Positions 1 through 64,000 of a DNA stretch of 64,000 bases are shown in pieces. The stretch lies in the sequence record NC_019407.1; one strand, written 5' to 3'. Below the pieces are notes generated by a model. It was not told the DNA's origin. It did no database searches and saw only the letters and a list, made by a program, of their open reading frames with translations. Numbering within the stretch: position 1 is the stretch's first letter; each line of letters begins with the position of its first letter. The position numbers were made by a program, and so were the translations under genes.

Positions 1-601
1 CCAGGGTGTCCTCGGCCGAGGTGTGGAGGATCGAGAAGCCCCCAGCCCGGTTCCAGGCCACGCAGTTGGCGACGCGGTCGTCGATCAGGATTTGGTGGTC
101 GGAGTGCTTGCGGTGCATGAATTCCTGCTTCTTGGCCGAGGTCGTGCAGATGAAGCGGTGGTCCTCGATCCGGATGCGATCGGGCACCATGCCGGCCACG
201 GCCTCGTCCCCGGAGAACATCTTGGCGAACGCCTCGGGCAGAAGCGTCTCCTCGATCCAGCGCCGCTTGCCATAGGCCGCGCCCAGCCAGTAGGGGTGGA
301 TCAGGAAGTCCTCGTCCGTCGCCCCGAACTTGGGTGAGGCGGTCAGGATGATCGGATCGGCCTCGAACACCGCCGTGTAGAGGTCGACGGCGCCGGGCAT
401 GAACGGCAGGGTCTCGAAGAAGTTCGTGCCCTCGATCTTGCGGTACATCCCCTGCTTCCAGAGGTTGGCTTCGTCGTCCATCGCGTGGCTCGACTTGTTG
501 TACTCGGGATCGGGCTCAAACCCGAGCCGGCGGATGCCCTCGTCGAAGTCGGCCAGGACACCGTCCATGTCGAGATAGATGGCGAAGTTCTTCAGGTTCA
601 T
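1..601 (-). CDS. HAD-superfamily 5'(3')-deoxyribonucleotidase-like protein (3' end outside window)
   Basis: Hand translation MNLKNFAIYLDMDGVLADFD...IILTASP...ILIDDRVAN shows HAD motif I (DxDGV) and motif IV (IDD). Absent from the ORF track because its stop lies beyond position 1. Confidence 0.85.
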   Translation of the reverse strand, partial: MNLKNFAIYLDMDGVLADFDEGIRRLGFEPDPEYNKSSHAMDDEANLWKQGMYRKIEGTNFFETLPFMPGAVDLYTAVFEADPIILTASPKFGATDEDFLIHPYWLGAAYGKRRWIEETLLPEAFAKMFSGDEAVAGMVPDRIRIEDHRFICTTSAKKQEFMHRKHSDHQILIDDRVANCVAWNRAGGFSILHTSAEDTL

Positions 602-603
602 GG

Positions 604-801
604 TCACTCCGGAAATTGCGCGTGCAGCCCCATGGCGATGCGCGCCAGTTCGTAGGCGGTCTTGGTCTCCAACTCGCAGGTCGGCGTGCGCTCGATCTTG
701 AGTTGGTCGCTCATCATGTGGATGGCGTGGATGATGTCGCTCTTGCGCCTCTTCTCGTAGTAGCGGTGCGACGCGGTGGCGCGGATTTCGACGATCGCCA
801 T
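604..801 (-). CDS. hypothetical protein
   Basis: Start moved to MAIVEIR, which gives an ATGA overlap with the upstream gene. Confidence 0.7.
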   Translation of the reverse strand: MAIVEIRATASHRYYEKRRKSDIIHAIHMMSDQLKIERTPTCELETKTAYELARIAMGLHAQFPE

Positions 802-1070
802 CAGTCCGCGAACTCCCAGGACAGACACAGTTCGCGAGCCACCGAGAGACCGTCATCGGGCAGGTAGGTCGCGCAGAGCCGTTCGGCGGCGATCTGGGCC
901 TCGGCCTTTTGTTCCAATTCCCTGGAGACGGGCTGCGAGCGTGGCATCCGGATCGTAATCCATCCCGACGCCGTCCCCGTGTCGTAGCGAGACCCCACCG
1001 GCTTGACGCCGGTAATCTCGTGGACGATCGCCCGCGCGCGGGCGCCCTTTTGCCGCTTGGTGAGTTCCAT
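801..1070 (-). CDS. hypothetical protein
   Basis: ORF in the tightly packed minus-strand chain. Confidence 0.75.
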   Translation of the reverse strand: MELTKRQKGARARAIVHEITGVKPVGSRYDTGTASGWITIRMPRSQPVSRELEQKAEAQIAAERLCATYLPDDGLSVARELCLSWEFAD

Positions 1071-1072
1071 GT

Positions 1073-1459
1073 TCAGTCCCCCAGGCCCTGCATGGCGTTG
1101 TCGCGACTGTCCTCGGCGTCGGGCCGAGACGCCAGGGCCGCCAGAAGGTCAACCGAGAGGTGGCGGTTGTAGATCGCCACGCCCTTATATTTGAAAAGCT
1201 CGCTGGCTTCGTGGATCAGAGCCCGCTCAACCGCCGCCCAGGCCGTCTGGACGATCTCGGTGTCGGTGGCGTAGTAGGAGAGCTTCCACTTGCGCCCCTT
1301 CCACATCTCCGGCTCACCGGTGACGGTGTTGACCCCGTCCTTGCAGACGATCTGGAGCCAGACCTCGGTGCGGCTGGTCCCGAGTCGGAACTCGAAGCCA
1401 GGATAGCTCAGGCGGTCGACGATGGTGCGGATCGATTGGGCGCTGCGACGATTCGCCAT
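1073..1459 (-). CDS. hypothetical phage protein
   Basis: 128 aa with a WKGRKWKLS motif, in the packed chain. Confidence 0.8.
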   Translation of the reverse strand: MANRRSAQSIRTIVDRLSYPGFEFRLGTSRTEVWLQIVCKDGVNTVTGEPEMWKGRKWKLSYYATDTEIVQTAWAAVERALIHEASELFKYKGVAIYNRHLSVDLLAALASRPDAEDSRDNAMQGLGD

Positions 1460-1461
1460 GC

Positions 1462-1923
1462 TCAGGGCCTCGACTTGATCAGCTTCTTCTTGCGTCGGGG
1501 CGGGCGCGGCGCGAGCGGGAAGCCGTGATCCGCGTACACGGGTTCGGGCGGCGGGGCGGGGAGGTCCGCCGGGCGTTCCAGGCTAAAGGCGTCCGCGTCG
1601 AGGTCGTAGATCGACACCCGATCGCTGTAGCCGTAGCGGTTGTCATGGTAGGTGATCCCGACGTCTCCCAGGCTGGAGACCATGATCACCCGGCAGGCCT
1701 TGCCCTTGTAGCGGCCGTAGAGCTTCGGCATGAAGCCGGCCTCCTCGATCGCCAGGGTCTCGGTGGCGTTGCCGGCGTTCAGCGCCAGGAAGCCCCGCAC
1801 GATGGCCGGCAGCTTGTAGTCGCAGATCGCGCGGCTGTTGCTGACCTCGTAGGGCATGCCGATCTTGCCCTCCATCAGGGCGCCCAGGACCTCGGCGTCG
1901 CTCAGGGTTTCAGTCTCGGCCAT
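1462..1923 (-). CDS. hypothetical protein
   Basis: 153 aa, GC3-rich, in the packed chain. Confidence 0.8.
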   Translation of the reverse strand: MAETETLSDAEVLGALMEGKIGMPYEVSNSRAICDYKLPAIVRGFLALNAGNATETLAIEEAGFMPKLYGRYKGKACRVIMVSSLGDVGITYHDNRYGYSDRVSIYDLDADAFSLERPADLPAPPPEPVYADHGFPLAPRPPRRKKKLIKSRP

Positions 1924-2179
1924 AGGTGATCCTGTACGGGAGCCCGCCGACGCAGATTTTCCCGCGTCGGCCGTCGGCGGTGGTGAAGCGGAAGCCCTGG
2001 CGGTTCTTGGTGCCGGCGCAGGACCACCATGCGCGGTGGAAGCTGACGACCTCGACGCCGGTGTCGCGCTCGACCAGATGTCGAGCGTGACGCCCCTCCC
2101 AGGTGTAGGCCCAGACCCCGATGGCGAAGAAGACCAGAGTCAGGGAGCCATAGATGGCCCCTTTGACATAGTCCCCCAT
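1910..2179 (-). CDS. small membrane protein
   Basis: N-terminal hydrophobic helix GAIYGSLTLVFFAIGVWAYTW. Confidence 0.75.
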   Translation of the reverse strand: MGDYVKGAIYGSLTLVFFAIGVWAYTWEGRHARHLVERDTGVEVVSFHRAWWSCAGTKNRQGFRFTTADGRRGKICVGGLPYRITYGRD

Positions 2180-2556
2180 CAGGCCGCCACGAGCCCGGTG
2201 ATCACGTCGGTGACGATGCGGCGCTTCTCGGCCGGCATGCCCGCCAGCGCCAGGATCGTCTTGGCGCCGATCTCGGCGACGGCGGTCTCGACGTCGGCCC
2301 GGCCGTCGGTCAGGAACGCCGGATCGTCGACCGGCGGATAGAAGTGCCCGATGTCCTTCTTCAGGAACTGAGCCGCCTCGTAGAGCTTCGAGGACGAGAT
2401 GCGGTTATGCCCGCGCTCGTATTTCTGGACCTGCTGGAAGGTCACGCCGATCGCCTCGGCGAGTTGGCCTTGCGAGAAGCCGGCCGTCTTGCGGGTGTCG
2501 CGCAGCTTGCGCCCCACATAGACGTCGACGGGGTGCGGGGTCTTGTCGTCAGCCAT
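2179..2556 (-). CDS. XRE-family helix-turn-helix transcriptional regulator
   Basis: HPVDVYVGRKLRDTRK..SQGQLAEAIGVTFQQVQKYERGHNRIS, the typical alphaproteobacterial XRE signature; start moved to MADDKT. Confidence 0.93.
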   Translation of the reverse strand: MADDKTPHPVDVYVGRKLRDTRKTAGFSQGQLAEAIGVTFQQVQKYERGHNRISSSKLYEAAQFLKKDIGHFYPPVDDPAFLTDGRADVETAVAEIGAKTILALAGMPAEKRRIVTDVITGLVAA

Positions 2557-3535
2557 GAGCGGCTTCCTCCTTCTGCTTCTTGGACCGCAGGTCGCGGCGG
2601 TGCTTAAAGGCCGCGCGCAGGGCCTGGGTGGTGTCGTCGTGCATGCCCAGGTCCGCCCCATCGGGCGCGACCACGCTGTTCTGGAGGCCGAACCGATAGC
2701 CCTCGGCCGTCAGTTCGTAGACCGCCTGCTCCTCGTGCATCTGGGCGAGGTGGCGATAATATTCGGCCAGCGCCAGTTCGTAGTCGCCCAGGAAGAGGCG
2801 CGCGTTGCGCTCGACGCCGGCGACCTCGGCGCGGAAGGTCAGCAGGAACCGCCCAGGCCCGACATGCGTCAGCTTGTAGCCGTGTTCGGCCAGCACCTCG
2901 TCGACGGTCTTGGTGACCGTGTAGATGTGGAAGGTGTAGACGGCTTCGATGTGGGTGTCGTCGTAGAGATACTCGGACCGGTTTTGATGCTCGCCGATGT
3001 AGGGACCCCACTTGTGGTAGCGCCAGCCGCCGGACGCGGGCTGGTGCTCACGCCGGACTTCCACCATCGAGATGAAGTAGGGCGTGTCCGGATCGTCGAT
3101 CAGGTCGGGGATGCAGGCGAGAAGCTGCTCGGAGCTGTCGCAGACGCCGTAGCTTTCGACCAGATAGGGGATGCGCCTATAGCCCTCGGGGACCGGCGGG
3201 ACCTCGTCCAGGTACTCGGTGTCGAGCACCTCGATCTTGTACTTGTCGTGGAGCAGCTTGATCCGCGCCTCGCGGCGGTCTCCGTCGGCCTTGATCCAGG
3301 CCCGGACCGCAGCGCTGCGTTCCTCCTCGGTCTGCCCGCGTTCGTAGGGCGGACCCCACTTGCTGTCGAGGTCCTCGATCTTTTCGACGATCTCGTACTC
3401 GGGATTCCAGGAGCCCATCGAGTAGACGCCCTGGTGGAGGCGAATGGGCTTGCGGGCGCGGTTGTTCATTTCCGCGATCATCTTGGCGATCGGGTCGACT
3501 TCCGAGGCGGGGCGCAGGGTGATGTCGTAGAGCAT
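2549..3535 (-). CDS. hypothetical phage protein
   Basis: 328 aa from MLYDITLRP (ATGA overlap); contains GGWRYHKWGPYIG. Confidence 0.8.
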   Translation of the reverse strand: MLYDITLRPASEVDPIAKMIAEMNNRARKPIRLHQGVYSMGSWNPEYEIVEKIEDLDSKWGPPYERGQTEEERSAAVRAWIKADGDRREARIKLLHDKYKIEVLDTEYLDEVPPVPEGYRRIPYLVESYGVCDSSEQLLACIPDLIDDPDTPYFISMVEVRREHQPASGGWRYHKWGPYIGEHQNRSEYLYDDTHIEAVYTFHIYTVTKTVDEVLAEHGYKLTHVGPGRFLLTFRAEVAGVERNARLFLGDYELALAEYYRHLAQMHEEQAVYELTAEGYRFGLQNSVVAPDGADLGMHDDTTQALRAAFKHRRDLRSKKQKEEAAHG

Positions 3536-3816
3536 CAGGCGGCGCCCTGGGCGATTTCGTAGGTGATCTTCGAGACGCCGATATCGACCACGAACCGGTC
3601 GGGCGAGCCGTCGAACACGTAGTTGGCCTGACACCCAATCGGCATCATCTTGCCGTTGTCCATCCAGATCGCGTCCGGCGTGGCCTCGACCACGCCGCGC
3701 ACCTGCGCCTGGGCCGGAGAAGGTTGCATCTCCACGCCGCCCACGGTGATCGCCACGGCCGCGAGACGCGCGCCCGGCTGGTTCAACTTGGCGATCAGGT
3801 CCTGGATCGAGTTCAC
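3535..3816 (-). CDS. hypothetical protein
   Basis: GTG start after GGAGG, directly downstream of the class-B promoter. Confidence 0.75.
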   Translation of the reverse strand: MNSIQDLIAKLNQPGARLAAVAITVGGVEMQPSPAQAQVRGVVEATPDAIWMDNGKMMPIGCQANYVFDGSPDRFVVDIGVSKITYEIAQGAA

Positions 3817-3832
3817 GCGGCCTCCTTCTGTC

Positions 3833-3876
3833 GTTGTGTCGACATAAGCTCTAGCCGTGGTTTTCCGGCCTGTCAA
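3833..3876 (-). promoter_or_regulatory. class-B promoter cassette (variant box)
   Basis: TTGACA-N17-TAGAGC-N7-GACACAAC, then GGAGG. Confidence 0.8.
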
Positions 3877-3892
3877 CACACAACCGCCAAGG

Positions 3893-3928
3893 GTCAAAAG
3901 AAAACCGCCGCCCCGAAGGACGGCGGTC
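3893..3928 (-). terminator. Rho-independent terminator
   Basis: ACCGCCGTCC-TTCG-GGGCGGCGGT followed by TTTCTTTT on the minus strand. Confidence 0.88.
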
Positions 3929-3953
3929 ATGACAGAGCATGTCAGGAGGGACG

Positions 3954-6077
3954 TCAGACGTCCAGAGCGAAGGCCGGCGGGGAGACGTCCGGCTTCTGAA
4001 TGATGAATCCCCGATCCAAGAGGGGCGGGAAGACCTGCTTGAGCACGCCGGCCGCGACCCCGGCTTCCTCGGCGATTTCGGCGAACGTGAAGGCCTCGCG
4101 CTGACCGGCGCTGGCGACAAACAGATCGTTGAGCGCCAGGATCACCGCGCCCGCCGGACTGATCTCGTAGGCCATGTCGAAATTCGGGTCTTCCGACAGC
4201 CGCAGCAGGCCTTCCGCCTCCAGGTTCGCGATGAGCGCCTTGAGTTGGTCGACCTTGACCGCGCCAAGATGGGTTTGGATTTCCCAGGGCGCCGCCGGCT
4301 CCTCGGCGCGCACGGCTTGCAGCGTCGCGATCAAGGCGATCGCCGGCATGGCCCGCACGATCATCTCGTCGCCAACCGTCAGGTCCGGGGTGTTGACCAG
4401 CAGGTCATTGATCACCGCGTCGCCGTGGGTCTCGACATAGGTCCGCAGCCGCTTGAGGGCGACCAGGAAATCGTCCTTGGTGATCGGCTCGATGCGGAAG
4501 GTCAGGAGCGGGTCGGTCGGAATCTCCGAGAAGTAGGCCCGACCCCGGTGGCTCCAGCCCTCGACCACATGCAGGAAGAGATCGATCGGCATGGCGACGG
4601 CGCCAAAGCCCAGTCGCGCATCGTCCGTCGCCTCCTCGACCTGCGCCAAGGCGTTGTCGATCGCTTCGAGCGTGAAGCCCCCGACAAGGCCGTTTTCCGC
4701 CGCGTCCAGCACGTTGGCCGCTTCTTCGGTGCCGAGCCCTTCGACGACCATTTCCGAGGCCTCCTGAGCCGTTTCCTGCGGCAGGGCGTCGGCGAGCTTG
4801 CTCATCGCCTCGGCGACGCCGCTCGTGTCGAGTTCCAGCTTCAGGGCCAGCTTCTCGGGACGCGCCGAGTAGGGCACGCCCTGGATCACCACGGCGCCCA
4901 GGTCGCCGACGACGCGCTTGGTCACTTCCAGATAGGCGTAGCGCGAGGCGGCGTTGAGCAGCGACAGCCGTTCGAAGACGATCTGCTGCTCCTGCTCGCG
5001 CGACAGGATGCCCGTCTCCAGGATGAACAGCGGCTCGGAGCCATCCAGCGGGGGCTTGGCCTCGCCGTCGTCTTCCGGAAGGTCCTCGTCGAAATCGGCG
5101 CCGCTGATCGGCTCGCTCTCCGGCGGGGTGAAGCGGATGCCCGGCTCGCGGGGCGGTTCGGCGGGAGTGGCGTCGTCGAGAGGCATGTCGGTCCTTTGAG
5201 GCTTGGAGGTGATGAAGAGCGTGGTGAGATCGACGTCCCAGACCCCGCGCCCGTCGGTGAAGAGCGCCATGAAGGTCCCCAGGCGCGCATCCCAGCGGAT
5301 GGTCTGGATCACGCCGTTGACGTCGCCATAGACGCCGGTCGCCCCCACGAGTTCATCGCGCAGGACCTCCGCATGGTCGTGGCACTCACCAAGCGTCGCC
5401 GGACGCACGGCGTGGAACGGGTATTGCTGATAGGCGCCCGGCGGCGAGACGAGGCGGACATTGACGTAGAGCGGCCCCAGATAGGTGTGGGCGTCGCGCA
5501 GGAAGCCGACCACGGTCTCCCCGTCGTTCTGGGTCGCCACCACGGGCATGCCGGCGCAGTTAGCCGTCAGGACCGCCGGATAGTCCTGGGGATAGGCCAC
5601 GGCGTAAAGGTGGAGATGATCACCCCGACGCTGGGCCTTCCAGTCGGCGACGCGACCGGCCGGCACGCGCGTGGCCCCAAACTCCGGCGTCTCCTCGATC
5701 AAGACGCCGCCGTCCGGAAGGTCCGCCTGCCCGACGTAAGGAACGACCTCGCTATGGCTGACGCTCCAGGCGGGCTTGGGAAATTGCGGGGTGATCATGA
5801 TCTTCTCGGTGAAGGTGAGATTGATGGCGTCGGCGTAGTGGACATACGGGCCGACCGGGGTAGTCCAGGGCGGATCGCCCTTGCGGATGTCCGACAGCGG
5901 CACCGCGACGTGCCTGCCGTTGGGCTGGACGATGTCGGCCAGGATGCGCGGCGGCTGGTGAATCAGGGTCACGACGTGCCCCTCGCCCGCCTCGAAGGTG
6001 CGGCTCTTGGGCCACCAGACCTTGGACCCGGTCCAGTGGATCGACTGGATGACGAGGTCTTGTTCGGTCCCGATCAT
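3954..6077 (-). CDS. large hypothetical protein with a possible C-terminal winged helix
   Basis: 707 aa with an acidic Pro-rich linker; ends FTFAEIAEEAGV...LLDRGFI. Confidence 0.8.
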   Translation of the reverse strand: MIGTEQDLVIQSIHWTGSKVWWPKSRTFEAGEGHVVTLIHQPPRILADIVQPNGRHVAVPLSDIRKGDPPWTTPVGPYVHYADAINLTFTEKIMITPQFPKPAWSVSHSEVVPYVGQADLPDGGVLIEETPEFGATRVPAGRVADWKAQRRGDHLHLYAVAYPQDYPAVLTANCAGMPVVATQNDGETVVGFLRDAHTYLGPLYVNVRLVSPPGAYQQYPFHAVRPATLGECHDHAEVLRDELVGATGVYGDVNGVIQTIRWDARLGTFMALFTDGRGVWDVDLTTLFITSKPQRTDMPLDDATPAEPPREPGIRFTPPESEPISGADFDEDLPEDDGEAKPPLDGSEPLFILETGILSREQEQQIVFERLSLLNAASRYAYLEVTKRVVGDLGAVVIQGVPYSARPEKLALKLELDTSGVAEAMSKLADALPQETAQEASEMVVEGLGTEEAANVLDAAENGLVGGFTLEAIDNALAQVEEATDDARLGFGAVAMPIDLFLHVVEGWSHRGRAYFSEIPTDPLLTFRIEPITKDDFLVALKRLRTYVETHGDAVINDLLVNTPDLTVGDEMIVRAMPAIALIATLQAVRAEEPAAPWEIQTHLGAVKVDQLKALIANLEAEGLLRLSEDPNFDMAYEISPAGAVILALNDLFVASAGQREAFTFAEIAEEAGVAAGVLKQVFPPLLDRGFIIQKPDVSPPAFALDV

Positions 6078-6499
6078 GCGGACGCCGCCGCGCCGGCCGG
6101 CGTCAAGCCGTAGATGGTGGGGCCTCGCGGCGACTTGCCGATCGCGACCACTTCCAGATAGCCCATATTGTTCAAAGCCTTTGCCGTTTCATGATCGGGA
6201 TGGTCGGTGAAGACGTTGAGCCGCCCGCCTTCGCCCATCGCCTGGGCGGCGCGCAGAAGGCTCGCCTCGGCTTCGGTCAGGGTGACCAGGGCGACGTCCT
6301 CCAGCGCCACGTCGATCACGCAGGTCTGACCCTGATGAACGAACTCGATGATCGCCAGCCGGCGATAGGTCCCCGGCAGGACCGCGAGGCAGACGCCTCG
6401 GACCTCGACCTTCTGGCGGGCGGTGATCGGGAGATAGAGGCTCGTCTTGACGGCCTTGCCCTTGAGGGACAGATGCTCGTGCGTCGCCAGCGGGATCAT
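6074..6499 (-). CDS. hypothetical protein
   Basis: ATGA overlap; C-terminal LNNMGYLEVV...YGLTPAG resembles a wHTH wing. Confidence 0.78.
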   Translation of the reverse strand: MIPLATHEHLSLKGKAVKTSLYLPITARQKVEVRGVCLAVLPGTYRRLAIIEFVHQGQTCVIDVALEDVALVTLTEAEASLLRAAQAMGEGGRLNVFTDHPDHETAKALNNMGYLEVVAIGKSPRGPTIYGLTPAGAAASA

Positions 6500-6741
6500 G
6501 GCTCGACCTTCCGGACAGTGTAGGAGAATTCGTCGTGGACGCGACCGTCGAAACTAGCCTCGTAGCCGGGGCCGAGTTCGGCCAGGATGCGCGCCTCGAT
6601 CTCGGCGAAGTCGATTTTCGCCATCGCCTGTTCGGCCGCCCGCATCTGCTGGAGGAAGCCGTCCTTGATCTGGCGCCCCGCCTCGGTGCGGATCGGGATG
6701 TTCTGGATCGGCGGCTCGGATTTCGACAGACGCTCGCCCAT
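6496..6741 (-). CDS. hypothetical protein
   Basis: 81 aa from MGERLSK, with ATGA overlaps at both ends. Confidence 0.7.
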   Translation of the reverse strand: MGERLSKSEPPIQNIPIRTEAGRQIKDGFLQQMRAAEQAMAKIDFAEIEARILAELGPGYEASFDGRVHDEFSYTVRKVEP

Positions 6742-7289
6742 CAGGCCCTCCGGCGATAGACCCGCACCGGGCGGGTGGGGAGGCGTTTCTCGGGCGGCTT
6801 GTAGGCGACCAGAGCATGGCTGATGCAGTAGACGCCCGCCTCGGCGCGGCACCCGCAATGGCCAAAGTCCGGCGAGTTCGGGTCGCCATAGGGCCAGCGG
6901 CACATTCCGCGCTTGAGTTCGGCCGTCGCGAACAGCCGCGCCGGGCGCGGCGGGATGACCGCCGTTCCTTCGGGGACCAGGGCGAGCTTGGGCTTGGCCG
7001 GCGGAGCGGGCTTTTCGACCTTCTTGGGCTTGCGCGCCGTGGCCTTCTTGACCTTGCGGACCTGGATGCCCAGGCCGCGCGTCTTCTTGCGGCGGGCGGT
7101 CGGAGGCGGAACCTTCTCGCCCAGTTCGCCGGCGGCCTTCAGTCGGTCGGCCTTGCCGCAGACGGCGCTCTTGGTGCGCGGCACGCTCAGGCGCTGACCG
7201 ATCTCCTTGGTCCCGACCGGCTCCGCCCAGAGCTTCTTGAGCAGGGCGATGTCCTCGTCCGGCCAGTCGGAATTCCGCTTCTTCACCAC
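6741..7289 (-). CDS. gcrA: GcrA-like cell-cycle transcriptional regulator
   Basis: N-terminal WPDEDIALLKKLW...TKSAVCGKADRL and C-terminal CRWPYGDP...FGHCG...YCISH match the two conserved GcrA domains, joined by a basic Pro-rich linker. Confidence 0.92.
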   Translation of the reverse strand: MVKKRNSDWPDEDIALLKKLWAEPVGTKEIGQRLSVPRTKSAVCGKADRLKAAGELGEKVPPPTARRKKTRGLGIQVRKVKKATARKPKKVEKPAPPAKPKLALVPEGTAVIPPRPARLFATAELKRGMCRWPYGDPNSPDFGHCGCRAEAGVYCISHALVAYKPPEKRLPTRPVRVYRRRA

Positions 7290-7296
7290 GCTTGCA

Positions 7297-7476
7297 CTAC
7301 TCCTTGATCTCGACGCTCTTGGGCGGATTGGGATGAGGAACGAAGACCAGGGCCACGTCCTGACCGCCGGTATAGCGCGTGCGCCGACTGTAGAGCCAGC
7401 CGCCTTCCACCGCCAACCGCTCGGTCACCTGACCATCGGCTTCGTCGATCTTTTCCCACTTGGACTTCTTAGCCAT
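7297..7476 (-). CDS. small hypothetical protein (59 aa, below the ORF-track cutoff)
   Basis: Hand translation MAKKSKWEKIDEADGQVTERLAVEGGWLYSRRTRYTGGQDVALVFVPHPNPPKSVEIKE, preceded by GAGGGG. Confidence 0.78.
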   Translation of the reverse strand: MAKKSKWEKIDEADGQVTERLAVEGGWLYSRRTRYTGGQDVALVFVPHPNPPKSVEIKE

Positions 7477-7497
7477 CTTCCCCTCGAATTTGGCGGC

Positions 7498-7526
7498 ACC
7501 CTAGAGGAGCGTTCGAGTGTTGACAA
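7498..7526 (-). promoter_or_regulatory. leftward sigma70-type promoter for the gcrA cluster
   Basis: TTGTCA-N17-TAGGGT on the minus strand. Confidence 0.65.
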
Positions 7527-7560
7527 GCACCAATGTCGCTGGCTTTCGAGTGTTGACAAG
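7512..7560. repeat. 16-bp direct repeat TTCGAGTGTTGACAAG x2
   Basis: Exact copies at 7512-7527 and 7545-7560. Confidence 0.9.
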
Positions 7561-7597
7561 TCCGGTGCTCGTCTATAGGGGAGACCGGGACGACAAC
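7553..7597 (+). promoter_or_regulatory. class-B promoter cassette
   Basis: TTGACA-N17-TAGGGG-N7-GACGACAAC, then AAGGAG. Confidence 0.8.
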
Positions 7598-7611
7598 GAA
7601 AGGAGCCTGCC

Positions 7612-7920
7612 ATGCGCTATGTGCTCGACTATGCCGACGACCGGGACAAGCCGGTCTACACCGATTTCCAGGCCGGCGACCGCAAGGCGGCCATCGCCAA
7701 GGCCAAGCGCCTGCTCGCCAAGGCGATCAAGACCGTCGATTTCTCGCTCCACGGGGCCTATATCTTCGTCGATCCGACGGGCGTCGCCCGCGACGTCGAC
7801 GACATGATCCCGTTCGGGATGCTGAGCACGATGGCCTACGCCAGCATCATCACCCCGTCGATGATCTCGTTCGACGACCGCGACGCCAAGGCGGCGATCG
7901 CCGCGAGGCTCGCCCAATGA
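7612..7920 (+). CDS. hypothetical protein
   Basis: First gene after the promoter, with SD AGGAG. Confidence 0.85.
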   Translation: MRYVLDYADDRDKPVYTDFQAGDRKAAIAKAKRLLAKAIKTVDFSLHGAYIFVDPTGVARDVDDMIPFGMLSTMAYASIITPSMISFDDRDAKAAIAARLAQ

Positions 7921-8129
7921 TGGATCGTCAGGACGTCAAGCCCGGCTTCATCTATCGCGGCGGCAAGAACGGAACCCTGCGTCAGATCGTGAGCTATGGG
8001 GCGACCGAGGATTTCGTCTGCTGGGCCAATCCCCACGATCGCCTGCCCTACGGCGGCTTCATCTCCACCATCTGCACGTCCAGGACGTCGTTCGCCCGCT
8101 GGGCCGACAAGATCGAGGAAGAGGTCTGA
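7917..8129 (+). CDS. hypothetical protein
   Basis: ATGA overlap chain. Confidence 0.75.
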   Translation: MMDRQDVKPGFIYRGGKNGTLRQIVSYGATEDFVCWANPHDRLPYGGFISTICTSRTSFARWADKIEEEV

Positions 8130-8401
8130 TGAACACCTTCTTCCTCCGGCAGACCAAACGGGATGAGCAGGGTCGACGCTACTTTGAGTTCGTCGATCCT
8201 GACCTGACCCAGCGCCTCTATGTCCGCAAGCCGCCGGACGACTGGTCCGAGGGCTTCCCGATCGTCCTGGAGGACTTCGTCGATGGCAAGCCCGCCGGCT
8301 CCATCATCTGCCCGGCCGGGAAGAAGCGGGGGCACGGCTTCGCGGCCTTCTTCAAGGCCAACCCCAAGGATTTCCGCAAGCTCAAGAAAGGTCGCCTATG
8401 A
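8129..8401 (+). CDS. hypothetical protein
   Basis: TGATG overlap chain. Confidence 0.75.
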   Translation: MNTFFLRQTKRDEQGRRYFEFVDPDLTQRLYVRKPPDDWSEGFPIVLEDFVDGKPAGSIICPAGKKRGHGFAAFFKANPKDFRKLKKGRL

Positions 8402-8655
8402 GGATTCCCCAGCCCGTCGAGTTCACCGTGGCCGACCTCATCGCCCACCTCGCGACCCTGCCCCAGGACGCCAAGGTCGGCGTGCGCGGCGGGTTCGGGG
8501 GCTTCCGGCCGCTCGACGAGATCGCCCCGATCGAACTCGTCACCTTCTACGGCGAGACCGACGTCGACCGCATGACGCTGGCGACCGCCGACCCCATCGC
8601 CATCAACTGGAAGGGCAAGCGCGGCGAGCCCTTCACGGCCATCATTCTCGACTAG
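8398..8655 (+). CDS. hypothetical protein
   Basis: ATGA overlap; TVADLIAHLATLPQD motif. Confidence 0.78.
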   Translation: MRIPQPVEFTVADLIAHLATLPQDAKVGVRGGFGGFRPLDEIAPIELVTFYGETDVDRMTLATADPIAINWKGKRGEPFTAIILD

Positions 8656-8663
8656 GAGGACCC

Positions 8664-8903
8664 ATGACCAACCGTGTCTGGATTGAACTCGAACCGTCCG
8701 CGTCCGAGGGCCACGCCCGCGCCGCCGCCGCGTCGGCCATGCTGAAGCGCCTGGGTGTCGACGTCGGCGTCCACAAGCCGGTGTTCTGGCACGAGCGCAA
8801 TGAGCGCTACTGCTTCACGCTCGACGCCTCGGGCGTCTACGTCGAGGCCGAGGACCACGGCCACTGGTACAACCTCGATTTCCTGGCGGGCGCCGATGTC
8901 TGA
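8664..8903 (+). CDS. hypothetical protein
   Basis: Start moved to MTNRVW after GGAGGA. Confidence 0.78.
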   Translation: MTNRVWIELEPSASEGHARAAAASAMLKRLGVDVGVHKPVFWHERNERYCFTLDASGVYVEAEDHGHWYNLDFLAGADV

Positions 8904-9291
8904 GGTCTTCCCGCCGATCCGCCCCCGCGAGGCCAGGGACGAGGAAATCCACGGCTTCGTCGTCCGCTACGGCTGGTTCTGGAACGTGACCCTGCTGAAC
9001 GGCACGATCCTGGCCTTCGATCCCGACGATGTCGACCCCTGCCGCTACGGCGTGACGGGCAAGGACGACTTCCGCAACCTCGCCGGCGCGCCCGAGACGA
9101 TCGCGTCCTACGAGTGCGTCCAGGGCTGGCACGCCAAGGCCAAGCACCTCTCGGGCTGGACCGAACGTCATGACGACCGGCTCGAAGCCCTGCGGACGGC
9201 CTATCGCCGCCTGGAGGAGCAGCGCGAGCGCAACAGCCGCGCCCTGGAGGAGCACGGCGGCATCTTCAAGTTTCTGGAAGGTCAGGACTGA
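8896..9291 (+). CDS. hypothetical protein
   Basis: Start moved to MSEVFPP; overlap chain. Confidence 0.75.
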   Translation: MSEVFPPIRPREARDEEIHGFVVRYGWFWNVTLLNGTILAFDPDDVDPCRYGVTGKDDFRNLAGAPETIASYECVQGWHAKAKHLSGWTERHDDRLEALRTAYRRLEEQRERNSRALEEHGGIFKFLEGQD

Positions 9292-9533
9292 TGCAGAGGA
9301 CCCTCCATTCGACCGGCCAGGAACTCTCGGTCAAGTTCAAGTTCCCCAATGAAAACCTGACCTTGACCGTGCATGCCGAACAGGACAGCCCGATGGCGTT
9401 CCTCTGGGTCGAAGGTCGCTCGGTCGACTATTTCGAGAAGCTCCTGAGCTTCGAGCCGGCCGATCTCGATCTCTTGATCGCCACCCTGTCCGAGGCGCGC
9501 AAGATGATCCGCGAGCGCGAGCCGCAGGTCTGA
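9291..9533 (+). CDS. hypothetical protein
   Basis: TGATG overlap chain. Confidence 0.75.
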   Translation: MQRTLHSTGQELSVKFKFPNENLTLTVHAEQDSPMAFLWVEGRSVDYFEKLLSFEPADLDLLIATLSEARKMIREREPQV

Positions 9534-9534
9534 C

Positions 9535-9789
9535 ATGCTGACCAAGGACGAGATCACCTTCGCGGGCCTGATCAAGGCCATGGAGGACGCCCGCCGCACC
9601 GCCAAGGCGGCGGGCGATCTCGTCAGCACGGCCGAGATCGACCGCTGGTTCAAGGAACACGCGCCGATCATCCGGGAGGTCCGCGACAAGGCCGAGGCCG
9701 ACGAATTCGACGCTGGCGCGAGAGTGTTGACAACCTCTGAGGAAGGGGCTAAAGACACCCTCGACGACAGCGAAAGGAGCCTGCCTTGA
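9535..9789 (+). CDS. hypothetical protein
   Basis: 84 aa; the 3' end overlaps the next promoter. Confidence 0.7.
   Translation: MLTKDEITFAGLIKAMEDARRTAKAAGDLVSTAEIDRWFKEHAPIIREVRDKAEADEFDAGARVLTTSEEGAKDTLDDSERSLP
9727..9771 (+). promoter_or_regulatory. class-B promoter cassette
   Basis: TTGACA-N17-TAAAGA-N7-GACGACAGC, then AAGGAG. Confidence 0.8.
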
Positions 9790-10805
9790 CCGACTTCCCG
9801 ATCATCCGCGCCGCCATCTCGCCCCGCCGGGCCGCCCAATTCGACGCCGCCCTGGCGAACGTGAAGGCCTTCACCGAGGAAGGCGTCCTGATCAAGGCCG
9901 AGTGGAACGACATCAAGGACACGTTCAGCCGCGCGATCGCCGAGACCTGGGACGCGTTCAAGGACAAGGAATACTACCCCCGCGCCCGCCAGGGCGAGCA
10001 CGAGAACGTCGGCAAGCTCTACTGGGAGCTTCTGAGCCCCTACCCCCATGTCCTGGCCGGCTATCTGAAGAAGGTCCAGAACGCCAAGAACATCGAGCCG
10101 GCGATCCTGCGCGACTTCCCGATCGCCTTCTTCAGCGAGGCCCTGCCGCTCAACGACATGCTGGTCGCCCTGAAGCCGCTGATCGGCAAGCGCGCGCCGA
10201 AGAAGACCAAGGTCCAGATCGAGCGCGAGGGCAAGGAGCGGACCTGTCAGGTCTGCGGTCGCGGCATCCTGGCCGAGAACGGTCGGATCGCCCACCATGG
10301 CTATCAGCGCCCCGGCATGGGCTATCAGACCCCCTCGTGCAGCGGCGCCCTGGAACTGCCCTTCGAGATCAGCCGCGACGCCCTGGGCGCCGACATCGAA
10401 AACCTCAAGGCCTATCGCGCCCGCCGGCAGACCTATCGCTCCGACGTCAACCTGGAACTGGTCAGCCTGCCGGTCAAGTATCAGGTCTCCGAGCAGGACC
10501 CGCGCCGCGCGCCGGGCTTCAAGCACGTGGTCGACAAGATGATCCACGTCACCCGCGCCGACTGGGACGCCCAGAAGGCCGAAACCCCCGAGGCCTTCGC
10601 CGGCAAGTACGGGCCGCGCAAGCCCAACTACACCTACGAGCCCTTCACCTTCGACGCCCTGAAGGCCCAGGTCCTGGGCGTGGTCGACGGCGAGATCGAG
10701 TTCATCACCGGCACGATCCGGGCGCAGCAGAAGCGCTATGACGACTGGAAGCAGACGATGGAGTTCGTCGATGGCCAGTACCGGATGCTGGAGGTCGCGG
10801 CTTGA
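9786..10805 (+). CDS. hypothetical protein with a putative Zn-binding motif
   Basis: 339 aa, TTG start; CQVC...HHG...C motif. Confidence 0.82.
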   Translation: MTDFPIIRAAISPRRAAQFDAALANVKAFTEEGVLIKAEWNDIKDTFSRAIAETWDAFKDKEYYPRARQGEHENVGKLYWELLSPYPHVLAGYLKKVQNAKNIEPAILRDFPIAFFSEALPLNDMLVALKPLIGKRAPKKTKVQIEREGKERTCQVCGRGILAENGRIAHHGYQRPGMGYQTPSCSGALELPFEISRDALGADIENLKAYRARRQTYRSDVNLELVSLPVKYQVSEQDPRRAPGFKHVVDKMIHVTRADWDAQKAETPEAFAGKYGPRKPNYTYEPFTFDALKAQVLGVVDGEIEFITGTIRAQQKRYDDWKQTMEFVDGQYRMLEVAA

Positions 10806-10840
10806 GCGGCGTCGACACCGAAAGCTACAAGGAGGTCCGC

Positions 10841-11002
10841 ATGCTGACGCTTCAGGCCGCCGCGCTTCTCACGCGCCTCGTCGCCGAACGGGACGCGGCC
10901 AGCGGCGCGCATAAGACCGGCATGCGTAAGCTCGTCCTCAAGGCCGAGGAGGCTTACAACGCCTGCTTGAGCATGGAAGAACTCATGGACGGAGCCGTCT
11001 GA
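10841..11002 (+). CDS. small hypothetical protein
   Basis: ATG after AAGGAGG. Confidence 0.7.
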   Translation: MLTLQAAALLTRLVAERDAASGAHKTGMRKLVLKAEEAYNACLSMEELMDGAV

Positions 11003-11397
11003 TGCGCTTCACCTCCCAGACCCAGCCCCACTGCCGCTGCTGCGCCAAGCCGATCAAGAAGCACACCCGCCGGCACTATTTCGGCTCCAGGGAAGCCAAG
11101 GACAACGGTTGGTCGCTCGACCGGATCGAGACCCCGATGTCGGAGGACGAACTGCGCCGGCTGGTGAACGGTCATATCGTCTCGTTCGCCTGGAGCCACG
11201 ACGTCACCTACGACGCCAACTACAAGGCCGTGCGGAAGAAGACCCACATCGCCTGGGCCAACGTCTGGGACGGCGAGACCTACGAGGACGGTTATTTCTG
11301 CACCCTGCGGTGCGCCGCCGCGTTCGGGAGCATGGTCGCCGAGCACTATCCCGATATCCACACCCAGGCCTACGCCGACTTCAAGGACAAGCGATGA
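11002..11397 (+). CDS. hypothetical Cys-rich protein
   Basis: CRCC and CTLRC motifs; overlap chain. Confidence 0.78.
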   Translation: MRFTSQTQPHCRCCAKPIKKHTRRHYFGSREAKDNGWSLDRIETPMSEDELRRLVNGHIVSFAWSHDVTYDANYKAVRKKTHIAWANVWDGETYEDGYFCTLRCAAAFGSMVAEHYPDIHTQAYADFKDKR

Positions 11398-12116
11398 ACG
11401 ACGAGATCAAGAGAACCCACGAGGCCTACGGGATCATCGGCTATAGCCACACCCAGGGCGACACCGATCTGGTCGGCGTCGACTACGCCCAGGGCCACTA
11501 TGTGACCCTGACGATCAAGACGGCCATCGCCTATGAGGGTGAGACCCATGACCGCTTCCACGGCGACAAGTACATCTGCAAGGTGGCGATGAGCGAGGTC
11601 CAGTGGGCCGCCTTCATCGCCAATCCGAACCGGGGTGACGGCGTGCCCTGCACCTTGCAGTTCTATCGCGATCCGCTGACCGGCGAGACCAAGCACCCGA
11701 AGTATCATCGCGAGCAAATGACCCGCGTCGAGCGCACCCGCGAGGCCGTCACCGCCCGCGCCATGGCCCTGTCGACCAAGGTCAAGGAGGCCCAGGCCGA
11801 GCTTCAGCGGCTGATGGACGGCGGCCCGATCAAGAAGGGTGATCTGAAGACGCTCAAGGACCTGCTCTACTTCGCCAACCAGGACATGGAGTCGAACCTC
11901 GGCTACTTCGTCGAGCGGGTGGAGGAGACCATCGACAAGGCGGTGGTCGACGCCAAGGCCCAGGTCGACGCCCATCTCGACTTCGTGGTTCGCGAACTAG
12001 GGGTGCGGGCTCTGGGCGCGCGGCTCCAGGAGGCCATCGACGCGGGCCATGATCCCGGCTCCGTGGGGCAGGCCCTGATCGGGCTCGTGGCGCCGCCGGA
12101 GGCAGACCCGACGTGA
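11394..12116 (+). CDS. hypothetical phage protein
   Basis: Start moved to MNDEIK; GDGVPCTL motif; coiled-coil C-terminal half. Confidence 0.82.
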   Translation: MNDEIKRTHEAYGIIGYSHTQGDTDLVGVDYAQGHYVTLTIKTAIAYEGETHDRFHGDKYICKVAMSEVQWAAFIANPNRGDGVPCTLQFYRDPLTGETKHPKYHREQMTRVERTREAVTARAMALSTKVKEAQAELQRLMDGGPIKKGDLKTLKDLLYFANQDMESNLGYFVERVEETIDKAVVDAKAQVDAHLDFVVRELGVRALGARLQEAIDAGHDPGSVGQALIGLVAPPEADPT

Positions 12117-12358
12117 GCCGCCGGTTCCTCAACCGCTGGGCCGAGGCGGTCGACGGCTCGCCCCAGTCCAAGCCCTTCCGGACCAAGGGCCTGTCGTTCG
12201 CCCATGCCCGCAGGACGGCGCGGGAGACCCAAGGGGTCGTCGCCGTCGAACACCAAGAACCCGTCAGCGACGCCTCGCCCAACTGGGCGGTGATCGAGCG
12301 CTGGGAATTCTATCCCGACGGCCGTGAGCGCCGCACCCTCAAGCTGGAGACCGTCTGA
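12113..12358 (+). CDS. hypothetical protein
   Basis: GTGA overlap. Confidence 0.7.
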   Translation: MSRRFLNRWAEAVDGSPQSKPFRTKGLSFAHARRTARETQGVVAVEHQEPVSDASPNWAVIERWEFYPDGRERRTLKLETV

Positions 12359-12359
12359 C

Positions 12360-12857
12360 ATGACCCGCAGCACCGCCGACATCATCGCCCGCATCAAGGT
12401 CCTGGAGGAGGACCCCACCGACTTCTTCGGCTTCCAGGCCAATGATCTGGTCTGCTACCTGCCGTTCGAGGCCGCCAAGCCTTGGCTGAATGAAAACGCA
12501 ACGCCCGAGGTCTGGACGCCCAACGTCAACACTCCCGAGGCGATCAAGCAGGTCATCCTCGACTACATGGAGTTCGCCTGGGACAAGGCCAACAACCGGC
12601 GCGGCCTGTCGGCCGGGCGCTCGCTCGACCACATGAAGGCGTGGCTCTGGATGCTGGACGAGGACGCGGCCTGGGTCGCGGCCCTGAAGCTCTCCGACTA
12701 CACCCACTACGGCAAGCCGCAGCTTCGCGCGATCTGCAAGCGTTTCGGCTGGGACTGGACCGCCTGGGACGACGGCGCCTGGGGCAACAGCGAACACCGC
12801 GAAATCGACGTCAGGCCCGAGGACGTCCCCGAGGTCGGGATCGTCGAGCCGGCCTGA
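12360..12857 (+). CDS. hypothetical phage protein
   Basis: Start moved to MTRSTAD; YMEFAWDKANNRRGLSAGRS motif. Confidence 0.82.
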   Translation: MTRSTADIIARIKVLEEDPTDFFGFQANDLVCYLPFEAAKPWLNENATPEVWTPNVNTPEAIKQVILDYMEFAWDKANNRRGLSAGRSLDHMKAWLWMLDEDAAWVAALKLSDYTHYGKPQLRAICKRFGWDWTAWDDGAWGNSEHREIDVRPEDVPEVGIVEPA

Positions 12858-12878
12858 ATCTTTCCTGGCGCGAAAGTG

Positions 12879-12924
12879 TTGACAAGGTTCTGGGAACTCC
12901 TCTATACCCACGCTCGACGACAAC
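12879..12924 (+). promoter_or_regulatory. class-B promoter cassette
   Basis: TTGACA-N18-TATACC-N7-GACGACAAC, then GAGGAG. Confidence 0.85.
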
Positions 12925-12937
12925 GAGAGGAGTTCCC

Positions 12938-14698
12938 ATGGCCGAGACCATGTCCCTGAGTTTCCGGATCGAAGGCGCCGCCCTGGTGGAACGGGCGCGC
13001 GATCGCGTCATCGAAGGTAACTGGGAGCACGGCCTGCGCATCCTGGTCGAGGGCCTGCACGGCATGTCCTACGAACTCGCGATCGACATCCTGCTCGGCA
13101 AGCACACCCTGGGCGGCTGGTCCTCGGACCCCGAGGGCGTCTATCTCACCGACCAGGACCCGGAGGACGAGACTTTCAAGCGCTACAAGAAAACCCTCGA
13201 CTACCAGTTCGCCGGCGTCTTCAAGCTGGACGACGGCCGGATCATGCGCCCCTACGCGGTGGTCGACAGCTTCTCCAAGATCGACTTCGACTCTAGGGTC
13301 CGCTTCCTGCGGCTGGCCCAGGGCTCGGACCCGGTGTTCTCGCGCCCCAAGCGCTATCACGACCCCCGCGCCGAGATCAACGGCGAGGAGATCGACTGGG
13401 CCTATCGCGCCCTGCACTACGCCGACGAGCCGACCCAGGACATCGTCCGTCTGGTCCGCATGGAGGGCTTCCACCCCACGATCCGGGCGGCGGTCCTGTT
13501 CAAGGAAGTCCGCGACTACCCCAAGCTCCTGCTCCCGAAGGTCGAGACCGACGCCCAGAAGGCCGTCGACGTGGCGATCAAGGCCCAGCGTGGTCTCTCC
13601 AAGCGCGGGCACGTCTACGAGTATGGCGCTGGTCAGGACTTCGACAAGGAGCACTACAAGACCACCATGGGGATCGATCAGGTCCCCACCGCCTGGACCG
13701 TGCGCAATCCGAAGTACGTCGATCCCGACGCCAAGTTCGTGAAGGACACCCTGGCCGAGATCGACGGCGACAAGCGCCCGGCGCCGGCCGGTGATTACGC
13801 CGGCGCCATGAACCGGATGATCAAGGACGAGATGGACGGCGGCATGGACATCAGCGCGGCCGTCGCCATGACCCAGGCCAAGATGGCGCTGCTGGGCGGC
13901 ATGGCCGAGGACCCCGAGCAGCGCCTGCGGGCGATCAACGACGCCTACGCCGCCAAGTACGAGAAGGCCGAGGGCCGCAGCGTCGAGGAGTACCGCAAGG
14001 CCATCATCGCCCAGGCCGGCGATGATTTCTTCGATCTCGCGTACACGGATGTGAACGGCAAGGACGTCGTCCTGAAGGTCCCGACCGCGCCGTTCGAGCA
14101 GTGGGCGCTCTGGCGCACGGCCGGCTCCCACCTCGCCAAGCCCTGGAAGCGGGTGACCTACACCGGCTTCAAGACGTTCGGCGATGACCCCTATCACACC
14201 GACTGGGTGCTGGGCGCCGGGCTCAATCCCGAGGATTGGCCGATCATCGAGGCCGACAACCCGCCGCTCCACAAGGCCGCCTGGGACAAGCGCTTCCGGC
14301 TGGCCGAGGAGAAGCTGGGCGGCAACATGCGCGTCCTGCTCGGCAAGGGCTTCGTGACCGGCAAGATCGTGATGCTCAAGCCGGGCGAGGCCCTGTCACC
14401 GGGCGAGATCGGTGTGATCCGCAACGCCGGCCCCGACTACGTTCAGGCCGCCCAGAGCGCGATCGAGCACAACACCGCCTTGATCTGCGAGAACGGCGGC
14501 AGCGTCGCCCACCTCGTGGTCGAGTACCTGGACAAGCCCCTGCGCCTGACCCGGATCGAGAACGCGCGCAAGATTTTCAAGGACGGCATGACCGTCTACC
14601 TCGACTTTGACAAGTCGACGCGAGAGATCGCCAAGGGCGGCCTGGGGCCGAGCCCTGCCGATCTTGGCCTCGACACGGAATGGGAGATTTTCGAATGA
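12938..14698 (+). CDS. protein with a C-terminal PEP-utiliser mobile (phosphohistidine swivel) domain
   Basis: 586 aa from MAETMS; C-terminal GFVTGKIV...PGEIGVI...P...ALICENGGSVAH...DGMTVYLD resembles the PEP-utiliser mobile-domain pattern, with the His retained. Confidence 0.75.
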   Translation: MAETMSLSFRIEGAALVERARDRVIEGNWEHGLRILVEGLHGMSYELAIDILLGKHTLGGWSSDPEGVYLTDQDPEDETFKRYKKTLDYQFAGVFKLDDGRIMRPYAVVDSFSKIDFDSRVRFLRLAQGSDPVFSRPKRYHDPRAEINGEEIDWAYRALHYADEPTQDIVRLVRMEGFHPTIRAAVLFKEVRDYPKLLLPKVETDAQKAVDVAIKAQRGLSKRGHVYEYGAGQDFDKEHYKTTMGIDQVPTAWTVRNPKYVDPDAKFVKDTLAEIDGDKRPAPAGDYAGAMNRMIKDEMDGGMDISAAVAMTQAKMALLGGMAEDPEQRLRAINDAYAAKYEKAEGRSVEEYRKAIIAQAGDDFFDLAYTDVNGKDVVLKVPTAPFEQWALWRTAGSHLAKPWKRVTYTGFKTFGDDPYHTDWVLGAGLNPEDWPIIEADNPPLHKAAWDKRFRLAEEKLGGNMRVLLGKGFVTGKIVMLKPGEALSPGEIGVIRNAGPDYVQAAQSAIEHNTALICENGGSVAHLVVEYLDKPLRLTRIENARKIFKDGMTVYLDFDKSTREIAKGGLGPSPADLGLDTEWEIFE

Positions 14699-14991
14699 GC
14701 GAGAAGTGGCAACCGGTGGAGGAAGCCGCCAATAACCTCTCCGGCTGGAACGTGCGCTCGGCCCAGATGGCGGTCGCCGGCGGGACCCTCTATCGGACGA
14801 TCGTCTCGCGCGACAGCCAGGGCGCCGCGCCGGCGGTGAGCACCACCTTCGTCCCGGACGCCGCGCCGCAGTTCACCGTCCAGGTGACCGACGAGGACCT
14901 CCGGAGCCTTGCCGAGTGCAAGGACGTCGCCAGGGCGCGCAGCCTGTTCCGGGGCATCCTGAAGGCCCACGGCCTGGAGATCATCGCCTAG
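14695..14991 (+). CDS. hypothetical protein
   Basis: MAVAGGTLYR...TFVP motif, similar to 7297-7476. Confidence 0.78.
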   Translation: MSEKWQPVEEAANNLSGWNVRSAQMAVAGGTLYRTIVSRDSQGAAPAVSTTFVPDAAPQFTVQVTDEDLRSLAECKDVARARSLFRGILKAHGLEIIA

Positions 14992-15216
14992 ATGCCGGTC
15001 TACGAACTCTCCGTCACCGCGATCCACCGCGACACCGTCACGATCGAGGCCGATAGCGAGGAGGCGGCCCGCGCCCGCATCCTCGAAGAAGGCTATGCCA
15101 ATGGGGACGACATAAAGTCGGTTCACCACGATGTCGATCCGGAGATCGAGATCGGCGACGCGCGCGATGTGACGGACGAGCAGTGGATCATCAGCACCTC
15201 GGACGAGGAGGACTAA
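14992..15216 (+). CDS. small acidic hypothetical protein (DpnD/PcfM-like pattern)
   Basis: VTIEADSEEAARARI pattern. Confidence 0.7.
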   Translation: MPVYELSVTAIHRDTVTIEADSEEAARARILEEGYANGDDIKSVHHDVDPEIEIGDARDVTDEQWIISTSDEED

Positions 15217-15726
15217 ATGGCCGACTTCAGCCGCGCCCGCCGGTCCATGGAGACCGCCGACCTGATCGAACGCCTCAAGGCCCTCTACGACCTGGAGGAC
15301 GCCCGCGATATCCCAGACGAGGAGACCAAGGCCGCCTTGAAGGAGGCGGTGGTCCATCTTGGGAGCCTGCATGCGCAGGTCGAGGCCGAGCGCGCCATGG
15401 TCAAGACGGTCATGGACCAGTCCCAGGGCTACAAGACTCTGCTCCTGACGGCGTCTGAGGACCCGGACTTCAAGCGGGCGGCCTCGCAAATTCGCCTGAT
15501 GGATACCTATCCCCCGCGTCTGCGGGTGGCTGTCAACACCTTCCAGAGGGCGATGGACGAGGCCGGACATCTCTCGGGGCCGGAGGGCCGCAAGATCAAC
15601 GACCTGATCCAGGGCCATCTCCAACATGACCTCGCCGGCGTCATGGGGATGTCGATGAGCTACAATATCCGCGCCGCCGTCGCCGCGCTTCACGGCCTTC
15701 CGACCCCGGAGTCCAAGACCGAATGA
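15217..15726 (+). CDS. hypothetical protein
   Basis: SD GAGGAGG; packed chain. Confidence 0.8.
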   Translation: MADFSRARRSMETADLIERLKALYDLEDARDIPDEETKAALKEAVVHLGSLHAQVEAERAMVKTVMDQSQGYKTLLLTASEDPDFKRAASQIRLMDTYPPRLRVAVNTFQRAMDEAGHLSGPEGRKINDLIQGHLQHDLAGVMGMSMSYNIRAAVAALHGLPTPESKTE

Positions 15727-15935
15727 GCCGTCGCTACACCGGCCCGCGCTTCTGGATCGAGGAGGACGGACGCGTCCACAAAATCCTCGACGGGGTCTCC
15801 GAGGTCGTCACCACCCTGACCGGGGACGAATTGAAGCTCCTGCGGGCCTGTGGCTGGCGGATCGGCTCGTCCACCCGTCGCTACGCCTACAACCCCGCCC
15901 ACCTTCTCCGCAACGCCCTGGGAGCCGCCAAATGA
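15723..15935 (+). CDS. hypothetical protein
   Basis: ATGA overlap. Confidence 0.72.
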   Translation: MSRRYTGPRFWIEEDGRVHKILDGVSEVVTTLTGDELKLLRACGWRIGSSTRRYAYNPAHLLRNALGAAK

Positions 15936-16504
15936 TCGATCCGAAAGCCAAACTCGCCGACCAAGTCGCCGGCCTCGGCCGTGACGGCGCCCGGCTCTGC
16001 GCCGAGGTACAGGAGCGATGCACCAACAACATCGCCGACGCCGTGCTGGAATTCGTCGCCGACGCCGAGACGATTATCGAGCGCCAGCAAAAGCGCGTCG
16101 ATGAACTCCAGGCCTCGACGGGGCGGCGGATGCACGTCGAGCGGGCCTATCTGCGGGTGATCCAGGAGTTCATCGCCGCCAAGCGCCTGCCGAGCCTGTC
16201 GGCGTTCCATGACGCGGTCGGCATGCTCCAGGCCCAGACCGAGCAGATGAACGGCGACATCGAGCGGCTCGCGGCCTACCTCCGCCAACTGGACCGGCGC
16301 GCCATGGACCCCAAGCTGAAGGACCTCGTGGAGCACCTGGACTTCTACATCTTCCACGAGTTGATGCGGAAGATACACTATATCGAGCATTTCGTCCTGC
16401 GAGACGCCCGCCTCGCCCTGGTCAGCCTGACCGAGGCCGACTTCGGGCGGATGGGGCTGGGCGAGCGGCCCGAGCCCCCGGTCAGCCAGGACATGCCGTC
16501 ATGA
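15932..16504 (+). CDS. hypothetical helical protein
   Basis: ATGA overlap. Confidence 0.78.
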   Translation: MIDPKAKLADQVAGLGRDGARLCAEVQERCTNNIADAVLEFVADAETIIERQQKRVDELQASTGRRMHVERAYLRVIQEFIAAKRLPSLSAFHDAVGMLQAQTEQMNGDIERLAAYLRQLDRRAMDPKLKDLVEHLDFYIFHELMRKIHYIEHFVLRDARLALVSLTEADFGRMGLGERPEPPVSQDMPS

Positions 16505-16731
16505 TCGAGCACGTCTGGCGCCGTGATCCGCGCGGTCCCGCCTATGGCTTCCAGCGCCTGGACCTGGACGAGGCCCTGAAGATCGTCGCGGTCGAGAAGC
16601 AGGACTTCCTCCTCCATCTGGTCGCGGTCTTGCACGAGAACAACCTCCTGCGCGACGCCGACGTCATGGAACTGCTCGGCAAGGGCTGGGCGCTCGACTC
16701 CTACGACCTCCATCACATCGACGACGATTAG
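16501..16731 (+). CDS. hypothetical protein
   Basis: ATGA overlap. Confidence 0.75.
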   Translation: MIEHVWRRDPRGPAYGFQRLDLDEALKIVAVEKQDFLLHLVAVLHENNLLRDADVMELLGKGWALDSYDLHHIDDD

Positions 16732-16734
16732 GCG

Positions 16735-16779
16735 TTGACAACACTCTCGCGCCAACATAGAACCGCCCTCGACGACAAC
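16735..16779 (+). promoter_or_regulatory. class-B promoter cassette
   Basis: TTGACA-N17-TAGAAC-N7-GACGACAAC, then GAGGAGG. Confidence 0.88.
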
Positions 16780-16791
16780 GAGGAGGCTTCG

Positions 16792-17175
16792 ATGAAACTC
16801 GCGACCCAAGACCGCACCGATCCGCGCCTGAACGCGCGCTACCGTCTCGCCAAGGCGGTGTTCTATTACGGCGGCCCGCACGAGTACCCGATCCACCTGA
16901 ACGACTGGTGGAACGAGGTGACGCCGGCCGACGTCGAGGACCGCATCTCCGAACTCTGCCGCGAACTGTCCAAGCTGTCGGGCCAGACCCTGGCGCCGGC
17001 GACCTTCTACGAGCGGATGAAGCTGGGCTTCGTCGACCTCCCGGAAGTGAAGGACGAGGACTTCGCCGCCCTGTCGGAGACGACCCGCAACAACCTGCTC
17101 GCCATGCAGGACCGCTTCTCGGTCCACGGGAGCGGCTTCATGCTCTACTGGAACATCGTCAAAGAGGAGGCCTGA
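16792..17175 (+). CDS. hypothetical protein
   Basis: Start moved to MKLATQD after GAGGAGG. Confidence 0.82.
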   Translation: MKLATQDRTDPRLNARYRLAKAVFYYGGPHEYPIHLNDWWNEVTPADVEDRISELCRELSKLSGQTLAPATFYERMKLGFVDLPEVKDEDFAALSETTRNNLLAMQDRFSVHGSGFMLYWNIVKEEA

Positions 17176-17178
17176 GCC

Positions 17179-17538
17179 TTGGATCGCAACGACCCCGCCC
17201 AGCCCATGTGCAAGATCGCCGTCCTGGCCGGCCCCCTGTGGGAGGTCGACACCGACAACTGCGAGACCTTGCTGGTCCCGATCAAGGACGTCCCGCACCC
17301 CTGCGCCGAGAACTTCCAGGACGAGATCGACATGGCCTTCAACATGAGCGGCGAGGCCATGGACTGGCGCCGCGTCGAGGGCTACGCCGCCGTCCTGCGC
17401 GATCCTCGCGGCGCGGACATGTCGCCCGTCGAGGGGCCGTTCGCGACCGCCGAGGAGGCTTTCGCCTACGTCAAGGATCAGTGGAGCGACCGCGTCCCCG
17501 GCTCGATGGGGCTGGCGCCCTACGAGGCCCCGCAATGA
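17179..17538 (+). CDS. hypothetical protein
   Basis: TTG start after GAGGAGG. Confidence 0.75.
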   Translation: MDRNDPAQPMCKIAVLAGPLWEVDTDNCETLLVPIKDVPHPCAENFQDEIDMAFNMSGEAMDWRRVEGYAAVLRDPRGADMSPVEGPFATAEEAFAYVKDQWSDRVPGSMGLAPYEAPQ

Positions 17539-17804
17539 TCAAGGTGACGCGCGGCATGACCTGGGCTGACGCCGGCCGCTGCTCCAAGACCGACTGGACC
17601 GCGTGGCTCATCCCCGCCGGCCCGCTGATCGCGGCGCTGCCCTTCGCCGCCCTGACCGGCGCGTGCCTGTCGATCAAGGACCCGACCCACACCAATCTGG
17701 CCATCGCCTTGCTGCCCGGCGCGGCGATGCTCTTCAACGGCTGGATGGCGACGTTCGCCTTCGACCAGTTCCTGCGTGGACGGGCCGGCGAGGAGGTGCG
17801 CTGA
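17535..17804 (+). CDS. small membrane protein (2 TM)
   Basis: Start at MIKVTRG; two hydrophobic segments. Confidence 0.75.
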   Translation: MIKVTRGMTWADAGRCSKTDWTAWLIPAGPLIAALPFAALTGACLSIKDPTHTNLAIALLPGAAMLFNGWMATFAFDQFLRGRAGEEVR

Positions 17805-17805
17805 C

Positions 17806-18234
17806 ATGAAGCTCTTCATCATCATCCTGGCGGCGATCCTGTGGCTGGGCGACACCGCCCGCGCCCAGTCCCTGCCGTTCCGCCTGACCCAGCCGCTGAA
17901 CTACGGCAGTGATCTCCACTACACCGAGACGCGCGACGCGTCCGCCTCGCGCGAGCCGCTCAAGCGGGTGATCGTCGACCTGTCGCGCTCGTCCACGGTG
18001 GTCATCGAGCGGGCCTGGACCTATGCCGAACTCGCCGGCGCCCAGACGACCTGCGGCGAGATCGTCCTGAACGGCCGTCGTCAGAGATTCGTCCTCCAGG
18101 AAGGCCCCAAGACCGCCGTGATCGGCCCGGCGGTGCCCGCCTACTTCTGGTCGCTCGACGTGCCGGACTACCAGTTCCGCAACGCCGGGTGCCTGCGCGA
18201 CCGCGCCGCCCTGATCATCCCGCCGAGGTTCTGA
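17806..18234 (+). CDS. putative secreted protein
   Basis: MKLFIIILAAILWLGDTARA-Q is a Sec-type signal peptide with an AxA site. Confidence 0.75.
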   Translation: MKLFIIILAAILWLGDTARAQSLPFRLTQPLNYGSDLHYTETRDASASREPLKRVIVDLSRSSTVVIERAWTYAELAGAQTTCGEIVLNGRRQRFVLQEGPKTAVIGPAVPAYFWSLDVPDYQFRNAGCLRDRAALIIPPRF

Positions 18235-18250
18235 TCCTGGCGTTCTTGTG

Positions 18251-18295
18251 TTGACAAGGCCGGCGCCGCTGGCCTAGAACGTCGTGGACGACAAC
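18251..18295 (+). promoter_or_regulatory. class-B promoter cassette
   Basis: TTGACA-N18-TAGAAC-N6-GACGACAAC, then AGGAGGG. Confidence 0.85.
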
Positions 18296-18305
18296 AGGAG
18301 GGACC

Positions 18306-18662
18306 ATGCCGCTCTACGACTTTCCGACCGGACCGACCACGATGGAGGACATCGAGGCGTTCGTCGCCGGCGCCCAGGCGGTGGTGACCGCCCAACTGGC
18401 CAAGGCCTTTCCCGGCGTGTCCGCGCCGGTCCTGGAGATCGCGCCGGTTCACCCGAGCAGCCAGTTCGCCAAGATCGTCGCGGTCGACGCCAGCCAGCGC
18501 TCGGCCTGGGCGTTCGTCCGACTGGAGAACGGCCTGATCTACAAGCCCTCGTCGTGGAAGGTGCCGGCCAAGCATGCGCGTGGCACGATCCACACCGCCG
18601 CGCACGGCGCCGAGTACGTCGACTGGACCGGCCCGCGCTACGTGAAGGACCTGCGTCGATGA
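18306..18662 (+). CDS. hypothetical phage protein
   Basis: GLIYKPSSWKVPAKHARGTI motif. Confidence 0.85.
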   Translation: MPLYDFPTGPTTMEDIEAFVAGAQAVVTAQLAKAFPGVSAPVLEIAPVHPSSQFAKIVAVDASQRSAWAFVRLENGLIYKPSSWKVPAKHARGTIHTAAHGAEYVDWTGPRYVKDLRR

Positions 18663-18925
18663 GGAACTTCTCCGTTCTCCTGTCGCTGCATGACGAGCGC
18701 CGCCTCTACGTGGTCGAGGCGTCGGACCCCGGCAAGGCGGTGGCCTTCGCCAAGCGCGTGGCGGCGGCGCACGACACCGTCGGCTCCAACTGGGAGATGG
18801 AAGTCGTCTTCCACGGCGCTTCCTACCTCGCCATGAAGGGCGCTTCCGTCAAGGTCATCGATCTGCGCTCCAGCGCGCAGGAACAGGAACCGGTGCCGCA
18901 CGCTCAGCGTGGGGGTGGCTGCTGA
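18659..18925 (+). CDS. hypothetical protein
   Basis: Start moved to MRNFSV; ATGA overlap. Confidence 0.72.
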   Translation: MRNFSVLLSLHDERRLYVVEASDPGKAVAFAKRVAAAHDTVGSNWEMEVVFHGASYLAMKGASVKVIDLRSSAQEQEPVPHAQRGGGC

Positions 18926-19338
18926 TGCGCGTCGAGGACGGAAAGGCCATCGTCGATGACGTCTGGGCGGTGGTCAAGGGCCACCTGCCCGGCGCCATCC
19001 ATTTCGTGCGCCTCAACTGGGCCGGTCGCCTGCTGCACGGCGGCGACATGCTCCACTACTGGGGCATCCAACAGCCGACCCAGATTCCCGGCGTCGCCTA
19101 TGTCTGGGACGACGAGACCAATGACGGCCCGCTCGGTGGCTGGATGGGTCCGGAGACCAAGATCATCGCCCGCTTCGCCGACCAGCGCCAGGGCCTGGAC
19201 GTCCTGCGCGCGGCGATGGAGACCAAGGCGCGCTTCGACGCCCTGGTCCGCCAGGGCGAGGACCTGCTGCTCGCCCTCAAGGTCCAGCGTGACCAAGCCC
19301 TGTTCGCGGCCCTGACCCAGGGGGTTTCCGAGGCATGA
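18925..19338 (+). CDS. hypothetical protein
   Basis: TGATG overlap. Confidence 0.78.
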   Translation: MRVEDGKAIVDDVWAVVKGHLPGAIHFVRLNWAGRLLHGGDMLHYWGIQQPTQIPGVAYVWDDETNDGPLGGWMGPETKIIARFADQRQGLDVLRAAMETKARFDALVRQGEDLLLALKVQRDQALFAALTQGVSEA

Positions 19339-19745
19339 GCTTTGCGATCCGCTACTTCCCCGGCCCGCGTCTGGGCTATGGCAAGGTCGTTTCCCGGCAT
19401 GGGATGCACGTCCTCTTTCAGGCCTATGTCGGGAATGAGCCCCAGCCTGGGACCCTGCCCGAGGTCGTTCACTGGGACGACATCATCGAAGGTCGCTTTG
19501 CCTCGGTCGCCAAGGTCATCCTGGCGATCGACGAATCGATGCGCTGGTTCAAGGCCTTGGAAGCCGAACGCGGCGCCGAGCAGTCCGCCGAGGTCCTCAT
19601 GACGCATCTACGGCGCTATGAGCGCGACGACTGCGAGGTTTGCCACGGCGCGCGCGGCGGGGTGCGGGGCAACGAGAACATCGTCGATGGCAAGGTGGTC
19701 TGTGACTACTGCACCATGGACATCCTCGACGCGAGGAAAAGCTGA
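19335..19745 (+). CDS. hypothetical protein with a C-terminal Zn finger
   Basis: CEVC...CDYC. Confidence 0.78.
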   Translation: MSFAIRYFPGPRLGYGKVVSRHGMHVLFQAYVGNEPQPGTLPEVVHWDDIIEGRFASVAKVILAIDESMRWFKALEAERGAEQSAEVLMTHLRRYERDDCEVCHGARGGVRGNENIVDGKVVCDYCTMDILDARKS

Positions 19746-19966
19746 TGGGGGCCTACGCCTACTGCCAGAACCCCGACTGCGGCGCGCCGCAGGATCGCCC
19801 GACGGCCCGCGAGGTCATGGAGCGCGAACGCCGCTGCTACGCCTGCGGCAAGGACGTCCCGGTCTATGACGACTTGGCCGACGTCCTGGAGCGGATGGAG
19901 AGCCGGATCGACGATCTGGAAGCCGAGGTCAAAGCCCTGAAGGGAGAGACCGATGGGCCTGCGTAA
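19745..19966 (+). CDS. small Zn-ribbon protein
   Basis: CQNPDC...CYAC plus a short coiled coil. Confidence 0.78.
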   Translation: MGAYAYCQNPDCGAPQDRPTAREVMERERRCYACGKDVPVYDDLADVLERMESRIDDLEAEVKALKGETDGPA

Positions 19967-20309
19967 AATCCCGCCGCGCTCCTCCTGGTGGATGGGCTAT
20001 GCTCTCAGCACGGCGTTCAAGAAGCCCTCGCACGAGGAGCGGATCGCCCGGCTGCGCGCCGTTCAAGGGCATAGGCTCTCGGGCGCCCAGATGCGCGACC
20101 CACTCATGAAGAAGCTGGTGCGCGAGGGCCTCGTGCGCCTGCATCGCTCGTCGAACGCCGAGCATTACAAGAGCGCCCGAGGCGGCTTCATGAAGTCCAC
20201 CGAGGCCTATCTGACGCCGGCCGGCGAAGCCTATCTGGCGGACCCGACGCCGCATCACGTCCCGAAGTCCGAGCGGACCGAGAAGACCAAGGGGGTGCGG
20301 GGCAAATGA
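19953..20309 (+). CDS. hypothetical protein (wHTH-like)
   Basis: LMKKLVREGLV...YLTPAG. Confidence 0.75.
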   Translation: MGLRKIPPRSSWWMGYALSTAFKKPSHEERIARLRAVQGHRLSGAQMRDPLMKKLVREGLVRLHRSSNAEHYKSARGGFMKSTEAYLTPAGEAYLADPTPHHVPKSERTEKTKGVRGK

Positions 20310-20704
20310 CCGCGACCCGCCAGGAAATCAAGGACGTCCTCGACCGCGTGGCGAACCTGCGCGAGCCCGACCGTGAAGTCGAGCTTGCCGTCTGGAACAT
20401 CGTCAGCACCCAGGGGCGCTGGGCGTGGCACACCCATCATGAGACGATCCACCAGATCGCCAGCGATGGGCGATATGGCTACGGCATCTGCTCGCTGGAG
20501 CGGCTGACCTCGTCGATCAACGACGTGTTGTCGTTCGCCCACTATGCCGATCTCCATTCCCTCGAACTCCTGGAGAAGGGTCTGGCGCGGGTCAAGTTGC
20601 TTCCGCGTCATCTCTACGACCAGGACTACGACGTCCAATTCTTCCTTTGCCGCGACATGCTCATGGTGATCCTGGAGCATTGTCTTGAGAAAGCCAACGC
20701 ATGA
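20306..20704 (+). CDS. hypothetical protein
   Basis: ATGA overlap; PDREVELAVW motif. Confidence 0.78.
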   Translation: MTATRQEIKDVLDRVANLREPDREVELAVWNIVSTQGRWAWHTHHETIHQIASDGRYGYGICSLERLTSSINDVLSFAHYADLHSLELLEKGLARVKLLPRHLYDQDYDVQFFLCRDMLMVILEHCLEKANA

Positions 20705-21090
20705 GCTTCGTCTATCTTGCGATCCCCTACACCTCCCAACTGGAGGACGAGGCCGAAGCCAAGGCCGAGCGCGACGCCCGAATGGTCGAATTCTGGAAGG
20801 CCGCCGCCTTTCTGATCGACCGGGGCGATCACGTCGTCTCGCCCATGACCCTGGAGCCGGCCCTGGTCGCCGTGCCCGACATGCCCTACCGCTGGGAGCA
20901 CTGGAAGGAATACTCGATCAAGATGATCGGGATTTCGTCGAAGCTGGTGGTTCTGCAATTGCCCGGCTGGTCGACCAGCCGGGGTGTCATCGGCGAGATG
21001 CACGCGGCGGGCGAAGCCGGCATCGAGATCGAGTTCCTGACCCTTCAGACGGTCGCGACGTGGTTGAGCACCAGGGAGATTGAAGCGTGA
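20701..21090 (+). CDS. DUF1937-like protein (nucleoside 2-deoxyribosyltransferase-like fold)
   Basis: VYLAIPYT...VVSP...W...LVVLQLPGWSTSRGVIGE pattern. Confidence 0.75.
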   Translation: MSFVYLAIPYTSQLEDEAEAKAERDARMVEFWKAAAFLIDRGDHVVSPMTLEPALVAVPDMPYRWEHWKEYSIKMIGISSKLVVLQLPGWSTSRGVIGEMHAAGEAGIEIEFLTLQTVATWLSTREIEA

Positions 21091-21542
21091 TCCAGTTCCT
21101 CAAGGACATCACGGGCGTCACCGCGCGCGCCGAAGCCCTGGAGCGCGCAAAAGCCAAGGCCCTGCATGCCAATCAGTTGGCCCAGGCGCGCAAGGTCGGG
21201 GAATTTCAGGTGGTGCAGGAAGACCGCAAACTCTTCCACTATCAACTGTTTCTCACCCCCTCCACGCTCGACGGGTCTTGGTTTTACCTGGGGAGCTACG
21301 GCCACATCTGTAGCCGGGTCAACGCCCACTCCTTCTCGTCTCTGGAAGAGGCCAAGGTGGCGGGTGCGGCGGCGGGCGCTCAATGCCGCGAGCGCATCGC
21401 CGGCGAGATGGAGCGCCAGCAGCAGTTCCGCAATATCTACGCCCCGCCGGAGTTCCTGGCCAAATCCGTCAACGCCTTCAAGTCGAGTGAGGACCTGCTG
21501 ATCGAGGTCGCGCGGACGGTGTCCCAGAGGTACCAGCGATGA
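21087..21542 (+). CDS. hypothetical protein
   Basis: GTGA overlap. Confidence 0.75.
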   Translation: MIQFLKDITGVTARAEALERAKAKALHANQLAQARKVGEFQVVQEDRKLFHYQLFLTPSTLDGSWFYLGSYGHICSRVNAHSFSSLEEAKVAGAAAGAQCRERIAGEMERQQQFRNIYAPPEFLAKSVNAFKSSEDLLIEVARTVSQRYQR

Positions 21543-21805
21543 GCGCGGTCGCTCTGAAGTTCGACACGCTCGCCGACGCCGAGATGGCGGTCGCCCAGGC
21601 GCTCTATGAGCACTGGGTGCGGAGCGAGCGCGCGCGCCATGTCACCTGGAACATCCCCGGCTGGGTCGAGCCGCCCGCCTGGGCGGACATGAACTGGACC
21701 GAGCGCACGCACTGGCTGGTCGAGGCCGGCCTCGTCGTCGACTGCCTGCTCGAATTCGTCAAGAACAACCCCGGCGCCTATGGAGAGAGCCATGAACCGT
21801 CGTGA
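21539..21805 (+). CDS. hypothetical protein
   Basis: ATGA overlap. Confidence 0.75.
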   Translation: MSAVALKFDTLADAEMAVAQALYEHWVRSERARHVTWNIPGWVEPPAWADMNWTERTHWLVEAGLVVDCLLEFVKNNPGAYGESHEPS

Positions 21806-22412
21806 ACTGATCCTGGGCGCCGGCGCGGTCGTCGCGGCCTCGGCCCTGCCGAGCGTGGTCGAGGCCGCGCGCATCGAGCCCATTCGACGCTTGCTCCTGG
21901 AAAGCGGCTTCGTCCAGCACGAGACCTTCGCCACCTCTTGGATGGCGATCTGGACGGAAGACTCCCACGCCTCGCGGCATGCCGAGGTCGTCCGGGCCTG
22001 GATCGACGAGACGGTCCAGAGCGGCTATCTCAAGTGTGGCGGCGAGACCTACATCCTCGATAAGCACGTGCGGCTTCCGCAGGTGGACTTCACGATCTCC
22101 CCGGCCGACAAGGTCTGGTCGCACTGGTCGGGCTGGGTCGAGGAGGCAGGGCTGAAGGTCGTCGTGCGCGTGCTCGCGTCCGATCCCCAGGTCGATGCGA
22201 CCTTCGATCCGGTCTATCTGATGAAGACCCGCTGGCAGACCGACGGGACCCAGGCTCCGGAGGAGACTCGCTACCTCGTCCGCCGGCCGCTCCTGCGTTA
22301 CCACGAGGAACGCGAGCTTCGCTACGCCCTCGGGGACACCGCCGGCTACTCGCCGAACTCGTTGATCGAGTTCGACAATAGCTGGCTTCTCGATATGGCG
22401 AAGTCCGCATGA
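21792..22412 (+). CDS. protein with a twin-arginine (Tat)-like signal peptide
   Basis: MNRRELILGAGAVVAASALPSVVEA-A. Confidence 0.72.
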   Translation: MNRRELILGAGAVVAASALPSVVEAARIEPIRRLLLESGFVQHETFATSWMAIWTEDSHASRHAEVVRAWIDETVQSGYLKCGGETYILDKHVRLPQVDFTISPADKVWSHWSGWVEEAGLKVVVRVLASDPQVDATFDPVYLMKTRWQTDGTQAPEETRYLVRRPLLRYHEERELRYALGDTAGYSPNSLIEFDNSWLLDMAKSA

Positions 22413-22912
22413 TCCGCTCGACCGGAGAAGCGCCTGAGACCCGCGCCGGCCGTCTTGCCGAGGGCTATGCCGCGCAGAAAGCCGTGATCAAGAAGCTGCT
22501 GGACAGTCCGCCCGAGGTGGTGAACGCCCATTGGCAGCATCTGAGCGCGATGATCTGGGCGCACTGTGATCTGCGGGTCCTCGGGGAGTGGCAGGAACGG
22601 CCGGTCCGGGGCTGGATCGCCGAGCACATCAACGCCCCGTTCGACATCTGCCTTTCCCAGGACGGGAACGGCCGCACGATCAGCGATACTGATCTGGCGA
22701 TCTCGATGATCTCCAATCTGCTCCCGACGGCCTCGATCGAAATTAGAAAGTGGCCTCCCGGCGGAATCCAGATGCCCTGGGAGTTGAGGCTGGACACGCG
22801 CTTCAGCGCCGGCCGCCACCAGGGCCTTCTCTGGGGTTTCGGTCACAACATCGCCCAGGCCGCTTGGCGCGCCTATTTCAGCTACGTCAACAAGGAGCCC
22901 ACCGATGTCTGA
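22409..22912 (+). CDS. hypothetical protein
   Basis: ATGA overlap. Confidence 0.75.
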   Translation: MIRSTGEAPETRAGRLAEGYAAQKAVIKKLLDSPPEVVNAHWQHLSAMIWAHCDLRVLGEWQERPVRGWIAEHINAPFDICLSQDGNGRTISDTDLAISMISNLLPTASIEIRKWPPGGIQMPWELRLDTRFSAGRHQGLLWGFGHNIAQAAWRAYFSYVNKEPTDV

Positions 22913-23123
22913 CGTCTTCGACGAGGTCGAGCGCCGCCTGAACCGCCGGCGTCCCGGCTTCTGGATTCACAAGGCCGCCATCGCGATCATCGTGGTGATC
23001 GGCCTGTTGGTCGTCGCTGGCGGCGCCATCCAGGTCTTCAATCCGACCCTGGCGGTCCAGTGGCAGGCCAAGCAGGATGCGGCCTATGACCGCGCCTACG
23101 AAGAAGCCCGGCGGGCCGAGTGA
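22905..23123 (+). CDS. small membrane protein
   Basis: Single TM AAIAIIVVIGLLVVAGGAI. Confidence 0.78.
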   Translation: MSDVFDEVERRLNRRRPGFWIHKAAIAIIVVIGLLVVAGGAIQVFNPTLAVQWQAKQDAAYDRAYEEARRAE

Positions 23124-23614
23124 TGGTGATCTTCGCGCCCGAATACACCTGGGAGGAGATCGGCACCGATGTCGCCGTCGGCCTGACCGAGGCGGTGATC
23201 CGGGGCGAGGCCGCGCCGGTCTGCGTCGGCTCCTCGCTGCACGCCATGGAATTCCACGTCATCTGGCGCGGCGATCTCTACCGGGCCTTCACCGGCATGG
23301 GGAGCGATCCCGACTGGACCTGCGCCGAGAAGGGCGTGCGGGTCCCCCATCCGCTGGACGGCAAGAAGATCGACGAGATCGAGAAGGACCGGCATCGCGA
23401 CGAGGAACGCTACCGCCGCGAGATCGAGACCATGCCCGGCCGGCACCTCTACATCTGCCGCAAGACCGATGACCTCCAGGACATCCTCGCCCGCATCCCG
23501 ATGGACCTGCGGATGCGCCACGAGATGTCGAACATGATCACCCTCCTGGCCCGGATGATGCTGGTCCAGAACTCCACCCGCACGCTTTCCCGCTCCAAAC
23601 TCGACCGGTTCTGA
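23120..23614 (+). CDS. hypothetical protein
   Basis: GTGA overlap. Confidence 0.75.
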   Translation: MMVIFAPEYTWEEIGTDVAVGLTEAVIRGEAAPVCVGSSLHAMEFHVIWRGDLYRAFTGMGSDPDWTCAEKGVRVPHPLDGKKIDEIEKDRHRDEERYRREIETMPGRHLYICRKTDDLQDILARIPMDLRMRHEMSNMITLLARMMLVQNSTRTLSRSKLDRF

Positions 23615-23615
23615 C

Positions 23616-24137
23616 ATGACCACCCAACGCCTCGATTTTTCCAGCGACGTCAACTGGCCCCCGAAGGTCGACTTCGATCTCAAGAAGCTGCGCTACGACG
23701 TGGCGGTCGAAATCCTGGAGACCCTGTGGCCCAAGCACCGCCACGACAAGCGCCACGACCTGTCGCTGCTGGGCTCGCTCTGCAAGGTCAAGTTCGGCGC
23801 GGCGGGCTTCAAGGCCGACGACATCAAGGAGCAGACCCTGGCGGTCATGCGCACGCTCGAAGCGGCCAACTTCGTGCGCAACGACGGCGGCGACTGGCAC
23901 CTGACGGCGACCGGGGCGATCTGGGTCCTGGTGGCCCGGACTGCGCCCTCGGGCTGGGCGACCGAGAGCGCCCTGCTCCACCACATCGAACTGGCGACCT
24001 TCCCCGCCGCCGAGATCATCTGGGCGGTCGAGTCCTGCCCCTATTTCCACATCCGCAAGGGAAGCCTGTTCGACGACAAGGTCTTCGATCTCCAGGCCTA
24101 CCAGCAGCCGCTCGATGGGTGGAACGGATGGCGCTGA
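23616..24137 (+). CDS. hypothetical protein (wHTH-like centre)
   Basis: MRTLEAANFV...WHLTATG. Confidence 0.75.
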   Translation: MTTQRLDFSSDVNWPPKVDFDLKKLRYDVAVEILETLWPKHRHDKRHDLSLLGSLCKVKFGAAGFKADDIKEQTLAVMRTLEAANFVRNDGGDWHLTATGAIWVLVARTAPSGWATESALLHHIELATFPAAEIIWAVESCPYFHIRKGSLFDDKVFDLQAYQQPLDGWNGWR

Positions 24138-24664
24138 CCCCCGAGGCCTGGGACAGCCTGATCCTCAACCTGCGGACCGCCGCCGAGGACAAGGACCGCG
24201 AGGCCTGGGACGACGCGATCCAGGCTCTGGAAGCCGCCTTCGATGAGCATGTCGAGGGGCCGCTGGAGAGCCATCCCAACACCCTGGCCTGGAAGAAGAG
24301 CCTCGAAGAGAAGACGCGGTTCCTGGCCGGCTGGCGCCACTGGGGCGGCGGGGCGCGCGACGTCCCCGACGCCTACCGGGGCGACCCGCACTTCAACCGG
24401 GGCCGGTCCGGCGCGGCGATCGCCCAGGACATGAGCGCGGTGAAGGACCTTGACGCGTGTCACCACCCGGTCAAGCATCGGATCGCCGGCGGGGATAATC
24501 AGGTCCTGCCGCGCCACCCGGCCGTCTACGGCTCCTACGCGGTCGAAATCTGCCGCCTCTGCCGGGGGTGGACCCTGGTTCAGCACGGGACGCCCCGGTG
24601 GCGTCCTGGTCCGTACTATGACGCCTACGAGAAGGCGACGCGCGAGGAAGAGGAGCGCTGCTGA
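24128..24664 (+). CDS. hypothetical protein
   Basis: Start moved to MALTPEAW. Confidence 0.75.
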   Translation: MALTPEAWDSLILNLRTAAEDKDREAWDDAIQALEAAFDEHVEGPLESHPNTLAWKKSLEEKTRFLAGWRHWGGGARDVPDAYRGDPHFNRGRSGAAIAQDMSAVKDLDACHHPVKHRIAGGDNQVLPRHPAVYGSYAVEICRLCRGWTLVQHGTPRWRPGPYYDAYEKATREEEERC

Positions 24665-25359
24665 TGCTCTATGTGTTCGGGGATATCCACGGCCGCCTCG
24701 ACCTCCTGGAGAAGGCGCGACACGAAATCCGTGTACGCGGCGACTGCACGCAGATGATCTTCCTCGGGGACTATGTCGATCGCGGTCCCGAGAGCAAGGG
24801 CGTCGTCGAGGCCGTGATGGCGCTTCAGGCCCAGGGCGAGATCGCCCTGATGGGCAACCACGAGGAAATGATGCTGACCGCCTGTCAGATCAAGTCCTAC
24901 AACGCCATGTCCAAGCTCTGGGTGTCGAACGGCGGCAAGCAGACCCTGAAGTCCTACGGGGCCGGCGACAATGCCTGGAACGCCAAATGGGACCTGATCC
25001 CCCAGGAGCACGTCGACTGGCTGGCGCGGCTCAAGCCGATCCACGAGACGCCGGGGCGGGTGTTCGTTCACGCCGGCCTCGCGCCGGGGGTGGCGATCAA
25101 GATGCAGGAGGAGGAACACCTTCTCTGGATCAGGGACAAGTTCCTCAACGCCTCGGCCGCCCAGTTCGAAAAGCACGTCGTCCACGGCCACACCCACACC
25201 CATGCGCGCAAGAAGATCGAAGAGCCCGAGCTTCTCGCGCATCGGACCAACCTCGACACCGGGGCCTTCTACACGGGCGTCCTGGCCGTCGGGGTGTTCG
25301 ACCCGGACGGCTACGGCGGACCCGAGGAGGTGCTGTTGATCCGCGAGGACGACGCATGA
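24664..25359 (+). CDS. calcineurin-like metallophosphoesterase (lambda/PphA-type Ser/Thr phosphatase family)
   Basis: GDIHG, GDYVDRG, GNHE, FVHAG and HGHT motifs. Confidence 0.93.
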   Translation: MLYVFGDIHGRLDLLEKARHEIRVRGDCTQMIFLGDYVDRGPESKGVVEAVMALQAQGEIALMGNHEEMMLTACQIKSYNAMSKLWVSNGGKQTLKSYGAGDNAWNAKWDLIPQEHVDWLARLKPIHETPGRVFVHAGLAPGVAIKMQEEEHLLWIRDKFLNASAAQFEKHVVHGHTHTHARKKIEEPELLAHRTNLDTGAFYTGVLAVGVFDPDGYGGPEEVLLIREDDA

Positions 25360-25940
25360 TCCCCGACTTCGTCCAGAAGGCTCGCAAGCTCCTGGGCCTC
25401 TACGGCGACAAGCCCAAGGTCAAGCCGGTCGATCCCGCCGCGCCGCTGGGTAGGGCGAACGGCGGGCAGGTCTTCGGCTCGCCGGTTCCGCAGGTCGTTT
25501 CCGGAAGCAGTCATGGCTTCATGGGCGGCCCTGGCGGCGGATCGATCCACACCGGCTCGGGTCACGGCGTCATCATGATGGGGGCGGGCGGTGGCGGCTC
25601 GGCTCAAATCCTGGTCTATAACGGCGCGACGACGACGTGGGCGCCAATGCCCGAGGCCGTGGTCAAGACGGTCGAGAAGCCCAAGACGCGGCCCGGCCTG
25701 ACGGCGGGAGAGGACGAGGTCATCACGACCATGGTTCGCTATGGCGATGTCGAACTGGTCCTGGAGCGCGACCGCAGGTTCGCCTTCGTCCGTTTCGGTC
25801 TGGAGCTTGCCTATCCCCGCGTCTCGGGCCGGATGCTCAAGTCCTTGATCAAGAAGGGCTATCTGAAAGCTATCGAGCATGACGAGATGGGCGGGCCGCA
25901 GGTGGTGGTGGTCGTGGCGGGCAAGGTTGCAGTCTGCTGA
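25356..25940 (+). CDS. hypothetical protein with a Gly-rich centre and wHTH-like C-terminus
   Basis: Start moved to MIPDFVQ. Confidence 0.75.
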   Translation: MIPDFVQKARKLLGLYGDKPKVKPVDPAAPLGRANGGQVFGSPVPQVVSGSSHGFMGGPGGGSIHTGSGHGVIMMGAGGGGSAQILVYNGATTTWAPMPEAVVKTVEKPKTRPGLTAGEDEVITTMVRYGDVELVLERDRRFAFVRFGLELAYPRVSGRMLKSLIKKGYLKAIEHDEMGGPQVVVVVAGKVAVC

Positions 25941-25960
25941 ATTTTGTTGGCGTTAGAACG

Positions 25961-26012
25961 TTGACAGCCTCGGCGTGATGTCATAAAAGCCTCCTCGACG
26001 ACAACGAGGAGG
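25961..26012 (+). promoter_or_regulatory. class-B promoter cassette
   Basis: TTGACA-N17-TAAAAG-N7-GACGACAAC; CCTCCTCG/CGAGGAGG inverted repeat. Confidence 0.88.
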
Positions 26013-26017
26013 CCCAC

Positions 26018-26437
26018 ATGGCTTACGCAATTCCGGACCTGAGCACGTTCACGTTCCACGACCCCAAGGTCGAACGGTTCGCCAAGGCGATGATCTCGAC
26101 GATCGAGACTGCTCAGACCATCCTCACGGCCTTCGCCAACGATCTCGCCGACAATCCTCTTCAGGCGTTCGAGCATAGCTACGGCGCCAAGATGGCCGCC
26201 GCCCACAGGGACGTCGCCAAGGGGCTGCTCAACGAGGTTCTCGACGCGCTGCTGCACGGTCAGGACAAGACCTGGGCCTACATCGGCCAGGACCTGCGCG
26301 AGCGGCTGATGTATCGCGTGATCTACGCGGCCTCGAACCCGCCGCGCTCGACCAACGTCGAAGGCAACGACATGGCCCGCTTCGTCCTGCGCGCCGAGGC
26401 CGACATGCTCGACCGCATGACCAAGAGCCGCTTCTGA
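26018..26437 (+). CDS. hypothetical protein
   Basis: SD GAGGAGG. Confidence 0.85.
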   Translation: MAYAIPDLSTFTFHDPKVERFAKAMISTIETAQTILTAFANDLADNPLQAFEHSYGAKMAAAHRDVAKGLLNEVLDALLHGQDKTWAYIGQDLRERLMYRVIYAASNPPRSTNVEGNDMARFVLRAEADMLDRMTKSRF

Positions 26438-26751
26438 TGCGGATCGTCGACTTCGCGACGTTCGTGACGCTTCCGGCTGGGACCCTCTACCAGGAGATCG
26501 ACCAGTACGGGAGCCCCATCAGCGCCCTGGCGATCCGCCACGACGTGCTGTTCGACGGCGATCGCCCGTTCGACTTCATCTACGAGGAAATCCTCTACCA
26601 GACGGCCGACGGCTTCCTGGGCGACCCGCCGAAGCTGGCCGAGTTGGGGACCAAGCGCTGGGGGCTCTTCGATGACGAGACCCTGTTCATCGTCTACGAG
26701 ACGCAGGACCGCGCCCGGCTGGCCAAGATCATCCTGGGAGATGCCGCATGA
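26437..26751 (+). CDS. hypothetical protein
   Basis: TGATG overlap. Confidence 0.78.
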   Translation: MRIVDFATFVTLPAGTLYQEIDQYGSPISALAIRHDVLFDGDRPFDFIYEEILYQTADGFLGDPPKLAELGTKRWGLFDDETLFIVYETQDRARLAKIILGDAA

Positions 26752-27131
26752 AGCCGCTCGACGAACGCATCCGTGACGCGATCGACACCCCGCGCCCGGC
26801 CTGGATCGAGCGCGTCGGGAGCCGCTATCAGGTGATCACCAAGGGCGTGCTGTTCCCGAACACGCGCAACCCGGTCGGCAAGACCTGGGCGCTGCGCTCT
26901 GGCGCCCTGACCTACATCCGTCAGCAGTATCTCACCCTGCTGGAGGGCGACTGCCCGCTGCCGGCCGCGACCCAGGAGCAGCGCGACGCCTACCAGAACG
27001 AAGGGCGCGAGCGCCGCGCCGTCGTCGAGCAGTTGGCGACGGAACTGGATCGGCCCTACACGGACGTCTGGCGCGTGGTCCGCGACCTGGAAGCCCAGGG
27101 CCTGCTCCGCTTCGAGGAGGCCCGCCCATGA
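26748..27131 (+). CDS. hypothetical protein (C-terminal wHTH-like)
   Basis: VWRVVRDLEAQGLL. Confidence 0.78.
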   Translation: MKPLDERIRDAIDTPRPAWIERVGSRYQVITKGVLFPNTRNPVGKTWALRSGALTYIRQQYLTLLEGDCPLPAATQEQRDAYQNEGRERRAVVEQLATELDRPYTDVWRVVRDLEAQGLLRFEEARP

Positions 27132-27349
27132 CGCCGCAGACCCAGAGGACCTTCATCCTGTCCGGCGTGGGCTTCTTCCTCGGCTTCCTGCTGGTGTTTG
27201 GCCTCATGAGCGCCACGCAGGCCTCCTACAACCGAGGCTATCGAGACGCCAAGGCCGACACGCGCCGGGACGAGCCGGCATGCTTCGTCACCGAGCGCTG
27301 CTACCTGGGCCAGGACGCCGACGGGCGGTGGTTCATCGAGCCGAAATAG
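27128..27349 (+). CDS. small membrane protein
   Basis: TM FILSGVGFFLGFLLVFGLM. Confidence 0.78.
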   Translation: MTPQTQRTFILSGVGFFLGFLLVFGLMSATQASYNRGYRDAKADTRRDEPACFVTERCYLGQDADGRWFIEPK

Positions 27350-27363
27350 TTGGCGTTCAAGTG

Positions 27364-27408
27364 TTGCCAAGCCTCTCGGCTTGCGCTACACCCATCGTCG
27401 ACGACAAC
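27364..27408 (+). promoter_or_regulatory. class-B promoter cassette
   Basis: TTGCCA-N17-TACACC-N7-GACGACAAC, then GAGGAGG. Confidence 0.8.
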
Positions 27409-27421
27409 GAGGAGGCCCCCC

Positions 27422-27616
27422 ATGCCACACCTGAGCAAGACGCCGTTCGACTTCGACTTCACCAGTGACGCTTTGGCGGCAACGCTGGAATTCGAGCGCA
27501 ACACCGCCGAGTTCTACCGCTACGAGACAGTCTTCACATCCGGTCGTGCGGCAATCCACGTTCTCGTCATGGAAGAAGACGGGAATTTCGTCGGCTTCGT
27601 CTCGGGTGAAGCCTGA
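27422..27616 (+). CDS. hypothetical protein
   Basis: Start moved to MPHLSK after GAGGAGG. Confidence 0.78.
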   Translation: MPHLSKTPFDFDFTSDALAATLEFERNTAEFYRYETVFTSGRAAIHVLVMEEDGNFVGFVSGEA

Positions 27617-27984
27617 TGCAACACCTCGACCCCCGCATCGGCGTCCTGAACTCGGGCGTCTACTACGCCTTCGTCGACGGCTACGACAAGCCCGAGACGC
27701 GCGGCACGCTCGAAGAGGTCGAGATCGCCCTGGGCCTGCGCGCTGCGAAGCCGACTCCGACCAAGCGCATCGTCGCCGCCCAGCCGGCCGTCAAGTCCTA
27801 CTCGGTCCACATGCGGTTCGAATATCCGGGCTGGAGCTACGTCGACGGCATCACCTACGAGGGCATGCTCGGTCGCACGAAGGCCGAAGCGATCCGCAAC
27901 GCCCGCGCCGAGGCCTTTGCCGACGGTCACCTGGGTGTCGGTCAGGGCCGCGTGTGGTTCAAGGCCACGGAAGAAGACGCCTAA
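27616..27984 (+). CDS. hypothetical protein
   Basis: TGATG overlap. Confidence 0.8.
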   Translation: MQHLDPRIGVLNSGVYYAFVDGYDKPETRGTLEEVEIALGLRAAKPTPTKRIVAAQPAVKSYSVHMRFEYPGWSYVDGITYEGMLGRTKAEAIRNARAEAFADGHLGVGQGRVWFKATEEDA

Positions 27985-27985
27985 G

Positions 27986-28219
27986 ATGAGCCGCATCCGC
28001 GTCATCGACCGCGACGGGTTCATGCAGGGCTGGGTCGACGCCCGCGTCGGCCTGCCGACCTATTCTGGCCCCGTCACCCGCTGGACCGAGAAGGGCTCGT
28101 TCTGGACCACCGGCGCCGACGGTGAAGAACGCCTGTGGAAGGCCGGCAATCACCAGCCCTGCGTCTACAAGAGCAAGCTCCGCAAGAGCGACATCATCCA
28201 CGAACGATCGGAGGGCTAA
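27986..28219 (+). CDS. hypothetical protein
   Basis: Start moved to MSRIRV. Confidence 0.72.
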   Translation: MSRIRVIDRDGFMQGWVDARVGLPTYSGPVTRWTEKGSFWTTGADGEERLWKAGNHQPCVYKSKLRKSDIIHERSEG

Positions 28220-28220
28220 C

Positions 28221-28535
28221 GTGAGTCTGATGACCTATCTGGCCGGCGCGGCAGTCACCGGCGCGGCCCTCTCGGTGTACGTCTTCAAGGTCCGGGCGCC
28301 GGTGGTGAGGGAGACCTACACCCACACCTGGGGCTACGTCAAAACTGACGACGTGGGCGAGACCGGCAACGTGATCATGGCCATCGCCGTCTTCGCGGCG
28401 ATCTGGCCCCTGACGGCCGCCCTTGGGATCGTCATGGGTCTCTGGCATGTCCTGGTCCGCACCGTCGACGGTGCGTGGCGACGCAAGACCGATCGCCGCG
28501 AGACCACCTACGTTGGTCACCACCCCTATCTGTGA
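28221..28535 (+). CDS. small membrane protein (2 TM)
   Basis: GTG or ATG start after GGAGGG; two hydrophobic segments. Confidence 0.72.
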   Translation: MSLMTYLAGAAVTGAALSVYVFKVRAPVVRETYTHTWGYVKTDDVGETGNVIMAIAVFAAIWPLTAALGIVMGLWHVLVRTVDGAWRRKTDRRETTYVGHHPYL

Positions 28536-28564
28536 CCGCCGCCAGCCTCGCTGGCTTCAGTGTG

Positions 28565-28593
28565 TTGACGGCGCGTCGATCGCCCGCTAAGAA
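28565..28593 (+). promoter_or_regulatory. sigma70-type promoter with a degenerate downstream box
   Basis: TGTG-TTGACG-N17-TAAGAA; downstream GACGGTCAC. Confidence 0.65.
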
Positions 28594-28651
28594 GGGCTGA
28601 CGGTCACGCTCTGGCTGCATGAATTTTCAATCCGAAAGGGGCCTTAAGTCC

Positions 28652-30682
28652 ATGGATTTCCACGTCTTTAAGACGGCTGTCGCCAAGCAGTGGGCCGCGA
28701 TGACCAAGGGTGACGCGACCTTGTTCCGCGTCGACGTCGACAAGGACCTCCTGTGGTCGACCTACCTGAAGGCGTTCCCGGCCGGGACCGATCCGATCTT
28801 CCGCGAGCGCTCCGAGCACGACTGCTCGTGCTGCCGCAACTTCATCCGAAACGCCGGCGACGCCGTGGCGGTGGTCAACGGCCAGATCGTCACGATCTGG
28901 GACTGGCCGATCGAGGGCGAGCCGGCCTATCAGCAGGTCTCCCAGACCCTGGCGGCGCTGGTCCGTTCGCGCCCGGTGCGCGACATCTTCCTGCACGACC
29001 AGAAGACCATCGGGACCGACAAGAACGTCGAGACCATGCTGGGCGGCGACGTCACCTGGAACCACTTCTTCGTCAATGTCCCCTCGCGCTTCGTCAAGAA
29101 GGGTAAGGACATCCCGACCGCGCTCCACATCCCGCGCACCGCGCAGGAGACGCTTCTGCGCGCCGTGACCGAGATCACCGACGAGGCGATCGACACGGTG
29201 CTGGACCTGATCGCCCAGAACGCGCTCTATCGCGGGGCCGAACACAAGTCGGCGGTGGTGGCGTTCCAGAAGGCCAAGAAGACCTTCGAGGGCCTGTCGG
29301 CCGCCGACAAGGCGCTGAAGGCCTGGGTCAACGTCGCGAGCGGTGAAATCTGGGGCTCGGTCTCGGGCATCCGGAGCACGGTGATCGGCTCGCTGCTGGT
29401 CGACCTGTCGGCTGACGTCGACCTGGAGGACGCGGTCAAGAAGTTCGAGGCCAAGGTCGCGCCGCACAACTACAAGCGCACGACCGCCCTGGTGACCAAG
29501 AAGCAGATCGAGAACGCCAAGAAGACGATCTCCGACCTGGGCCTGACCTCGGCCCTGGAGCGGCGCTACGCCGTCCTCAAGGACGTGTCGATCAACGACG
29601 TGCTGTTCGCCGACCGCGACGCCAAGTCGGTGATGAACGACGTCTTCGACGATCTGGCCGCCGACGTCGCCGAGAAGACCAAGTCCTACGACAAGGTCGA
29701 GGAGGTCTCGATCGACAAGTTCCTGTCCGACATCCTCCCGAGGGTGTCGAGCGTCGAGGCCCTGGTCGAGAACCGCCTGACGAGCAATTTCGTCAGCCTG
29801 ATCGCGCCGGTCGATCCGACCGCCGGCTCCCTCTTCAAGTGGGGGAACAACTTCTCCTGGTCCTATGCCGGGGAGGTGGCGGACTCGATCAAGGCCCGCG
29901 TCAAGGCGGCCGGCGGCAACGTCACCGGCGATCTCTGCTGCCGTCTGGCGTGGTTCAACTATGACGACCTCGACTTCCACATGAAGGAACCGGGCGGCAA
30001 CCTGATCTACTTCCGCCAGAAGTCCTCGCCCTACACGGGCGGGCGCCTCGACGTCGACATGAACGCCGGCGGGGGCCATACCCGCGAGCCGGTCGAGAAC
30101 ATCTTCTACGGCGATCGCCGGACGATGAAGGAAGGCGTCTACGAACTGATGGTCCATCAGTTCAGCAAGCGCGAGTCCAGCAACGTCGGCTTCGAGGTGG
30201 AGATCGACTACCTGGGCTCGATCACCCGCTATGCCTACACCACCGCCCTGCGCCCGGATCAGGTCGTCAAGGTGGCGCAGTTCAAGTACAGCCACGCGCG
30301 CGGCATCGAGTTCATCTCCTCGCTTCCGGCCTCGTCGGCGAGCAAGGACGTCTGGGGCGTCAAGACCGAGACCTTCCGCAGGGTCAACGTCATCATGCTC
30401 TCGCCCAACCACTGGGAAGGCGAGCCGGGCGTGGGGAACAAGCACTGGTTCTTCATGCTGGACGGGGGCGTCAACGAGGACGGCGCCCGTGGCTTCTACA
30501 ACGAGTTCCTGAAGGACAGCCTCACGCCCCACCGTCGCGTCTTCGAGATGCTGGGGTCCAAGCTGAAGCCCGCGCCGGCGGCGGAACAACTCTCCGGCCT
30601 GGGCTTCTCCTCGACCAAGCGCGACGAACTCGTCGTGCGCGTCAAGGGGGCCTTCACCCGTACCCTCAAGATCAAATTCTAA
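28652..30682 (+). CDS. large phage protein with a C-terminal YfaP/DUF2135-like domain
   Basis: EHDCSCCRNF near the N-terminus; LAWFNYDDLDFHMKEPGG...GGRLDVDMN...PVENI pattern. Confidence 0.8.
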   Translation: MDFHVFKTAVAKQWAAMTKGDATLFRVDVDKDLLWSTYLKAFPAGTDPIFRERSEHDCSCCRNFIRNAGDAVAVVNGQIVTIWDWPIEGEPAYQQVSQTLAALVRSRPVRDIFLHDQKTIGTDKNVETMLGGDVTWNHFFVNVPSRFVKKGKDIPTALHIPRTAQETLLRAVTEITDEAIDTVLDLIAQNALYRGAEHKSAVVAFQKAKKTFEGLSAADKALKAWVNVASGEIWGSVSGIRSTVIGSLLVDLSADVDLEDAVKKFEAKVAPHNYKRTTALVTKKQIENAKKTISDLGLTSALERRYAVLKDVSINDVLFADRDAKSVMNDVFDDLAADVAEKTKSYDKVEEVSIDKFLSDILPRVSSVEALVENRLTSNFVSLIAPVDPTAGSLFKWGNNFSWSYAGEVADSIKARVKAAGGNVTGDLCCRLAWFNYDDLDFHMKEPGGNLIYFRQKSSPYTGGRLDVDMNAGGGHTREPVENIFYGDRRTMKEGVYELMVHQFSKRESSNVGFEVEIDYLGSITRYAYTTALRPDQVVKVAQFKYSHARGIEFISSLPASSASKDVWGVKTETFRRVNVIMLSPNHWEGEPGVGNKHWFFMLDGGVNEDGARGFYNEFLKDSLTPHRRVFEMLGSKLKPAPAAEQLSGLGFSSTKRDELVVRVKGAFTRTLKIKF

Positions 30683-30701
30683 CGGAAGGACCTGAAAGAC
30701 C

Positions 30702-31124
30702 ATGAGCACCGACCTCTTCGAAATCGCCGCGCGCGAGAAGTTCCGCTTCGACAGCCCCAAGGGTCTCCTGGGCGTGGAAGAACTGTTCGACCTGCCGCTG
30801 ACCAGCACCGTCGCCGGCAAGGCCAACCTGAACGACATCGCCGTCGACCTGTTCAAGCAGATCAAGGACCTCGACAACATCTCGTTCGTCACGCCCAAGA
30901 AGGTCGACCCCTCGATCGGTCAGCGCCTGGACATCGTCAAGCGGGTGATCGAGATCAAGCAGGCCGAGAACGCGGCAAAGCTGAAGACCGCCCAGGACAA
31001 GGAGACCCTGCGCATCCTCGACGAGGCGATCGCCGCCAAGAAGTCCGAGAAGATCGCCGGCACCTCGCTGGAAGACCTGGAAGCCCAGCGCGCGGCCCTG
31101 CTCTCGGGCGGCGCCTCGGCCTAA
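30702..31124 (+). CDS. hypothetical phage protein, probable partner of the upstream gene
   Basis: LFEIAAREKFRFDSPKG..VEELFDLPL; coiled-coil C-terminus. Confidence 0.82.
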   Translation: MSTDLFEIAAREKFRFDSPKGLLGVEELFDLPLTSTVAGKANLNDIAVDLFKQIKDLDNISFVTPKKVDPSIGQRLDIVKRVIEIKQAENAAKLKTAQDKETLRILDEAIAAKKSEKIAGTSLEDLEAQRAALLSGGASA

Positions 31125-31150
31125 GCCTCCGGGCAGGCTGACATAGGCGC

Positions 31151-31206
31151 TTGACAACACTCTCGCGCCAACATAGAAGGGCCTCCGACGACAACGCCGG
31201 AGGCCC
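31151..31206 (+). promoter_or_regulatory. class-B promoter cassette
   Basis: TTGACA-N17-TAGAAG-N7-GACGACAAC; GGGCCTCCG/CGGAGGCCC inverted repeat. Confidence 0.88.
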
Positions 31207-31211
31207 TTTTC

Positions 31212-31664
31212 ATGCCTTATCCGATCCAGATCGATCCCATCATCCTCGCCCTCGGCAGCGCCTGGAAGGCGGCCGACGCCTTGGCGCTCGACCTGCGCCA
31301 CAAGTGGTCCTGCGCCACCAATGACCGCAGCGCCTATGAGGCCTGGAAGGTCGCCGACGATGTGCGCAACGCCGCCTTCAAGGCCATGACCTACGCCCTG
31401 CCCGATCCGGGCAAGCCGGTGTTCATCAGCCCGACCGACTGGCTGGCCGACAAGGACAACTGGCGCACCGAGTACGCGCCGGTCCGGGTCTGGAACGGCG
31501 CGGACCACTACAAGGACTGGTACCCGTGCCTGGGCCACTACGAGTTCAACGTTCGCACCGGCGAGCGCTTCTACCGTGGGGCCGAGATGTTCGACCGCTG
31601 CGTCGAGGAGGCCGCCCGGCGCAATGCCGAGTACGCGGCATACTACGCCAAGCAGGCCGCATGA
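31212..31664 (+). CDS. hypothetical protein
   Basis: SD GGAGG. Confidence 0.82.
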   Translation: MPYPIQIDPIILALGSAWKAADALALDLRHKWSCATNDRSAYEAWKVADDVRNAAFKAMTYALPDPGKPVFISPTDWLADKDNWRTEYAPVRVWNGADHYKDWYPCLGHYEFNVRTGERFYRGAEMFDRCVEEAARRNAEYAAYYAKQAA

Positions 31665-31867
31665 CCGTCTCCCCCGAACTCGCCGCGCTCCTGGATGAGC
31701 AGCCCAAGGACAGCCCTCAAGCGGTCACGGCCTGGATGGCGAGGAAACTGGCCGATCGCCTGATCGTGGCCGTCCGGACGATGGACCGCCAGTCGGCCGA
31801 TTACGAAGTCCAAGACGTCGCCGATGACCTGATCAAGCTCGCCAACATCGAAGAGTTCGGCGAATGA
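31661..31867 (+). CDS. hypothetical protein
   Basis: Start moved to MTVSPEL. Confidence 0.72.
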   Translation: MTVSPELAALLDEQPKDSPQAVTAWMARKLADRLIVAVRTMDRQSADYEVQDVADDLIKLANIEEFGE

Positions 31868-32109
31868 AATCCGTTCAGGTCCAGCGCGGCAAGACCACCT
31901 ACCACGTCACCTTCGACGAGGCCGGGCAGGTCTCGTCGATCATCGGCGTCGCGGTGGTCGGCAAGGTCCCGCGCTACAAGGGCGGCACGCGCCGCATCAC
32001 CTATTCCGGCGCCGGCAACGGCTGGCACGCCAGCGCCGGCCGCCCCATCCCCATGCAGCTTCGCCCGATCGCGGACGAGGCGTTCCAGATCAAGGAGGCC
32101 CAGTCTTGA
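31864..32109 (+). CDS. hypothetical protein
   Basis: ATGA overlap. Confidence 0.75.
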   Translation: MKSVQVQRGKTTYHVTFDEAGQVSSIIGVAVVGKVPRYKGGTRRITYSGAGNGWHASAGRPIPMQLRPIADEAFQIKEAQS

Positions 32110-32909
32110 GCGACTTCCAGCTTTCCGCCCAGCACCAGCGGATCGTCAACAACACGATCGACGCGCTGGACTATCTCTTCCGGCGCAACGGCGAGCCGTC
32201 CTCGGGCGGCGAGATGCCGTTCAACCGGCTCGATCTCGGGAGCATCGCCGACAACATCTCGGCCGTCCTGGCGGTGCTCCCCAGCCACGCCGACATCCTG
32301 ACGAAGTACCTCTTCATCGCCCAGGGGCTGCTTCGCGAGATCGCCAACTACCACGCGGCCAAGCCTGACGAACTGCGCCGGATGGCGCAGGCCCTGCGCC
32401 CCTTCTACAAGACCCGCGCCGCCGCTGGTCTGTCGCCGGCGGCCCAGCAGACCCTCGATTTCATGGTCGAAGGCCTGCGCTTCCTGGCCGAGAACGACTG
32501 CGAGCCTCCGTCGGGTGGCGAGCAGATGTACAACCGCATCTCGCTTCTGAGCCGCACCGGCTCGGACGCCAAGCGCCTGCGCCAGGAGGCCCCCAACCTC
32601 GACGTGGTGATCACCCAGGTCGAGGCCCTGTTCATCGACCTCTGGCATTATCGCGCCATCGCCCTGAAGGACGTCCAGGACGCCTTGGAGGTCCTGGAGC
32701 CCTACTATGTTCCGCCCGCCTGGACGGTCGCGCCGGCCCCTGCGCCGGCTAAGCCCGCCGCCCGCATCGTCTCGAAGGCCGAGGCCCTGGAACTCCTCGA
32801 CCACATCGCCACGACGGCCTCCGTCCTGCGGATGCAGATGGGACCGGCCAACGCCGACATCACACTGGAGCGAGTCAAGACGCTCGAAGCCTTCGTCAAT
32901 CAGCAATAG
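32106..32909 (+). CDS. hypothetical protein with an internal tandem duplication
   Basis: EPSSGGEMPFNR...LRPFY and EPPSGGEQMYNR...LEPYY. Confidence 0.8.
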   Translation: MSDFQLSAQHQRIVNNTIDALDYLFRRNGEPSSGGEMPFNRLDLGSIADNISAVLAVLPSHADILTKYLFIAQGLLREIANYHAAKPDELRRMAQALRPFYKTRAAAGLSPAAQQTLDFMVEGLRFLAENDCEPPSGGEQMYNRISLLSRTGSDAKRLRQEAPNLDVVITQVEALFIDLWHYRAIALKDVQDALEVLEPYYVPPAWTVAPAPAPAKPAARIVSKAEALELLDHIATTASVLRMQMGPANADITLERVKTLEAFVNQQ

Positions 32910-32917
32910 GGGCCAGC

Positions 32918-33367
32918 ATGACCACTCCGCTCTGTCTGAATCCGGACGGCGCCGACTTCCAGGCCCAGGCCGTCCTCGCCCTGGTCCGCTTCGTCATCGG
33001 CGACGACTTCGAGCCGTCCTGGAACGCCCAGAAGCAGGTCTTCGAGGGCGAGCCCCAGGTCGCCCGCTTCGATAGCCCGCGCTGCCACGGCTACGTGATC
33101 TGGCTGGTCGATCACCGCGCGGCGGTGTTCGGCGGCGAGGCCCGGCAGATCAACATCACCCTCTACCAACACGGGGTCAGCGACGAGATCGTCATCAACG
33201 CGTGGCTGGGCGAAACCAACCGCTGGATGGTCCCGACCTATCACGACATGCCCGGCCTCGATCTGATGTTCAGGCACGTGACCTTCCGCTGCCTGGACGT
33301 CAAGTCGGCCGCCTACTACGTCGCCGACCTGATGAAGGAGTTCTGGGCCGAGGGCTCGCCGCGATGA
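32918..33367 (+). CDS. hypothetical protein
   Basis: Packed chain. Confidence 0.78.
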   Translation: MTTPLCLNPDGADFQAQAVLALVRFVIGDDFEPSWNAQKQVFEGEPQVARFDSPRCHGYVIWLVDHRAAVFGGEARQINITLYQHGVSDEIVINAWLGETNRWMVPTYHDMPGLDLMFRHVTFRCLDVKSAAYYVADLMKEFWAEGSPR

Positions 33368-33666
33368 GCGACCACGATGCCTGCCTGACCAACTGGGTCC
33401 TCTGCGACGCGCCCGGCGGCGGGCTGGTGGTGATCGGCGAAATCATGGCCGACAAGCGCGGGCGCTGGCCGGACGGGCGGCTCATCCACACCTCGCTCCT
33501 CCAGGTCAAGGCCGAGGCGGTGGCGCCGGGCGCGGTGGTCGCCACGCTCAACTCCCGCTACATCCTGGGGCGCAAGGCCGAGGAGATCACCGTCCGGCAC
33601 TTCGTCGGGGCGATGCTCGCCCGCGTCGCGATCAGACCGCTTGACAACACTCTCGCGCCAACATAG
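33364..33666 (+). CDS. hypothetical protein
   Basis: Start at MSDHDA; G.I..DKRGRWPDG..IHTS...TLNSRY motif. Confidence 0.75.
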   Translation: MSDHDACLTNWVLCDAPGGGLVVIGEIMADKRGRWPDGRLIHTSLLQVKAEAVAPGAVVATLNSRYILGRKAEEITVRHFVGAMLARVAIRPLDNTLAPT

Positions 33667-33685
33667 AAGGTTCCTCGACGACAAC
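33641..33685 (+). promoter_or_regulatory. class-B promoter cassette
   Basis: TTGACA-N17-TAGAAG-N7-GACGACAAC. Confidence 0.88.
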
Positions 33686-33688
33686 GGC

Positions 33689-33718
33689 TGTCCGAAATTT
33701 GTAGACGGATTTCGGACA
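33689..33718 (+). promoter_or_regulatory. leader hairpin or operator
   Basis: Perfect inverted repeat TGTCCGAAAT-N10-ATTTCGGACA between the promoter and the SD. Confidence 0.7.
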
Positions 33719-33733
33719 TAGAGGAGCAACCCG

Positions 33734-34117
33734 ATGGCCCAGCGCCTGAAGATCAAGGAAGTCGTGGTGGCGCAGCAGGACGCTGTCTACCACTGGCGTG
33801 GCGAGGAAGGTGACGAGTATCAGGTCATGAGCCTCGTCCACGTCCAGACCCTGGACGGCCGCTGGTTCCTGATGCCGGCCATGCGCCCCTACACGCGCGC
33901 CGAGGAGGCCGCGTTCGACGAGGCCTGCGGCGAAATCCTGTTTGGGATGAAGACCCGCTACTCGGACCCGCAGGCCTTCGCCGCCATCGTCCGCGCCGCC
34001 GGCTCGATCGATCCTGATCTGTGGGTCGAGTATCAGCCCGACACCCGCACCCTGGAAGAGAAGTTCCACGACGACTGGGTCGAGGAACAGTTCGACCGCC
34101 AACGCTTCGCCGCCTGA
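33734..34117 (+). CDS. hypothetical protein
   Basis: SD GAGGAG. Confidence 0.82.
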   Translation: MAQRLKIKEVVVAQQDAVYHWRGEEGDEYQVMSLVHVQTLDGRWFLMPAMRPYTRAEEAAFDEACGEILFGMKTRYSDPQAFAAIVRAAGSIDPDLWVEYQPDTRTLEEKFHDDWVEEQFDRQRFAA

Positions 34118-34127
34118 GGAGGACCCG

Positions 34128-34595
34128 ATGAGCTACCAACAAGCCCTGATGGACGCCCAGGCCGCGTTCCACGCCCACGAGATGGACGTCAACGACCGCG
34201 CCTGGGAGCGCTGGCTCAAGAAGCTGGAGGACGTCCTCGGCTTCGATGTCGACGCCGACAACTCCAAGGAGGCCAAGGCCTTCCACTGCGACATGGGCTA
34301 CTCGCTCGACGAGACCTTCGAGATGTTCGACAAGGGCATGAGTGTCGAGCAGGCCCGCGTCGCCATCCTGCGCGCGTGCTACGAGGCCGCCGCCCGCGCT
34401 GCTGGCGTGGGCCTGGACGCCCTGGTCGAGGCCGAGGCGCGCGCCGTCGCCACCCGCGACGCCCTGCCTGAAAAGCGCAAGGTGGACCGCGAGCAGTACG
34501 CCCGCTACGCCGAACTGCTGGGCAAGATGATCGCCCGCATCCGCGAGGTCGGCGACGACTCGGGCGCGGCGCTTGAGAAGGCGTTCGGCCAATGA
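34128..34595 (+). CDS. hypothetical protein
   Basis: SD GAGGAGG. Confidence 0.82.
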   Translation: MSYQQALMDAQAAFHAHEMDVNDRAWERWLKKLEDVLGFDVDADNSKEAKAFHCDMGYSLDETFEMFDKGMSVEQARVAILRACYEAAARAAGVGLDALVEAEARAVATRDALPEKRKVDREQYARYAELLGKMIARIREVGDDSGAALEKAFGQ

Positions 34596-34819
34596 GCGGC
34601 GGTCTCCACATGCGCCGGATCGATCACCCGCCGGGCCACGAGCTACATGGCGTCACCGAGCGCGAGTTCGAGTGGTTCGGCAAGTCCTACCACGTGCGCA
34701 AGGAGTCCGGCGCCGTGCGGGTCTGGGTCCGCAAGAAGCGCGGGAGCCACTATCGCTTCCTGGCGCGCGACAGCGTGATCGCCGCCTGCGTCCGCCAAGC
34801 CTCGGGGCTCTTCCAATGA
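34592..34819 (+). CDS. hypothetical basic protein
   Basis: ATGA overlap. Confidence 0.72.
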   Translation: MSGGLHMRRIDHPPGHELHGVTEREFEWFGKSYHVRKESGAVRVWVRKKRGSHYRFLARDSVIAACVRQASGLFQ

Positions 34820-35208
34820 GCCGCCCGTCGATCGCGGTGGTCGCCGCCACGCCGGCCCTGGCGCCCATGCACTGGGAGATCGTCGACCTCCAGGTCTGCG
34901 ACGACAGCCGGGTCAAGCTGAACGGCGATGGGACGATGTTCGCCCGCGCCGCCGATCCGACGGCGCTGGGCTGGATTCCGTTCAAGATCGTCCTGGGCTG
35001 CTTTGAGACCTTCGCCGACGCCTACGAGGCCCGCAACAAGGCCCGGTCGCTCTGGTTCAAAGCGGCCGAAACGGTCGACGCCGCCGCCGAGGCGGTGGTC
35101 GCCGCAGAACAGGCCCTGGCGCGCGCCCGCGCCGTCCAGGCCCAAGCTGAAAGCGCCCAGCGCGCGTCCTGTCGCGAGCCGTTCCTCGGCACGCCCACCG
35201 ACTACTAG
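34816..35208 (+). CDS. hypothetical protein
   Basis: Start moved to MSRPSI. Confidence 0.75.
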   Translation: MSRPSIAVVAATPALAPMHWEIVDLQVCDDSRVKLNGDGTMFARAADPTALGWIPFKIVLGCFETFADAYEARNKARSLWFKAAETVDAAAEAVVAAEQALARARAVQAQAESAQRASCREPFLGTPTDY

Positions 35209-35216
35209 GAGGTCCC

Positions 35217-35594
35217 ATGCGCAAGCCCAAGAAGACCGAGCAGGCCTATATCGTGTCGGGGACGTGGCCGTTTCCGACCGACATGCTGCGCTACGACGAC
35301 GCCCGCCCGGCGACCGAGGGCGACGCCAACCTGATCAAGGCCCTGGAGAGCGAGGACCCCTCGCTTTCAGACCTGCGCAACCGCGTCCAGATCAAGCTGA
35401 TCCGCCCGGCCAACGGCCTGCCCGCCGTCAAGCGCTGGGAGTCCTTCCTCTGGAAGGTCGTGGGCGGCGACGAGGAGGTCGCGGCGGACGTGGCGTGGCG
35501 CGAGGCCCTGGATAACCGCGACGCCCTGCGCAAGTCCGGCCTCGCCAAGCTGACCCCCGCCGAGCGCGCCGCGCTCAATCTCGACATCCGCTAG
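35217..35594 (+). CDS. hypothetical protein
   Basis: SD GGAGG; FPTDMLRYD motif. Confidence 0.82.
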   Translation: MRKPKKTEQAYIVSGTWPFPTDMLRYDDARPATEGDANLIKALESEDPSLSDLRNRVQIKLIRPANGLPAVKRWESFLWKVVGGDEEVAADVAWREALDNRDALRKSGLAKLTPAERAALNLDIR

Positions 35595-35608
35595 GACAAG
35601 GAGGTCCC

Positions 35609-36094
35609 ATGCCCTGCAATTCCGAATATCAACAGCCGAACGCGCGCGAAGCCGAGTCCAAGAAGGTCGCCGGCCTGCTGGTCTATGTCCACGATAAGCT
35701 GGGCCGCACCGATCTTTCGAGCAGCATCCGTACCATCGCCAACATCTATTACGGCGCGCCCGGCCGTTGCGATGAACTGACCGAACGGCTCTGCTCGATG
35801 CTGCGCGACCTGACGGTCGATGAGCAGAACGAGGTCATCTACGACGGCCGCAATCCCAAGGCGCGCGAACTGGCCGACTGGTGGGAGCGCCACCAGGAGC
35901 ATGACCGCAAGCGCGCCGAGGCCGAAGCCCAGGCCGCCAAGCCCACGCTGAAGCAAGCCGTCTCGGCGGTGATCGCCCAACTCGACTATTCGGCCGACGG
36001 CAAGGTGTTCCCGACCGAAGGCGGCGAGGCCCTGCCGCCGAAACTGGCCCAGGCGTTGAACGCCATGACCGACGCCTGGAACGACGGGCGCTGA
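35609..36094 (+). CDS. hypothetical protein
   Basis: SD AAGGAGG; starts MPC; LADWWERHQEHDRKR motif. Confidence 0.82.
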   Translation: MPCNSEYQQPNAREAESKKVAGLLVYVHDKLGRTDLSSSIRTIANIYYGAPGRCDELTERLCSMLRDLTVDEQNEVIYDGRNPKARELADWWERHQEHDRKRAEAEAQAAKPTLKQAVSAVIAQLDYSADGKVFPTEGGEALPPKLAQALNAMTDAWNDGR

Positions 36095-36111
36095 TCGTTG
36101 GCTCCGATGTG

Positions 36112-36157
36112 TTGACAAGAAGCGGCGGCCTCCTGTAGAAGCATCCTCGACGACAAC
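36112..36157 (+). promoter_or_regulatory. class-B promoter cassette
   Basis: TTGACA-N18-TAGAAG-N7-GACGACAAC, then AGGAGG. Confidence 0.85.
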
Positions 36158-36170
36158 AGGAGGCCCCGCC

Positions 36171-36665
36171 TTGACCGACACCATCGCGCCCGGAACCGAG
36201 TTCGAAGACGCCGTCGCCCTCGGCGTCGAGATCATCCAGTCCAAGCCGCCGCACCTGACCGCCCGTGAGGCGGTCGAGAAGTTCCAGCACCAGCCGGACG
36301 AGTTCCGCCTGCTGGTGACCCGCTTCAACAAGGCGACCGCCGCCTTGCCGGCGGTGGTCCACGGCCACCAGTTGCAGTCGACCTGCGCCAAGTGGGTGCT
36401 CGACTCGGCCCAGCGGTTGATCGACCTGCCGTTCGAGACGATCGAGCAGCGCGTGGCGTTCTACGCCAAGCAGATGACGCTCCCGGCCTACGGCTACCTG
36501 ATGGATCGCTACAAGGACCGGCTCGACGCCAAGATCGCCATCATCCGGGCCTGCCTGGAAGACCGCAACCACGTCGGTGCCAGCTACAACCTTGGCATCC
36601 TGGAAGAGGACTTCCAGGAGATGGTCGACCGTCACGACGATCTGGTCTCGGACGGCTACCCTTGA
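36171..36665 (+). CDS. hypothetical protein
   Basis: TTG start after AGGAGG. Confidence 0.8.
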   Translation: MTDTIAPGTEFEDAVALGVEIIQSKPPHLTAREAVEKFQHQPDEFRLLVTRFNKATAALPAVVHGHQLQSTCAKWVLDSAQRLIDLPFETIEQRVAFYAKQMTLPAYGYLMDRYKDRLDAKIAIIRACLEDRNHVGASYNLGILEEDFQEMVDRHDDLVSDGYP

Positions 36666-36672
36666 TGGGCGC

Positions 36673-36701
36673 TTGCAGCCGTCACAACTCCAGCCTAGCT
36701 T
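36673..36701 (+). promoter_or_regulatory. possible sigma70-type promoter
   Basis: TTGCAG-N17-TAGCTT upstream of a two-gene unit. Confidence 0.45.
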
Positions 36702-36737
36702 CCTCGCGCCGCGCTGTTGCGGTCATGAGGATTCGAA

Positions 36738-36998
36738 ATGGACAGGCTGAAAATCAAGCTCTTCGCCAAGGGTGTGCGGACCTCGTCCGAAGCGCTGCTC
36801 GACGCGATCGAGGCGCTTCCGGAGGGGCCGGAGAAGGATGCGGTGGTCGCGGCCGAGAAGCAGTTGCACGCGCGGCTGAACTGGGGCGCGGCGAAGGCCG
36901 GCGAGTTCTTCGGGGACGAGTCGATCTCCAGGCTCGCCACCCAGCGCACCGGCGGCGAGGACAAGCCGGACGCCCCCGAGGTTCCGCCCGGCGGCTGA
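36738..36998 (+). CDS. small protein with a Gly/Pro-rich C-terminal tail
   Basis: SD GAGGA; ends QRTGGEDKPDAPEVPPGG. Confidence 0.75.
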   Translation: MDRLKIKLFAKGVRTSSEALLDAIEALPEGPEKDAVVAAEKQLHARLNWGAAKAGEFFGDESISRLATQRTGGEDKPDAPEVPPGG

Positions 36999-37008
36999 CG
37001 GGTGCGTC

Positions 37009-37533
37009 ATGGGCCTGACGGGCTGCACCTTCGCAGTCCTGACGGCCGGCTCGGTCGCCTATGCGATCGACCGTGGCGGCAAGGCGCTGAAGCTCAGCGC
37101 CTTCCTGCTGCTGGCGTCCTGGGCGTTCTCGGTCACCCTGGGCCAGACCCTCAACGCGGGCATGAAGCCCTATGTCTACGCCTGGGTCGACGCCCTGTTC
37201 GCCGGCGCGATGGGGATATTGATCTCCGCCCGACTTCAGCGCTGGCGGGTCGCCCTCTTCACCCTGGCGATCGCCCAGATGAGCCTCCACCTGATCATGA
37301 TCGGGGTCTGGGATTTCTCGCTGCACGCGCGGCGCCTCCACATCCTGGCCCTCAACCTGACCTACGGCCTGGAACTCTTCGTCCTGACGATCGGGGCGGC
37401 GACCTATCGCGTCGAGGCCGAGGACGACATGCCGGCGGTGATCGAGGTCCAGCACCGCTTGATCGGGACCGACGACGGCCGCGTTCTCGATTGGCTTGAA
37501 TGTGTTGACAAAGCCAGAGAACCCGTCCTATAA
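37009..37533 (+). CDS. multi-pass membrane protein (about 5 TM)
   Basis: Several hydrophobic segments separated by short polar loops. Confidence 0.8.
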   Translation: MGLTGCTFAVLTAGSVAYAIDRGGKALKLSAFLLLASWAFSVTLGQTLNAGMKPYVYAWVDALFAGAMGILISARLQRWRVALFTLAIAQMSLHLIMIGVWDFSLHARRLHILALNLTYGLELFVLTIGAATYRVEAEDDMPAVIEVQHRLIGTDDGRVLDWLECVDKAREPVL

Positions 37534-37550
37534 GCTCCCTCGACGACAAC
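37505..37550 (+). promoter_or_regulatory. class-B promoter cassette
   Basis: TTGACA-N18-TATAAG-N7-GACGACAAC, then GAGGAGG. Confidence 0.88.
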
Positions 37551-37562
37551 GAGGAGGCCCCC

Positions 37563-37994
37563 ATGCCGAAGACAAGTCCCGCGACCCTCTCCCGCGCCCT
37601 GGCCTATCTGGCGATCACCGGCGGGACCTCCTGCCTGACCATCAACACCCGCGTGGCCATGCACCCCTACTACGATCTGGTGCCGCGCGTGGTCAAACTC
37701 GGCGAGACCGAGTTGACCCTGCACGTCTACAAGCTCAACGCCGAGGGCAAGGCCCTGGCCGAGAAGTCCAAGCTCTGGCGCGGTCACCAGAAGCTCCTCG
37801 ACATGGGCTTCCAGTTCAAGAAGAACCGCCGGCGCCAGTCGTCGCGCTTCCTGTCCTACGAGCATGCCGAGCACATGGAGCGCAAGAGCCTGCGCGGCGC
37901 CTTCATCTCCGGCGATCGGGTCTACGCCCAGCCGGCGCCGGGCCAGACGCCCGAGGGCAAGAAGGACTGGGACTACATCGAGGTGACCCTGTGA
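37563..37994 (+). CDS. hypothetical basic protein
   Basis: SD GAGGAGG. Confidence 0.82.
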   Translation: MPKTSPATLSRALAYLAITGGTSCLTINTRVAMHPYYDLVPRVVKLGETELTLHVYKLNAEGKALAEKSKLWRGHQKLLDMGFQFKKNRRRQSSRFLSYEHAEHMERKSLRGAFISGDRVYAQPAPGQTPEGKKDWDYIEVTL

Positions 37995-38350
37995 GCCAAC
38001 GCACCGCGATCGACATCCTCCGCCACGCCGCCGAACTTCTGGAGACGCGCGGCTGGGGCCAGGGCACGGCCATCGTCAATACGGCCGACGCCGGCGGCGC
38101 CCTCTGCGCCAACATCGCGCTGGGTCACGCCTCGGTCCGCATCGATCCTAAGGACTACGCCGCCTACACCGGCACCCAGGTCGCCCTCCTGAAGCATCTG
38201 GGGATCGACCTGGGGCCGGCGCTGCTCCAGAAGACGACCAAGGCCAGCCTGATCATCGAGTGGAACGACGCGCCCGAGCGCACCGCCCGCGAGGTGACCG
38301 ACGCCCTGCGCGGCGCGGCCGACGGCCTTAGCCAAGAGGTGCAGCCTTGA
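37991..38350 (+). CDS. DUF6197-like protein
   Basis: AAELLETRGWGQG...C...WNDAPERTAREVTDALRGAA. Confidence 0.72.
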   Translation: MSQRTAIDILRHAAELLETRGWGQGTAIVNTADAGGALCANIALGHASVRIDPKDYAAYTGTQVALLKHLGIDLGPALLQKTTKASLIIEWNDAPERTAREVTDALRGAADGLSQEVQP

Positions 38351-38721
38351 TCACTCCCGTCCAGCACATCCTCACCCGTGCGGCCTCGATGCTCGAAGAG
38401 CGCGGCTGGGGCCAAGGCAACGACACGATCCGGACGGCCGACCAGGGCGGCGCCATGTGCCTCAACCTCGCCCTGGGCGCGGTGCCCAACGAGGACTTGG
38501 AGACCTTCCGCGCGGCCCAGTACGCCCTCATCAACCATCTGGGCCTGGAGGTGGTCACCGAATATGATCGCTTCGCCGGCCTGATGCGCGAGATGCCGGG
38601 CGTGACCCTGGTCAACTGGAACGACGCGCCGGGGCGCACGGCCCAGGAGGTGATCCACGCCCTGCGCGCGACGGCGCTGTCGGTGGTGGTCGACGCCCTA
38701 GCGGCGGAGGCCCTGGCCTGA
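38347..38721 (+). CDS. DUF6197-like protein (paralogue)
   Basis: AASMLEERGWGQG...C...WNDAPGRTAQEVIHALRATA. Confidence 0.72.
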   Translation: MITPVQHILTRAASMLEERGWGQGNDTIRTADQGGAMCLNLALGAVPNEDLETFRAAQYALINHLGLEVVTEYDRFAGLMREMPGVTLVNWNDAPGRTAQEVIHALRATALSVVVDALAAEALA

Positions 38722-39065
38722 TGCCGCGTCCCGCCCAACGCCGCCATGCCCTCTACCTGCTGGTCGTCAGTTGCGGCCCGCTGGTGATCATGAAGGGGCC
38801 GGAGGCCTTCACCCCCTGGCCGGTCCTGCGCAAGGCGATCCTCAAGACCATGCGCGAGGCGCACGGGCTGAAGGCCTCCGAGGTCTCGGCCGTCGAGGGT
38901 CTCGCCGATCCGCGCAGCGAAGACCCGCAAGACCGCAACGCCGTCGAGAAGTTCGCCGCCGCCTTCGCCGGCTCGGACAACTTCCCGGCCTTCCATCTCT
39001 ACGCCTGGACCGGCGAAGGCTTCGCCCTGGTCCGCGTCCCTCTGGAACAGGAGACCGCCGCCTGA
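38721..39065 (+). CDS. hypothetical protein
   Basis: TGATG overlap. Confidence 0.75.
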   Translation: MPRPAQRRHALYLLVVSCGPLVIMKGPEAFTPWPVLRKAILKTMREAHGLKASEVSAVEGLADPRSEDPQDRNAVEKFAAAFAGSDNFPAFHLYAWTGEGFALVRVPLEQETAA

Positions 39066-39721
39066 TGCCGCTCTACCTGACCCAGTACCCCCTCGACTGG
39101 CCCGGCACGACGGCCAAGGGCAGCGCCAAGACGACGCTGTTCGCCCGCGATTACGTCGAGGCCGAGGCGTTCTGCAAAGCCCGCAAGCTGGGCGAGGTCC
39201 TGATCGATCCCGCCGAGCACATCACCGCCCGCGACGCCTCCGTGCTCAACCACATGCGGCCCGAAATGCCCTCGGACCTCCTGCGGCGCCGGCGCTACAG
39301 CGATGCGCTCCACGCTGGGGCCTTCCTGTCGTTCGTGGGGCTGAAGTCCGGCTATCTTCAGGTCGAGGAACTGCTGGGCGATGTCTCGCCCGTCCACGAA
39401 CTGGCCCACTGGGTGATGTTCCGGGACATGCACGCGGAAAGAGGCGCGGCTTGGCCGCCGCCTTCAGCCAAAGTGCTGATGAGCCATGCCGATCGTCTGG
39501 AGATCATGGAACGGCAGGTCCCCGGCTTCCACCCCCGCTCGGTGTCGTACACCGAACGACGGGGGCTCCCGGTCGAAAGCTGGGAACGCGCCGAGGCGAT
39601 CCGGCAATGGGACCTGGAGAAGCTCGCAGGCTTCGCCGATGACTATCCGCGCCAGCGCCGGATCGTCCAACGTCAACGCAAGAAGCGCGCTGAGAAGATC
39701 GCGCGACTGGAGAACGCATGA
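39065..39721 (+). CDS. hypothetical protein
   Basis: Start moved to MPLYLTQ. Confidence 0.78.
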   Translation: MPLYLTQYPLDWPGTTAKGSAKTTLFARDYVEAEAFCKARKLGEVLIDPAEHITARDASVLNHMRPEMPSDLLRRRRYSDALHAGAFLSFVGLKSGYLQVEELLGDVSPVHELAHWVMFRDMHAERGAAWPPPSAKVLMSHADRLEIMERQVPGFHPRSVSYTERRGLPVESWERAEAIRQWDLEKLAGFADDYPRQRRIVQRQRKKRAEKIARLENA

Positions 39722-40251
39722 CCCCGACCGATGAGCTTTTGAACCGCGCCGCCCAGCGCCTGGAACAGCGCGGCGGGCGAGACGCCTACAGCGCCCTGCT
39801 CGACGTCTCGCAAGGCGGTGAGAGCATCGCCGAGGCCTTGGAGGCGGTGATCCTCCACCTGGGCCTGCCCTATGATCCGACCCGTCGTCTGCGCGGGCCG
39901 GTCCTGCGCTGGTGCCTCGCCGAGGACCGCACCCAGACCCAGGTGCTGGGCGCCCTGCGTGGCGCGGCCCTGTCCATCAAAAAGGCCCGCATGAGGGACC
40001 CCTACGAGATCATCAACGGCTGGTGGTGGCTGAGCTTCGCCGACGACACCGGCTTCCTGGGCGTGGCGGTCCTGCACGCCGAGAGCTTCGACGCGGCGCT
40101 GCGCAAGAGCGGCGCCACCGGGCTCAATCCGGGCGGCTCGGTCCAGGGCGTGCCCCTCCCCGAGGAGTACGTCCCGGCCGAACCCTATCGCAATCGCCTG
40201 CTGAACGCGGCCGAAGCCATCTCCGCCGGCGGGATCAAGGTGAGCGCATGA
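39718..40251 (+). CDS. hypothetical protein with a degenerate DUF6197-like N-terminal half
   Basis: RAAQRLEQRGG...W...EDRTQTQVLGALRGAA. Confidence 0.72.
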   Translation: MTPTDELLNRAAQRLEQRGGRDAYSALLDVSQGGESIAEALEAVILHLGLPYDPTRRLRGPVLRWCLAEDRTQTQVLGALRGAALSIKKARMRDPYEIINGWWWLSFADDTGFLGVAVLHAESFDAALRKSGATGLNPGGSVQGVPLPEEYVPAEPYRNRLLNAAEAISAGGIKVSA

Positions 40252-40727
40252 CCGAGACCCGCATCTACAACGGCGCGGCCGGCGCCATCTTCATCCGCAA
40301 CCCCAAGTACGGGGTGATCGAGACCGACTCCCTGGTGGTGATCGACCGCCCGGACGACCTCGACCATCACGGCCTGATCGGGCGGCTCCACATCCAGCCC
40401 GGCATGGACACGGTGATCGTCAAGGCCGGCGTCGTCCACGTCAACGTCTATCCGTGTCAGGTCCGGCCGCTGAAGCTGGGCGAGCGGATCGGCGACCCCG
40501 AGGCCAACGCCCACCTCAACCAGATCGCCGAGATGGTCGGCGAGGGCGAGGACGTCGGGGCGGCCTGGGAGAGCGTCCAGGCGATCATCACCGAGCGGGA
40601 CAACCTCAAGACGGCGGCCGAGCGCGTGCGTGACTGCCTGCGGTCGGCCAACCTGACCGACTCGGTGCAGGATGTCCGCTACGAGATCGAGACGGCCGCA
40701 AATTTCATCGCCGAGGCCCTGTCATGA
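40248..40727 (+). CDS. hypothetical protein
   Basis: Start moved to MTETRIY. Confidence 0.78.
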   Translation: MTETRIYNGAAGAIFIRNPKYGVIETDSLVVIDRPDDLDHHGLIGRLHIQPGMDTVIVKAGVVHVNVYPCQVRPLKLGERIGDPEANAHLNQIAEMVGEGEDVGAAWESVQAIITERDNLKTAAERVRDCLRSANLTDSVQDVRYEIETAANFIAEALS

Positions 40728-41485
40728 AGGTCCCGCTGAAGCAATGCCCGCCCGGCCCGTTCCTCTATGAGGGCGTCCTGGGCTTCAAGACCGAGTACGG
40801 GGCGATGTCCACGCGCGAGCTTCCGAGCCCGCCGCTGTCGGGACGCCACCAGCGCGAGTGGTACGTCACCGACCACGCCGACGCCTATTGCATGTCGTCC
40901 GGCGAGGCCTTCTGGGCGGGCGCCAAGACGCGCGAGGAGCGGGACGAACTCCTGGTCCAGCCGCTCTACGAGGGCTGGCTGAAGCTCAACCGTCCGAGCG
41001 ATCGCGAGCCCTCCGCCCTGGAACGGGCCTTGGTCGAGTGCATCGCCGTCGCCTCGCTCTATGATAATCCCGCCGGGGTCTACGCCAAAAACATCCTGGA
41101 CGCGATCAAGACGGGCGGCGATGAAGGCCTCAAGGCGCTTGCCTCGCCGCTCTCCGAAGTGGTGCGTGAGCGTGATCGCTTGAAGCAGGCGATCGACACG
41201 GCCCTGGTCCAGATCAGCGGTGGTCTCTGCTACTTCACGGCCGACGCCAAGCACGCCCAGCTTCGTGACGCCGAGAAGACCCTGGAGCGGGCGCTGAATG
41301 GCGACGAGACCCCGTTCGAAAAGCGGGTCTATGGCGAAGAGCCGGCGGCCGACTGGAGCCTGGAGCTTCACGTCTTTCACGCCGCCAACAACCCCGACCT
41401 GCCGCAGGCCACGCGGGAGCTTCTCAAGACCCTGTGGAAGGCCTACTGCGAGATGGAACAACGCTGCGAAGGAGCCTCGACTTGA
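40724..41485 (+). CDS. hypothetical protein
   Basis: CPPGPFLY...GFKTEYG...GEAFWAGA motif. Confidence 0.8.
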   Translation: MKVPLKQCPPGPFLYEGVLGFKTEYGAMSTRELPSPPLSGRHQREWYVTDHADAYCMSSGEAFWAGAKTREERDELLVQPLYEGWLKLNRPSDREPSALERALVECIAVASLYDNPAGVYAKNILDAIKTGGDEGLKALASPLSEVVRERDRLKQAIDTALVQISGGLCYFTADAKHAQLRDAEKTLERALNGDETPFEKRVYGEEPAADWSLELHVFHAANNPDLPQATRELLKTLWKAYCEMEQRCEGAST

Positions 41486-42030
41486 ACATTCTGCAAGACC
41501 TCCTCGCTCACCCCGAGAACATGACGGACGCCTACGCGTCCTGCATCTCGATGCGGATCGGCGACACCCTGGCCAGCCCTCGGCGCCAGGACCTCTTCGA
41601 TCTGGCGACCACCCTGACCTCGATCTCGCACGCCCTGCTGGCCCAGGCCCCGCAGGAGGTGCGCAACGTCCTGATCCACGACAAGGGCGACATGGGCGAT
41701 CCGGTCATGGTCGCCTTCCGCCTCGGGCAATTGTCCATGGCCGGGGAGATCATGGGCTACGAGGCGTCCCGCCGGGCCGATGACGACATCGTCGAGGTGG
41801 TTCGCGCCCATCGCGGGTTCCTCGCCGACATCGCCGCCGGCCGCAACACCCAGCGCGAACTCGCCGCCCAGTTCGGGATGTCGGGTCGGGAGGTCCGCGT
41901 CACCCTGCGGCTCCTCGGGAGCAAGGGCCTCGTCAACACCGTGCTCGGCAAGAAGGTCGGCGAGTTCGAGGCACGGCTGACGCCACTGGCCGAATCGGTG
42001 CTCGACCAGATCAGGAAGGCCGCCGCATGA
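41482..42030 (+). CDS. putative winged-helix DNA-binding protein
   Basis: TQRELAAQFGMSGREVRVTLRLLGSKGLV...ARLTPLA; TTG start. Confidence 0.75.
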   Translation: MNILQDLLAHPENMTDAYASCISMRIGDTLASPRRQDLFDLATTLTSISHALLAQAPQEVRNVLIHDKGDMGDPVMVAFRLGQLSMAGEIMGYEASRRADDDIVEVVRAHRGFLADIAAGRNTQRELAAQFGMSGREVRVTLRLLGSKGLVNTVLGKKVGEFEARLTPLAESVLDQIRKAAA

Positions 42031-42383
42031 GCGAGGGTGCCAAGCGCAAGCGGGCCGCCCGGCGCGCGCCGCAAAAGACGCTGATCGAAAAGCTCGACAC
42101 GATTCTCGACGAGAGCCTCGCCGGGATCGAGCATCCCTCGCAGGTGGCGATCAATGTCTGCGTGCCCCGCGCGGACCTTCAGGAGGCCGTCAGGGGCCTG
42201 AAGCTGCGGGAGGTGTCCACCGGCCTGCCCGAGGACTTCCTGGTCGCCTGGGACGATCTGCGACGGGCGATCACCGCTGTCGAGACCGCCAGCCTCTACT
42301 CGATCGGCGAGGCCGTTCGGTGGCTGGAGGAAGAGCGCATGAAGTTCGACACCAAGGTTCGCGACACGGCAAGGTACGCATGA
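42027..42383 (+). CDS. hypothetical protein
   Basis: ATGA overlap. Confidence 0.75.
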   Translation: MSEGAKRKRAARRAPQKTLIEKLDTILDESLAGIEHPSQVAINVCVPRADLQEAVRGLKLREVSTGLPEDFLVAWDDLRRAITAVETASLYSIGEAVRWLEEERMKFDTKVRDTARYA

Positions 42384-42706
42384 CTCCCAAGACCTTCATC
42401 GACAAGTTGCGGGTCGGCGCTCAGAAGGCGCTCGCTCGCTCCAGGGCCTGGACGCCCGAGGAGAACATCGTGCTCCAGACCCTGGTCTGGGCGCCGGCCA
42501 ACATCCAGCAGCGCTCGGACCTCTATGTGGCGGGCGTCATGCGCGGCATGCTGGCCTTGATCTCGACCATGAGCGGCAAGGTCTCCGAGGAGATCAAGAC
42601 CCTCCTGTGGATGGCCGGCGAGGCAACCGAGACCAACGCGCCCGTGCCGGATGATCAGGTCCTGACGGCGCTGGCGGCCCTCGACGGCCTGCATGCGAGG
42701 GGCTGA
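42380..42706 (+). CDS. hypothetical protein
   Basis: Start moved to MTPKTF. Confidence 0.75.
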   Translation: MTPKTFIDKLRVGAQKALARSRAWTPEENIVLQTLVWAPANIQQRSDLYVAGVMRGMLALISTMSGKVSEEIKTLLWMAGEATETNAPVPDDQVLTALAALDGLHARG

Positions 42707-43101
42707 TGGTCAGCGCCTACCAGCAATCGCTCAACGCCCAGGCCTCGGGTCTGTCGACCCAGGCTGATCCGCTCGCCCGAGGCTATTGGAAGAACGGCCA
42801 GTGGGTGCGCAACTCGCTGCACGATCGCCTCAAGGCCTACATCGCCAGGGTCCCGGACGTGGAGTTCCATCGCTACTCGACGCGCCCGGCCGGCGCGATC
42901 ACCGTCCGGGGCATTTCGCCCAACGCCTATGTCCCGGTCACCGACCAGAGGAGCCCGCCGGCCCCGTTCAGCAAGGACAGGTGGTGCTACATGCCCAAGA
43001 CGATGCGCGCCCTGGTCGAGGAGGGCGTCCTCATGGTCGCCAGCCTCGACGTCCAGATGGACGGCAGCACCAAGGTGGCGATCTACAAGCCGGTGCGCTG
43101 A
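42706..43101 (+). CDS. hypothetical protein (wHTH-like C-terminus)
   Basis: PKTMRALVEEGVL. Confidence 0.75.
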   Translation: MVSAYQQSLNAQASGLSTQADPLARGYWKNGQWVRNSLHDRLKAYIARVPDVEFHRYSTRPAGAITVRGISPNAYVPVTDQRSPPAPFSKDRWCYMPKTMRALVEEGVLMVASLDVQMDGSTKVAIYKPVR

Positions 43102-43379
43102 TGCGACGGTTCATGCGCGCCCCCAGCCTGTCGACCTATCCGATCCCCTACCAGCTTGAGCGCTACCTGCTCAACAACCGCGACGTGCGGCTGGTGCGCT
43201 GCCGTGACGGCTGGCGTCTCCAGGGCCGAACCGGCGTCTTCCATCGATCCCGTGTACCCGGCACCGGGCGCTACTCCTGGCGGTCGGTGGCGATCTGCCT
43301 GGACAGCCTCTGCGTGATCGAGAGCTATGACGAGACCATGCGCCCCGACGTCGTCGGGCTCGCCAAGGACGTGGTGTGA
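43101..43379 (+). CDS. hypothetical protein
   Basis: Start moved to MRRFMR. Confidence 0.7.
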   Translation: MRRFMRAPSLSTYPIPYQLERYLLNNRDVRLVRCRDGWRLQGRTGVFHRSRVPGTGRYSWRSVAICLDSLCVIESYDETMRPDVVGLAKDVV

Positions 43380-43741
43380 TGGTCTGGTGGGACCCTCAGG
43401 CGCGGGTCAAGAGCCACTGGTCCTACGATCCGAAGGACGGCACGCGCCCCTATTACATGTTCGACGGCCGGCGCTACAAGAGCGCCATCGCCGCCGCCAC
43501 CGCCGAGGTGCTGAGCAATCGCCTGTGGGCGCTGTTCGACGTCCTCCCGATCCTGCTGCGCTGCGCCGACGGCTCCTATGTCGTCGACTGCGAACCGATC
43601 GGGAGCGAGCCGCACCTGCCGGCCCCCGACATCCGGGTCTCCAAGCGCATCGCGCTCGGGCTGGTCGAGGCCGGGCTGCTGCTGATCACCGAGTACAACG
43701 AGCGCGGCGTCCCCGACCGCCTGGAGCTTGCCGCCACATGA
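43376..43741 (+). CDS. hypothetical protein (wHTH-like C-terminus)
   Basis: SKRIALGLVEAGLL. Confidence 0.75.
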   Translation: MMVWWDPQARVKSHWSYDPKDGTRPYYMFDGRRYKSAIAAATAEVLSNRLWALFDVLPILLRCADGSYVVDCEPIGSEPHLPAPDIRVSKRIALGLVEAGLLLITEYNERGVPDRLELAAT

Positions 43742-44004
43742 GAGGCCTTCCCAAACCCGCCGAGGTCCAGCTTCGCCACTACCTCCAGGGCGGTCACTTC
43801 AAGCACCTGATCCGGGCCTATCGCGGCTGGCGGCCCTACAATCCCGCCACCGGGACCATCCACGTCGACAAGCGGTTCTCGACCAAGACGGTCCAGCGGG
43901 CCGTCAGCGCCGGCACGCTCGACGTCTACGAGTTCGACGAGGAGGGGCAGGTCCAGGTCTACGCCCTCGGCGCCCAGTTCCTCGGCTGGAAGTCCTCGTC
44001 ATGA
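43738..44004 (+). CDS. hypothetical protein (wHTH-like)
   Basis: FSTKTVQRAVSAGTLDVYEFDEEGQVQ. Confidence 0.75.
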   Translation: MRGLPKPAEVQLRHYLQGGHFKHLIRAYRGWRPYNPATGTIHVDKRFSTKTVQRAVSAGTLDVYEFDEEGQVQVYALGAQFLGWKSSS

Positions 44005-44309
44005 CCCCGCACGAAAAGGCGATGACCAAGTCGGTGATGCGCATCTGCGACGACATCCGCATGGTCGGCGGCGGGACGGGCGAGGCGACCGCGCTCTGGA
44101 AGTTCGTCTATCGCCCGGCGATCGAGCCGGGGCGCGCCGGGCGCTACGCCCTCGTGACGGCCAAGCTCGACGTCCCCTTGCCAATGCGGGTCACCAGGGG
44201 TTATCGTCGCTGCGAGATGGAGGCGGTGGTCGACGTCGGCTATGCGGGGCTGCGCCCCGTGGCCTGGGACGAAACCGGCCGTGTCCTGGAGTATCGGGGT
44301 CGGGCGTGA
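44001..44309 (+). CDS. hypothetical protein
   Basis: Start moved to MTPHEK. Confidence 0.7.
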   Translation: MTPHEKAMTKSVMRICDDIRMVGGGTGEATALWKFVYRPAIEPGRAGRYALVTAKLDVPLPMRVTRGYRRCEMEAVVDVGYAGLRPVAWDETGRVLEYRGRA

Positions 44310-44926
44310 AAGCCGATTGGCGCGAGACATTGGCGGTCGCTTTTGACCGGCCTCTTCCGGCTGCGGACGAGGTCAAGGACCCCTACGCCTTCGATCCCAC
44401 CGCGCCGGCCATCATCCTCGATTTCGCCACCCCGCCCGAGCCACCGCCCGAGAACGAATATCGTTGGCTGGCCCTGGACGCGGCGGGCGAACCGCTGGGG
44501 GAGTTCTGGACCATCCCGCTGGCGGCCGAGGGGCTCGCCCATATCCTCTATCCAGGCCACGCCCAGATCGTGCGGGGCAACGCCACCAGCCGCCTGCGGG
44601 CCAAGCGCCTGTCACGTCTTTGCGAAGCCCAAAACTGGCGCTGCTGCTACTGCTATGGAGTGATGCGCCTGCCGGTCGAGTGCCTGCCCCAGGCGCCGGA
44701 CATGGCGACCCTGGAGCACCTGCACCGCCAGACCGACGGCGGCGGCGGGCGGCTGGACAATCTGGTCGCCGCCTGCGCGTCCTGCAACTCCCATCGGGGC
44801 GGCTTCACGCCGCTGAAGTGGTGGAAGGTCCGCCAGCGCCTGCTCCCGGTCTGGCCCGCCTGCACGACGATGACCGAGGCCGCTCGCTACAACCTGCGCG
44901 GTTATGGTCCGCTGCGAGCCGGCTAG
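44306..44926 (+). CDS. HNH endonuclease
   Basis: CCYC...ATLEHL...NLVAACASCNSHRG. Confidence 0.88.
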   Translation: MKADWRETLAVAFDRPLPAADEVKDPYAFDPTAPAIILDFATPPEPPPENEYRWLALDAAGEPLGEFWTIPLAAEGLAHILYPGHAQIVRGNATSRLRAKRLSRLCEAQNWRCCYCYGVMRLPVECLPQAPDMATLEHLHRQTDGGGGRLDNLVAACASCNSHRGGFTPLKWWKVRQRLLPVWPACTTMTEAARYNLRGYGPLRAG

Positions 44927-44931
44927 GTGGA

Positions 44932-44979
44932 ACAACCGTTTTTGGTTGTATTTCCGGAATACAACCTTTTTCGGTTGTA
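44932..44979. promoter_or_regulatory. tandem palindromic operator
   Basis: ACAACC-N6-GGTTGT at 44932-44949 and 44961-44978. Confidence 0.75.
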
Positions 44980-44990
44980 GCGCGATTGTG

Positions 44991-45020
44991 TTGACAGGGT
45001 TTACAGAACCGGGCTAGACC
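44991..45020 (+). promoter_or_regulatory. sigma70-type promoter (no GACGACAAC box)
   Basis: TGTG-TTGACA-N18-TAGACC, then GGAGG. Confidence 0.72.
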
Positions 45021-45027
45021 GGAGGCC

Positions 45028-45456
45028 ATGATGGCTTCCGCCCCATTCACCCCGATGCTCCTCAAGGTCGGCGCGACCCGCCGGCGCTTGGCCGCCGCGC
45101 CCCAGCGGGTGCGCGACAAGGTCAACGCCCAGGCGGAGTTCTACACCGACGCCAAGGAGAAGGCCCGCCGGCGCCGGGCGTTCGTCCTGACGGCCCTGCT
45201 CGACGAGTTCCTGCATGGCACGGTGGTGTTCGAGCGCAACGCCCACGGGACCTACGACGCCCATTTCATCGGCACCTCGGCGCAGTTCCAGGCCCTGGAT
45301 CGGCCGAGCGCCCATCTCCTGTTGGGCGCGCGGTGGTCGCTCAAGACCCTACGCTATCCCCTGTCGGTGGGCGATCTGGTGGTCGACGCCATGGACGAGA
45401 ACAGGACGCCGCTGCGGCTGATCCAGCCCCCGATCCTTCCGGAGGACGCGGCGTGA
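45028..45456 (+). CDS. hypothetical protein
   Basis: SD GGAGG. Confidence 0.8.
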   Translation: MMASAPFTPMLLKVGATRRRLAAAPQRVRDKVNAQAEFYTDAKEKARRRRAFVLTALLDEFLHGTVVFERNAHGTYDAHFIGTSAQFQALDRPSAHLLLGARWSLKTLRYPLSVGDLVVDAMDENRTPLRLIQPPILPEDAA

Positions 45457-45809
45457 AGCACCAGACCCAGATGGACCTCAACGGGATCACCCGCGCCGAG
45501 GCCGCCTGCGTCGCCGCCTTGATCCACGGCACGCGGCTGAAGTTCGTCGACCGCGCGCCCGACGGCTATTATCGGGTCGTGGCCATGGTGACGCGTGATC
45601 TCACGCACCAGAAGCCCGACGGGCGGGTGCGGCTGAAGTGCTACGAGCGCAAGTTCTCCCGTCCGACCATCGACAAGCTGGTGGCGCGCAGGGCGCTCCA
45701 GGTCGTCCAGATGGACGAGCAGGGCCGCGTCCAGATCGCCGCCTCGGCCGAGATGGTTCACGCCTGCATGGCGCTGCACGGGATCAGGCTGAAGAGACCG
45801 GGCGGATGA
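45453..45809 (+). CDS. hypothetical protein (wHTH-like)
   Basis: FSRPTIDKLVARRALQVVQMDEQGRVQ. Confidence 0.75.
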   Translation: MKHQTQMDLNGITRAEAACVAALIHGTRLKFVDRAPDGYYRVVAMVTRDLTHQKPDGRVRLKCYERKFSRPTIDKLVARRALQVVQMDEQGRVQIAASAEMVHACMALHGIRLKRPGG

Positions 45810-46135
45810 TCCGGCGCCGCGTCACCCGGCGGCAGGCCGAGGCCAAGGCCGCCTATCGCGTCGCCGACGCGGTGGGCTATCTGGGGCCGCACCATCTCCT
45901 GGTCGAGAAGGTCCCCGGCGGCTGGGTGCTGGTCGATCGCCTGGAGGGCACCTACGCCCGCCGCGAGCCGCAGGACTTCATGACCTGCACGACCGACGAT
46001 CTTTCCGAGGCCACGCGCTGGGCCTGGAACTCGATCACCGAGGCCTGCGCCCAGTGCCACCTATCGCTCCAGGCCATCGCCTGGGATCACCTGCTGCGCC
46101 CGGTCCAGTACACCCTCAACAAGGAGCCCCTGTGA
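45806..46135 (+). CDS. hypothetical protein
   Basis: Start moved to MIRRRV. Confidence 0.72.
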   Translation: MIRRRVTRRQAEAKAAYRVADAVGYLGPHHLLVEKVPGGWVLVDRLEGTYARREPQDFMTCTTDDLSEATRWAWNSITEACAQCHLSLQAIAWDHLLRPVQYTLNKEPL

Positions 46136-46464
46136 GCGCCGCCTTCCGCGTCAAGCGCATCCTCGACTACATCGAGGGCCTGCGCGCCATGGGCGATGGC
46201 CGCCCCGCGACGATCCATGTCGACCACATCCGGGGCGACGTCTACCGCCTGCGGGTGATCGAGGCCAACGGCGAGACGTCCTATGGCTTCTACTCGCCGC
46301 GCCACTACTCGGCCGATCTCATCCCCGCCGCGCGCGGCGTCTTCTCGCGCTTCCGCCTGGGCTCGATCCGCGACGGCGTCATGCTCTGGCGCGAGAACGC
46401 GGACCTGGAGATGATCTCCTGCGACCACCGCCAGCGGCCGATCGACTTCGTCGTCCGCGCCTAA
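46132..46464 (+). CDS. hypothetical protein
   Basis: GTG start after AAGGAG. Confidence 0.75.
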   Translation: MSAAFRVKRILDYIEGLRAMGDGRPATIHVDHIRGDVYRLRVIEANGETSYGFYSPRHYSADLIPAARGVFSRFRLGSIRDGVMLWRENADLEMISCDHRQRPIDFVVRA

Positions 46465-46474
46465 AGGACCCCCG

Positions 46475-46864
46475 ATGCGCAAACTCTCCCTCTACCAACT
46501 GGCCTGCTTGGCGGTGGTGAAGATTTCGACCACCATGGCGAACGAGCCCCATTCGGGCGGCCCAGGCTTTTGCACCTTTGAGCGTCTCCCCCAGTCCAGG
46601 TTCTGGGGCTTCTTCCGCGACGGTCAGCCCCTGATGATACGGCAAGATCGCGAGTTCTCCTACCCGTCGATCACCATCAGCCGTGGCCTCTTCGATCCCA
46701 CCCTCTTCCCCCTCGTGAGTGTCAACATGCTCCGGAACGATGACGGATATCACGCGGTCCTCGAACGCCTCGGGGAATGGGACAGCGATCGCTACCAGAT
46801 CATCCCGCCGCCCAATGGGCATCTGACGCTGTCCCGCAAAAGCGGCCTATGTCGCGAACCGTGA
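46475..46864 (+). CDS. hypothetical protein
   Basis: SD AAGGA. Confidence 0.68.
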   Translation: MRKLSLYQLACLAVVKISTTMANEPHSGGPGFCTFERLPQSRFWGFFRDGQPLMIRQDREFSYPSITISRGLFDPTLFPLVSVNMLRNDDGYHAVLERLGEWDSDRYQIIPPPNGHLTLSRKSGLCREP

Positions 46865-46876
46865 CCGTCATGACGC

Positions 46877-46905
46877 TTGACACGCCCGCAGGGCCGCGCT
46901 AACCA
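46877..46905 (+). promoter_or_regulatory. sigma70-type promoter
   Basis: TTGACA-N17-TAACCA. Confidence 0.65.
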
Positions 46906-46924
46906 TTTTCCTTAACGCAACCCA

Positions 46925-47038
46925 TACGAAAATCCTGGTCCAGGGCGCCGCTGAACAGGCTCCCCGGCCGCGCGAAGCCCCGGACCCCAAAAGGGTGTCG
47001 CCCGAGGGCGCCGTAGGCGGACGCCAAATTTTTTCGTA
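46925..47038 (+). ncRNA. candidate structured 5' leader RNA
   Basis: Closing stem TACGAAAA/TTTTCGTA enclosing several short GC hairpins (ACCC-CAAAA-GGGT, CGCC-CGAG-GGCG). Confidence 0.4.
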
Positions 47039-47057
47039 AGAATGAGGAAATACATCC

Positions 47058-48179
47058 ATGCCCCGTGGTCCGCTGGTCGAGAAGTACGTCAAGGGCAAGC
47101 TCTACAGCCAGCGCCAGTTCCGCCGGCTCATCATCGACACCCTGCGGGCCATCCTCGATCTGCCCGGCTACGAGAAGGGCGCGCGCGCCCGCGATATCGC
47201 CGACAAGTTCGGCGATCCCGCCTGGGTCGAGGCCGAGAACCTGCGGCTGATCGCCGTCACCCTGAACAACCTCAAGACCCAGGGGCTGGTCAAGCAGATC
47301 GAGCGCGGGCTCTACAAGGTCAACGAGGCCAAGGTCGATCTGGGCCTGGACCAGATGGAGCAGACCGAGCAGACCATCGCCGAGGTCCTGCGGGCCGAAG
47401 GGGGCTACGCCAAGCGCCGGGTGATCGACCGCGAGCACGACGCCGACAGCCAGTCGACCGACGCCAAGGCCGGCGACATCCAGCGCACCCTCACCCGCGT
47501 GCTGATGAACAGCCAACGAATCCAGAAGGCCTACGGGGGGATGGTCTACGCGTTCTACAACCTCCCCCAGGCCGAATTGTCCCTCCTGCCCCAGATGGGG
47601 AAGTGGCTCCACCTCCAGTCGGCCGCCGCCACCCGCATGCTGACCGGCCAACCCTCCCACGAGGTCTACGGCCTGATCGAGAAAGCCACCCGCCTCCAGT
47701 ACCGCCACATCGGGGCGGTCTTCAAGTTCGTGATCGACCACATCGACGAGGACTTCGCCGACGCCGCGCGCGGCTTTGAGCCCCTGCACGAGGCGATGGC
47801 CGAATTCAACGACGCCTTCTCGGACGTCAACGCCGGCGCCCGGAACAAGATCGAGGACCGGTTCGGCCCCGAAGGCGAAGACCACCGCCAGATGCGCGAG
47901 GCCGGCAAGACCTACACCGAGATCGACGACGCGCGCGAAGCGGCCTTGCGCGCCTACGACGCCGAAGCCCCGCTGCGGCTGATCGACCTCTTCTGCGAGG
48001 GGAACCCCCAGGCCCACGAGCGCGCGCCGCTCTCTTTCTACGAGGCGTTCGCCGACTGGGCGATGCTAGACGCGGCCCAACTCAGCCGGGGCATCCTCGT
48101 CGCCGACTTCACCCGCGCCAAGCGGATCAAGAAGCTCGACGACCGGGAAGACGGCCCGCTGCCCGGCTATGAGGGCTGA
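47058..48179 (+). CDS. putative DNA-binding protein with N-terminal winged-helix domain(s)
   Basis: ARARDIADKF...VTLNNLKTQGLVKQIERGLYKV; SD GAGGA. Confidence 0.78.
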   Translation: MPRGPLVEKYVKGKLYSQRQFRRLIIDTLRAILDLPGYEKGARARDIADKFGDPAWVEAENLRLIAVTLNNLKTQGLVKQIERGLYKVNEAKVDLGLDQMEQTEQTIAEVLRAEGGYAKRRVIDREHDADSQSTDAKAGDIQRTLTRVLMNSQRIQKAYGGMVYAFYNLPQAELSLLPQMGKWLHLQSAAATRMLTGQPSHEVYGLIEKATRLQYRHIGAVFKFVIDHIDEDFADAARGFEPLHEAMAEFNDAFSDVNAGARNKIEDRFGPEGEDHRQMREAGKTYTEIDDAREAALRAYDAEAPLRLIDLFCEGNPQAHERAPLSFYEAFADWAMLDAAQLSRGILVADFTRAKRIKKLDDREDGPLPGYEG

Positions 48180-48224
48180 TCGGCTGGAGGCCCAAAAGGG
48201 CTGGCCGCTCTGGGTTTGTCAACC

Positions 48225-48485
48225 AAAGCCCTACTCCTCTATGGTCCATAAAGGTACACATATTAAATACATTCTTAGTTTACTCTGTATATGTAAACCT
48301 CTCCCTATACTCTCTATACCCTCTAAAAGCTAACCTAATTAAATACATAGTTAGTAATATGTGTGTCTTTCTACCATTTTACTACCCATTTATTTATTAT
48401 AGTTAGTTTTTCTCCTATAGTGTAGGGTAGAGAAGAGAAGAAAGGATGAAAAGTGGACTATCTACTAAATGAATAGATAATAATC
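48225..48485. other. AT-rich island (origin-like)
   Basis: Hand count of 52 G+C in 180 nt (about 29 percent) over 48241-48420, against a GC-rich background; ATTAAATACAT x2, ATAGTTAGT x2, ACACATATTA/TAATATGTGT inverted repeat. Confidence 0.7.
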
Positions 48486-48774
48486 CCTGCCGGGCAGACC
48501 TCGAAATTGGCGTCGAGCAAATCCCGAGCAAATCCTGGTCGCCTCGCCGCCTCGCCGAGGGGATCGACACGGTATGCAGGACCCGGAGGGAGAGCGGAGC
48601 GTGTCCAGGCCGTGTCGGCGAACCCGTCGATCGTCGACCACCTGTCCCGCCCCACCCGTCGACCGTCCTGCCCGTCAACCGTCCTGCCGAGAAACGACCC
48701 GTCATCCAACACGGCGTCCAGGTCCCGGAGGGCAAGAGCCCGATAGGGCGGGTTCGGGCCGTGTCGGCGGGGAG

Positions 48775-48809
48775 TTGACAGTCGTTGATCACGACGCTAG
48801 ACGTCGTGA
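48775..48809 (+). promoter_or_regulatory. promoter with a palindrome centred on the -10
   Basis: TTGACA-N17-TAGACG; TCACGACG-CTAGA-CGTCGTGA. Confidence 0.7.
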
Positions 48810-48831
48810 ATCTTGACATACGCCCGTCTGC

Positions 48832-49596
48832 ATGAGAGACGTGGTTAACGAGATGGGCTGCTCCAAGGCCCCTCGGGAGCCACCCATGCCGACCCCCACC
48901 ACCCTCCGCTCGACCTCGCCGTCCGATCCACGCCCCACCGCCATCGACCCTGACGTCCTGGCCCTGGCGATCGGCAAGGTCCTGCCCGACATCCTGGGCT
49001 GGGCGCGTCTGCGCCAGCCGGGCTTTGGCGAGGCCGATGTCCGCCATGCGGTGGTCGAGGCGCTGCACATCGCCGGCCTGGACGCCTTCCGCCTCGGCGT
49101 GGTCCTGGCCTCGAAGTTCAACTGGTCGGTCGACTACAGCCTCGTGCGCCTGCTCGACAGCGTCATCGAGGCCCTGCCGACCGCCTATCGGGCGGTGACC
49201 GGCCGCTGGGTCGCCCGCACCGGCATCCGCTTTCCGGCCAAGGAAGGCGACACCATCGAGTTCTTCGACGCGGCCGGTCGCCGCCGCGTCGGCAAGGTGG
49301 TCGGGGTCTCGGGCCTGACCGCCACGGCCTATGTCCAGCCCGCCGTCGGCACCGAGTTCACCGACCCGCCGATCGAGATCGCCGCCGAGGCGGTCGCCGC
49401 CAACGTCACCCAGAAGCGCTACCAGCCCGAGCACCCGATCCTGGGCGCACGCTACGATGACGCCCCGAAACTTGGGGCTCTGGCCGAGGCCGAACGCGCC
49501 CGCCGCACTGACGCGGCGGCTTCGCCGAGAACGCCGGCGCCCCACCCGCACCTGACCGACTTCCGCCCGGACCCTGACGGGCCGGCCATCGCCTGA
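48832..49596 (+). CDS. hypothetical protein
   Basis: 254 aa ORF; the exact start is uncertain. Confidence 0.72.
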   Translation: MRDVVNEMGCSKAPREPPMPTPTTLRSTSPSDPRPTAIDPDVLALAIGKVLPDILGWARLRQPGFGEADVRHAVVEALHIAGLDAFRLGVVLASKFNWSVDYSLVRLLDSVIEALPTAYRAVTGRWVARTGIRFPAKEGDTIEFFDAAGRRRVGKVVGVSGLTATAYVQPAVGTEFTDPPIEIAAEAVAANVTQKRYQPEHPILGARYDDAPKLGALAEAERARRTDAAASPRTPAPHPHLTDFRPDPDGPAIA

Positions 49597-49605
49597 GACC
49601 CTCCC

Positions 49606-49779
49606 ATGAGCCTTTCCTTCAACGACGATCCCGAGCAATGCGTGCGTGACGCGCTGGACCTCGACCTGGACGAGGTGGCGGTGGTCTGCCGCGACGCCTC
49701 GGGCGAGGTCTATGTCCTGGCCTCCACCAAGGGCCGGCGCCTGGAACGCCTGCTCGCCGACGGGGTCGACCTGACGTGA
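49606..49779 (+). CDS. small hypothetical protein (57 aa, not in the ORF track)
   Basis: Hand translation MSLSFNDDPEQCVRDALDLDLDEVAVVCRDASGEVYVLASTKGRRLERLLADGVDLT; GTGA overlap with the next gene. Confidence 0.68.
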   Translation: MSLSFNDDPEQCVRDALDLDLDEVAVVCRDASGEVYVLASTKGRRLERLLADGVDLT

Positions 49780-50291
49780 AGATCATCGGCGTCGATCCGG
49801 GCATCGCCGGCGGCGTCGTGCTGCTGGACACCAAGGCCTGCACCCTGGCGGTTCACGACATGCCGACCGAGCCCTCGACCAAGGGCCGGCGGCTGGCGTC
49901 CTCGGCCCTCTTGACCGTCTTCCTGCACGACGTCGCCCCCGATCACATCTTCCTCGAAGAGGTCGGGGTCCGGCCCGGCGAGGGCGCGGTCGGGGCCTTT
50001 TCGTTCGGTCGGGGCATGGGACGTCTGGAGGGCGTGGCGGCTGGCACCCGCACCCCGCTGACCATGGTCACGCCCCAGGAATGGAAGCGCGTCACCAAGA
50101 CCCCGGCCGACAAGAAGCGCGCCATCGCCCGCGCCTACCAACTCTTCCCCCGCTGCGTGAAGCTCTTCCAGGGGCCGCGCGGCGGTGAAAAGGACGGGCG
50201 CGCCGAAGCCGCCCTGATCGCCTTCTACGGGGCGATGAAGCTCGGCGCCGTTCCCTCCTCTCCCATCGACCCGGCGGAGTTTCCGGCTTGA
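49776..50291 (+). CDS. ruvC: RuvC-like Holliday junction resolvase
   Basis: IIGVDPG, FLEEV, FSFGRGMG and DGRAEAALIA motifs. Confidence 0.88.
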   Translation: MKIIGVDPGIAGGVVLLDTKACTLAVHDMPTEPSTKGRRLASSALLTVFLHDVAPDHIFLEEVGVRPGEGAVGAFSFGRGMGRLEGVAAGTRTPLTMVTPQEWKRVTKTPADKKRAIARAYQLFPRCVKLFQGPRGGEKDGRAEAALIAFYGAMKLGAVPSSPIDPAEFPA

Positions 50292-50923
50292 CCCAGCCCC
50301 AGTACCTGACGCGCCAAGCGCTTTTCCGCCGCCGCCATCGCGGCGATATTTGGCCCGTCCATGACGAGATGGATTACGCCGCCAGCGCCACCACCGTCAT
50401 CGACGATCCGCGCGAGCCCAACATCGTCCCGACCGGGGTGCTCGACGCGGCCGGCGAGATGCTGCTGAAGGTCCACATGCCGATCAAGGTCCCGCTGGGC
50501 TTCGCCATCCCGCCGGTCGAACGCGACGACGCCGACGAAGTGGTCTCCTACGTCCCCGAGAGCCAGTTGATCGTTTCCGACATCGGCCTGGGTCGCGGCT
50601 ATGTCACCCCCGAGGAAGCCGACGCCGGCGAGATCGACGGCCATGAGGCCCACGAGGAACATCCCGGTCAGGCCTCGATCCGCATCCCCGCCACCAAGGA
50701 GGTGATCGCCGCCCACGGGGCCATGGGCGAGGCGGCCGAACGGGTCGCCGATCAGGTCACCGCCCTGCATGGCGATCTCACCCCCGAGGGGATCATCGTG
50801 CTGCGCGGTCTGATCGCCGCCCAGGGCGAGGCGCTGATCGCCTTCCTCCAGGCGGCTCACACCGCGCGGGCCGAGGGTGGTGAAGAAGACGAGGACGAGG
50901 ACGATGGCCCCGAAGAAGCCTGA
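50288..50923 (+). CDS. hypothetical acidic protein
   Basis: TTG start overlapping the ruvC stop. Confidence 0.72.
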   Translation: MTQPQYLTRQALFRRRHRGDIWPVHDEMDYAASATTVIDDPREPNIVPTGVLDAAGEMLLKVHMPIKVPLGFAIPPVERDDADEVVSYVPESQLIVSDIGLGRGYVTPEEADAGEIDGHEAHEEHPGQASIRIPATKEVIAAHGAMGEAAERVADQVTALHGDLTPEGIIVLRGLIAAQGEALIAFLQAAHTARAEGGEEDEDEDDGPEEA

Positions 50924-51209
50924 CCTCTCGACCCGGTCGGGCGCGGCCCGCCATAGCGCCGAGCGCGACAAGGCCCTCGACGCGGCGGTCGCCGCCTTCC
51001 ACGAGGCGGTGCGGATGTACACGGGCCTGACCGCCCAGGCCAACCTCAACAAGGTCCGCCCGGCCATCGTCGAGGAGTACCGCTTCGGGGCGATCGCCGC
51101 CTTCGAAGCCCTGCTCGACAACATGAAGACCGCCTCCGACGCCCTGGTGATCCTCAACGCCGTGCGCGGGGCCTCCCCGCCCGACAAGCCCAAACGCACC
51201 GAGCTTTAG
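50904..51209 (+). CDS. hypothetical protein
   Basis: Start moved to MAPKKP after GAGGA. Confidence 0.72.
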   Translation: MAPKKPDLSTRSGAARHSAERDKALDAAVAAFHEAVRMYTGLTAQANLNKVRPAIVEEYRFGAIAAFEALLDNMKTASDALVILNAVRGASPPDKPKRTEL

Positions 51210-51212
51210 ATC

Positions 51213-52088
51213 ATGCCGCGCCTTTCCAACGATCGCCACGAGATGTACGCCCTGATGCGGGCCAAGGGCATGAAGCCCCAGGCCGCCGCCCAAGCCGCCG
51301 GCTTCGTGGCCGGCTCGTCGATCTACGCCGAACTGGAGAAGGACCCCGAGGTCCAGGCGCGCGCCCAGGAACTGCTCGACGAGAACAACCTCAAGCGCGA
51401 GCAGATGCGCACCGCCGCCACCGAGGCGGCCAAGGTCGTCGGTCAGGTCTCGGGCCTGTCCAAGGCCTGGGTGCTTCAGAAGCTGGCCGAGAACGCCCAG
51501 ATGGCGGCCCAGGACGGCGACTACAAGGAGAGCAACGCCGCCCTCAAGCTGATCGGCGACGAGTTCGGCATGTTCAGCGGCGCCTCCTCGGAAGGGACCG
51601 AGGGCCAGAACGGCGAGCGCGTCTACGACCTCGACGGGCTGAGCGCCCTCCTCGTCAAGGGAACCTCGGCGATCCCCGTCCCGCCGCCCAAGGTCGACCC
51701 CTCCGCCGCCTTCGACCTGATCGCCGGCAACGGGGCCGCCGCCCGCCGCGCCCGCGAGAGCCGGGCCTTCTCCGACGGCGAGGAAAGCGACGCGGTGTTC
51801 TCCGAGGACGCCGATATCGACGCGGTCATGGACGGGGCCTGGAGCGGCCCCAGCCCCGACGACTACCTGGAGGCCGAAAATTCGCGCCAGGAGGCCCCTG
51901 AAGCCGCTGACCGACCCGAGCCCCCGGCCGACCCCGTTCCGGCCGCTGGCGACCCCGCGCAGGAGCCGGGAACCTGGGAGCAGATCGATCCCAAGACCTC
52001 CCCCGAAGCGATCATGGCGCGCATCCAAGCCGCCGGCCAATCCCCGACTTCCAGCGATGACCGGCCCAAGCGCCGCTCCTCGCGCTGA
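51213..52088 (+). CDS. terS: terminase small subunit
   Basis: N-terminal HTH (RHEMYA...G.KPQAAAQAAGF) and KAWVLQKL...SNAALKLIG...GMF; directly upstream of terL. Confidence 0.8.
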   Translation: MPRLSNDRHEMYALMRAKGMKPQAAAQAAGFVAGSSIYAELEKDPEVQARAQELLDENNLKREQMRTAATEAAKVVGQVSGLSKAWVLQKLAENAQMAAQDGDYKESNAALKLIGDEFGMFSGASSEGTEGQNGERVYDLDGLSALLVKGTSAIPVPPPKVDPSAAFDLIAGNGAAARRARESRAFSDGEESDAVFSEDADIDAVMDGAWSGPSPDDYLEAENSRQEAPEAADRPEPPADPVPAAGDPAQEPGTWEQIDPKTSPEAIMARIQAAGQSPTSSDDRPKRRSSR

Positions 52089-52100
52089 CCCTAGAACGCC

Positions 52101-54833
52101 GTGAGCTACTATCCGATCGAGGACCGCGCCAAGGCCCGGTCCGTCGTCAAGAACCTGCTGGACCTTCAGCGCGAGGCGGTCAAGGCCTCGCGCGGCGGCC
52201 TGATCCTGCCGCCCGACCAGAAGGCGATCATCACCCAGGTCACCGAGACCGAGGACCCGGCCCGCTGGGTCGATCTGCTGGGTCAGTTCGCCGATCGCGT
52301 CCAGACCGATCACCTCGCCCGGCTCAAGCCCCTGGCCAAGCACGACTTCAACGCCTTCTGCGAATACGTCAATCCCGAGGAGGCCCCGGCCTCCAAGTGG
52401 CACGTCTACCTGACCTCGCTCCTCCAGGAGATCGAGAACAACCACGAGCTTGAGCGCTTCGTGCTCAACTGCCCGCCCGGTCACGCCAAGCCGCTCGACG
52501 TCGACACCGAGGTCCTGATGGCCGACGGGTCCTGGAAGCGCCTGGGCGACATCGAGGTCGGAGAATACGTGGTCGGCGAGAGCGGCGCGCGTTGCAAGGT
52601 CACCGCCGTCCATGAGCAGGGCGATCTCGCCACCCTGAAGATCACCACCGCCCACGGCCGCCAGATCATCGCCGCCCCCGACCACGCCTTCCGGGTCGGC
52701 GCCACCTGGAAGGAGGCGGGCAAGCTGCGGCCGGGCGACGCGCTGTCCGTGGTCGGCGCCGCCAACCTCAACTACGACGCCAGCGGCAAGACCATCGATC
52801 ACTTCGAGCTTGCCGCCTACCTCCAGGCCAAGGGCGGACGCTCCTACTTCCACCGCGTCCACAAGAGCGGGCCGAAGACCTACCGCAACGTCTTCCTGTG
52901 GACCTCCGACCACCGCGAGGCCAGCAAGATCAGCGCCTGCCTCAAGCGCCTGGGGATCGCCTTCAAGGGGCGCCTCGCCAAGCATGAGCAGGTCTGGAAG
53001 ATGCGGCTCGCCACCGAATGGGGCGACGCCCTGGCCGAGGAGTACGGCCTGGACGCGCGGATCGACGCGCGCCGGGTTCCGGCCTTTGTCACGAAAGGTG
53101 ACGAGGAGCAGATCGCCCGCTACCTGTCGACCTACACCTCTCTGGCCGGCGAGGCGCCTGACCGCTACACCATCGCGCGCATCATCCTCTACTTCAAGAA
53201 CCCGGCCTTCGCCCGCGACATCCAGCGCCTGTTCGCCGTGGTCGGCGTCAACGCCCGCATCGAGGGGCGCAAGACCGGCCGCACCCGGCTGATCCTGTCG
53301 GGGCCGGACCTGGAGGCCTACTTCGCCGCCGGCCTGACCTACACCGGTCCCAACGCCGACAAGCTCGACGACAAGCGCGCGGCCTTCCCGACCGCGCCCT
53401 CGCTGCTGGCCGACACCGTCACCTGGATCGAGCCGCACGCCGTGCGCCCCTGCCGCTGCCTGACCGTCGAGGACGAGCACACCTTCATCGCCGAAGGGGT
53501 GGTGGTCCACAACTCGACCTACGCCTCGCGCCTGTTCGTGGCGTGGCGCCTGGGGCGCGATCCGCGCCAGAAGATCATCGGCGGGGGCCACTCCCAGCGC
53601 TTCGTCGAGAACGAGTTCTCCGGCAAGATTCGCAACCTCGTGCGCACCCCGCAATATCGCGACGTCTTCCCCGACGTGGTCATCGACCACGCCACCTCGG
53701 CCAAGGACATGTGGGCGATCGCCGGGCACGGCGGGCAGTACGCCGCCAAGGGCGCGGGGCAGGCCATCCACGGTCTGCGCGCCCACTTCGTCTGCGTCGA
53801 CGACCCCTACCGGTCGATCGAAGTGGCCGAGTCCGCGATCGAGCGCGAGAAGATCAAGACGTGGTTCTTCGGCGACGTTGGCTCGCGTTTGTTGCCGCTC
53901 GCCAAAGTATTCCTCATCATGACGCGCTTCCATGAGGAAGATTTGACCGGGGAGATCATCAAACTCAACCAAGAAGTTCTTACCGGCGCCGACCGTTATC
54001 ACATCGTTGAAGCGCCCGCCCTGTGCTACGACCCCGAGAACGACGTCCTGGGCCGCGCCCTGGGCGAAGTTTTGTGGGACTACTATGACTTGCATTATTT
54101 CAAGCGCAAGCGGTCCGAGTGGAAGTACCAAAGATTTGCTTTGGTTTATCAACAACTTGCCGACGCGGCCTCGGACACCTCCATCGCGTCCAAGTTTCAG
54201 ACCTATGATCACCTGCCGCACCTGGAGCCGAAGGTGCTCAAGGCCCGGCTTGACGCGGGTCACGCCGACGAGCGCGGGCGGCCGATTCCGGACCGCAAGG
54301 AGCACTTCCGGCGGGTGGTGGTCAGCGTCGACTCGGCCAACAAGCCCGGCGCCCGCAACGACTACAGCGTCGCCCAGGTCTGGGGGGAGACCCACGCCCG
54401 CAAGCACTACCTGATCTACCAGGAGCGCAAGAAGGTCGACATCACCGGCCTGACCGAGATGATCGAGCGGGTGGCCAAGCGCTACGAGGTCGACGCCATC
54501 CTGGTCGAAGACAAGGGCAACGGCACCGCCTACATCCAGGCGCGGGGCCAGACCGACAGCCAGCGGCGGCTCGCCCCGGCCCCGATCGAGGCGATCCAGG
54601 TCCCGAGCACCTATTCCAAGGAGTTCCGCTTCAACGAGATCGTCCCGATGATCGAGGCCGGCGAGGTCTTCCTGCCGGGCAAGGCCCCGTGGCTCGACCT
54701 GCTGATCCGCGAAATCGGTCAGTTCCCCGAAGGCGCCCATGACGACCAAGTCGACGCCATGACGCAGTACCTCCGCTGGGCCAAGTCCAAGCGCACGCGG
54801 TTTGGCGCGCGCAAGGTCGGCTCGATGGGCTGA
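52101..54833 (+). CDS. terL: terminase large subunit (intein-containing precursor)
   Basis: Walker A PPGHAK|ST, Walker B VCVDDP, IMTRFHEED, and nuclease motifs SVDSA, LVEDKGNG and HDDQVDA. Confidence 0.95.
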   Translation: MSYYPIEDRAKARSVVKNLLDLQREAVKASRGGLILPPDQKAIITQVTETEDPARWVDLLGQFADRVQTDHLARLKPLAKHDFNAFCEYVNPEEAPASKWHVYLTSLLQEIENNHELERFVLNCPPGHAKPLDVDTEVLMADGSWKRLGDIEVGEYVVGESGARCKVTAVHEQGDLATLKITTAHGRQIIAAPDHAFRVGATWKEAGKLRPGDALSVVGAANLNYDASGKTIDHFELAAYLQAKGGRSYFHRVHKSGPKTYRNVFLWTSDHREASKISACLKRLGIAFKGRLAKHEQVWKMRLATEWGDALAEEYGLDARIDARRVPAFVTKGDEEQIARYLSTYTSLAGEAPDRYTIARIILYFKNPAFARDIQRLFAVVGVNARIEGRKTGRTRLILSGPDLEAYFAAGLTYTGPNADKLDDKRAAFPTAPSLLADTVTWIEPHAVRPCRCLTVEDEHTFIAEGVVVHNSTYASRLFVAWRLGRDPRQKIIGGGHSQRFVENEFSGKIRNLVRTPQYRDVFPDVVIDHATSAKDMWAIAGHGGQYAAKGAGQAIHGLRAHFVCVDDPYRSIEVAESAIEREKIKTWFFGDVGSRLLPLAKVFLIMTRFHEEDLTGEIIKLNQEVLTGADRYHIVEAPALCYDPENDVLGRALGEVLWDYYDLHYFKRKRSEWKYQRFALVYQQLADAASDTSIASKFQTYDHLPHLEPKVLKARLDAGHADERGRPIPDRKEHFRRVVVSVDSANKPGARNDYSVAQVWGETHARKHYLIYQERKKVDITGLTEMIERVAKRYEVDAILVEDKGNGTAYIQARGQTDSQRRLAPAPIEAIQVPSTYSKEFRFNEIVPMIEAGEVFLPGKAPWLDLLIREIGQFPEGAHDDQVDAMTQYLRWAKSKRTRFGARKVGSMG
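52491..53513 (+). mobile_element. intein (341 aa) with a degenerate LAGLIDADG domain
   Basis: Starts PLDVDTEVLMADGSWKRLGDI; block B APDH; block F CRCLTV..EHTF; ends VVHN followed by Ser+1. Confidence 0.92.
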
Positions 54834-54905
54834 CGAGGCCCGTTAACCACGTTTGTTAACCTCCGCCGGGGCCTTAACCCTAACACGGCGAGGGTTAACA
54901 GGCCA

Positions 54906-55066
54906 GGGACCCTTCGAAATTAACCTTTCGGGGACCCTGGGAAATCGTAAGGCGGGGACCCTGGCCATTTTCCGCCTGGGGACCCTCCAAAATTCACCGT
55001 CGGGGACCCTGGGAAATTCATCTTCCGGGGACCCTGGCAAATTCAAAGCCGGGGACCCTGGCGAAT
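54906..55066. repeat. 7-copy tandem array with a 24-25 bp period (core GGGACCCT..AAT)
   Basis: Cores at 54906, 54931, 54955, 54979, 55003, 55028 and 55052. Confidence 0.93.
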
Positions 55067-55067
55067 C

Positions 55068-55271
55068 ATGGAGCCGACGATGGCCGGATTTCTCAACCTG
55101 ATCCCGAACCTCGCGCCGTTCGCGCTTTGGGGAATCCTCCTCTGGATCGCCGCCGAGGTGGTCTGGAGCGTCTGCCTCTGGGTCTATGGCCTGCGAACCC
55201 TGTTCAAGCTGCACCGTGACGATGTGGCCGAGGCCCTGACCCTGGAGCGGGCTCTGGCGCCGTTCGACTGA
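55068..55271 (+). CDS. small membrane protein
   Basis: Hydrophobic FALWGILLWIAAEVVWSVCLWVY. Confidence 0.62.
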   Translation: MEPTMAGFLNLIPNLAPFALWGILLWIAAEVVWSVCLWVYGLRTLFKLHRDDVAEALTLERALAPFD

Positions 55272-55340
55272 CCCAAGTCACGGACTGTAGGTTTCGTGAC
55301 AAGGTGAGATATTCCACAACGATTTCAAAGGCTTACTGCG

Positions 55341-55589
55341 ATGTCGATCCGCACGTTCTTCCACGATCTGGCCGTCCGTTTCGTCGTTTTGGGGTGGATT
55401 TTTGCCCGAAAACCGCTGAAATGGGCTCCAAAAGGGCATAATTTTCAGCCCAAACCGCCGGTCCAGGTCGGCGCCCTGGCGGCCGGCTCGCTCCTCGCCC
55501 TCAGTCTGGCGCTCGGCGGGCTCTGGTTCCGCTTCACGTTTCCGGACAAAAGTCAAGTGGTCTCGCGCCGGCCGCAGGCTATGTCATAG
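55341..55589 (+). CDS. small membrane protein
   Basis: Two hydrophobic segments. Confidence 0.55.
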   Translation: MSIRTFFHDLAVRFVVLGWIFARKPLKWAPKGHNFQPKPPVQVGALAAGSLLALSLALGGLWFRFTFPDKSQVVSRRPQAMS

Positions 55590-55650
55590 ACCGTGGGCTT
55601 CGTGACCAGATCACGCTTCCGTTACCGCTCCAGCCCTTGTGAGGCCTCGG

Positions 55651-55755
55651 ATGTTCGCCTTTCTCCGCCGGCTCAGCCTCGCCGCCGTCCATGGCGTGCT
55701 CTGGGCGATCCTCCTGGCGATGTACGCCGTGGGCGGGCCGCGCCGCGCGCCCTAA
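55651..55755 (+). CDS. 34-aa hydrophobic peptide (not in the ORF track)
   Basis: Hand translation MFAFLRRLSLAAVHGVLWAILLAMYAVGGPRRAP; GAGG upstream. Confidence 0.5.
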   Translation: MFAFLRRLSLAAVHGVLWAILLAMYAVGGPRRAP

Positions 55756-55807
55756 AGCGCCATATCTGACGCCTAAGGCCCCCTAAGGCCTCATCTGTGA
55801 GACATTC

Positions 55808-55843
55808 AACGCCCTCGTGTTCCTCTGAACGCGGGGGCGTTTT
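55808..55843 (+). terminator. Rho-independent terminator
   Basis: AACGCCCTCGTGTTC-CTCT-GAACGCGGGGGCGTT followed by TT. Confidence 0.7.
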
Positions 55844-55951
55844 GACGTCGGCGCATTTTTGACTTGACGCGCGAGCGTTTTGACGCGGGCGCATTTTCGA
55901 TTCGACGCGCGAGCGTTTTGACGTCCGAGCATTTTTCAACTTGACGTCGTT
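55837..55951. repeat. 3 x 38-bp tandem repeat
   Basis: GCGTTTTGACG..GCATTTT..(C/T)T(T/C)GACG units at 55837, 55875 and 55913. Confidence 0.88.
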
Positions 55952-55975
55952 CCATTTACCGGGAGCGCCTTAGGG

Positions 55976-56142
55976 TTAACGCCGGCCGCCGAGCCCTGGG
56001 GCGATTTACCACCGCCACGTTAACCTAACGCCTGTTAACCTATCGGTTGTTAAGGTTAACGCCCCGTTAGGGTTAACGCCCCTTAACCCTGCCCGCGTTA
56101 AGGTTAACGCGCCCGCCGCCCGGCCCTACCCGTTAACCTTAA
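55976..56142. repeat. TTAA/GTTAAC cluster
   Basis: 11 TTAA in 167 bp, including GTTAAGGTTAAC twice and its reverse complement once. Confidence 0.8.
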
Positions 56143-56194
56143 CCGCCAGACCCCCGCGCCCAGGCCCTACCCGGTAGGGCCTGACGGCCCTACC
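56122..56194. repeat. GGCCCTACC x3 with a perfect inverted repeat
   Basis: Copies at 56122, 56163 and 56186; GGCCCTACC-C-GGTAGGGCC at 56163-56181. Confidence 0.75.
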
Positions 56195-56253
56195 GGGTAT
56201 GACCCCGCGCCCCGGCGGAGGCCAGGGACCGCCCCGGCGCTTTTTCGCGCCCG

Positions 56254-56285
56254 TTTACCTTTTGTTAACGTCTGGCCTCTAGGGT
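56254..56285 (+). promoter_or_regulatory. CtrA-box promoter P1
   Basis: TTTA-N7-TTAA-N11-TAGGGT. Confidence 0.75.
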
Positions 56286-56333
56286 CGCCCTTGTCCCCGC
56301 CGCACTCCCGCGCCGGGCAAGGAGCTTCCCGCC

Positions 56334-56519
56334 ATGGTCCCCGACTCGATCATGAACCCCCGCGACCACTTCCACCGCCTGCGCGAGGAAACCGCCCGCG
56401 CTCTGGTCGAGGCCTTCGCCGAAACCGACCCCGGCGAGGATTACCGCGCCGAGGAAAAGGCCGGCGCGTGGGTTGTCGCCTATTACGACGCGGCGGGCGA
56501 ATTCGTCGCCTATCTCTAA
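56334..56519 (+). CDS. small hypothetical protein
   Basis: SD AAGGAG after P1. Confidence 0.75.
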   Translation: MVPDSIMNPRDHFHRLREETARALVEAFAETDPGEDYRAEEKAGAWVVAYYDAAGEFVAYL

Positions 56520-56543
56520 CCGCCTTCGCCCCCTGGCGCCGCG

Positions 56544-56575
56544 TTAACGGTTTGTTAACATGTCGGCGCCAGGGT
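56544..56575 (+). promoter_or_regulatory. CtrA-box promoter P2
   Basis: TTAA-N7-TTAA-N11-CAGGGT. Confidence 0.75.
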
Positions 56576-56618
56576 CGCCCTAGCCCGGCGCGTCGCCGCG
56601 CCTTCGGAGAAAACCGCC

Positions 56619-57422
56619 ATGCTCTACACCCCCGCCGCCCGCCGCCTTCGCGGCTATCGCGAAACCGCCGCGAAGAACGCCGAAATTCACGCCCGCCCGC
56701 ACATGGCCGGCAACGTCGCCGGCTACAACGAGTCGGTGTGGCCGACGACGGCGCTAGGCGTCGCCGCCAAGGCCGGCGCCTTCAAGCGCCCCGAAACCGC
56801 CGGCAACTGGTCGGAGGATCGCAAAGCCTATTACGCCCCCGCGTGGCCGGCCGGCTGGCGCGTGCTGGGCACGGCCGAAGAGGTCTGCCGCAAGGAAGGA
56901 TCGCGCCGGGTGGAACATTCCGGATGGTACACGACGCCCGACGACTACAGCGCCACGCTTTCGGGCTATGTGCTGCAAATCCCCGCCCGCGACGGGGTCG
57001 CCCAATACGTCGCCGGGACCGCCCATAGTGAATGGGACGGGGTGACCCTCTACCCCGCCGACCGCTACGACAACCCGCTTGACGCGGCGAGCGCCGCCGA
57101 CCGTCACGCCGAACGCGACGCCGAAGAGGAACGCGAATATCAAACCGCGTGGCAAGCGGGCCAGCGCTACGCCGAACTCGGCGCCGAAGCCAAGGAGGCC
57201 CGCAAGGAAGCGCTGGCGATCCTCGCCGAACGCCGCAAGGTCAAGGGGCTGGAAACCCCCGCCTTGTGCGGCGCGATCCGGGCGCAGGTCGAGGCCCTGC
57301 TAGGCCGGATCGAAGAGGCGCGCGAGGCCCGCGCCAAGCTCAAGGAAGGCGAGGATTCGCGCCTCATGTTCTACCCCTCCGCCCGCCTCGTCGCGGCCTT
57401 CAATGACGGGGCGGCCGGGTGA
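56619..57422 (+). CDS. hypothetical protein
   Basis: SD GGAG; 267 aa. Confidence 0.82.
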   Translation: MLYTPAARRLRGYRETAAKNAEIHARPHMAGNVAGYNESVWPTTALGVAAKAGAFKRPETAGNWSEDRKAYYAPAWPAGWRVLGTAEEVCRKEGSRRVEHSGWYTTPDDYSATLSGYVLQIPARDGVAQYVAGTAHSEWDGVTLYPADRYDNPLDAASAADRHAERDAEEEREYQTAWQAGQRYAELGAEAKEARKEALAILAERRKVKGLETPALCGAIRAQVEALLGRIEEAREARAKLKEGEDSRLMFYPSARLVAAFNDGAAG

Positions 57423-57628
57423 AGGTCGCCCGCGACGCCTTCGCCGTGTTCTGGACCCTCCCCGCCGGAGGGGTCCAATTTCATGCGGACATGAAACGGG
57501 CGCTCTACCCGACCGCCCGCGACGCCGCCCGCGCTTTTCGCGCCATGTTCCCCCGTGACCGCGTTCGGAGCGTCCGCGACGCCTCCGGCCGCTTCCTGGC
57601 CTTCAAGGAGTCCAACCCGTGCGCCTGA
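57419..57628 (+). CDS. hypothetical protein
   Basis: GTGA overlap. Confidence 0.68.
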   Translation: MKVARDAFAVFWTLPAGGVQFHADMKRALYPTARDAARAFRAMFPRDRVRSVRDASGRFLAFKESNPCA

Positions 57629-57900
57629 CTAGCTACAACGTCAACGGAACCGGCTTTAAGGGCGGCTCCGCCCCGCCCGTCCCCGCCCAAGGCCTGACCG
57701 GGCACGCCGACGGCTTGAACCTTTGGGTTCCCTCGCGCGAGCATATCGCCGCCATGCTCCCGCAACGCTGGCGCCACGCCTTCGCCCACGCGGCGTTTTG
57801 GTATGACGCGCACGACAACAAAAAGCCGTGCCGCGCCGACCTCTACGACTCGCGCGGCCGGTACCTGACTCAGGTCTGGGCGCACCCGGTTTTCAGCTAG
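57619..57900 (+). CDS. hypothetical protein
   Basis: GTG start after AAGGAG. Confidence 0.7.
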   Translation: MRLTSYNVNGTGFKGGSAPPVPAQGLTGHADGLNLWVPSREHIAAMLPQRWRHAFAHAAFWYDAHDNKKPCRADLYDSRGRYLTQVWAHPVFS

Positions 57901-57906
57901 GCCAGG

Positions 57907-57941
57907 ACGCCCCGGAAGATTTTCCGGGGCGTTTACCTTTT
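57907..57941 (+). terminator. Rho-independent terminator overlapping P3
   Basis: ACGCCCCGGAA-GATT-TTCCGGGGCGT followed by TTACCTTTT. Confidence 0.8.
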
Positions 57942-57963
57942 GTTAACTTCTGGCCTCTAGGGT
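57932..57963 (+). promoter_or_regulatory. CtrA-box promoter P3
   Basis: TTTA-N7-TTAA-N11-TAGGGT. Confidence 0.78.
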
Positions 57964-58021
57964 GACTTTCGCCGCCGGGCAATCCCGCCCGCCGGACCCT
58001 CTTTCAAGGATTGCTCCCGTC

Positions 58022-59074
58022 ATGACCTCTCATTCCATGGTCGCGCACCGTTGGGCGCAGGACGACGAGAACGGCCGCACCGCGCGCGGCTTCAACATGT
58101 ATTTCGAGCGCTACGGGCGCGGCGCCGACCGCGTCAACGTGATTTTTTCCTACGGGACTCACTTCCCGGCCGCCGCCTTCGTGACCGACGCGCACGGCCG
58201 CCGCGTGGTCCTCTACACGACGCACCGCCGGAGCGTTTCGACCGCGAAACACCTTTCCCACATCCGCCACGCGATTCCGTCGGGCGTGCCGGTGTTTTCC
58301 GTGCCGAACGTGTCGCGGATGCACAAGCCGGGCGGCGCGGGCGACTTCCACGGGGACAACCTGCGCGCCTATATCGAGAGCGCCGCCGGCCTCGCCGAAA
58401 AGGCCAAGCGCGCCCGCGTCAACGGCCCTTGGCTGCTTAGCCAAGCCCGCGACCAACTCGCCGAAGCGCAACGCTACGCCGACGCCTTCAAGGTCAAGGG
58501 CTTCAAGGTCCCGGCCTTGGAAGACGTCGCCGGCCAATGGGCGAAGATGACGGCCGCCAAGGCGCGGGCCGAAGCCAAGGCCCGCAAGGAAGCCGAAAAG
58601 CGCGCCCGCGAAGCCCGCGAAGCCGAACGGCTCGCCGACGCCGAAGCCTTCGCCGCTTGGATGCGCGGCGAGCGCCAGAGCGCCCCGTTTAGCTACCGGG
58701 TGCGCGATGACGGGACCGTCTATCTTCGCCGCTTCCGGGGCGTGGTCCGCGACCTGCGCAGCCAAGAGCGCGACGGCTCGCGCGTCGATGAACTGCAAAC
58801 CTCGCAAGGCGCGGCCGTGCCGTGGGAACACGCGGTCAAGGCCTTCCGGTTCATCAAGCTTTGCCGCGAACGCGGCGAGAGCTTCCACCGCAACGGCCGG
58901 GTGATTCGCGTCGGACACTTCCAAGTTGACGCGATCAGCCCGAACGGGGACATGACGGCCGGTTGCCACCGGTTCGCGTGGGATGAAATCGAACGCATCG
59001 CCAGGGCCGAAGGGGTTTTCGACCTCCCCGCCGACGCCGGCGCCGTCGAAACCCGGCAAGCCGAACCGGCCTAA
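58022..59074 (+). CDS. hypothetical protein
   Basis: Start moved to MTSHSMV after AAGGA; IFSYGTHFP motif; coiled-coil centre. Confidence 0.82.
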   Translation: MTSHSMVAHRWAQDDENGRTARGFNMYFERYGRGADRVNVIFSYGTHFPAAAFVTDAHGRRVVLYTTHRRSVSTAKHLSHIRHAIPSGVPVFSVPNVSRMHKPGGAGDFHGDNLRAYIESAAGLAEKAKRARVNGPWLLSQARDQLAEAQRYADAFKVKGFKVPALEDVAGQWAKMTAAKARAEAKARKEAEKRAREAREAERLADAEAFAAWMRGERQSAPFSYRVRDDGTVYLRRFRGVVRDLRSQERDGSRVDELQTSQGAAVPWEHAVKAFRFIKLCRERGESFHRNGRVIRVGHFQVDAISPNGDMTAGCHRFAWDEIERIARAEGVFDLPADAGAVETRQAEPA

Positions 59075-59092
59075 GCCTCCCCGCCCCTCTCG

Positions 59093-59119
59093 CGCCCCGG
59101 CTCCCCGCCGGGGCGTTTT
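59093..59119 (+). terminator. Rho-independent terminator
   Basis: CGCCCCGG-N7-CCGGGGCG-TTTT. Confidence 0.82.
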
Positions 59120-59129
59120 CGTGTACGCG

Positions 59130-59161
59130 GTAACCTTTTGTTAACTTCTGGCCTCTAGGGT
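59130..59161 (+). promoter_or_regulatory. CtrA-box promoter P4
   Basis: GTAA-N7-TTAA-N11-TAGGGT. Confidence 0.75.
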
Positions 59162-59209
59162 GACTTTCGCCGCCGGGCAATCCCGCCCGCCGGCCAAGGA
59201 TCGCAGACT

Positions 59210-59509
59210 ATGAATCTTTTCGTTGTCGCCATTGACCCCGCCCTCATCCCTTCGGCCGCCGGCTTTGTGGTCGCCTCCCCCTACGGGTGCGGCAAGTGGC
59301 GCGCGTGCGTCGGGAGCGAGGCGGACATGATCGCGCTTCGCGACAAGATGCGCCGCGCGCACCCGGCCCCGGAAGGCTACAGCGTCCAGCCCCTGGCGTC
59401 GTTCCTGGCCTATCTGGAGACGGTCGGGCAAAGCCCTTATGACCAGTTTCGCGCCCGCGACGCCGCCGCCCGCATCCTTGACACCCTGACAACGCACCTC
59501 GCCGCCTAG
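59210..59509 (+). CDS. hypothetical protein
   Basis: SD AAGGA after P4. Confidence 0.78.
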   Translation: MNLFVVAIDPALIPSAAGFVVASPYGCGKWRACVGSEADMIALRDKMRRAHPAPEGYSVQPLASFLAYLETVGQSPYDQFRARDAAARILDTLTTHLAA

Positions 59510-59518
59510 CCCCGCCTA

Positions 59519-59548
59519 GCCCCCGGCCGCGCGCCGGGGGCGCTTTTC
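59519..59548 (+). terminator. Rho-independent terminator
   Basis: GCCCCCGG-N7-CCGGGGGC followed by GCTTTT. Confidence 0.7.
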
Positions 59549-59568
59549 CCTCGAAAGGATCGCCGACC

Positions 59569-59877
59569 ATGACAACCCGTCTTATCGCCGTTCGCGCGCC
59601 GACCGCCGCCGAACTCGCCGACCCGTCCAGCCGCGCGGGCGGCGCCGAAGTCGTCTTTGTGCGGCGCGACCGCGAAGGCCGCACGCGCCTTGTGTTCGCC
59701 GCGACCTGCTACGGCTCATATCAGCAATGGGGCGAAACCCGCGACGTGCTCGCCGACAACGTCGAGGCGGTCACCGTCTGGGCCGAAGGTATGGCGGCCG
59801 TCGCCGACCTCATCGACGAGGACGACGATTTCGAGGGCGACGACGCCCCGGCCGAAGACGACGACGGGGAGGCGTGA
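59569..59877 (+). CDS. hypothetical protein with an acidic tail
   Basis: SD AAGGA. Confidence 0.78.
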   Translation: MTTRLIAVRAPTAAELADPSSRAGGAEVVFVRRDREGRTRLVFAATCYGSYQQWGETRDVLADNVEAVTVWAEGMAAVADLIDEDDDFEGDDAPAEDDDGEA

Positions 59878-59880
59878 GCC

Positions 59881-60300
59881 ATGCGCACAACCAAGGCTCA
59901 ACGCTTCGCCGCCATCGCCTTTGACGCCCTGGCCAAGGCCCTAAGCGAGCCGCGCCAAGCCGTCGCCCGCGTGACCAAATGGGAGGGCGCGGGTCATAGC
60001 TTCGCCAACCTGCAACGCGATTATGAGCGGTACGGCCCCGGCTCGCGCTCATGGTTCGGCCGGGCTGAAATGCGCTTCTTTGGGACGCGCCTAGAGGCCG
60101 CGCCGCTGGATTTCCCGGCGCTGGGCTGCACCCTCTTTCTGACCTCCGAAACCCCGCCCGGCGCCGGCCGGGTCTGGACCCTTCGCGCCTATGTCTGGGC
60201 TTCGGCCGATATCACCACGCTAACCCATGGCGACGAAACCGACGCGGCGACCGCGCAAGCGGCCTTTGACCTGCTTTGGAGGGTCCTTTCGCAGCGGTAA
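59881..60300 (+). CDS. hypothetical protein
   Basis: SD GGAGG; the stop codon lies in the P5 box. Confidence 0.75.
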   Translation: MRTTKAQRFAAIAFDALAKALSEPRQAVARVTKWEGAGHSFANLQRDYERYGPGSRSWFGRAEMRFFGTRLEAAPLDFPALGCTLFLTSETPPGAGRVWTLRAYVWASADITTLTHGDETDAATAQAAFDLLWRVLSQR

Positions 60301-60328
60301 CCTTTTGTTAACTTCTGCCCGCTAGGGT
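60297..60328 (+). promoter_or_regulatory. CtrA-box promoter P5
   Basis: GTAA-N7-TTAA-N11-TAGGGT. Confidence 0.75.
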
Positions 60329-60376
60329 CTTCTTGCGGCCGGGCAATCCCGCCCGGCCGCCCAAGGATTGGACCGC

Positions 60377-60649
60377 ATGACCCGCGCTCAAGCCCTCGCC
60401 GAAATGAACGCCCTTCCCGGTATCATCGCCTCCTTTGAGCGCGAGACGGGTGAATATCGCGTCACCCTGCGCTTTGGTCCGCTCCCCATGGGGCGCGGCG
60501 CCCAAGAGTGGATGCACGCGCGCCGCGAAGCCGTCGCCAGCTACAGCGACGACAAGGCCGACGCCCTGGCCACCGCCCGCGACATGTCCGCCCGCTGGGA
60601 GGCGATGAGCGCCGAAGAGCGTTCGCGCCTCTATCATAACCCCGCCTAA
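60377..60649 (+). CDS. hypothetical protein
   Basis: ATG 9 nt after AAGGA. Confidence 0.78.
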   Translation: MTRAQALAEMNALPGIIASFERETGEYRVTLRFGPLPMGRGAQEWMHARREAVASYSDDKADALATARDMSARWEAMSAEERSRLYHNPA

Positions 60650-60715
60650 AGCCCCGCGCGCCGCCCTGGCCTTCGCCGGGGCGGCTCCCTCAACCCCTCG
60701 CAAGGATCGCACCCC

Positions 60716-61000
60716 ATGACCGCCCGTAAGCCCCTGACCAAGGAACAAAAGGCCCGCCGCCGCGCGACCCGTCGCGCCGCCCGCCTCAACTGGTCGGATG
60801 AGCGCCGCGCTCGCGAATTCGAGCGTCAAGCCCGCTTCTTCCTGATGATCGCCACCCACGCCCAAGGCGCCGGCCAAGGCCAGGAAGCCGCCCGCCTCGC
60901 CACGGTCGCGCAACGCAAGGTCACAAACTGGCGCATGGCGCAGGCCTGCGCCCGGATTAACGCCCTGGCCGCGCATCCGTTCGCGGCCGTGGTCGCCTAA
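60716..61000 (+). CDS. Arg-rich hypothetical protein
   Basis: SD AAGGA. Confidence 0.75.
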   Translation: MTARKPLTKEQKARRRATRRAARLNWSDERRAREFERQARFFLMIATHAQGAGQGQEAARLATVAQRKVTNWRMAQACARINALAAHPFAAVVA

Positions 61001-61013
61001 GGAGGCCCGCCCG

Positions 61014-61196
61014 ATGACGCACCCTCACGCCCTGGCGCTGATCGCCCTCGCTGAAAAGGTGTTGCCGCTTACCCGGCTGCACCCGCTCGACCAACGCGCC
61101 GCCGCCGTCGATCTAATCGGCGACCTCTACCGCCTCGCCGACGATATCGACGCGACCCCGCAAGCCGCCGCCCTGGCGCAACCGAAGGCCGCCTAA
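61014..61196 (+). CDS. small hypothetical protein
   Basis: SD AAGGAGG. Confidence 0.75.
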   Translation: MTHPHALALIALAEKVLPLTRLHPLDQRAAAVDLIGDLYRLADDIDATPQAAALAQPKAA

Positions 61197-61199
61197 GCC

Positions 61200-61790
61200 A
61201 TGAACCCGAACCGCTACCGCCTCGCGCCCCGCGACCGCTTCAGCCGTGAGCTTTCCGAAACGCTCTATCAGGCGGCCGAAGCCGTCGCCCGCGTGATTCC
61301 GCTCATGCCGGAGTCCGCCCCCGATGAGCGCCGCGCGCTGGGCAAGGTCCGCGCCGACCTTCTAACCCATAGCGCCGGCGCCCTTGTTCCCAAGCCGCCG
61401 GCCGCCGTGCTCGCAACCCTCATTTGGGTTGTCGAGATGGCGCAAGATCGCGCCACAAACGCCGATTTCAACACCGCCCAAGAGGGACTCGACGAACACG
61501 AGTCCCTCGCCTTTGTCGCCGACTGGCTGGAGGCCGAAGGCCTAGACGTGACGCCGATTCGCAACGCGCAACCGTCCGCCGACGCCCTGGCCGAACTCGC
61601 CGCCCGCCGCGACGCCGAACAAGCGGCGCTAGACGCCTTGGAGGCCGAAGCCCTGGCCGAAGCGCCGGGCGACGTGATCACCGACATCTTGCGCCCTTAT
61701 CTGGGCTCCATCCTGGCCGAAACCCACGCCGACGACGTGCTAGACGCCCTCACGCGCGCCGGCTTCCAAATCACCCGCAAGGAGGCCTAA
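61200..61790 (+). CDS. hypothetical helical protein
   Basis: Packed chain. Confidence 0.78.
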   Translation: MNPNRYRLAPRDRFSRELSETLYQAAEAVARVIPLMPESAPDERRALGKVRADLLTHSAGALVPKPPAAVLATLIWVVEMAQDRATNADFNTAQEGLDEHESLAFVADWLEAEGLDVTPIRNAQPSADALAELAARRDAEQAALDALEAEALAEAPGDVITDILRPYLGSILAETHADDVLDALTRAGFQITRKEA

Positions 61791-61795
61791 AGCCC

Positions 61796-62365
61796 ATGAC
61801 CGACTCCGCCAAGATCACCGGCGCGCTCGCGCTACTCGCCGTCGCGGCCGATAATCTCCGCCAAGGCCCGGCCATGTCCAAAGCCGCCGACAACGTCACC
61901 AACGTCTGTAACTACGCCCTGACGCGCGCGGCCATGCTCAAGGCCGCCGACCAAATCGGCGAGGCGCTGGAGGCGCTGGGCGCCCTGCAAGCGGGCGGCT
62001 ATGTGATCGCCCGCCGCCGCGACGTTTTCACCGATGCGGGCGAGAAGCTGGGCGACCTGTTGGCGGCGCTTTATGACGCCGTCCCGAACTACGCCGTAAG
62101 ATCGCAGCGCCTCGCCGACGCCCTGGCCCCGGCGCGAAATTACGTCTATCAGCCCCGGTTCCGGGTCAAGCTGGACGCCGCGCCCGGCGCGCTTTTGACC
62201 GACTGCGACACGGGCGCAACGGTCTATTTCCAGCCGGGCGACGACGCCGACGCCTTCCGGGCCGAATTCGCCCCGTGGGTTCACGCCGCCAACGTGACGG
62301 GCGACGGCGCGGCCCTGGCCTCGATGATGAACCCGACCGCCGAAGAGTATTTCAGCCCCGCCTAA
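61796..62365 (+). CDS. hypothetical protein
   Basis: Start moved to MTDSAK after AAGGAGG. Confidence 0.78.
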   Translation: MTDSAKITGALALLAVAADNLRQGPAMSKAADNVTNVCNYALTRAAMLKAADQIGEALEALGALQAGGYVIARRRDVFTDAGEKLGDLLAALYDAVPNYAVRSQRLADALAPARNYVYQPRFRVKLDAAPGALLTDCDTGATVYFQPGDDADAFRAEFAPWVHAANVTGDGAALASMMNPTAEEYFSPA

Positions 62366-62475
62366 GTCATCATTCCTACCGTCTATGACTTGTCACCGGC
62401 CGAAGTCTTACCCGGTGACAGTCTGGGCAAGTAAAGCTCACTCTGGATTTTATGACTTAGCGCAAAGGATTGAAA

Positions 62476-62550
62476 TTGCTCGAAAAATTCCTAGAAGCTC
62501 ACAAAGTCGTTTTCTGGCTGCTCTTGCTGGCCTGTTTGTGGCGCTTTTAA
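62476..62550 (+). CDS. candidate 24-aa hydrophobic peptide
   Basis: TTG start 6 nt after AAAGGA; MLEKFLEAHKVVFWLLLLACLWRF; atypical AT-rich codons. Confidence 0.35.
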   Translation: MLEKFLEAHKVVFWLLLLACLWRF

Positions 62551-62579
62551 CGGTTTGTTAACCCCTGGCCCTCTAGGGT
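62547..62579 (+). promoter_or_regulatory. CtrA-box promoter P6
   Basis: TTAA-N7-TTAA-N12-TAGGGT. Confidence 0.8.
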
Positions 62580-62633
62580 CGAATTCCCGGCGCGGCAATC
62601 CCGCCGCCCGGCCTTCCTTCGGAGCTTCTGATC

Positions 62634-63080
62634 ATGTTCGCTTCCGTGACCCTTCCCGCCCATGACGCCCAAGGCCTGAGCCTCGAAACCGTCCACATGG
62701 TTTTCGCCCGTGAACTGGCGCAACACTTCGAGCACGTAATTTCCGCCCCCGTGATCGAAAGCTGGACCGACGAGGAAACCGGCGCCGTGCAAGAGCAAGC
62801 CGCCGTTTGCTTCACCGTTTCGGCGACCCCGGCCGCGTGGGAAGCCAAGGGCGGCCGGCTCGCGCGCCGGCTGGAAAACCTCGCCGCGCGCTATGCCGCC
62901 GACTGCGACGCCCCGGCCCTGACTGTCACCCATTGCGACGGGCAAACGGTCTATGTCGGCGCTCTGGAAGCCCTGGCGCGCCCCGCCCCGGTGCAAGGCC
63001 CGACCCGCGCGGCGGACCCGGCTTTCCTCCCCCGCCAGCGTGAAGACAAGGCCGCCCGCTTCGATCGCCTGACCGCCTAG
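62634..63080 (+). CDS. hypothetical protein
   Basis: SD GGAG after P6. Confidence 0.78.
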   Translation: MFASVTLPAHDAQGLSLETVHMVFARELAQHFEHVISAPVIESWTDEETGAVQEQAAVCFTVSATPAAWEAKGGRLARRLENLAARYAADCDAPALTVTHCDGQTVYVGALEALARPAPVQGPTRAADPAFLPRQREDKAARFDRLTA

Positions 63081-63098
63081 CCCCTGGCCTCCCCCTAG

Positions 63099-63129
63099 CG
63101 CACCGCCCCTAGAAAGGCGGTGCGCTTTT
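63099..63129 (+). terminator. Rho-independent terminator
   Basis: GCACCGCC-N8-GGCGGTGC followed by GCTTTT. Confidence 0.78.
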
Positions 63130-63138
63130 CTGTGTCTG

Positions 63139-63171
63139 TTTACTTGTTGTTAAGGAATAGCCTGCTAGTGT
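63139..63171 (+). promoter_or_regulatory. CtrA-box promoter P7
   Basis: TTTA-N7-TTAA-N12-TAGTGT. Confidence 0.72.
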
Positions 63172-63222
63172 CTCCTTGTCGGCGGACGCATCCCGCGCCC
63201 GCCCCTTTCTGGATCGCTTCCC

Positions 63223-63615
63223 ATGGCTCGCCCCTCTGACCTGCTCAACGTCAACGCCGCCCGCGTCCTGGCTTGCCTTGAGCCTATCGCCGCCGCCGCT
63301 AAGACGGCCCCGGCCGCCGACCGCGCCGCCCTTTCCTACCTGCTCGACGCTGGCGAGTATGTCGCCGCGTGGCGCCGCAACCTCACGGAAACCGACCGCC
63401 GCAAGGCCTATGGCGCGGCCTGCGCCGCCGAAGCCCTGGCGCTCGCCAACGCCTATCAGCCCGCCACCCTGCAAGGCGGCGCCGTCCGCCGCGCTCTGGG
63501 CGCCTATGCCGCCGCCCTTAAGGTCCTGCTAGACGGGGAGCCGGTTAAGGCGGTCCGCGCCGCCGAAGGCGCGGCGCTTTCGGTCCGCGCTCGCTACGCC
63601 AACACCCGCCTTTAA
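63223..63615 (+). CDS. Ala-rich hypothetical protein
   Basis: ORF after P7; the stop codon lies in the P8 box. Confidence 0.75.
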   Translation: MARPSDLLNVNAARVLACLEPIAAAAKTAPAADRAALSYLLDAGEYVAAWRRNLTETDRRKAYGAACAAEALALANAYQPATLQGGAVRRALGAYAAALKVLLDGEPVKAVRAAEGAALSVRARYANTRL

Positions 63616-63643
63616 CCTCTTGTTAAGACCTCCCGGCTATGGT
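63612..63643 (+). promoter_or_regulatory. CtrA-box promoter P8
   Basis: TTAA-N7-TTAA-N11-TATGGT. Confidence 0.78.
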
Positions 63644-63669
63644 CGGGAGGTCGCAAGGAGACACCCGAC

Positions 63670-63864
63670 ATGACCCGCCCCGGCCCCGCCTCGCTCTTGA
63701 CCCCGCAAGCCCGTTTCTCGTCGCCGCGCGTCCTGATCCTTCCGGGCGCGGCTCCCATGCCGATTCGCCAGCCGCGCGGCCTTTGCGCCGTCGAGTGCGT
63801 CGCCCTTGGCGTGACGCTGGGCGCGGCGCTCTACCTCGCCGCCCGCGTGTTCGGTCTGGTCTGA
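63670..63864 (+). CDS. small protein with a C-terminal TM helix
   Basis: SD AAGGAG; VALGVTLGAALYLAARVFGLV. Confidence 0.7.
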   Translation: MTRPGPASLLTPQARFSSPRVLILPGAAPMPIRQPRGLCAVECVALGVTLGAALYLAARVFGLV

Positions 63865-63927
63865 CCAGACCCCCGCCCCGCCCCCGGTCGGACCGGTCGG
63901 GGGTGTGTCCCATAATGACACACCCCC
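63854..63927. repeat. cluster of perfect palindromes
   Basis: GTCTGGTC-T-GACCAGAC, CCGGTC-G-GACCGG and GGGGGTGTGTC-CCATAAT-GACACACCCCC. Confidence 0.8.
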
Positions 63928-64000
63928 CGCCACCTAGTATCTTTTTTGATTCGGAGGGACCCAAAGGCCCCCTACGTTAACCATTTTTGGCGGCGCCCCC

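Follow-up and report, generated by a model that had tools for sequence, protein, structure and literature searches.

What is the hairpin that recurs near the predicted 5' ends of transcripts from the terminal repeat of a Caulobacter phage, and what might it contribute to the expression of the genes that follow it? The stretch of 64,000 nucleotides analysed here (NC_019407.1, hereafter the window) comes from the right end of Caulobacter phage CcrMagneto, whose direct terminal repeat occupies positions 54055-64000. For the terminal-repeat genes of phiCbK-like phages a CtrA-mediated coupling of infection to the host cell cycle, 'lytic deferment', has been proposed (PMC9437464). The six promoters that precede the element all consist of (T/G)T(T/A)A(C/A)-N7-TTAA followed 10-11 nt downstream by a TANNGT hexamer, and in all six the TTAA-N7-TTAA box overlaps the -35 region of a sigma-70-type promoter, which places them in the CtrA class. 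This geometry agrees with that of host promoters activated by CtrA, in which the box also lies at -35 (PMC11264516). CtrA dependence of the promoter before gp017 is likely from the orthologous phiCbK gp018 promoter, for which CtrA binding and CtrA dependence were shown by EMSA and a lacZ fusion, while the other five were assigned to the class by similarity only; the phiCbK gp005 promoter is CtrA-dependent as well (PMC9437464). The leader of gp005 in CcrMagneto carries a hairpin, GGCGCG / UCGC / CGCGCC at 56587-56602, with the layout of the other six and a different loop. Small ORFs of unknown function in the repeat are flanked by terminator/promoter pairs (57905/57932, 59092/59130, 63097/63139). 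There is no CtrA-type promoter before gp010, and expression of gp010-gp011 would therefore need read-through of the terminator-like hairpin at 59519-59541.

Promoters, leader hairpins and a terminator-like hairpin in the terminal repeat of CcrMagneto (window positions). The intervals of P1 to P6 run to the end of the -10 hexamer, as placed by pattern matches; bits are covariance-model scores.
Feature	Positions	Strand	Description
P1, CtrA-type promoter	56254-56285	+	TTTAC-N7-TTAAC, -10 TAGGGT; before gp004; 67-nt repeat family D1
Hairpin 1	56296-56317	+	loop ACUCCC; 4+3 bp with mismatch; weakest; z +0.34; 28.9 bits
Seventh CtrA-type promoter and leader, gp005	56543-56602	+	pattern match and fold
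P2, CtrA-type promoter	57932-57963	+	before gp008; terminator 57905-57934 immediately 5'
Hairpin 2	57972-57995	+	CCGCCGGGC / AAUCCC / GCCCGCCGG; one C.C mismatch; 38.2 bits
P3, CtrA-type promoter	59130-59161	+	before gp009; terminator 59092-59116 on 5' side
Hairpin 3	59169-59194	+	as hairpin 2 with one extra outer pair; z -1.76; 38.5 bits
Terminator-like hairpin and T-run	59519-59541	+	between gp009 and gp010; equivalent phiCbK site annotated as terminator
P4, CtrA-type promoter	60297-60328	+	before gp012; first half-site overlaps gp011 stop codon
Hairpin 4	60335-60360	+	perfect 10-bp GCGGCCGGGC / AAUCCC / GCCCGGCCGC; -27 kcal/mol; z -3.39; 40.4 bits
P5, CtrA-type promoter	62547-62579	+	before gp017; orthologue of phiCbK gp018 promoter
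Hairpin 5	62587-62611	+	CCGG-C-GCGGC / AAUCCC / GCCGCCCGG; one bulge; z -2.0; 34.5 bits
P6, CtrA-type promoter	63139-63171	+	-10 TAGTGT; before gp018; terminator 63097-63126 on 5' side
Hairpin 6	63181-63203	+	GGCGG-A-CGC / AUCCC / GCG-C-CCGCC; pentaloop; A.C mismatch; 28.3 bits

An earlier note on this DNA had described an RNA hairpin in the sense orientation whose stem begins near the predicted +1, with covarying stems and a conserved loop, and this description was borne out. The conserved motif lies where it had been placed, as CAATCCCG at 57980, 59178, 60344 and 62596, CACTCCCG at 56303 and CATCCCG at 63189, in all six cases 15-17 nt downstream of the -10, and the stems at 60335-60360, 62593-62606 and 63181-63203 had been read correctly. 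The motif had been taken for an 8-nt loop, but its first C and last G pair, leaving a hexaloop or pentaloop (AAUCCC in four copies, ACUCCC in one, AUCCC in one) above invariant closing C-G and G-C pairs. Only the copy at 60335-60360 forms a perfect helix; each of the other five is interrupted by a mismatch (C.C or A.C) or by a bulge, and the arms of hairpin 5 are unlike those of hairpins 2-4. When single sequences were folded and compared with dinucleotide shuffles, only the copy at 60335 was clearly better (z -3.4), four copies were marginal (z -0.9 to -2.0), and the copy at 56293 (hairpin 1) was no better (z +0.3). The stems start 7-13 nt downstream of the -10 hexamer, and between the two, conservation is limited to YYTTG, whose T-G lies 7-8 nt downstream of the -10 and which is more simply read as the start site than as a boxA. 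With this conserved G as the predicted +1, 0-3 nt would be unpaired before the hairpin, and transcription of the 5' arm is a prediction from that start site. Several leaders read TTGTCG at the predicted +1. In many copies the hairpin ends 2-3 nt 5' of the Shine-Dalgarno sequence (SD).

GC-rich hairpins are common in this genome, and the window shows no enrichment of the 8-mer by itself. A covariance model, however, returned exactly six matches in the 64 kb, namely the leaders, at 28-40 bits, and the next best match, at 18 bits, was a terminator. Use of such a model on related phages, as the earlier note had suggested, gave 84 matches in the terminal repeats of 12 phiCbK-like phages, CcrPW, CcrColossus and one uncultivated phage contig. 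All 84 lie behind CtrA-type promoters in the sense orientation, in 16 of the 17 loci searched, and in three reverse-oriented cassettes among the relatives the loop flips along with the promoter; the Kabachok stretch (835 nt) gave no match. The loop and the two closing pairs were invariant in 48 of 48 distinct matches, while the outer stem varied in a manner that keeps pairing. Paired cells amounted to 77-81%, compared with 62-66% in shuffles (0 of 500 reached the observed value) and 35-51% in slid controls. Furthermore, pair 12-23 is G-C in 18 sequences, C-G in 17 and unpaired in none, and RNAalifold recovered the five inner pairs independently. Since the copies are paralogous cassettes belonging to a 67-nt repeat family, which spans promoter and hairpin with 97-100% identity between two copies, the proper null for these figures is common descent and not independent chance.

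Comparison of orthologous leaders showed how the structure is kept. The arms of the gp017 leader differ between Magneto and Rogue with the helix kept, both A.C mismatched bases of the gp018 leader are missing in BL57 and BL10, which leaves a perfect helix, and an outer G-C pair is A-U in BL57. In the gp012 leader all 26 nt of the hairpin are shared by 10 of 12 phages despite divergent flanks, and in BL57 an unrelated hairpin, GGGCGGGGG/AUCG/CCCCCGCCC, occupies its position. In CcrPW and CcrColossus, hairpins with AUCGG and CGG loops also occupy the leader position, which indicates that the hairpin occurs more generally than the CAAUCCCG loop. Of the SDs behind CtrA-type promoters, 39% have a perfect hairpin (5 bp or more) whose end is no more than 5 nt away, compared with 4% of other SDs (Fisher p 3e-15), and the minimum free energy upstream of the SD was -12.6 kcal/mol behind CtrA-type promoters as opposed to -7.3 kcal/mol at other SD sites. 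This contrast replaced the length of perfect stems, a statistic that does not discriminate in GC-rich DNA. The occurrence of G.U as opposed to A.C pairs was uninformative as a strand test, the A.C mismatch of hairpin 6 pointing the opposite way. CtrA-type promoters without a leader hairpin are found in Brevundimonas phage Kabachok, and most promoters of contig L168 are of this kind.

The earlier note did not recognise the element, and neither did the searches: Rfam gave no match at E up to 1 on either strand of 54000-64000, and the hairpin goes unmentioned in the papers on these promoters. No published description of it was found. An IMG/VR scan with the bare 15-mer CGGGCAATCCCGCCC gave, among the matches listed, mostly chance matches and three real cassettes, and in an IMG/VR control with the 7-bp stem fixed (GCCGGGC-N6-GCCCGGC) the loop was present in 1 of 116 hairpins; for these reasons we make no claim of a widespread motif. 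Some unrelated IMG/VR contigs contain long hairpins that share the core. A scan of genome contigs for the promoter together with a class A hairpin yielded 12 chance matches, no cassette and nothing in Caulobacter, and no host copy of the element was found.

We tentatively regard the element as a 5'-terminal stem-loop that protects and organises short mRNA leaders. Each copy is part of a repeated cassette (about 70 bp) made up of a CtrA box overlapping the -35, a TAGNGT -10, a conserved YYTTG with its G as the likely +1, the GC-rich hairpin, the SD and the start codon. In the RNA, the hairpin would form 0-3 nt from the predicted 5' end and could block 5'-end-dependent decay, both at the removal of pyrophosphate and at the entry of RNase E. 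It may also prevent the GC-rich leader from pairing with the SD, so that the ribosome-binding site would be nearly the sole single-stranded RNA of the leader. Transcripts synthesised in a pulse of CtrA activity would thus persist longer and be translated. Stabilisation, one of the roles suggested in the earlier note, needs no partner and is the simplest reading. Against it stand the abundance of GC-rich hairpins in this genome, the single-sequence folding of five copies, which barely surpasses that of shuffles, and the CtrA-type promoters that lack a leader hairpin. A pure stabiliser, moreover, needs no particular loop, and yet the loop and its closing pairs are invariant and the entire gp012 hairpin is the same in 10 of 12 phages, which implies either that its sequence is read or that the copies were homogenised by recombination.

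The first of these implications leads to a possible but rather unlikely explanation, in which the apex G-C-(A)-A-N-C-C-C-G-C is a recognition site through which a trans-acting factor treats all of these transcripts as one regulon. Such a factor could be a phage protein (for example gp013, which is encoded in the same repeat and has an arginine-rich N-terminus), a host protein or a G-rich RNA, and it could either bring about nut-like antitermination past the terminators of the repeat or shut off translation. A site for an RNA-binding protein or sRNA had been proposed before, but a binding partner was not found. The fixed loop and closing pairs on a variable outer stem speak for a reader of the apex, the AUCCC loop is common to CcrColossus, CcrPW and the uncultivated phage, whose repeats are otherwise very divergent (PMC9437464), and its rarity on the same stem in the IMG/VR control argues that it is not generically favoured. 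On the other hand, the identity of the loops is also explicable by cassette duplication and gene conversion, and the AUCGG and CGG families at the equivalent position would fall outside such a regulon. A conserved short motif followed by a hairpin right after an early promoter recalls boxA-boxB, and the gp009/gp010 terminator, which is not followed by a promoter, would suit antitermination; however, the loop is not GNRA-like and the boxA consensus is absent. The N-terminus of gp013 holds 10 R/K in 20 residues, a stretch kept in 12 of 12 phiCbK-like phages. Its likeness to N is nevertheless one of arginine-rich composition only: Pfam gave no family for gp013, comparison with solved N peptides gave no match at E up to 10, its PHROG family is of unknown function, and no arginine-rich counterpart was seen in the CcrPW and Colossus pieces. 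gp013 was therefore rejected as an N homologue. Among all terminal-repeat proteins, Pfam returned only DUF7447 in gp011 and one sub-threshold match in gp015.

RNA partners fared no better. An antisense partner, for which the earlier note had advised a search, was not found, CGGGATTG being absent from the + strand of the whole 64-kb window and CGGGAUUG from the window. Pairing of the loop with the SD, including as a pseudoknot, was rejected, because the complementarity (GCAAUCC/GGAUUGC) exists in only two of the six leaders, 2 and 4, the 4-nt linker of leader 4 is too short, and the loop is constant whereas the SD can be GGAG or GGAU. The host sRNA CcnA was also rejected, since with CCCC in its own loop A it resembles the phage loop instead of complementing it. 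In a more specific form of this explanation, which we consider doubtful, the (A)AUCCC apex would mark the CtrA-class transcripts of phiCbK-like phages with a common address tag for a dedicated reader, for which the N-terminus of gp013 would be the obvious candidate. If so, CtrA control would be overlaid by a post-transcriptional regulon, and N/boxB-like processive antitermination past the terminators of the repeat or coordinated translational shut-off would either way be the first in an alphaproteobacterial phage.

The second implication, homogenisation, could be taken further, and the hairpin might have no RNA function at all, being a passenger of a promoter cassette that was spread and homogenised by recombination (concerted evolution). 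Its main effect would then be to supply short stretches of homology through which small genes are shuffled, as T4 PeSLs do. We consider this improbable. The near-identity within the 67-nt family and the terminator-promoter pairs around the small ORFs point in this direction. So do mosaic joints: Karma combines a Magneto-type promoter and hairpin with a BL57-type SD region, the joint being at the 3' edge of the hairpin, and in Ccr29 a duplication joint lies at TTG. Moreover, CtrA sites have been gained and lost among these repeats (PMC9437464), and PeSLs are composite terminator/promoter recombination points (PMC4122927). However, a passenger would decay in structure too, whereas hairpins are strongly enriched just upstream of promoter-proximal SDs, compensatory changes and a compensatory double deletion are observed, and BL57, CcrPW, Colossus and the leader of gp005 all have unrelated hairpins at this position.

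It is very improbable that the element acts as double-stranded DNA, either as an inverted-repeat operator or as an initially transcribed sequence to which a repressor binds or that affects promoter escape, although RNA polymerase could reach it at +1 to +26, its arms are strongly conserved in orthologues and TTGTCG resembles the TGTCGCG motif once proposed for SciP (a candidate that we rejected, as the motif is disputed and its mutation left binding unaffected; PMC4083442), because the arms differ among copies with complementarity kept, which a DNA-reading protein would not tolerate, and because the centre is asymmetric and its orientation to transcription constant.

The terminal-repeat genes have so far been studied at the level of transcription only. 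A conserved, covarying 5' hairpin on most of their messages implies a second layer of control, exerted on mRNA lifetime, on translation or through a loop-binding factor, and this layer would set the time over which the effect of a CtrA pulse is retained. The leader is a compact, portable module open to direct testing in C. crescentus NA1000, and it provides a defined RNA bait for a partner. The hairpin cassette also suggests a route by which small genes are shuffled in the repeat.

The element shares features with several known systems. The lambda nut site consists of boxA and boxB and is bound by N. As in lambda nut and HK022 put, a short linear motif after an early promoter is followed by a hairpin with a conserved loop of 5-6 nt, and, as in lambda, terminators lie downstream (here at 59519-59541) and a nearby gene encodes a small protein whose N-terminus is arginine-rich. 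The similarity to nut and put that the earlier note had raised goes little further, since most of the nut features examined were not found. The boxB loop is a GNRA-like pentaloop, whereas the phage loops are AAUCCC, AUCCC or ACUCCC on stems of about 7-11 bp; a boxA consensus and an N homologue were not detected, and the small phage operons each carry their own copy. In addition, put consists of two stem-loops, while each phage leader has one. Loop A (CCCC) of Caulobacter CcnA is likewise a C-rich loop on a stable stem in a CtrA regulatory setting, and such loops at the apex of regulatory RNAs find their pairing partners in G-rich or SD-like sequences (PMC8959179). CcnA is, however, an sRNA, whereas the phage loop is located in mRNA leaders, with no target found and no covariation between loop and SD. 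The T4 PeSLs (promoter-early stem-loops) are also composites of a small repeated stem-loop and an early promoter around small ORFs in a plastic region (PMC2839356, PMC4122927). A repeated composite of terminator and promoter of this type is present in the terminal repeat, and it may, like PeSLs, coincide with mosaic joints, as seen at the hairpin edge in the gp012 leaders and at TTG in Ccr29. The PeSL stem-loop is a terminator before a plain sigma-70 early promoter, whereas the phage has an extra hairpin after a CtrA-type promoter, inside the transcript. The preferred reading, a 5'-terminal stabilising stem-loop, has its counterpart in hp1 of the E. coli ompA 5' UTR, which Emory, Bouvet and Belasco reportedly characterised as an mRNA stabiliser in 1992. 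Stem-loops of this kind are an established block of 5'-end-dependent decay. The phage leaders differ from ompA in that the loop is conserved and in that 5-8 paralogous copies are present per terminal repeat, all in one promoter class. As in ompA, a GC-rich hairpin would lie at the predicted 5' end or a few nucleotides from it, before the SD of a short leader, and its position would count more than the sequence of its arms.

All six loop motifs described in the earlier note, in the leaders of gp004, gp008, gp009, gp012, gp017 and gp018, were found at their positions, and re-measurement of their distance from the -10 element gave the same 15-17 nt. The motif had been taken as an 8-nt loop, which is too large, since folding pairs its outer C with its outer G; the loop proper is thus AAUCCC, ACUCCC or AUCCC, closed in the six Magneto leaders by C-G and then G-C. 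Judged one by one, the hairpins have unremarkable folding energies. A perfect 10-bp helix forms only at 60335-60360, the other five having one C.C or A.C mismatch or bulge, and the z scores against dinucleotide shuffles were +0.3, -0.9, -1.8, -3.4, -2.0 and -1.9. Random 40-mers from this genome (66% GC) fold well too, and the bare 8-mer motif is not enriched in the window.

Despite these modest single folds, the leader hairpin is a real element because of its specificity, recurrence and covariation, its changes between orthologues, the hairpins found in the same place and a control at Shine-Dalgarno (SD) sites. With a covariance model derived from 35 distinct copies, the six leaders scored 28-40 bits and the next match on both strands of the 64 kb, a terminator, 18 bits. 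The covariance-model search of related phages suggested in the earlier note covered 197 kb (the direct terminal repeats, DTRs, of 12 phiCbK-like phages, pieces of CcrPW and CcrColossus, one uncultivated phage contig and a short Kabachok stretch) and returned 84 leader matches, 5-8 per phiCbK-like repeat, every one of them just past a CtrA-type promoter. The three matches on the opposite strand all lie in a reverse-oriented gp004c cassette (Rogue, Swift and BL64), where the loop is AUCCC or ACCCC when read in the sense of the cassette's own promoter. The proposal that the stems covary was borne out: in a loop-anchored alignment 77% of cells were paired, compared with 62% in column shuffles (0 of 500 reached 77%) and 35-49% when the partner was slid by 1-3 columns, and the covariation score was 0.38, a slid control never exceeding 0.19. 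At the third pair, 18 sequences have G-C and 17 have C-G, and it is unpaired in none. A larger, model-derived alignment agrees with this, and RNAalifold recovered the five inner pairs unaided. Between orthologues the arms change, as in the gp017 leader, which has CCGGCGCGGC/GCCGCCCGG in Magneto and GCGGCCGGGC/GCCCCGCCGC in Rogue around an identical loop; the A.C mismatch of the Magneto gp018 leader gives way to a perfect helix in BL57 and BL10, where both bases are absent, and an outer G-C is replaced by A-U in BL57. Hairpins of other sequence occupy the same position in the gp005 leader (GGCGCG/UCGC/CGCGCC) and in the gp012 leader of BL57 (GGGCGGGGG/AUCG/CCCCCGCCC). Those of CcrPW and Colossus, with AUCCC, ACCCC, AACCC, AUCGG or CGG loops, likewise lie between promoter and SD, and in one locus of this comparison 11 of 13 promoters have one. 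When a hairpin was defined as a perfect Watson-Crick stem of at least 5 bp ending at most 5 nt from the SD, it was present at 39% of the SD sites behind CtrA-type promoters (n = 69) versus 4% of the remaining SD/ATG sites of this DNA (n = 505, including many false starts within genes; p 3e-15).

Window 56000-64000 is identical (100%) to CcrMagneto (JX100812) 1946-9946, and the end of the 9946-bp DTR of JX100812 coincides exactly with the window end; therefore, window 54055-64000 is the right DTR. None of its 19 small proteins has a known function: the Pfam results come down to a domain of unknown function in gp011 and, for gp015, a match below threshold, and all eight DTR proteins scanned against PHROGs were assigned to families of unknown function. 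The start of gp008 is probably an in-frame ATG preceded by an SD (AAGGA), which the annotated ATG lacks; this longer form is the one annotated in Ccr29. The Magneto DTR contains eight promoters of common design, all on the + strand, with a TTAA-N7-TTAA-like box and, 10-11 nt downstream, a TANNGT hexamer. This layout matches that of host promoters activated by CtrA, in which the box lies at -35 (PMC11264516). CtrA binding and CtrA-dependent activity were demonstrated for the phiCbK gp005 and gp018 promoters (PMC9437464), whose Magneto orthologues lie at 56543 and 62547. The gp019 promoter, which is of the same class, carries a structured element distinct from the leader hairpins, an inverted repeat with the -10 element as its loop; in phiCbK, Ccr29, Swift and others it reads CCCCCCG / CGGGGGG instead, a compensatory change. 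At a duplication joint in Ccr29, a CtrA-type promoter is fused at the conserved TTG directly to a second gp013 copy, and the predicted message would be leaderless or TTG-initiated, without a hairpin. In CcrPW and Colossus, a number of CtrA-type promoters drive a conserved repeat of ~55 nt with no obvious SD or ORF, a candidate small RNA. An array of packed half-sites adjoins the first CtrA-type promoter on its upstream side and might titrate CtrA or have another regulatory role. Towards the left of the terminal repeat are two further arrays, of short period, and an AT-rich island lies between gp016 and the gp017 promoter.

Positions of the features (in the window unless another sequence is named)
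Feature	Position	Strand	Description
Loop AAUCCC	57981, 59179, 60345, 62597	+	folding
Loop ACUCCC	56304	+	folding
Loop AUCCC	63190	+	folding
gp013	60716-61000		94 aa; N-terminus RKPLTKEQKARRRATRRAARLNW, 10 R/K in 20 residues
gp008 probable start	ATG 58022		SD at 58006-58010; annotated ATG 58037
gp019 promoter inverted repeat	63627-63652		GACCTCCCG / CGGGAGGTC; loop GCTATGGT
TTAAC/GTTAA half-site array	55990-56260		16 in 270 nt vs ~0.2 expected from rest of window; no ORF
Short-period arrays (repeat families D2, D4)	54906-55062, 55829-55942		GGGGACCCTGG-type units, period ~24 nt, in one; ACGCG..GCGTTTTGACG in the other
AT-rich island	62366-62545		GC 0.48 vs 0.66; possible unannotated hydrophobic ORF, 26 codons, start TTG 62470
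Promoter-gp013 duplication joint	Ccr29 (L003) 9788-9830		
~55-nt repeat	CcrPW (L166) -6194, -11142, +3282; also Colossus (L169, L171)		GUAGCCGGCGGGACCGGCGGGGCCGGGCUCUUCGAACCGUAGGGGCGCUACGG

The repeated unit spans ~67 nt, from the CtrA box through the 3' end of the hairpin, and a canonical terminator directly precedes three of the six units. Downstream of the -10 and ahead of the stem, a YYTTG is conserved, whose G lies 7-8 nt past the hexamer, where the start site is expected; with the predicted +1 assumed at this G, the 5' end has 0-3 unpaired nt. The stem stops 2-3 nt short of the SD in many copies, above all those of the AUCCC type. Base pairing at the extreme 5' end of a message impedes 5'-end-dependent entry of the decay machinery, a principle from E. 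coli ompA. By this analogy, the hairpin may be a 5'-terminal stabilising stem-loop in layout and function, an interpretation to which we give slightly less than an even chance. At the predicted 5' end it would hinder the decay machinery, and with the rest of the leader held in a helix, the ribosome-binding site alone would be exposed. Since CtrA is present in only part of the host cell cycle, long-lived messages would prolong what a short period of transcription yields. Left unexplained by stabilisation are the apex, G-C-(A)-A-N-C-C-C-G-C, which does not vary among the 48 distinct copies, and the gp012 leaders, 10 of 12 of which share an identical hairpin over its full 26 nt, although their -10 and SD regions differ.

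It is rather unlikely, though worth weighing, that the apex is a recognition site for a factor. The loop is not generally favoured, since of 116 hairpins sharing this stem only 1 has it, and distant relatives have it as well; gp009 and gp010 are separated by a terminator with no promoter after it; and gp013, a candidate RNA-binding protein, has a conserved arginine-rich N-terminus. This protein is kept in all 12 phiCbK-like phages (74-100% identity) and had no match in Pfam and PDB searches. However, the binding partner envisaged in the earlier note, protein or RNA, was not found among the candidates searched, and of its nut-like antitermination the downstream terminator was the one feature present among those tested. 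Intergenic hairpins with a GGGC-AAUCCC-GCCC core and 9-11 bp stems also occur on unrelated IMG/VR phage contigs (L014/L120/L121, L117/L125, L051, L106, L122), with varying outer pairs and compensatory changes between L014 and L121; they may be coincidence, because the loop was not generally enriched in the control. T4 PeSLs act as recombination linkers (PMC4122927), and a mobile promoter cassette that evolves in concert and doubles as such a linker is improbable as an explanation by itself. An operator acting as double-stranded DNA is very improbable, because the arms vary while complementarity and orientation persist.

Rfam has no family for the leader hairpin, and a scan of one representative genome per bacterial species gave no copies. 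Hairpins, stem-loops and UTRs go unmentioned in both PMC9437464 and the phiCbK genome paper, none of the papers listed by a full-text search linked phiCbK with such terms, and a published description of the hairpin was not found. As a kind of element, a 5' leader stem-loop inside a promoter-plus-stem-loop cassette is already known; its conserved loop, its link to a CtrA-dependent promoter class and its spread over several phiCbK-like, Colossus-like and CcrPW-like phages are new. The phage hairpin resembles the E. coli ompA leader in its predicted layout, that of a 5'-terminal stabilising stem-loop, and the likeness to the T4 PeSLs lies in the recombination-linker role proposed for the phage promoter cassette.
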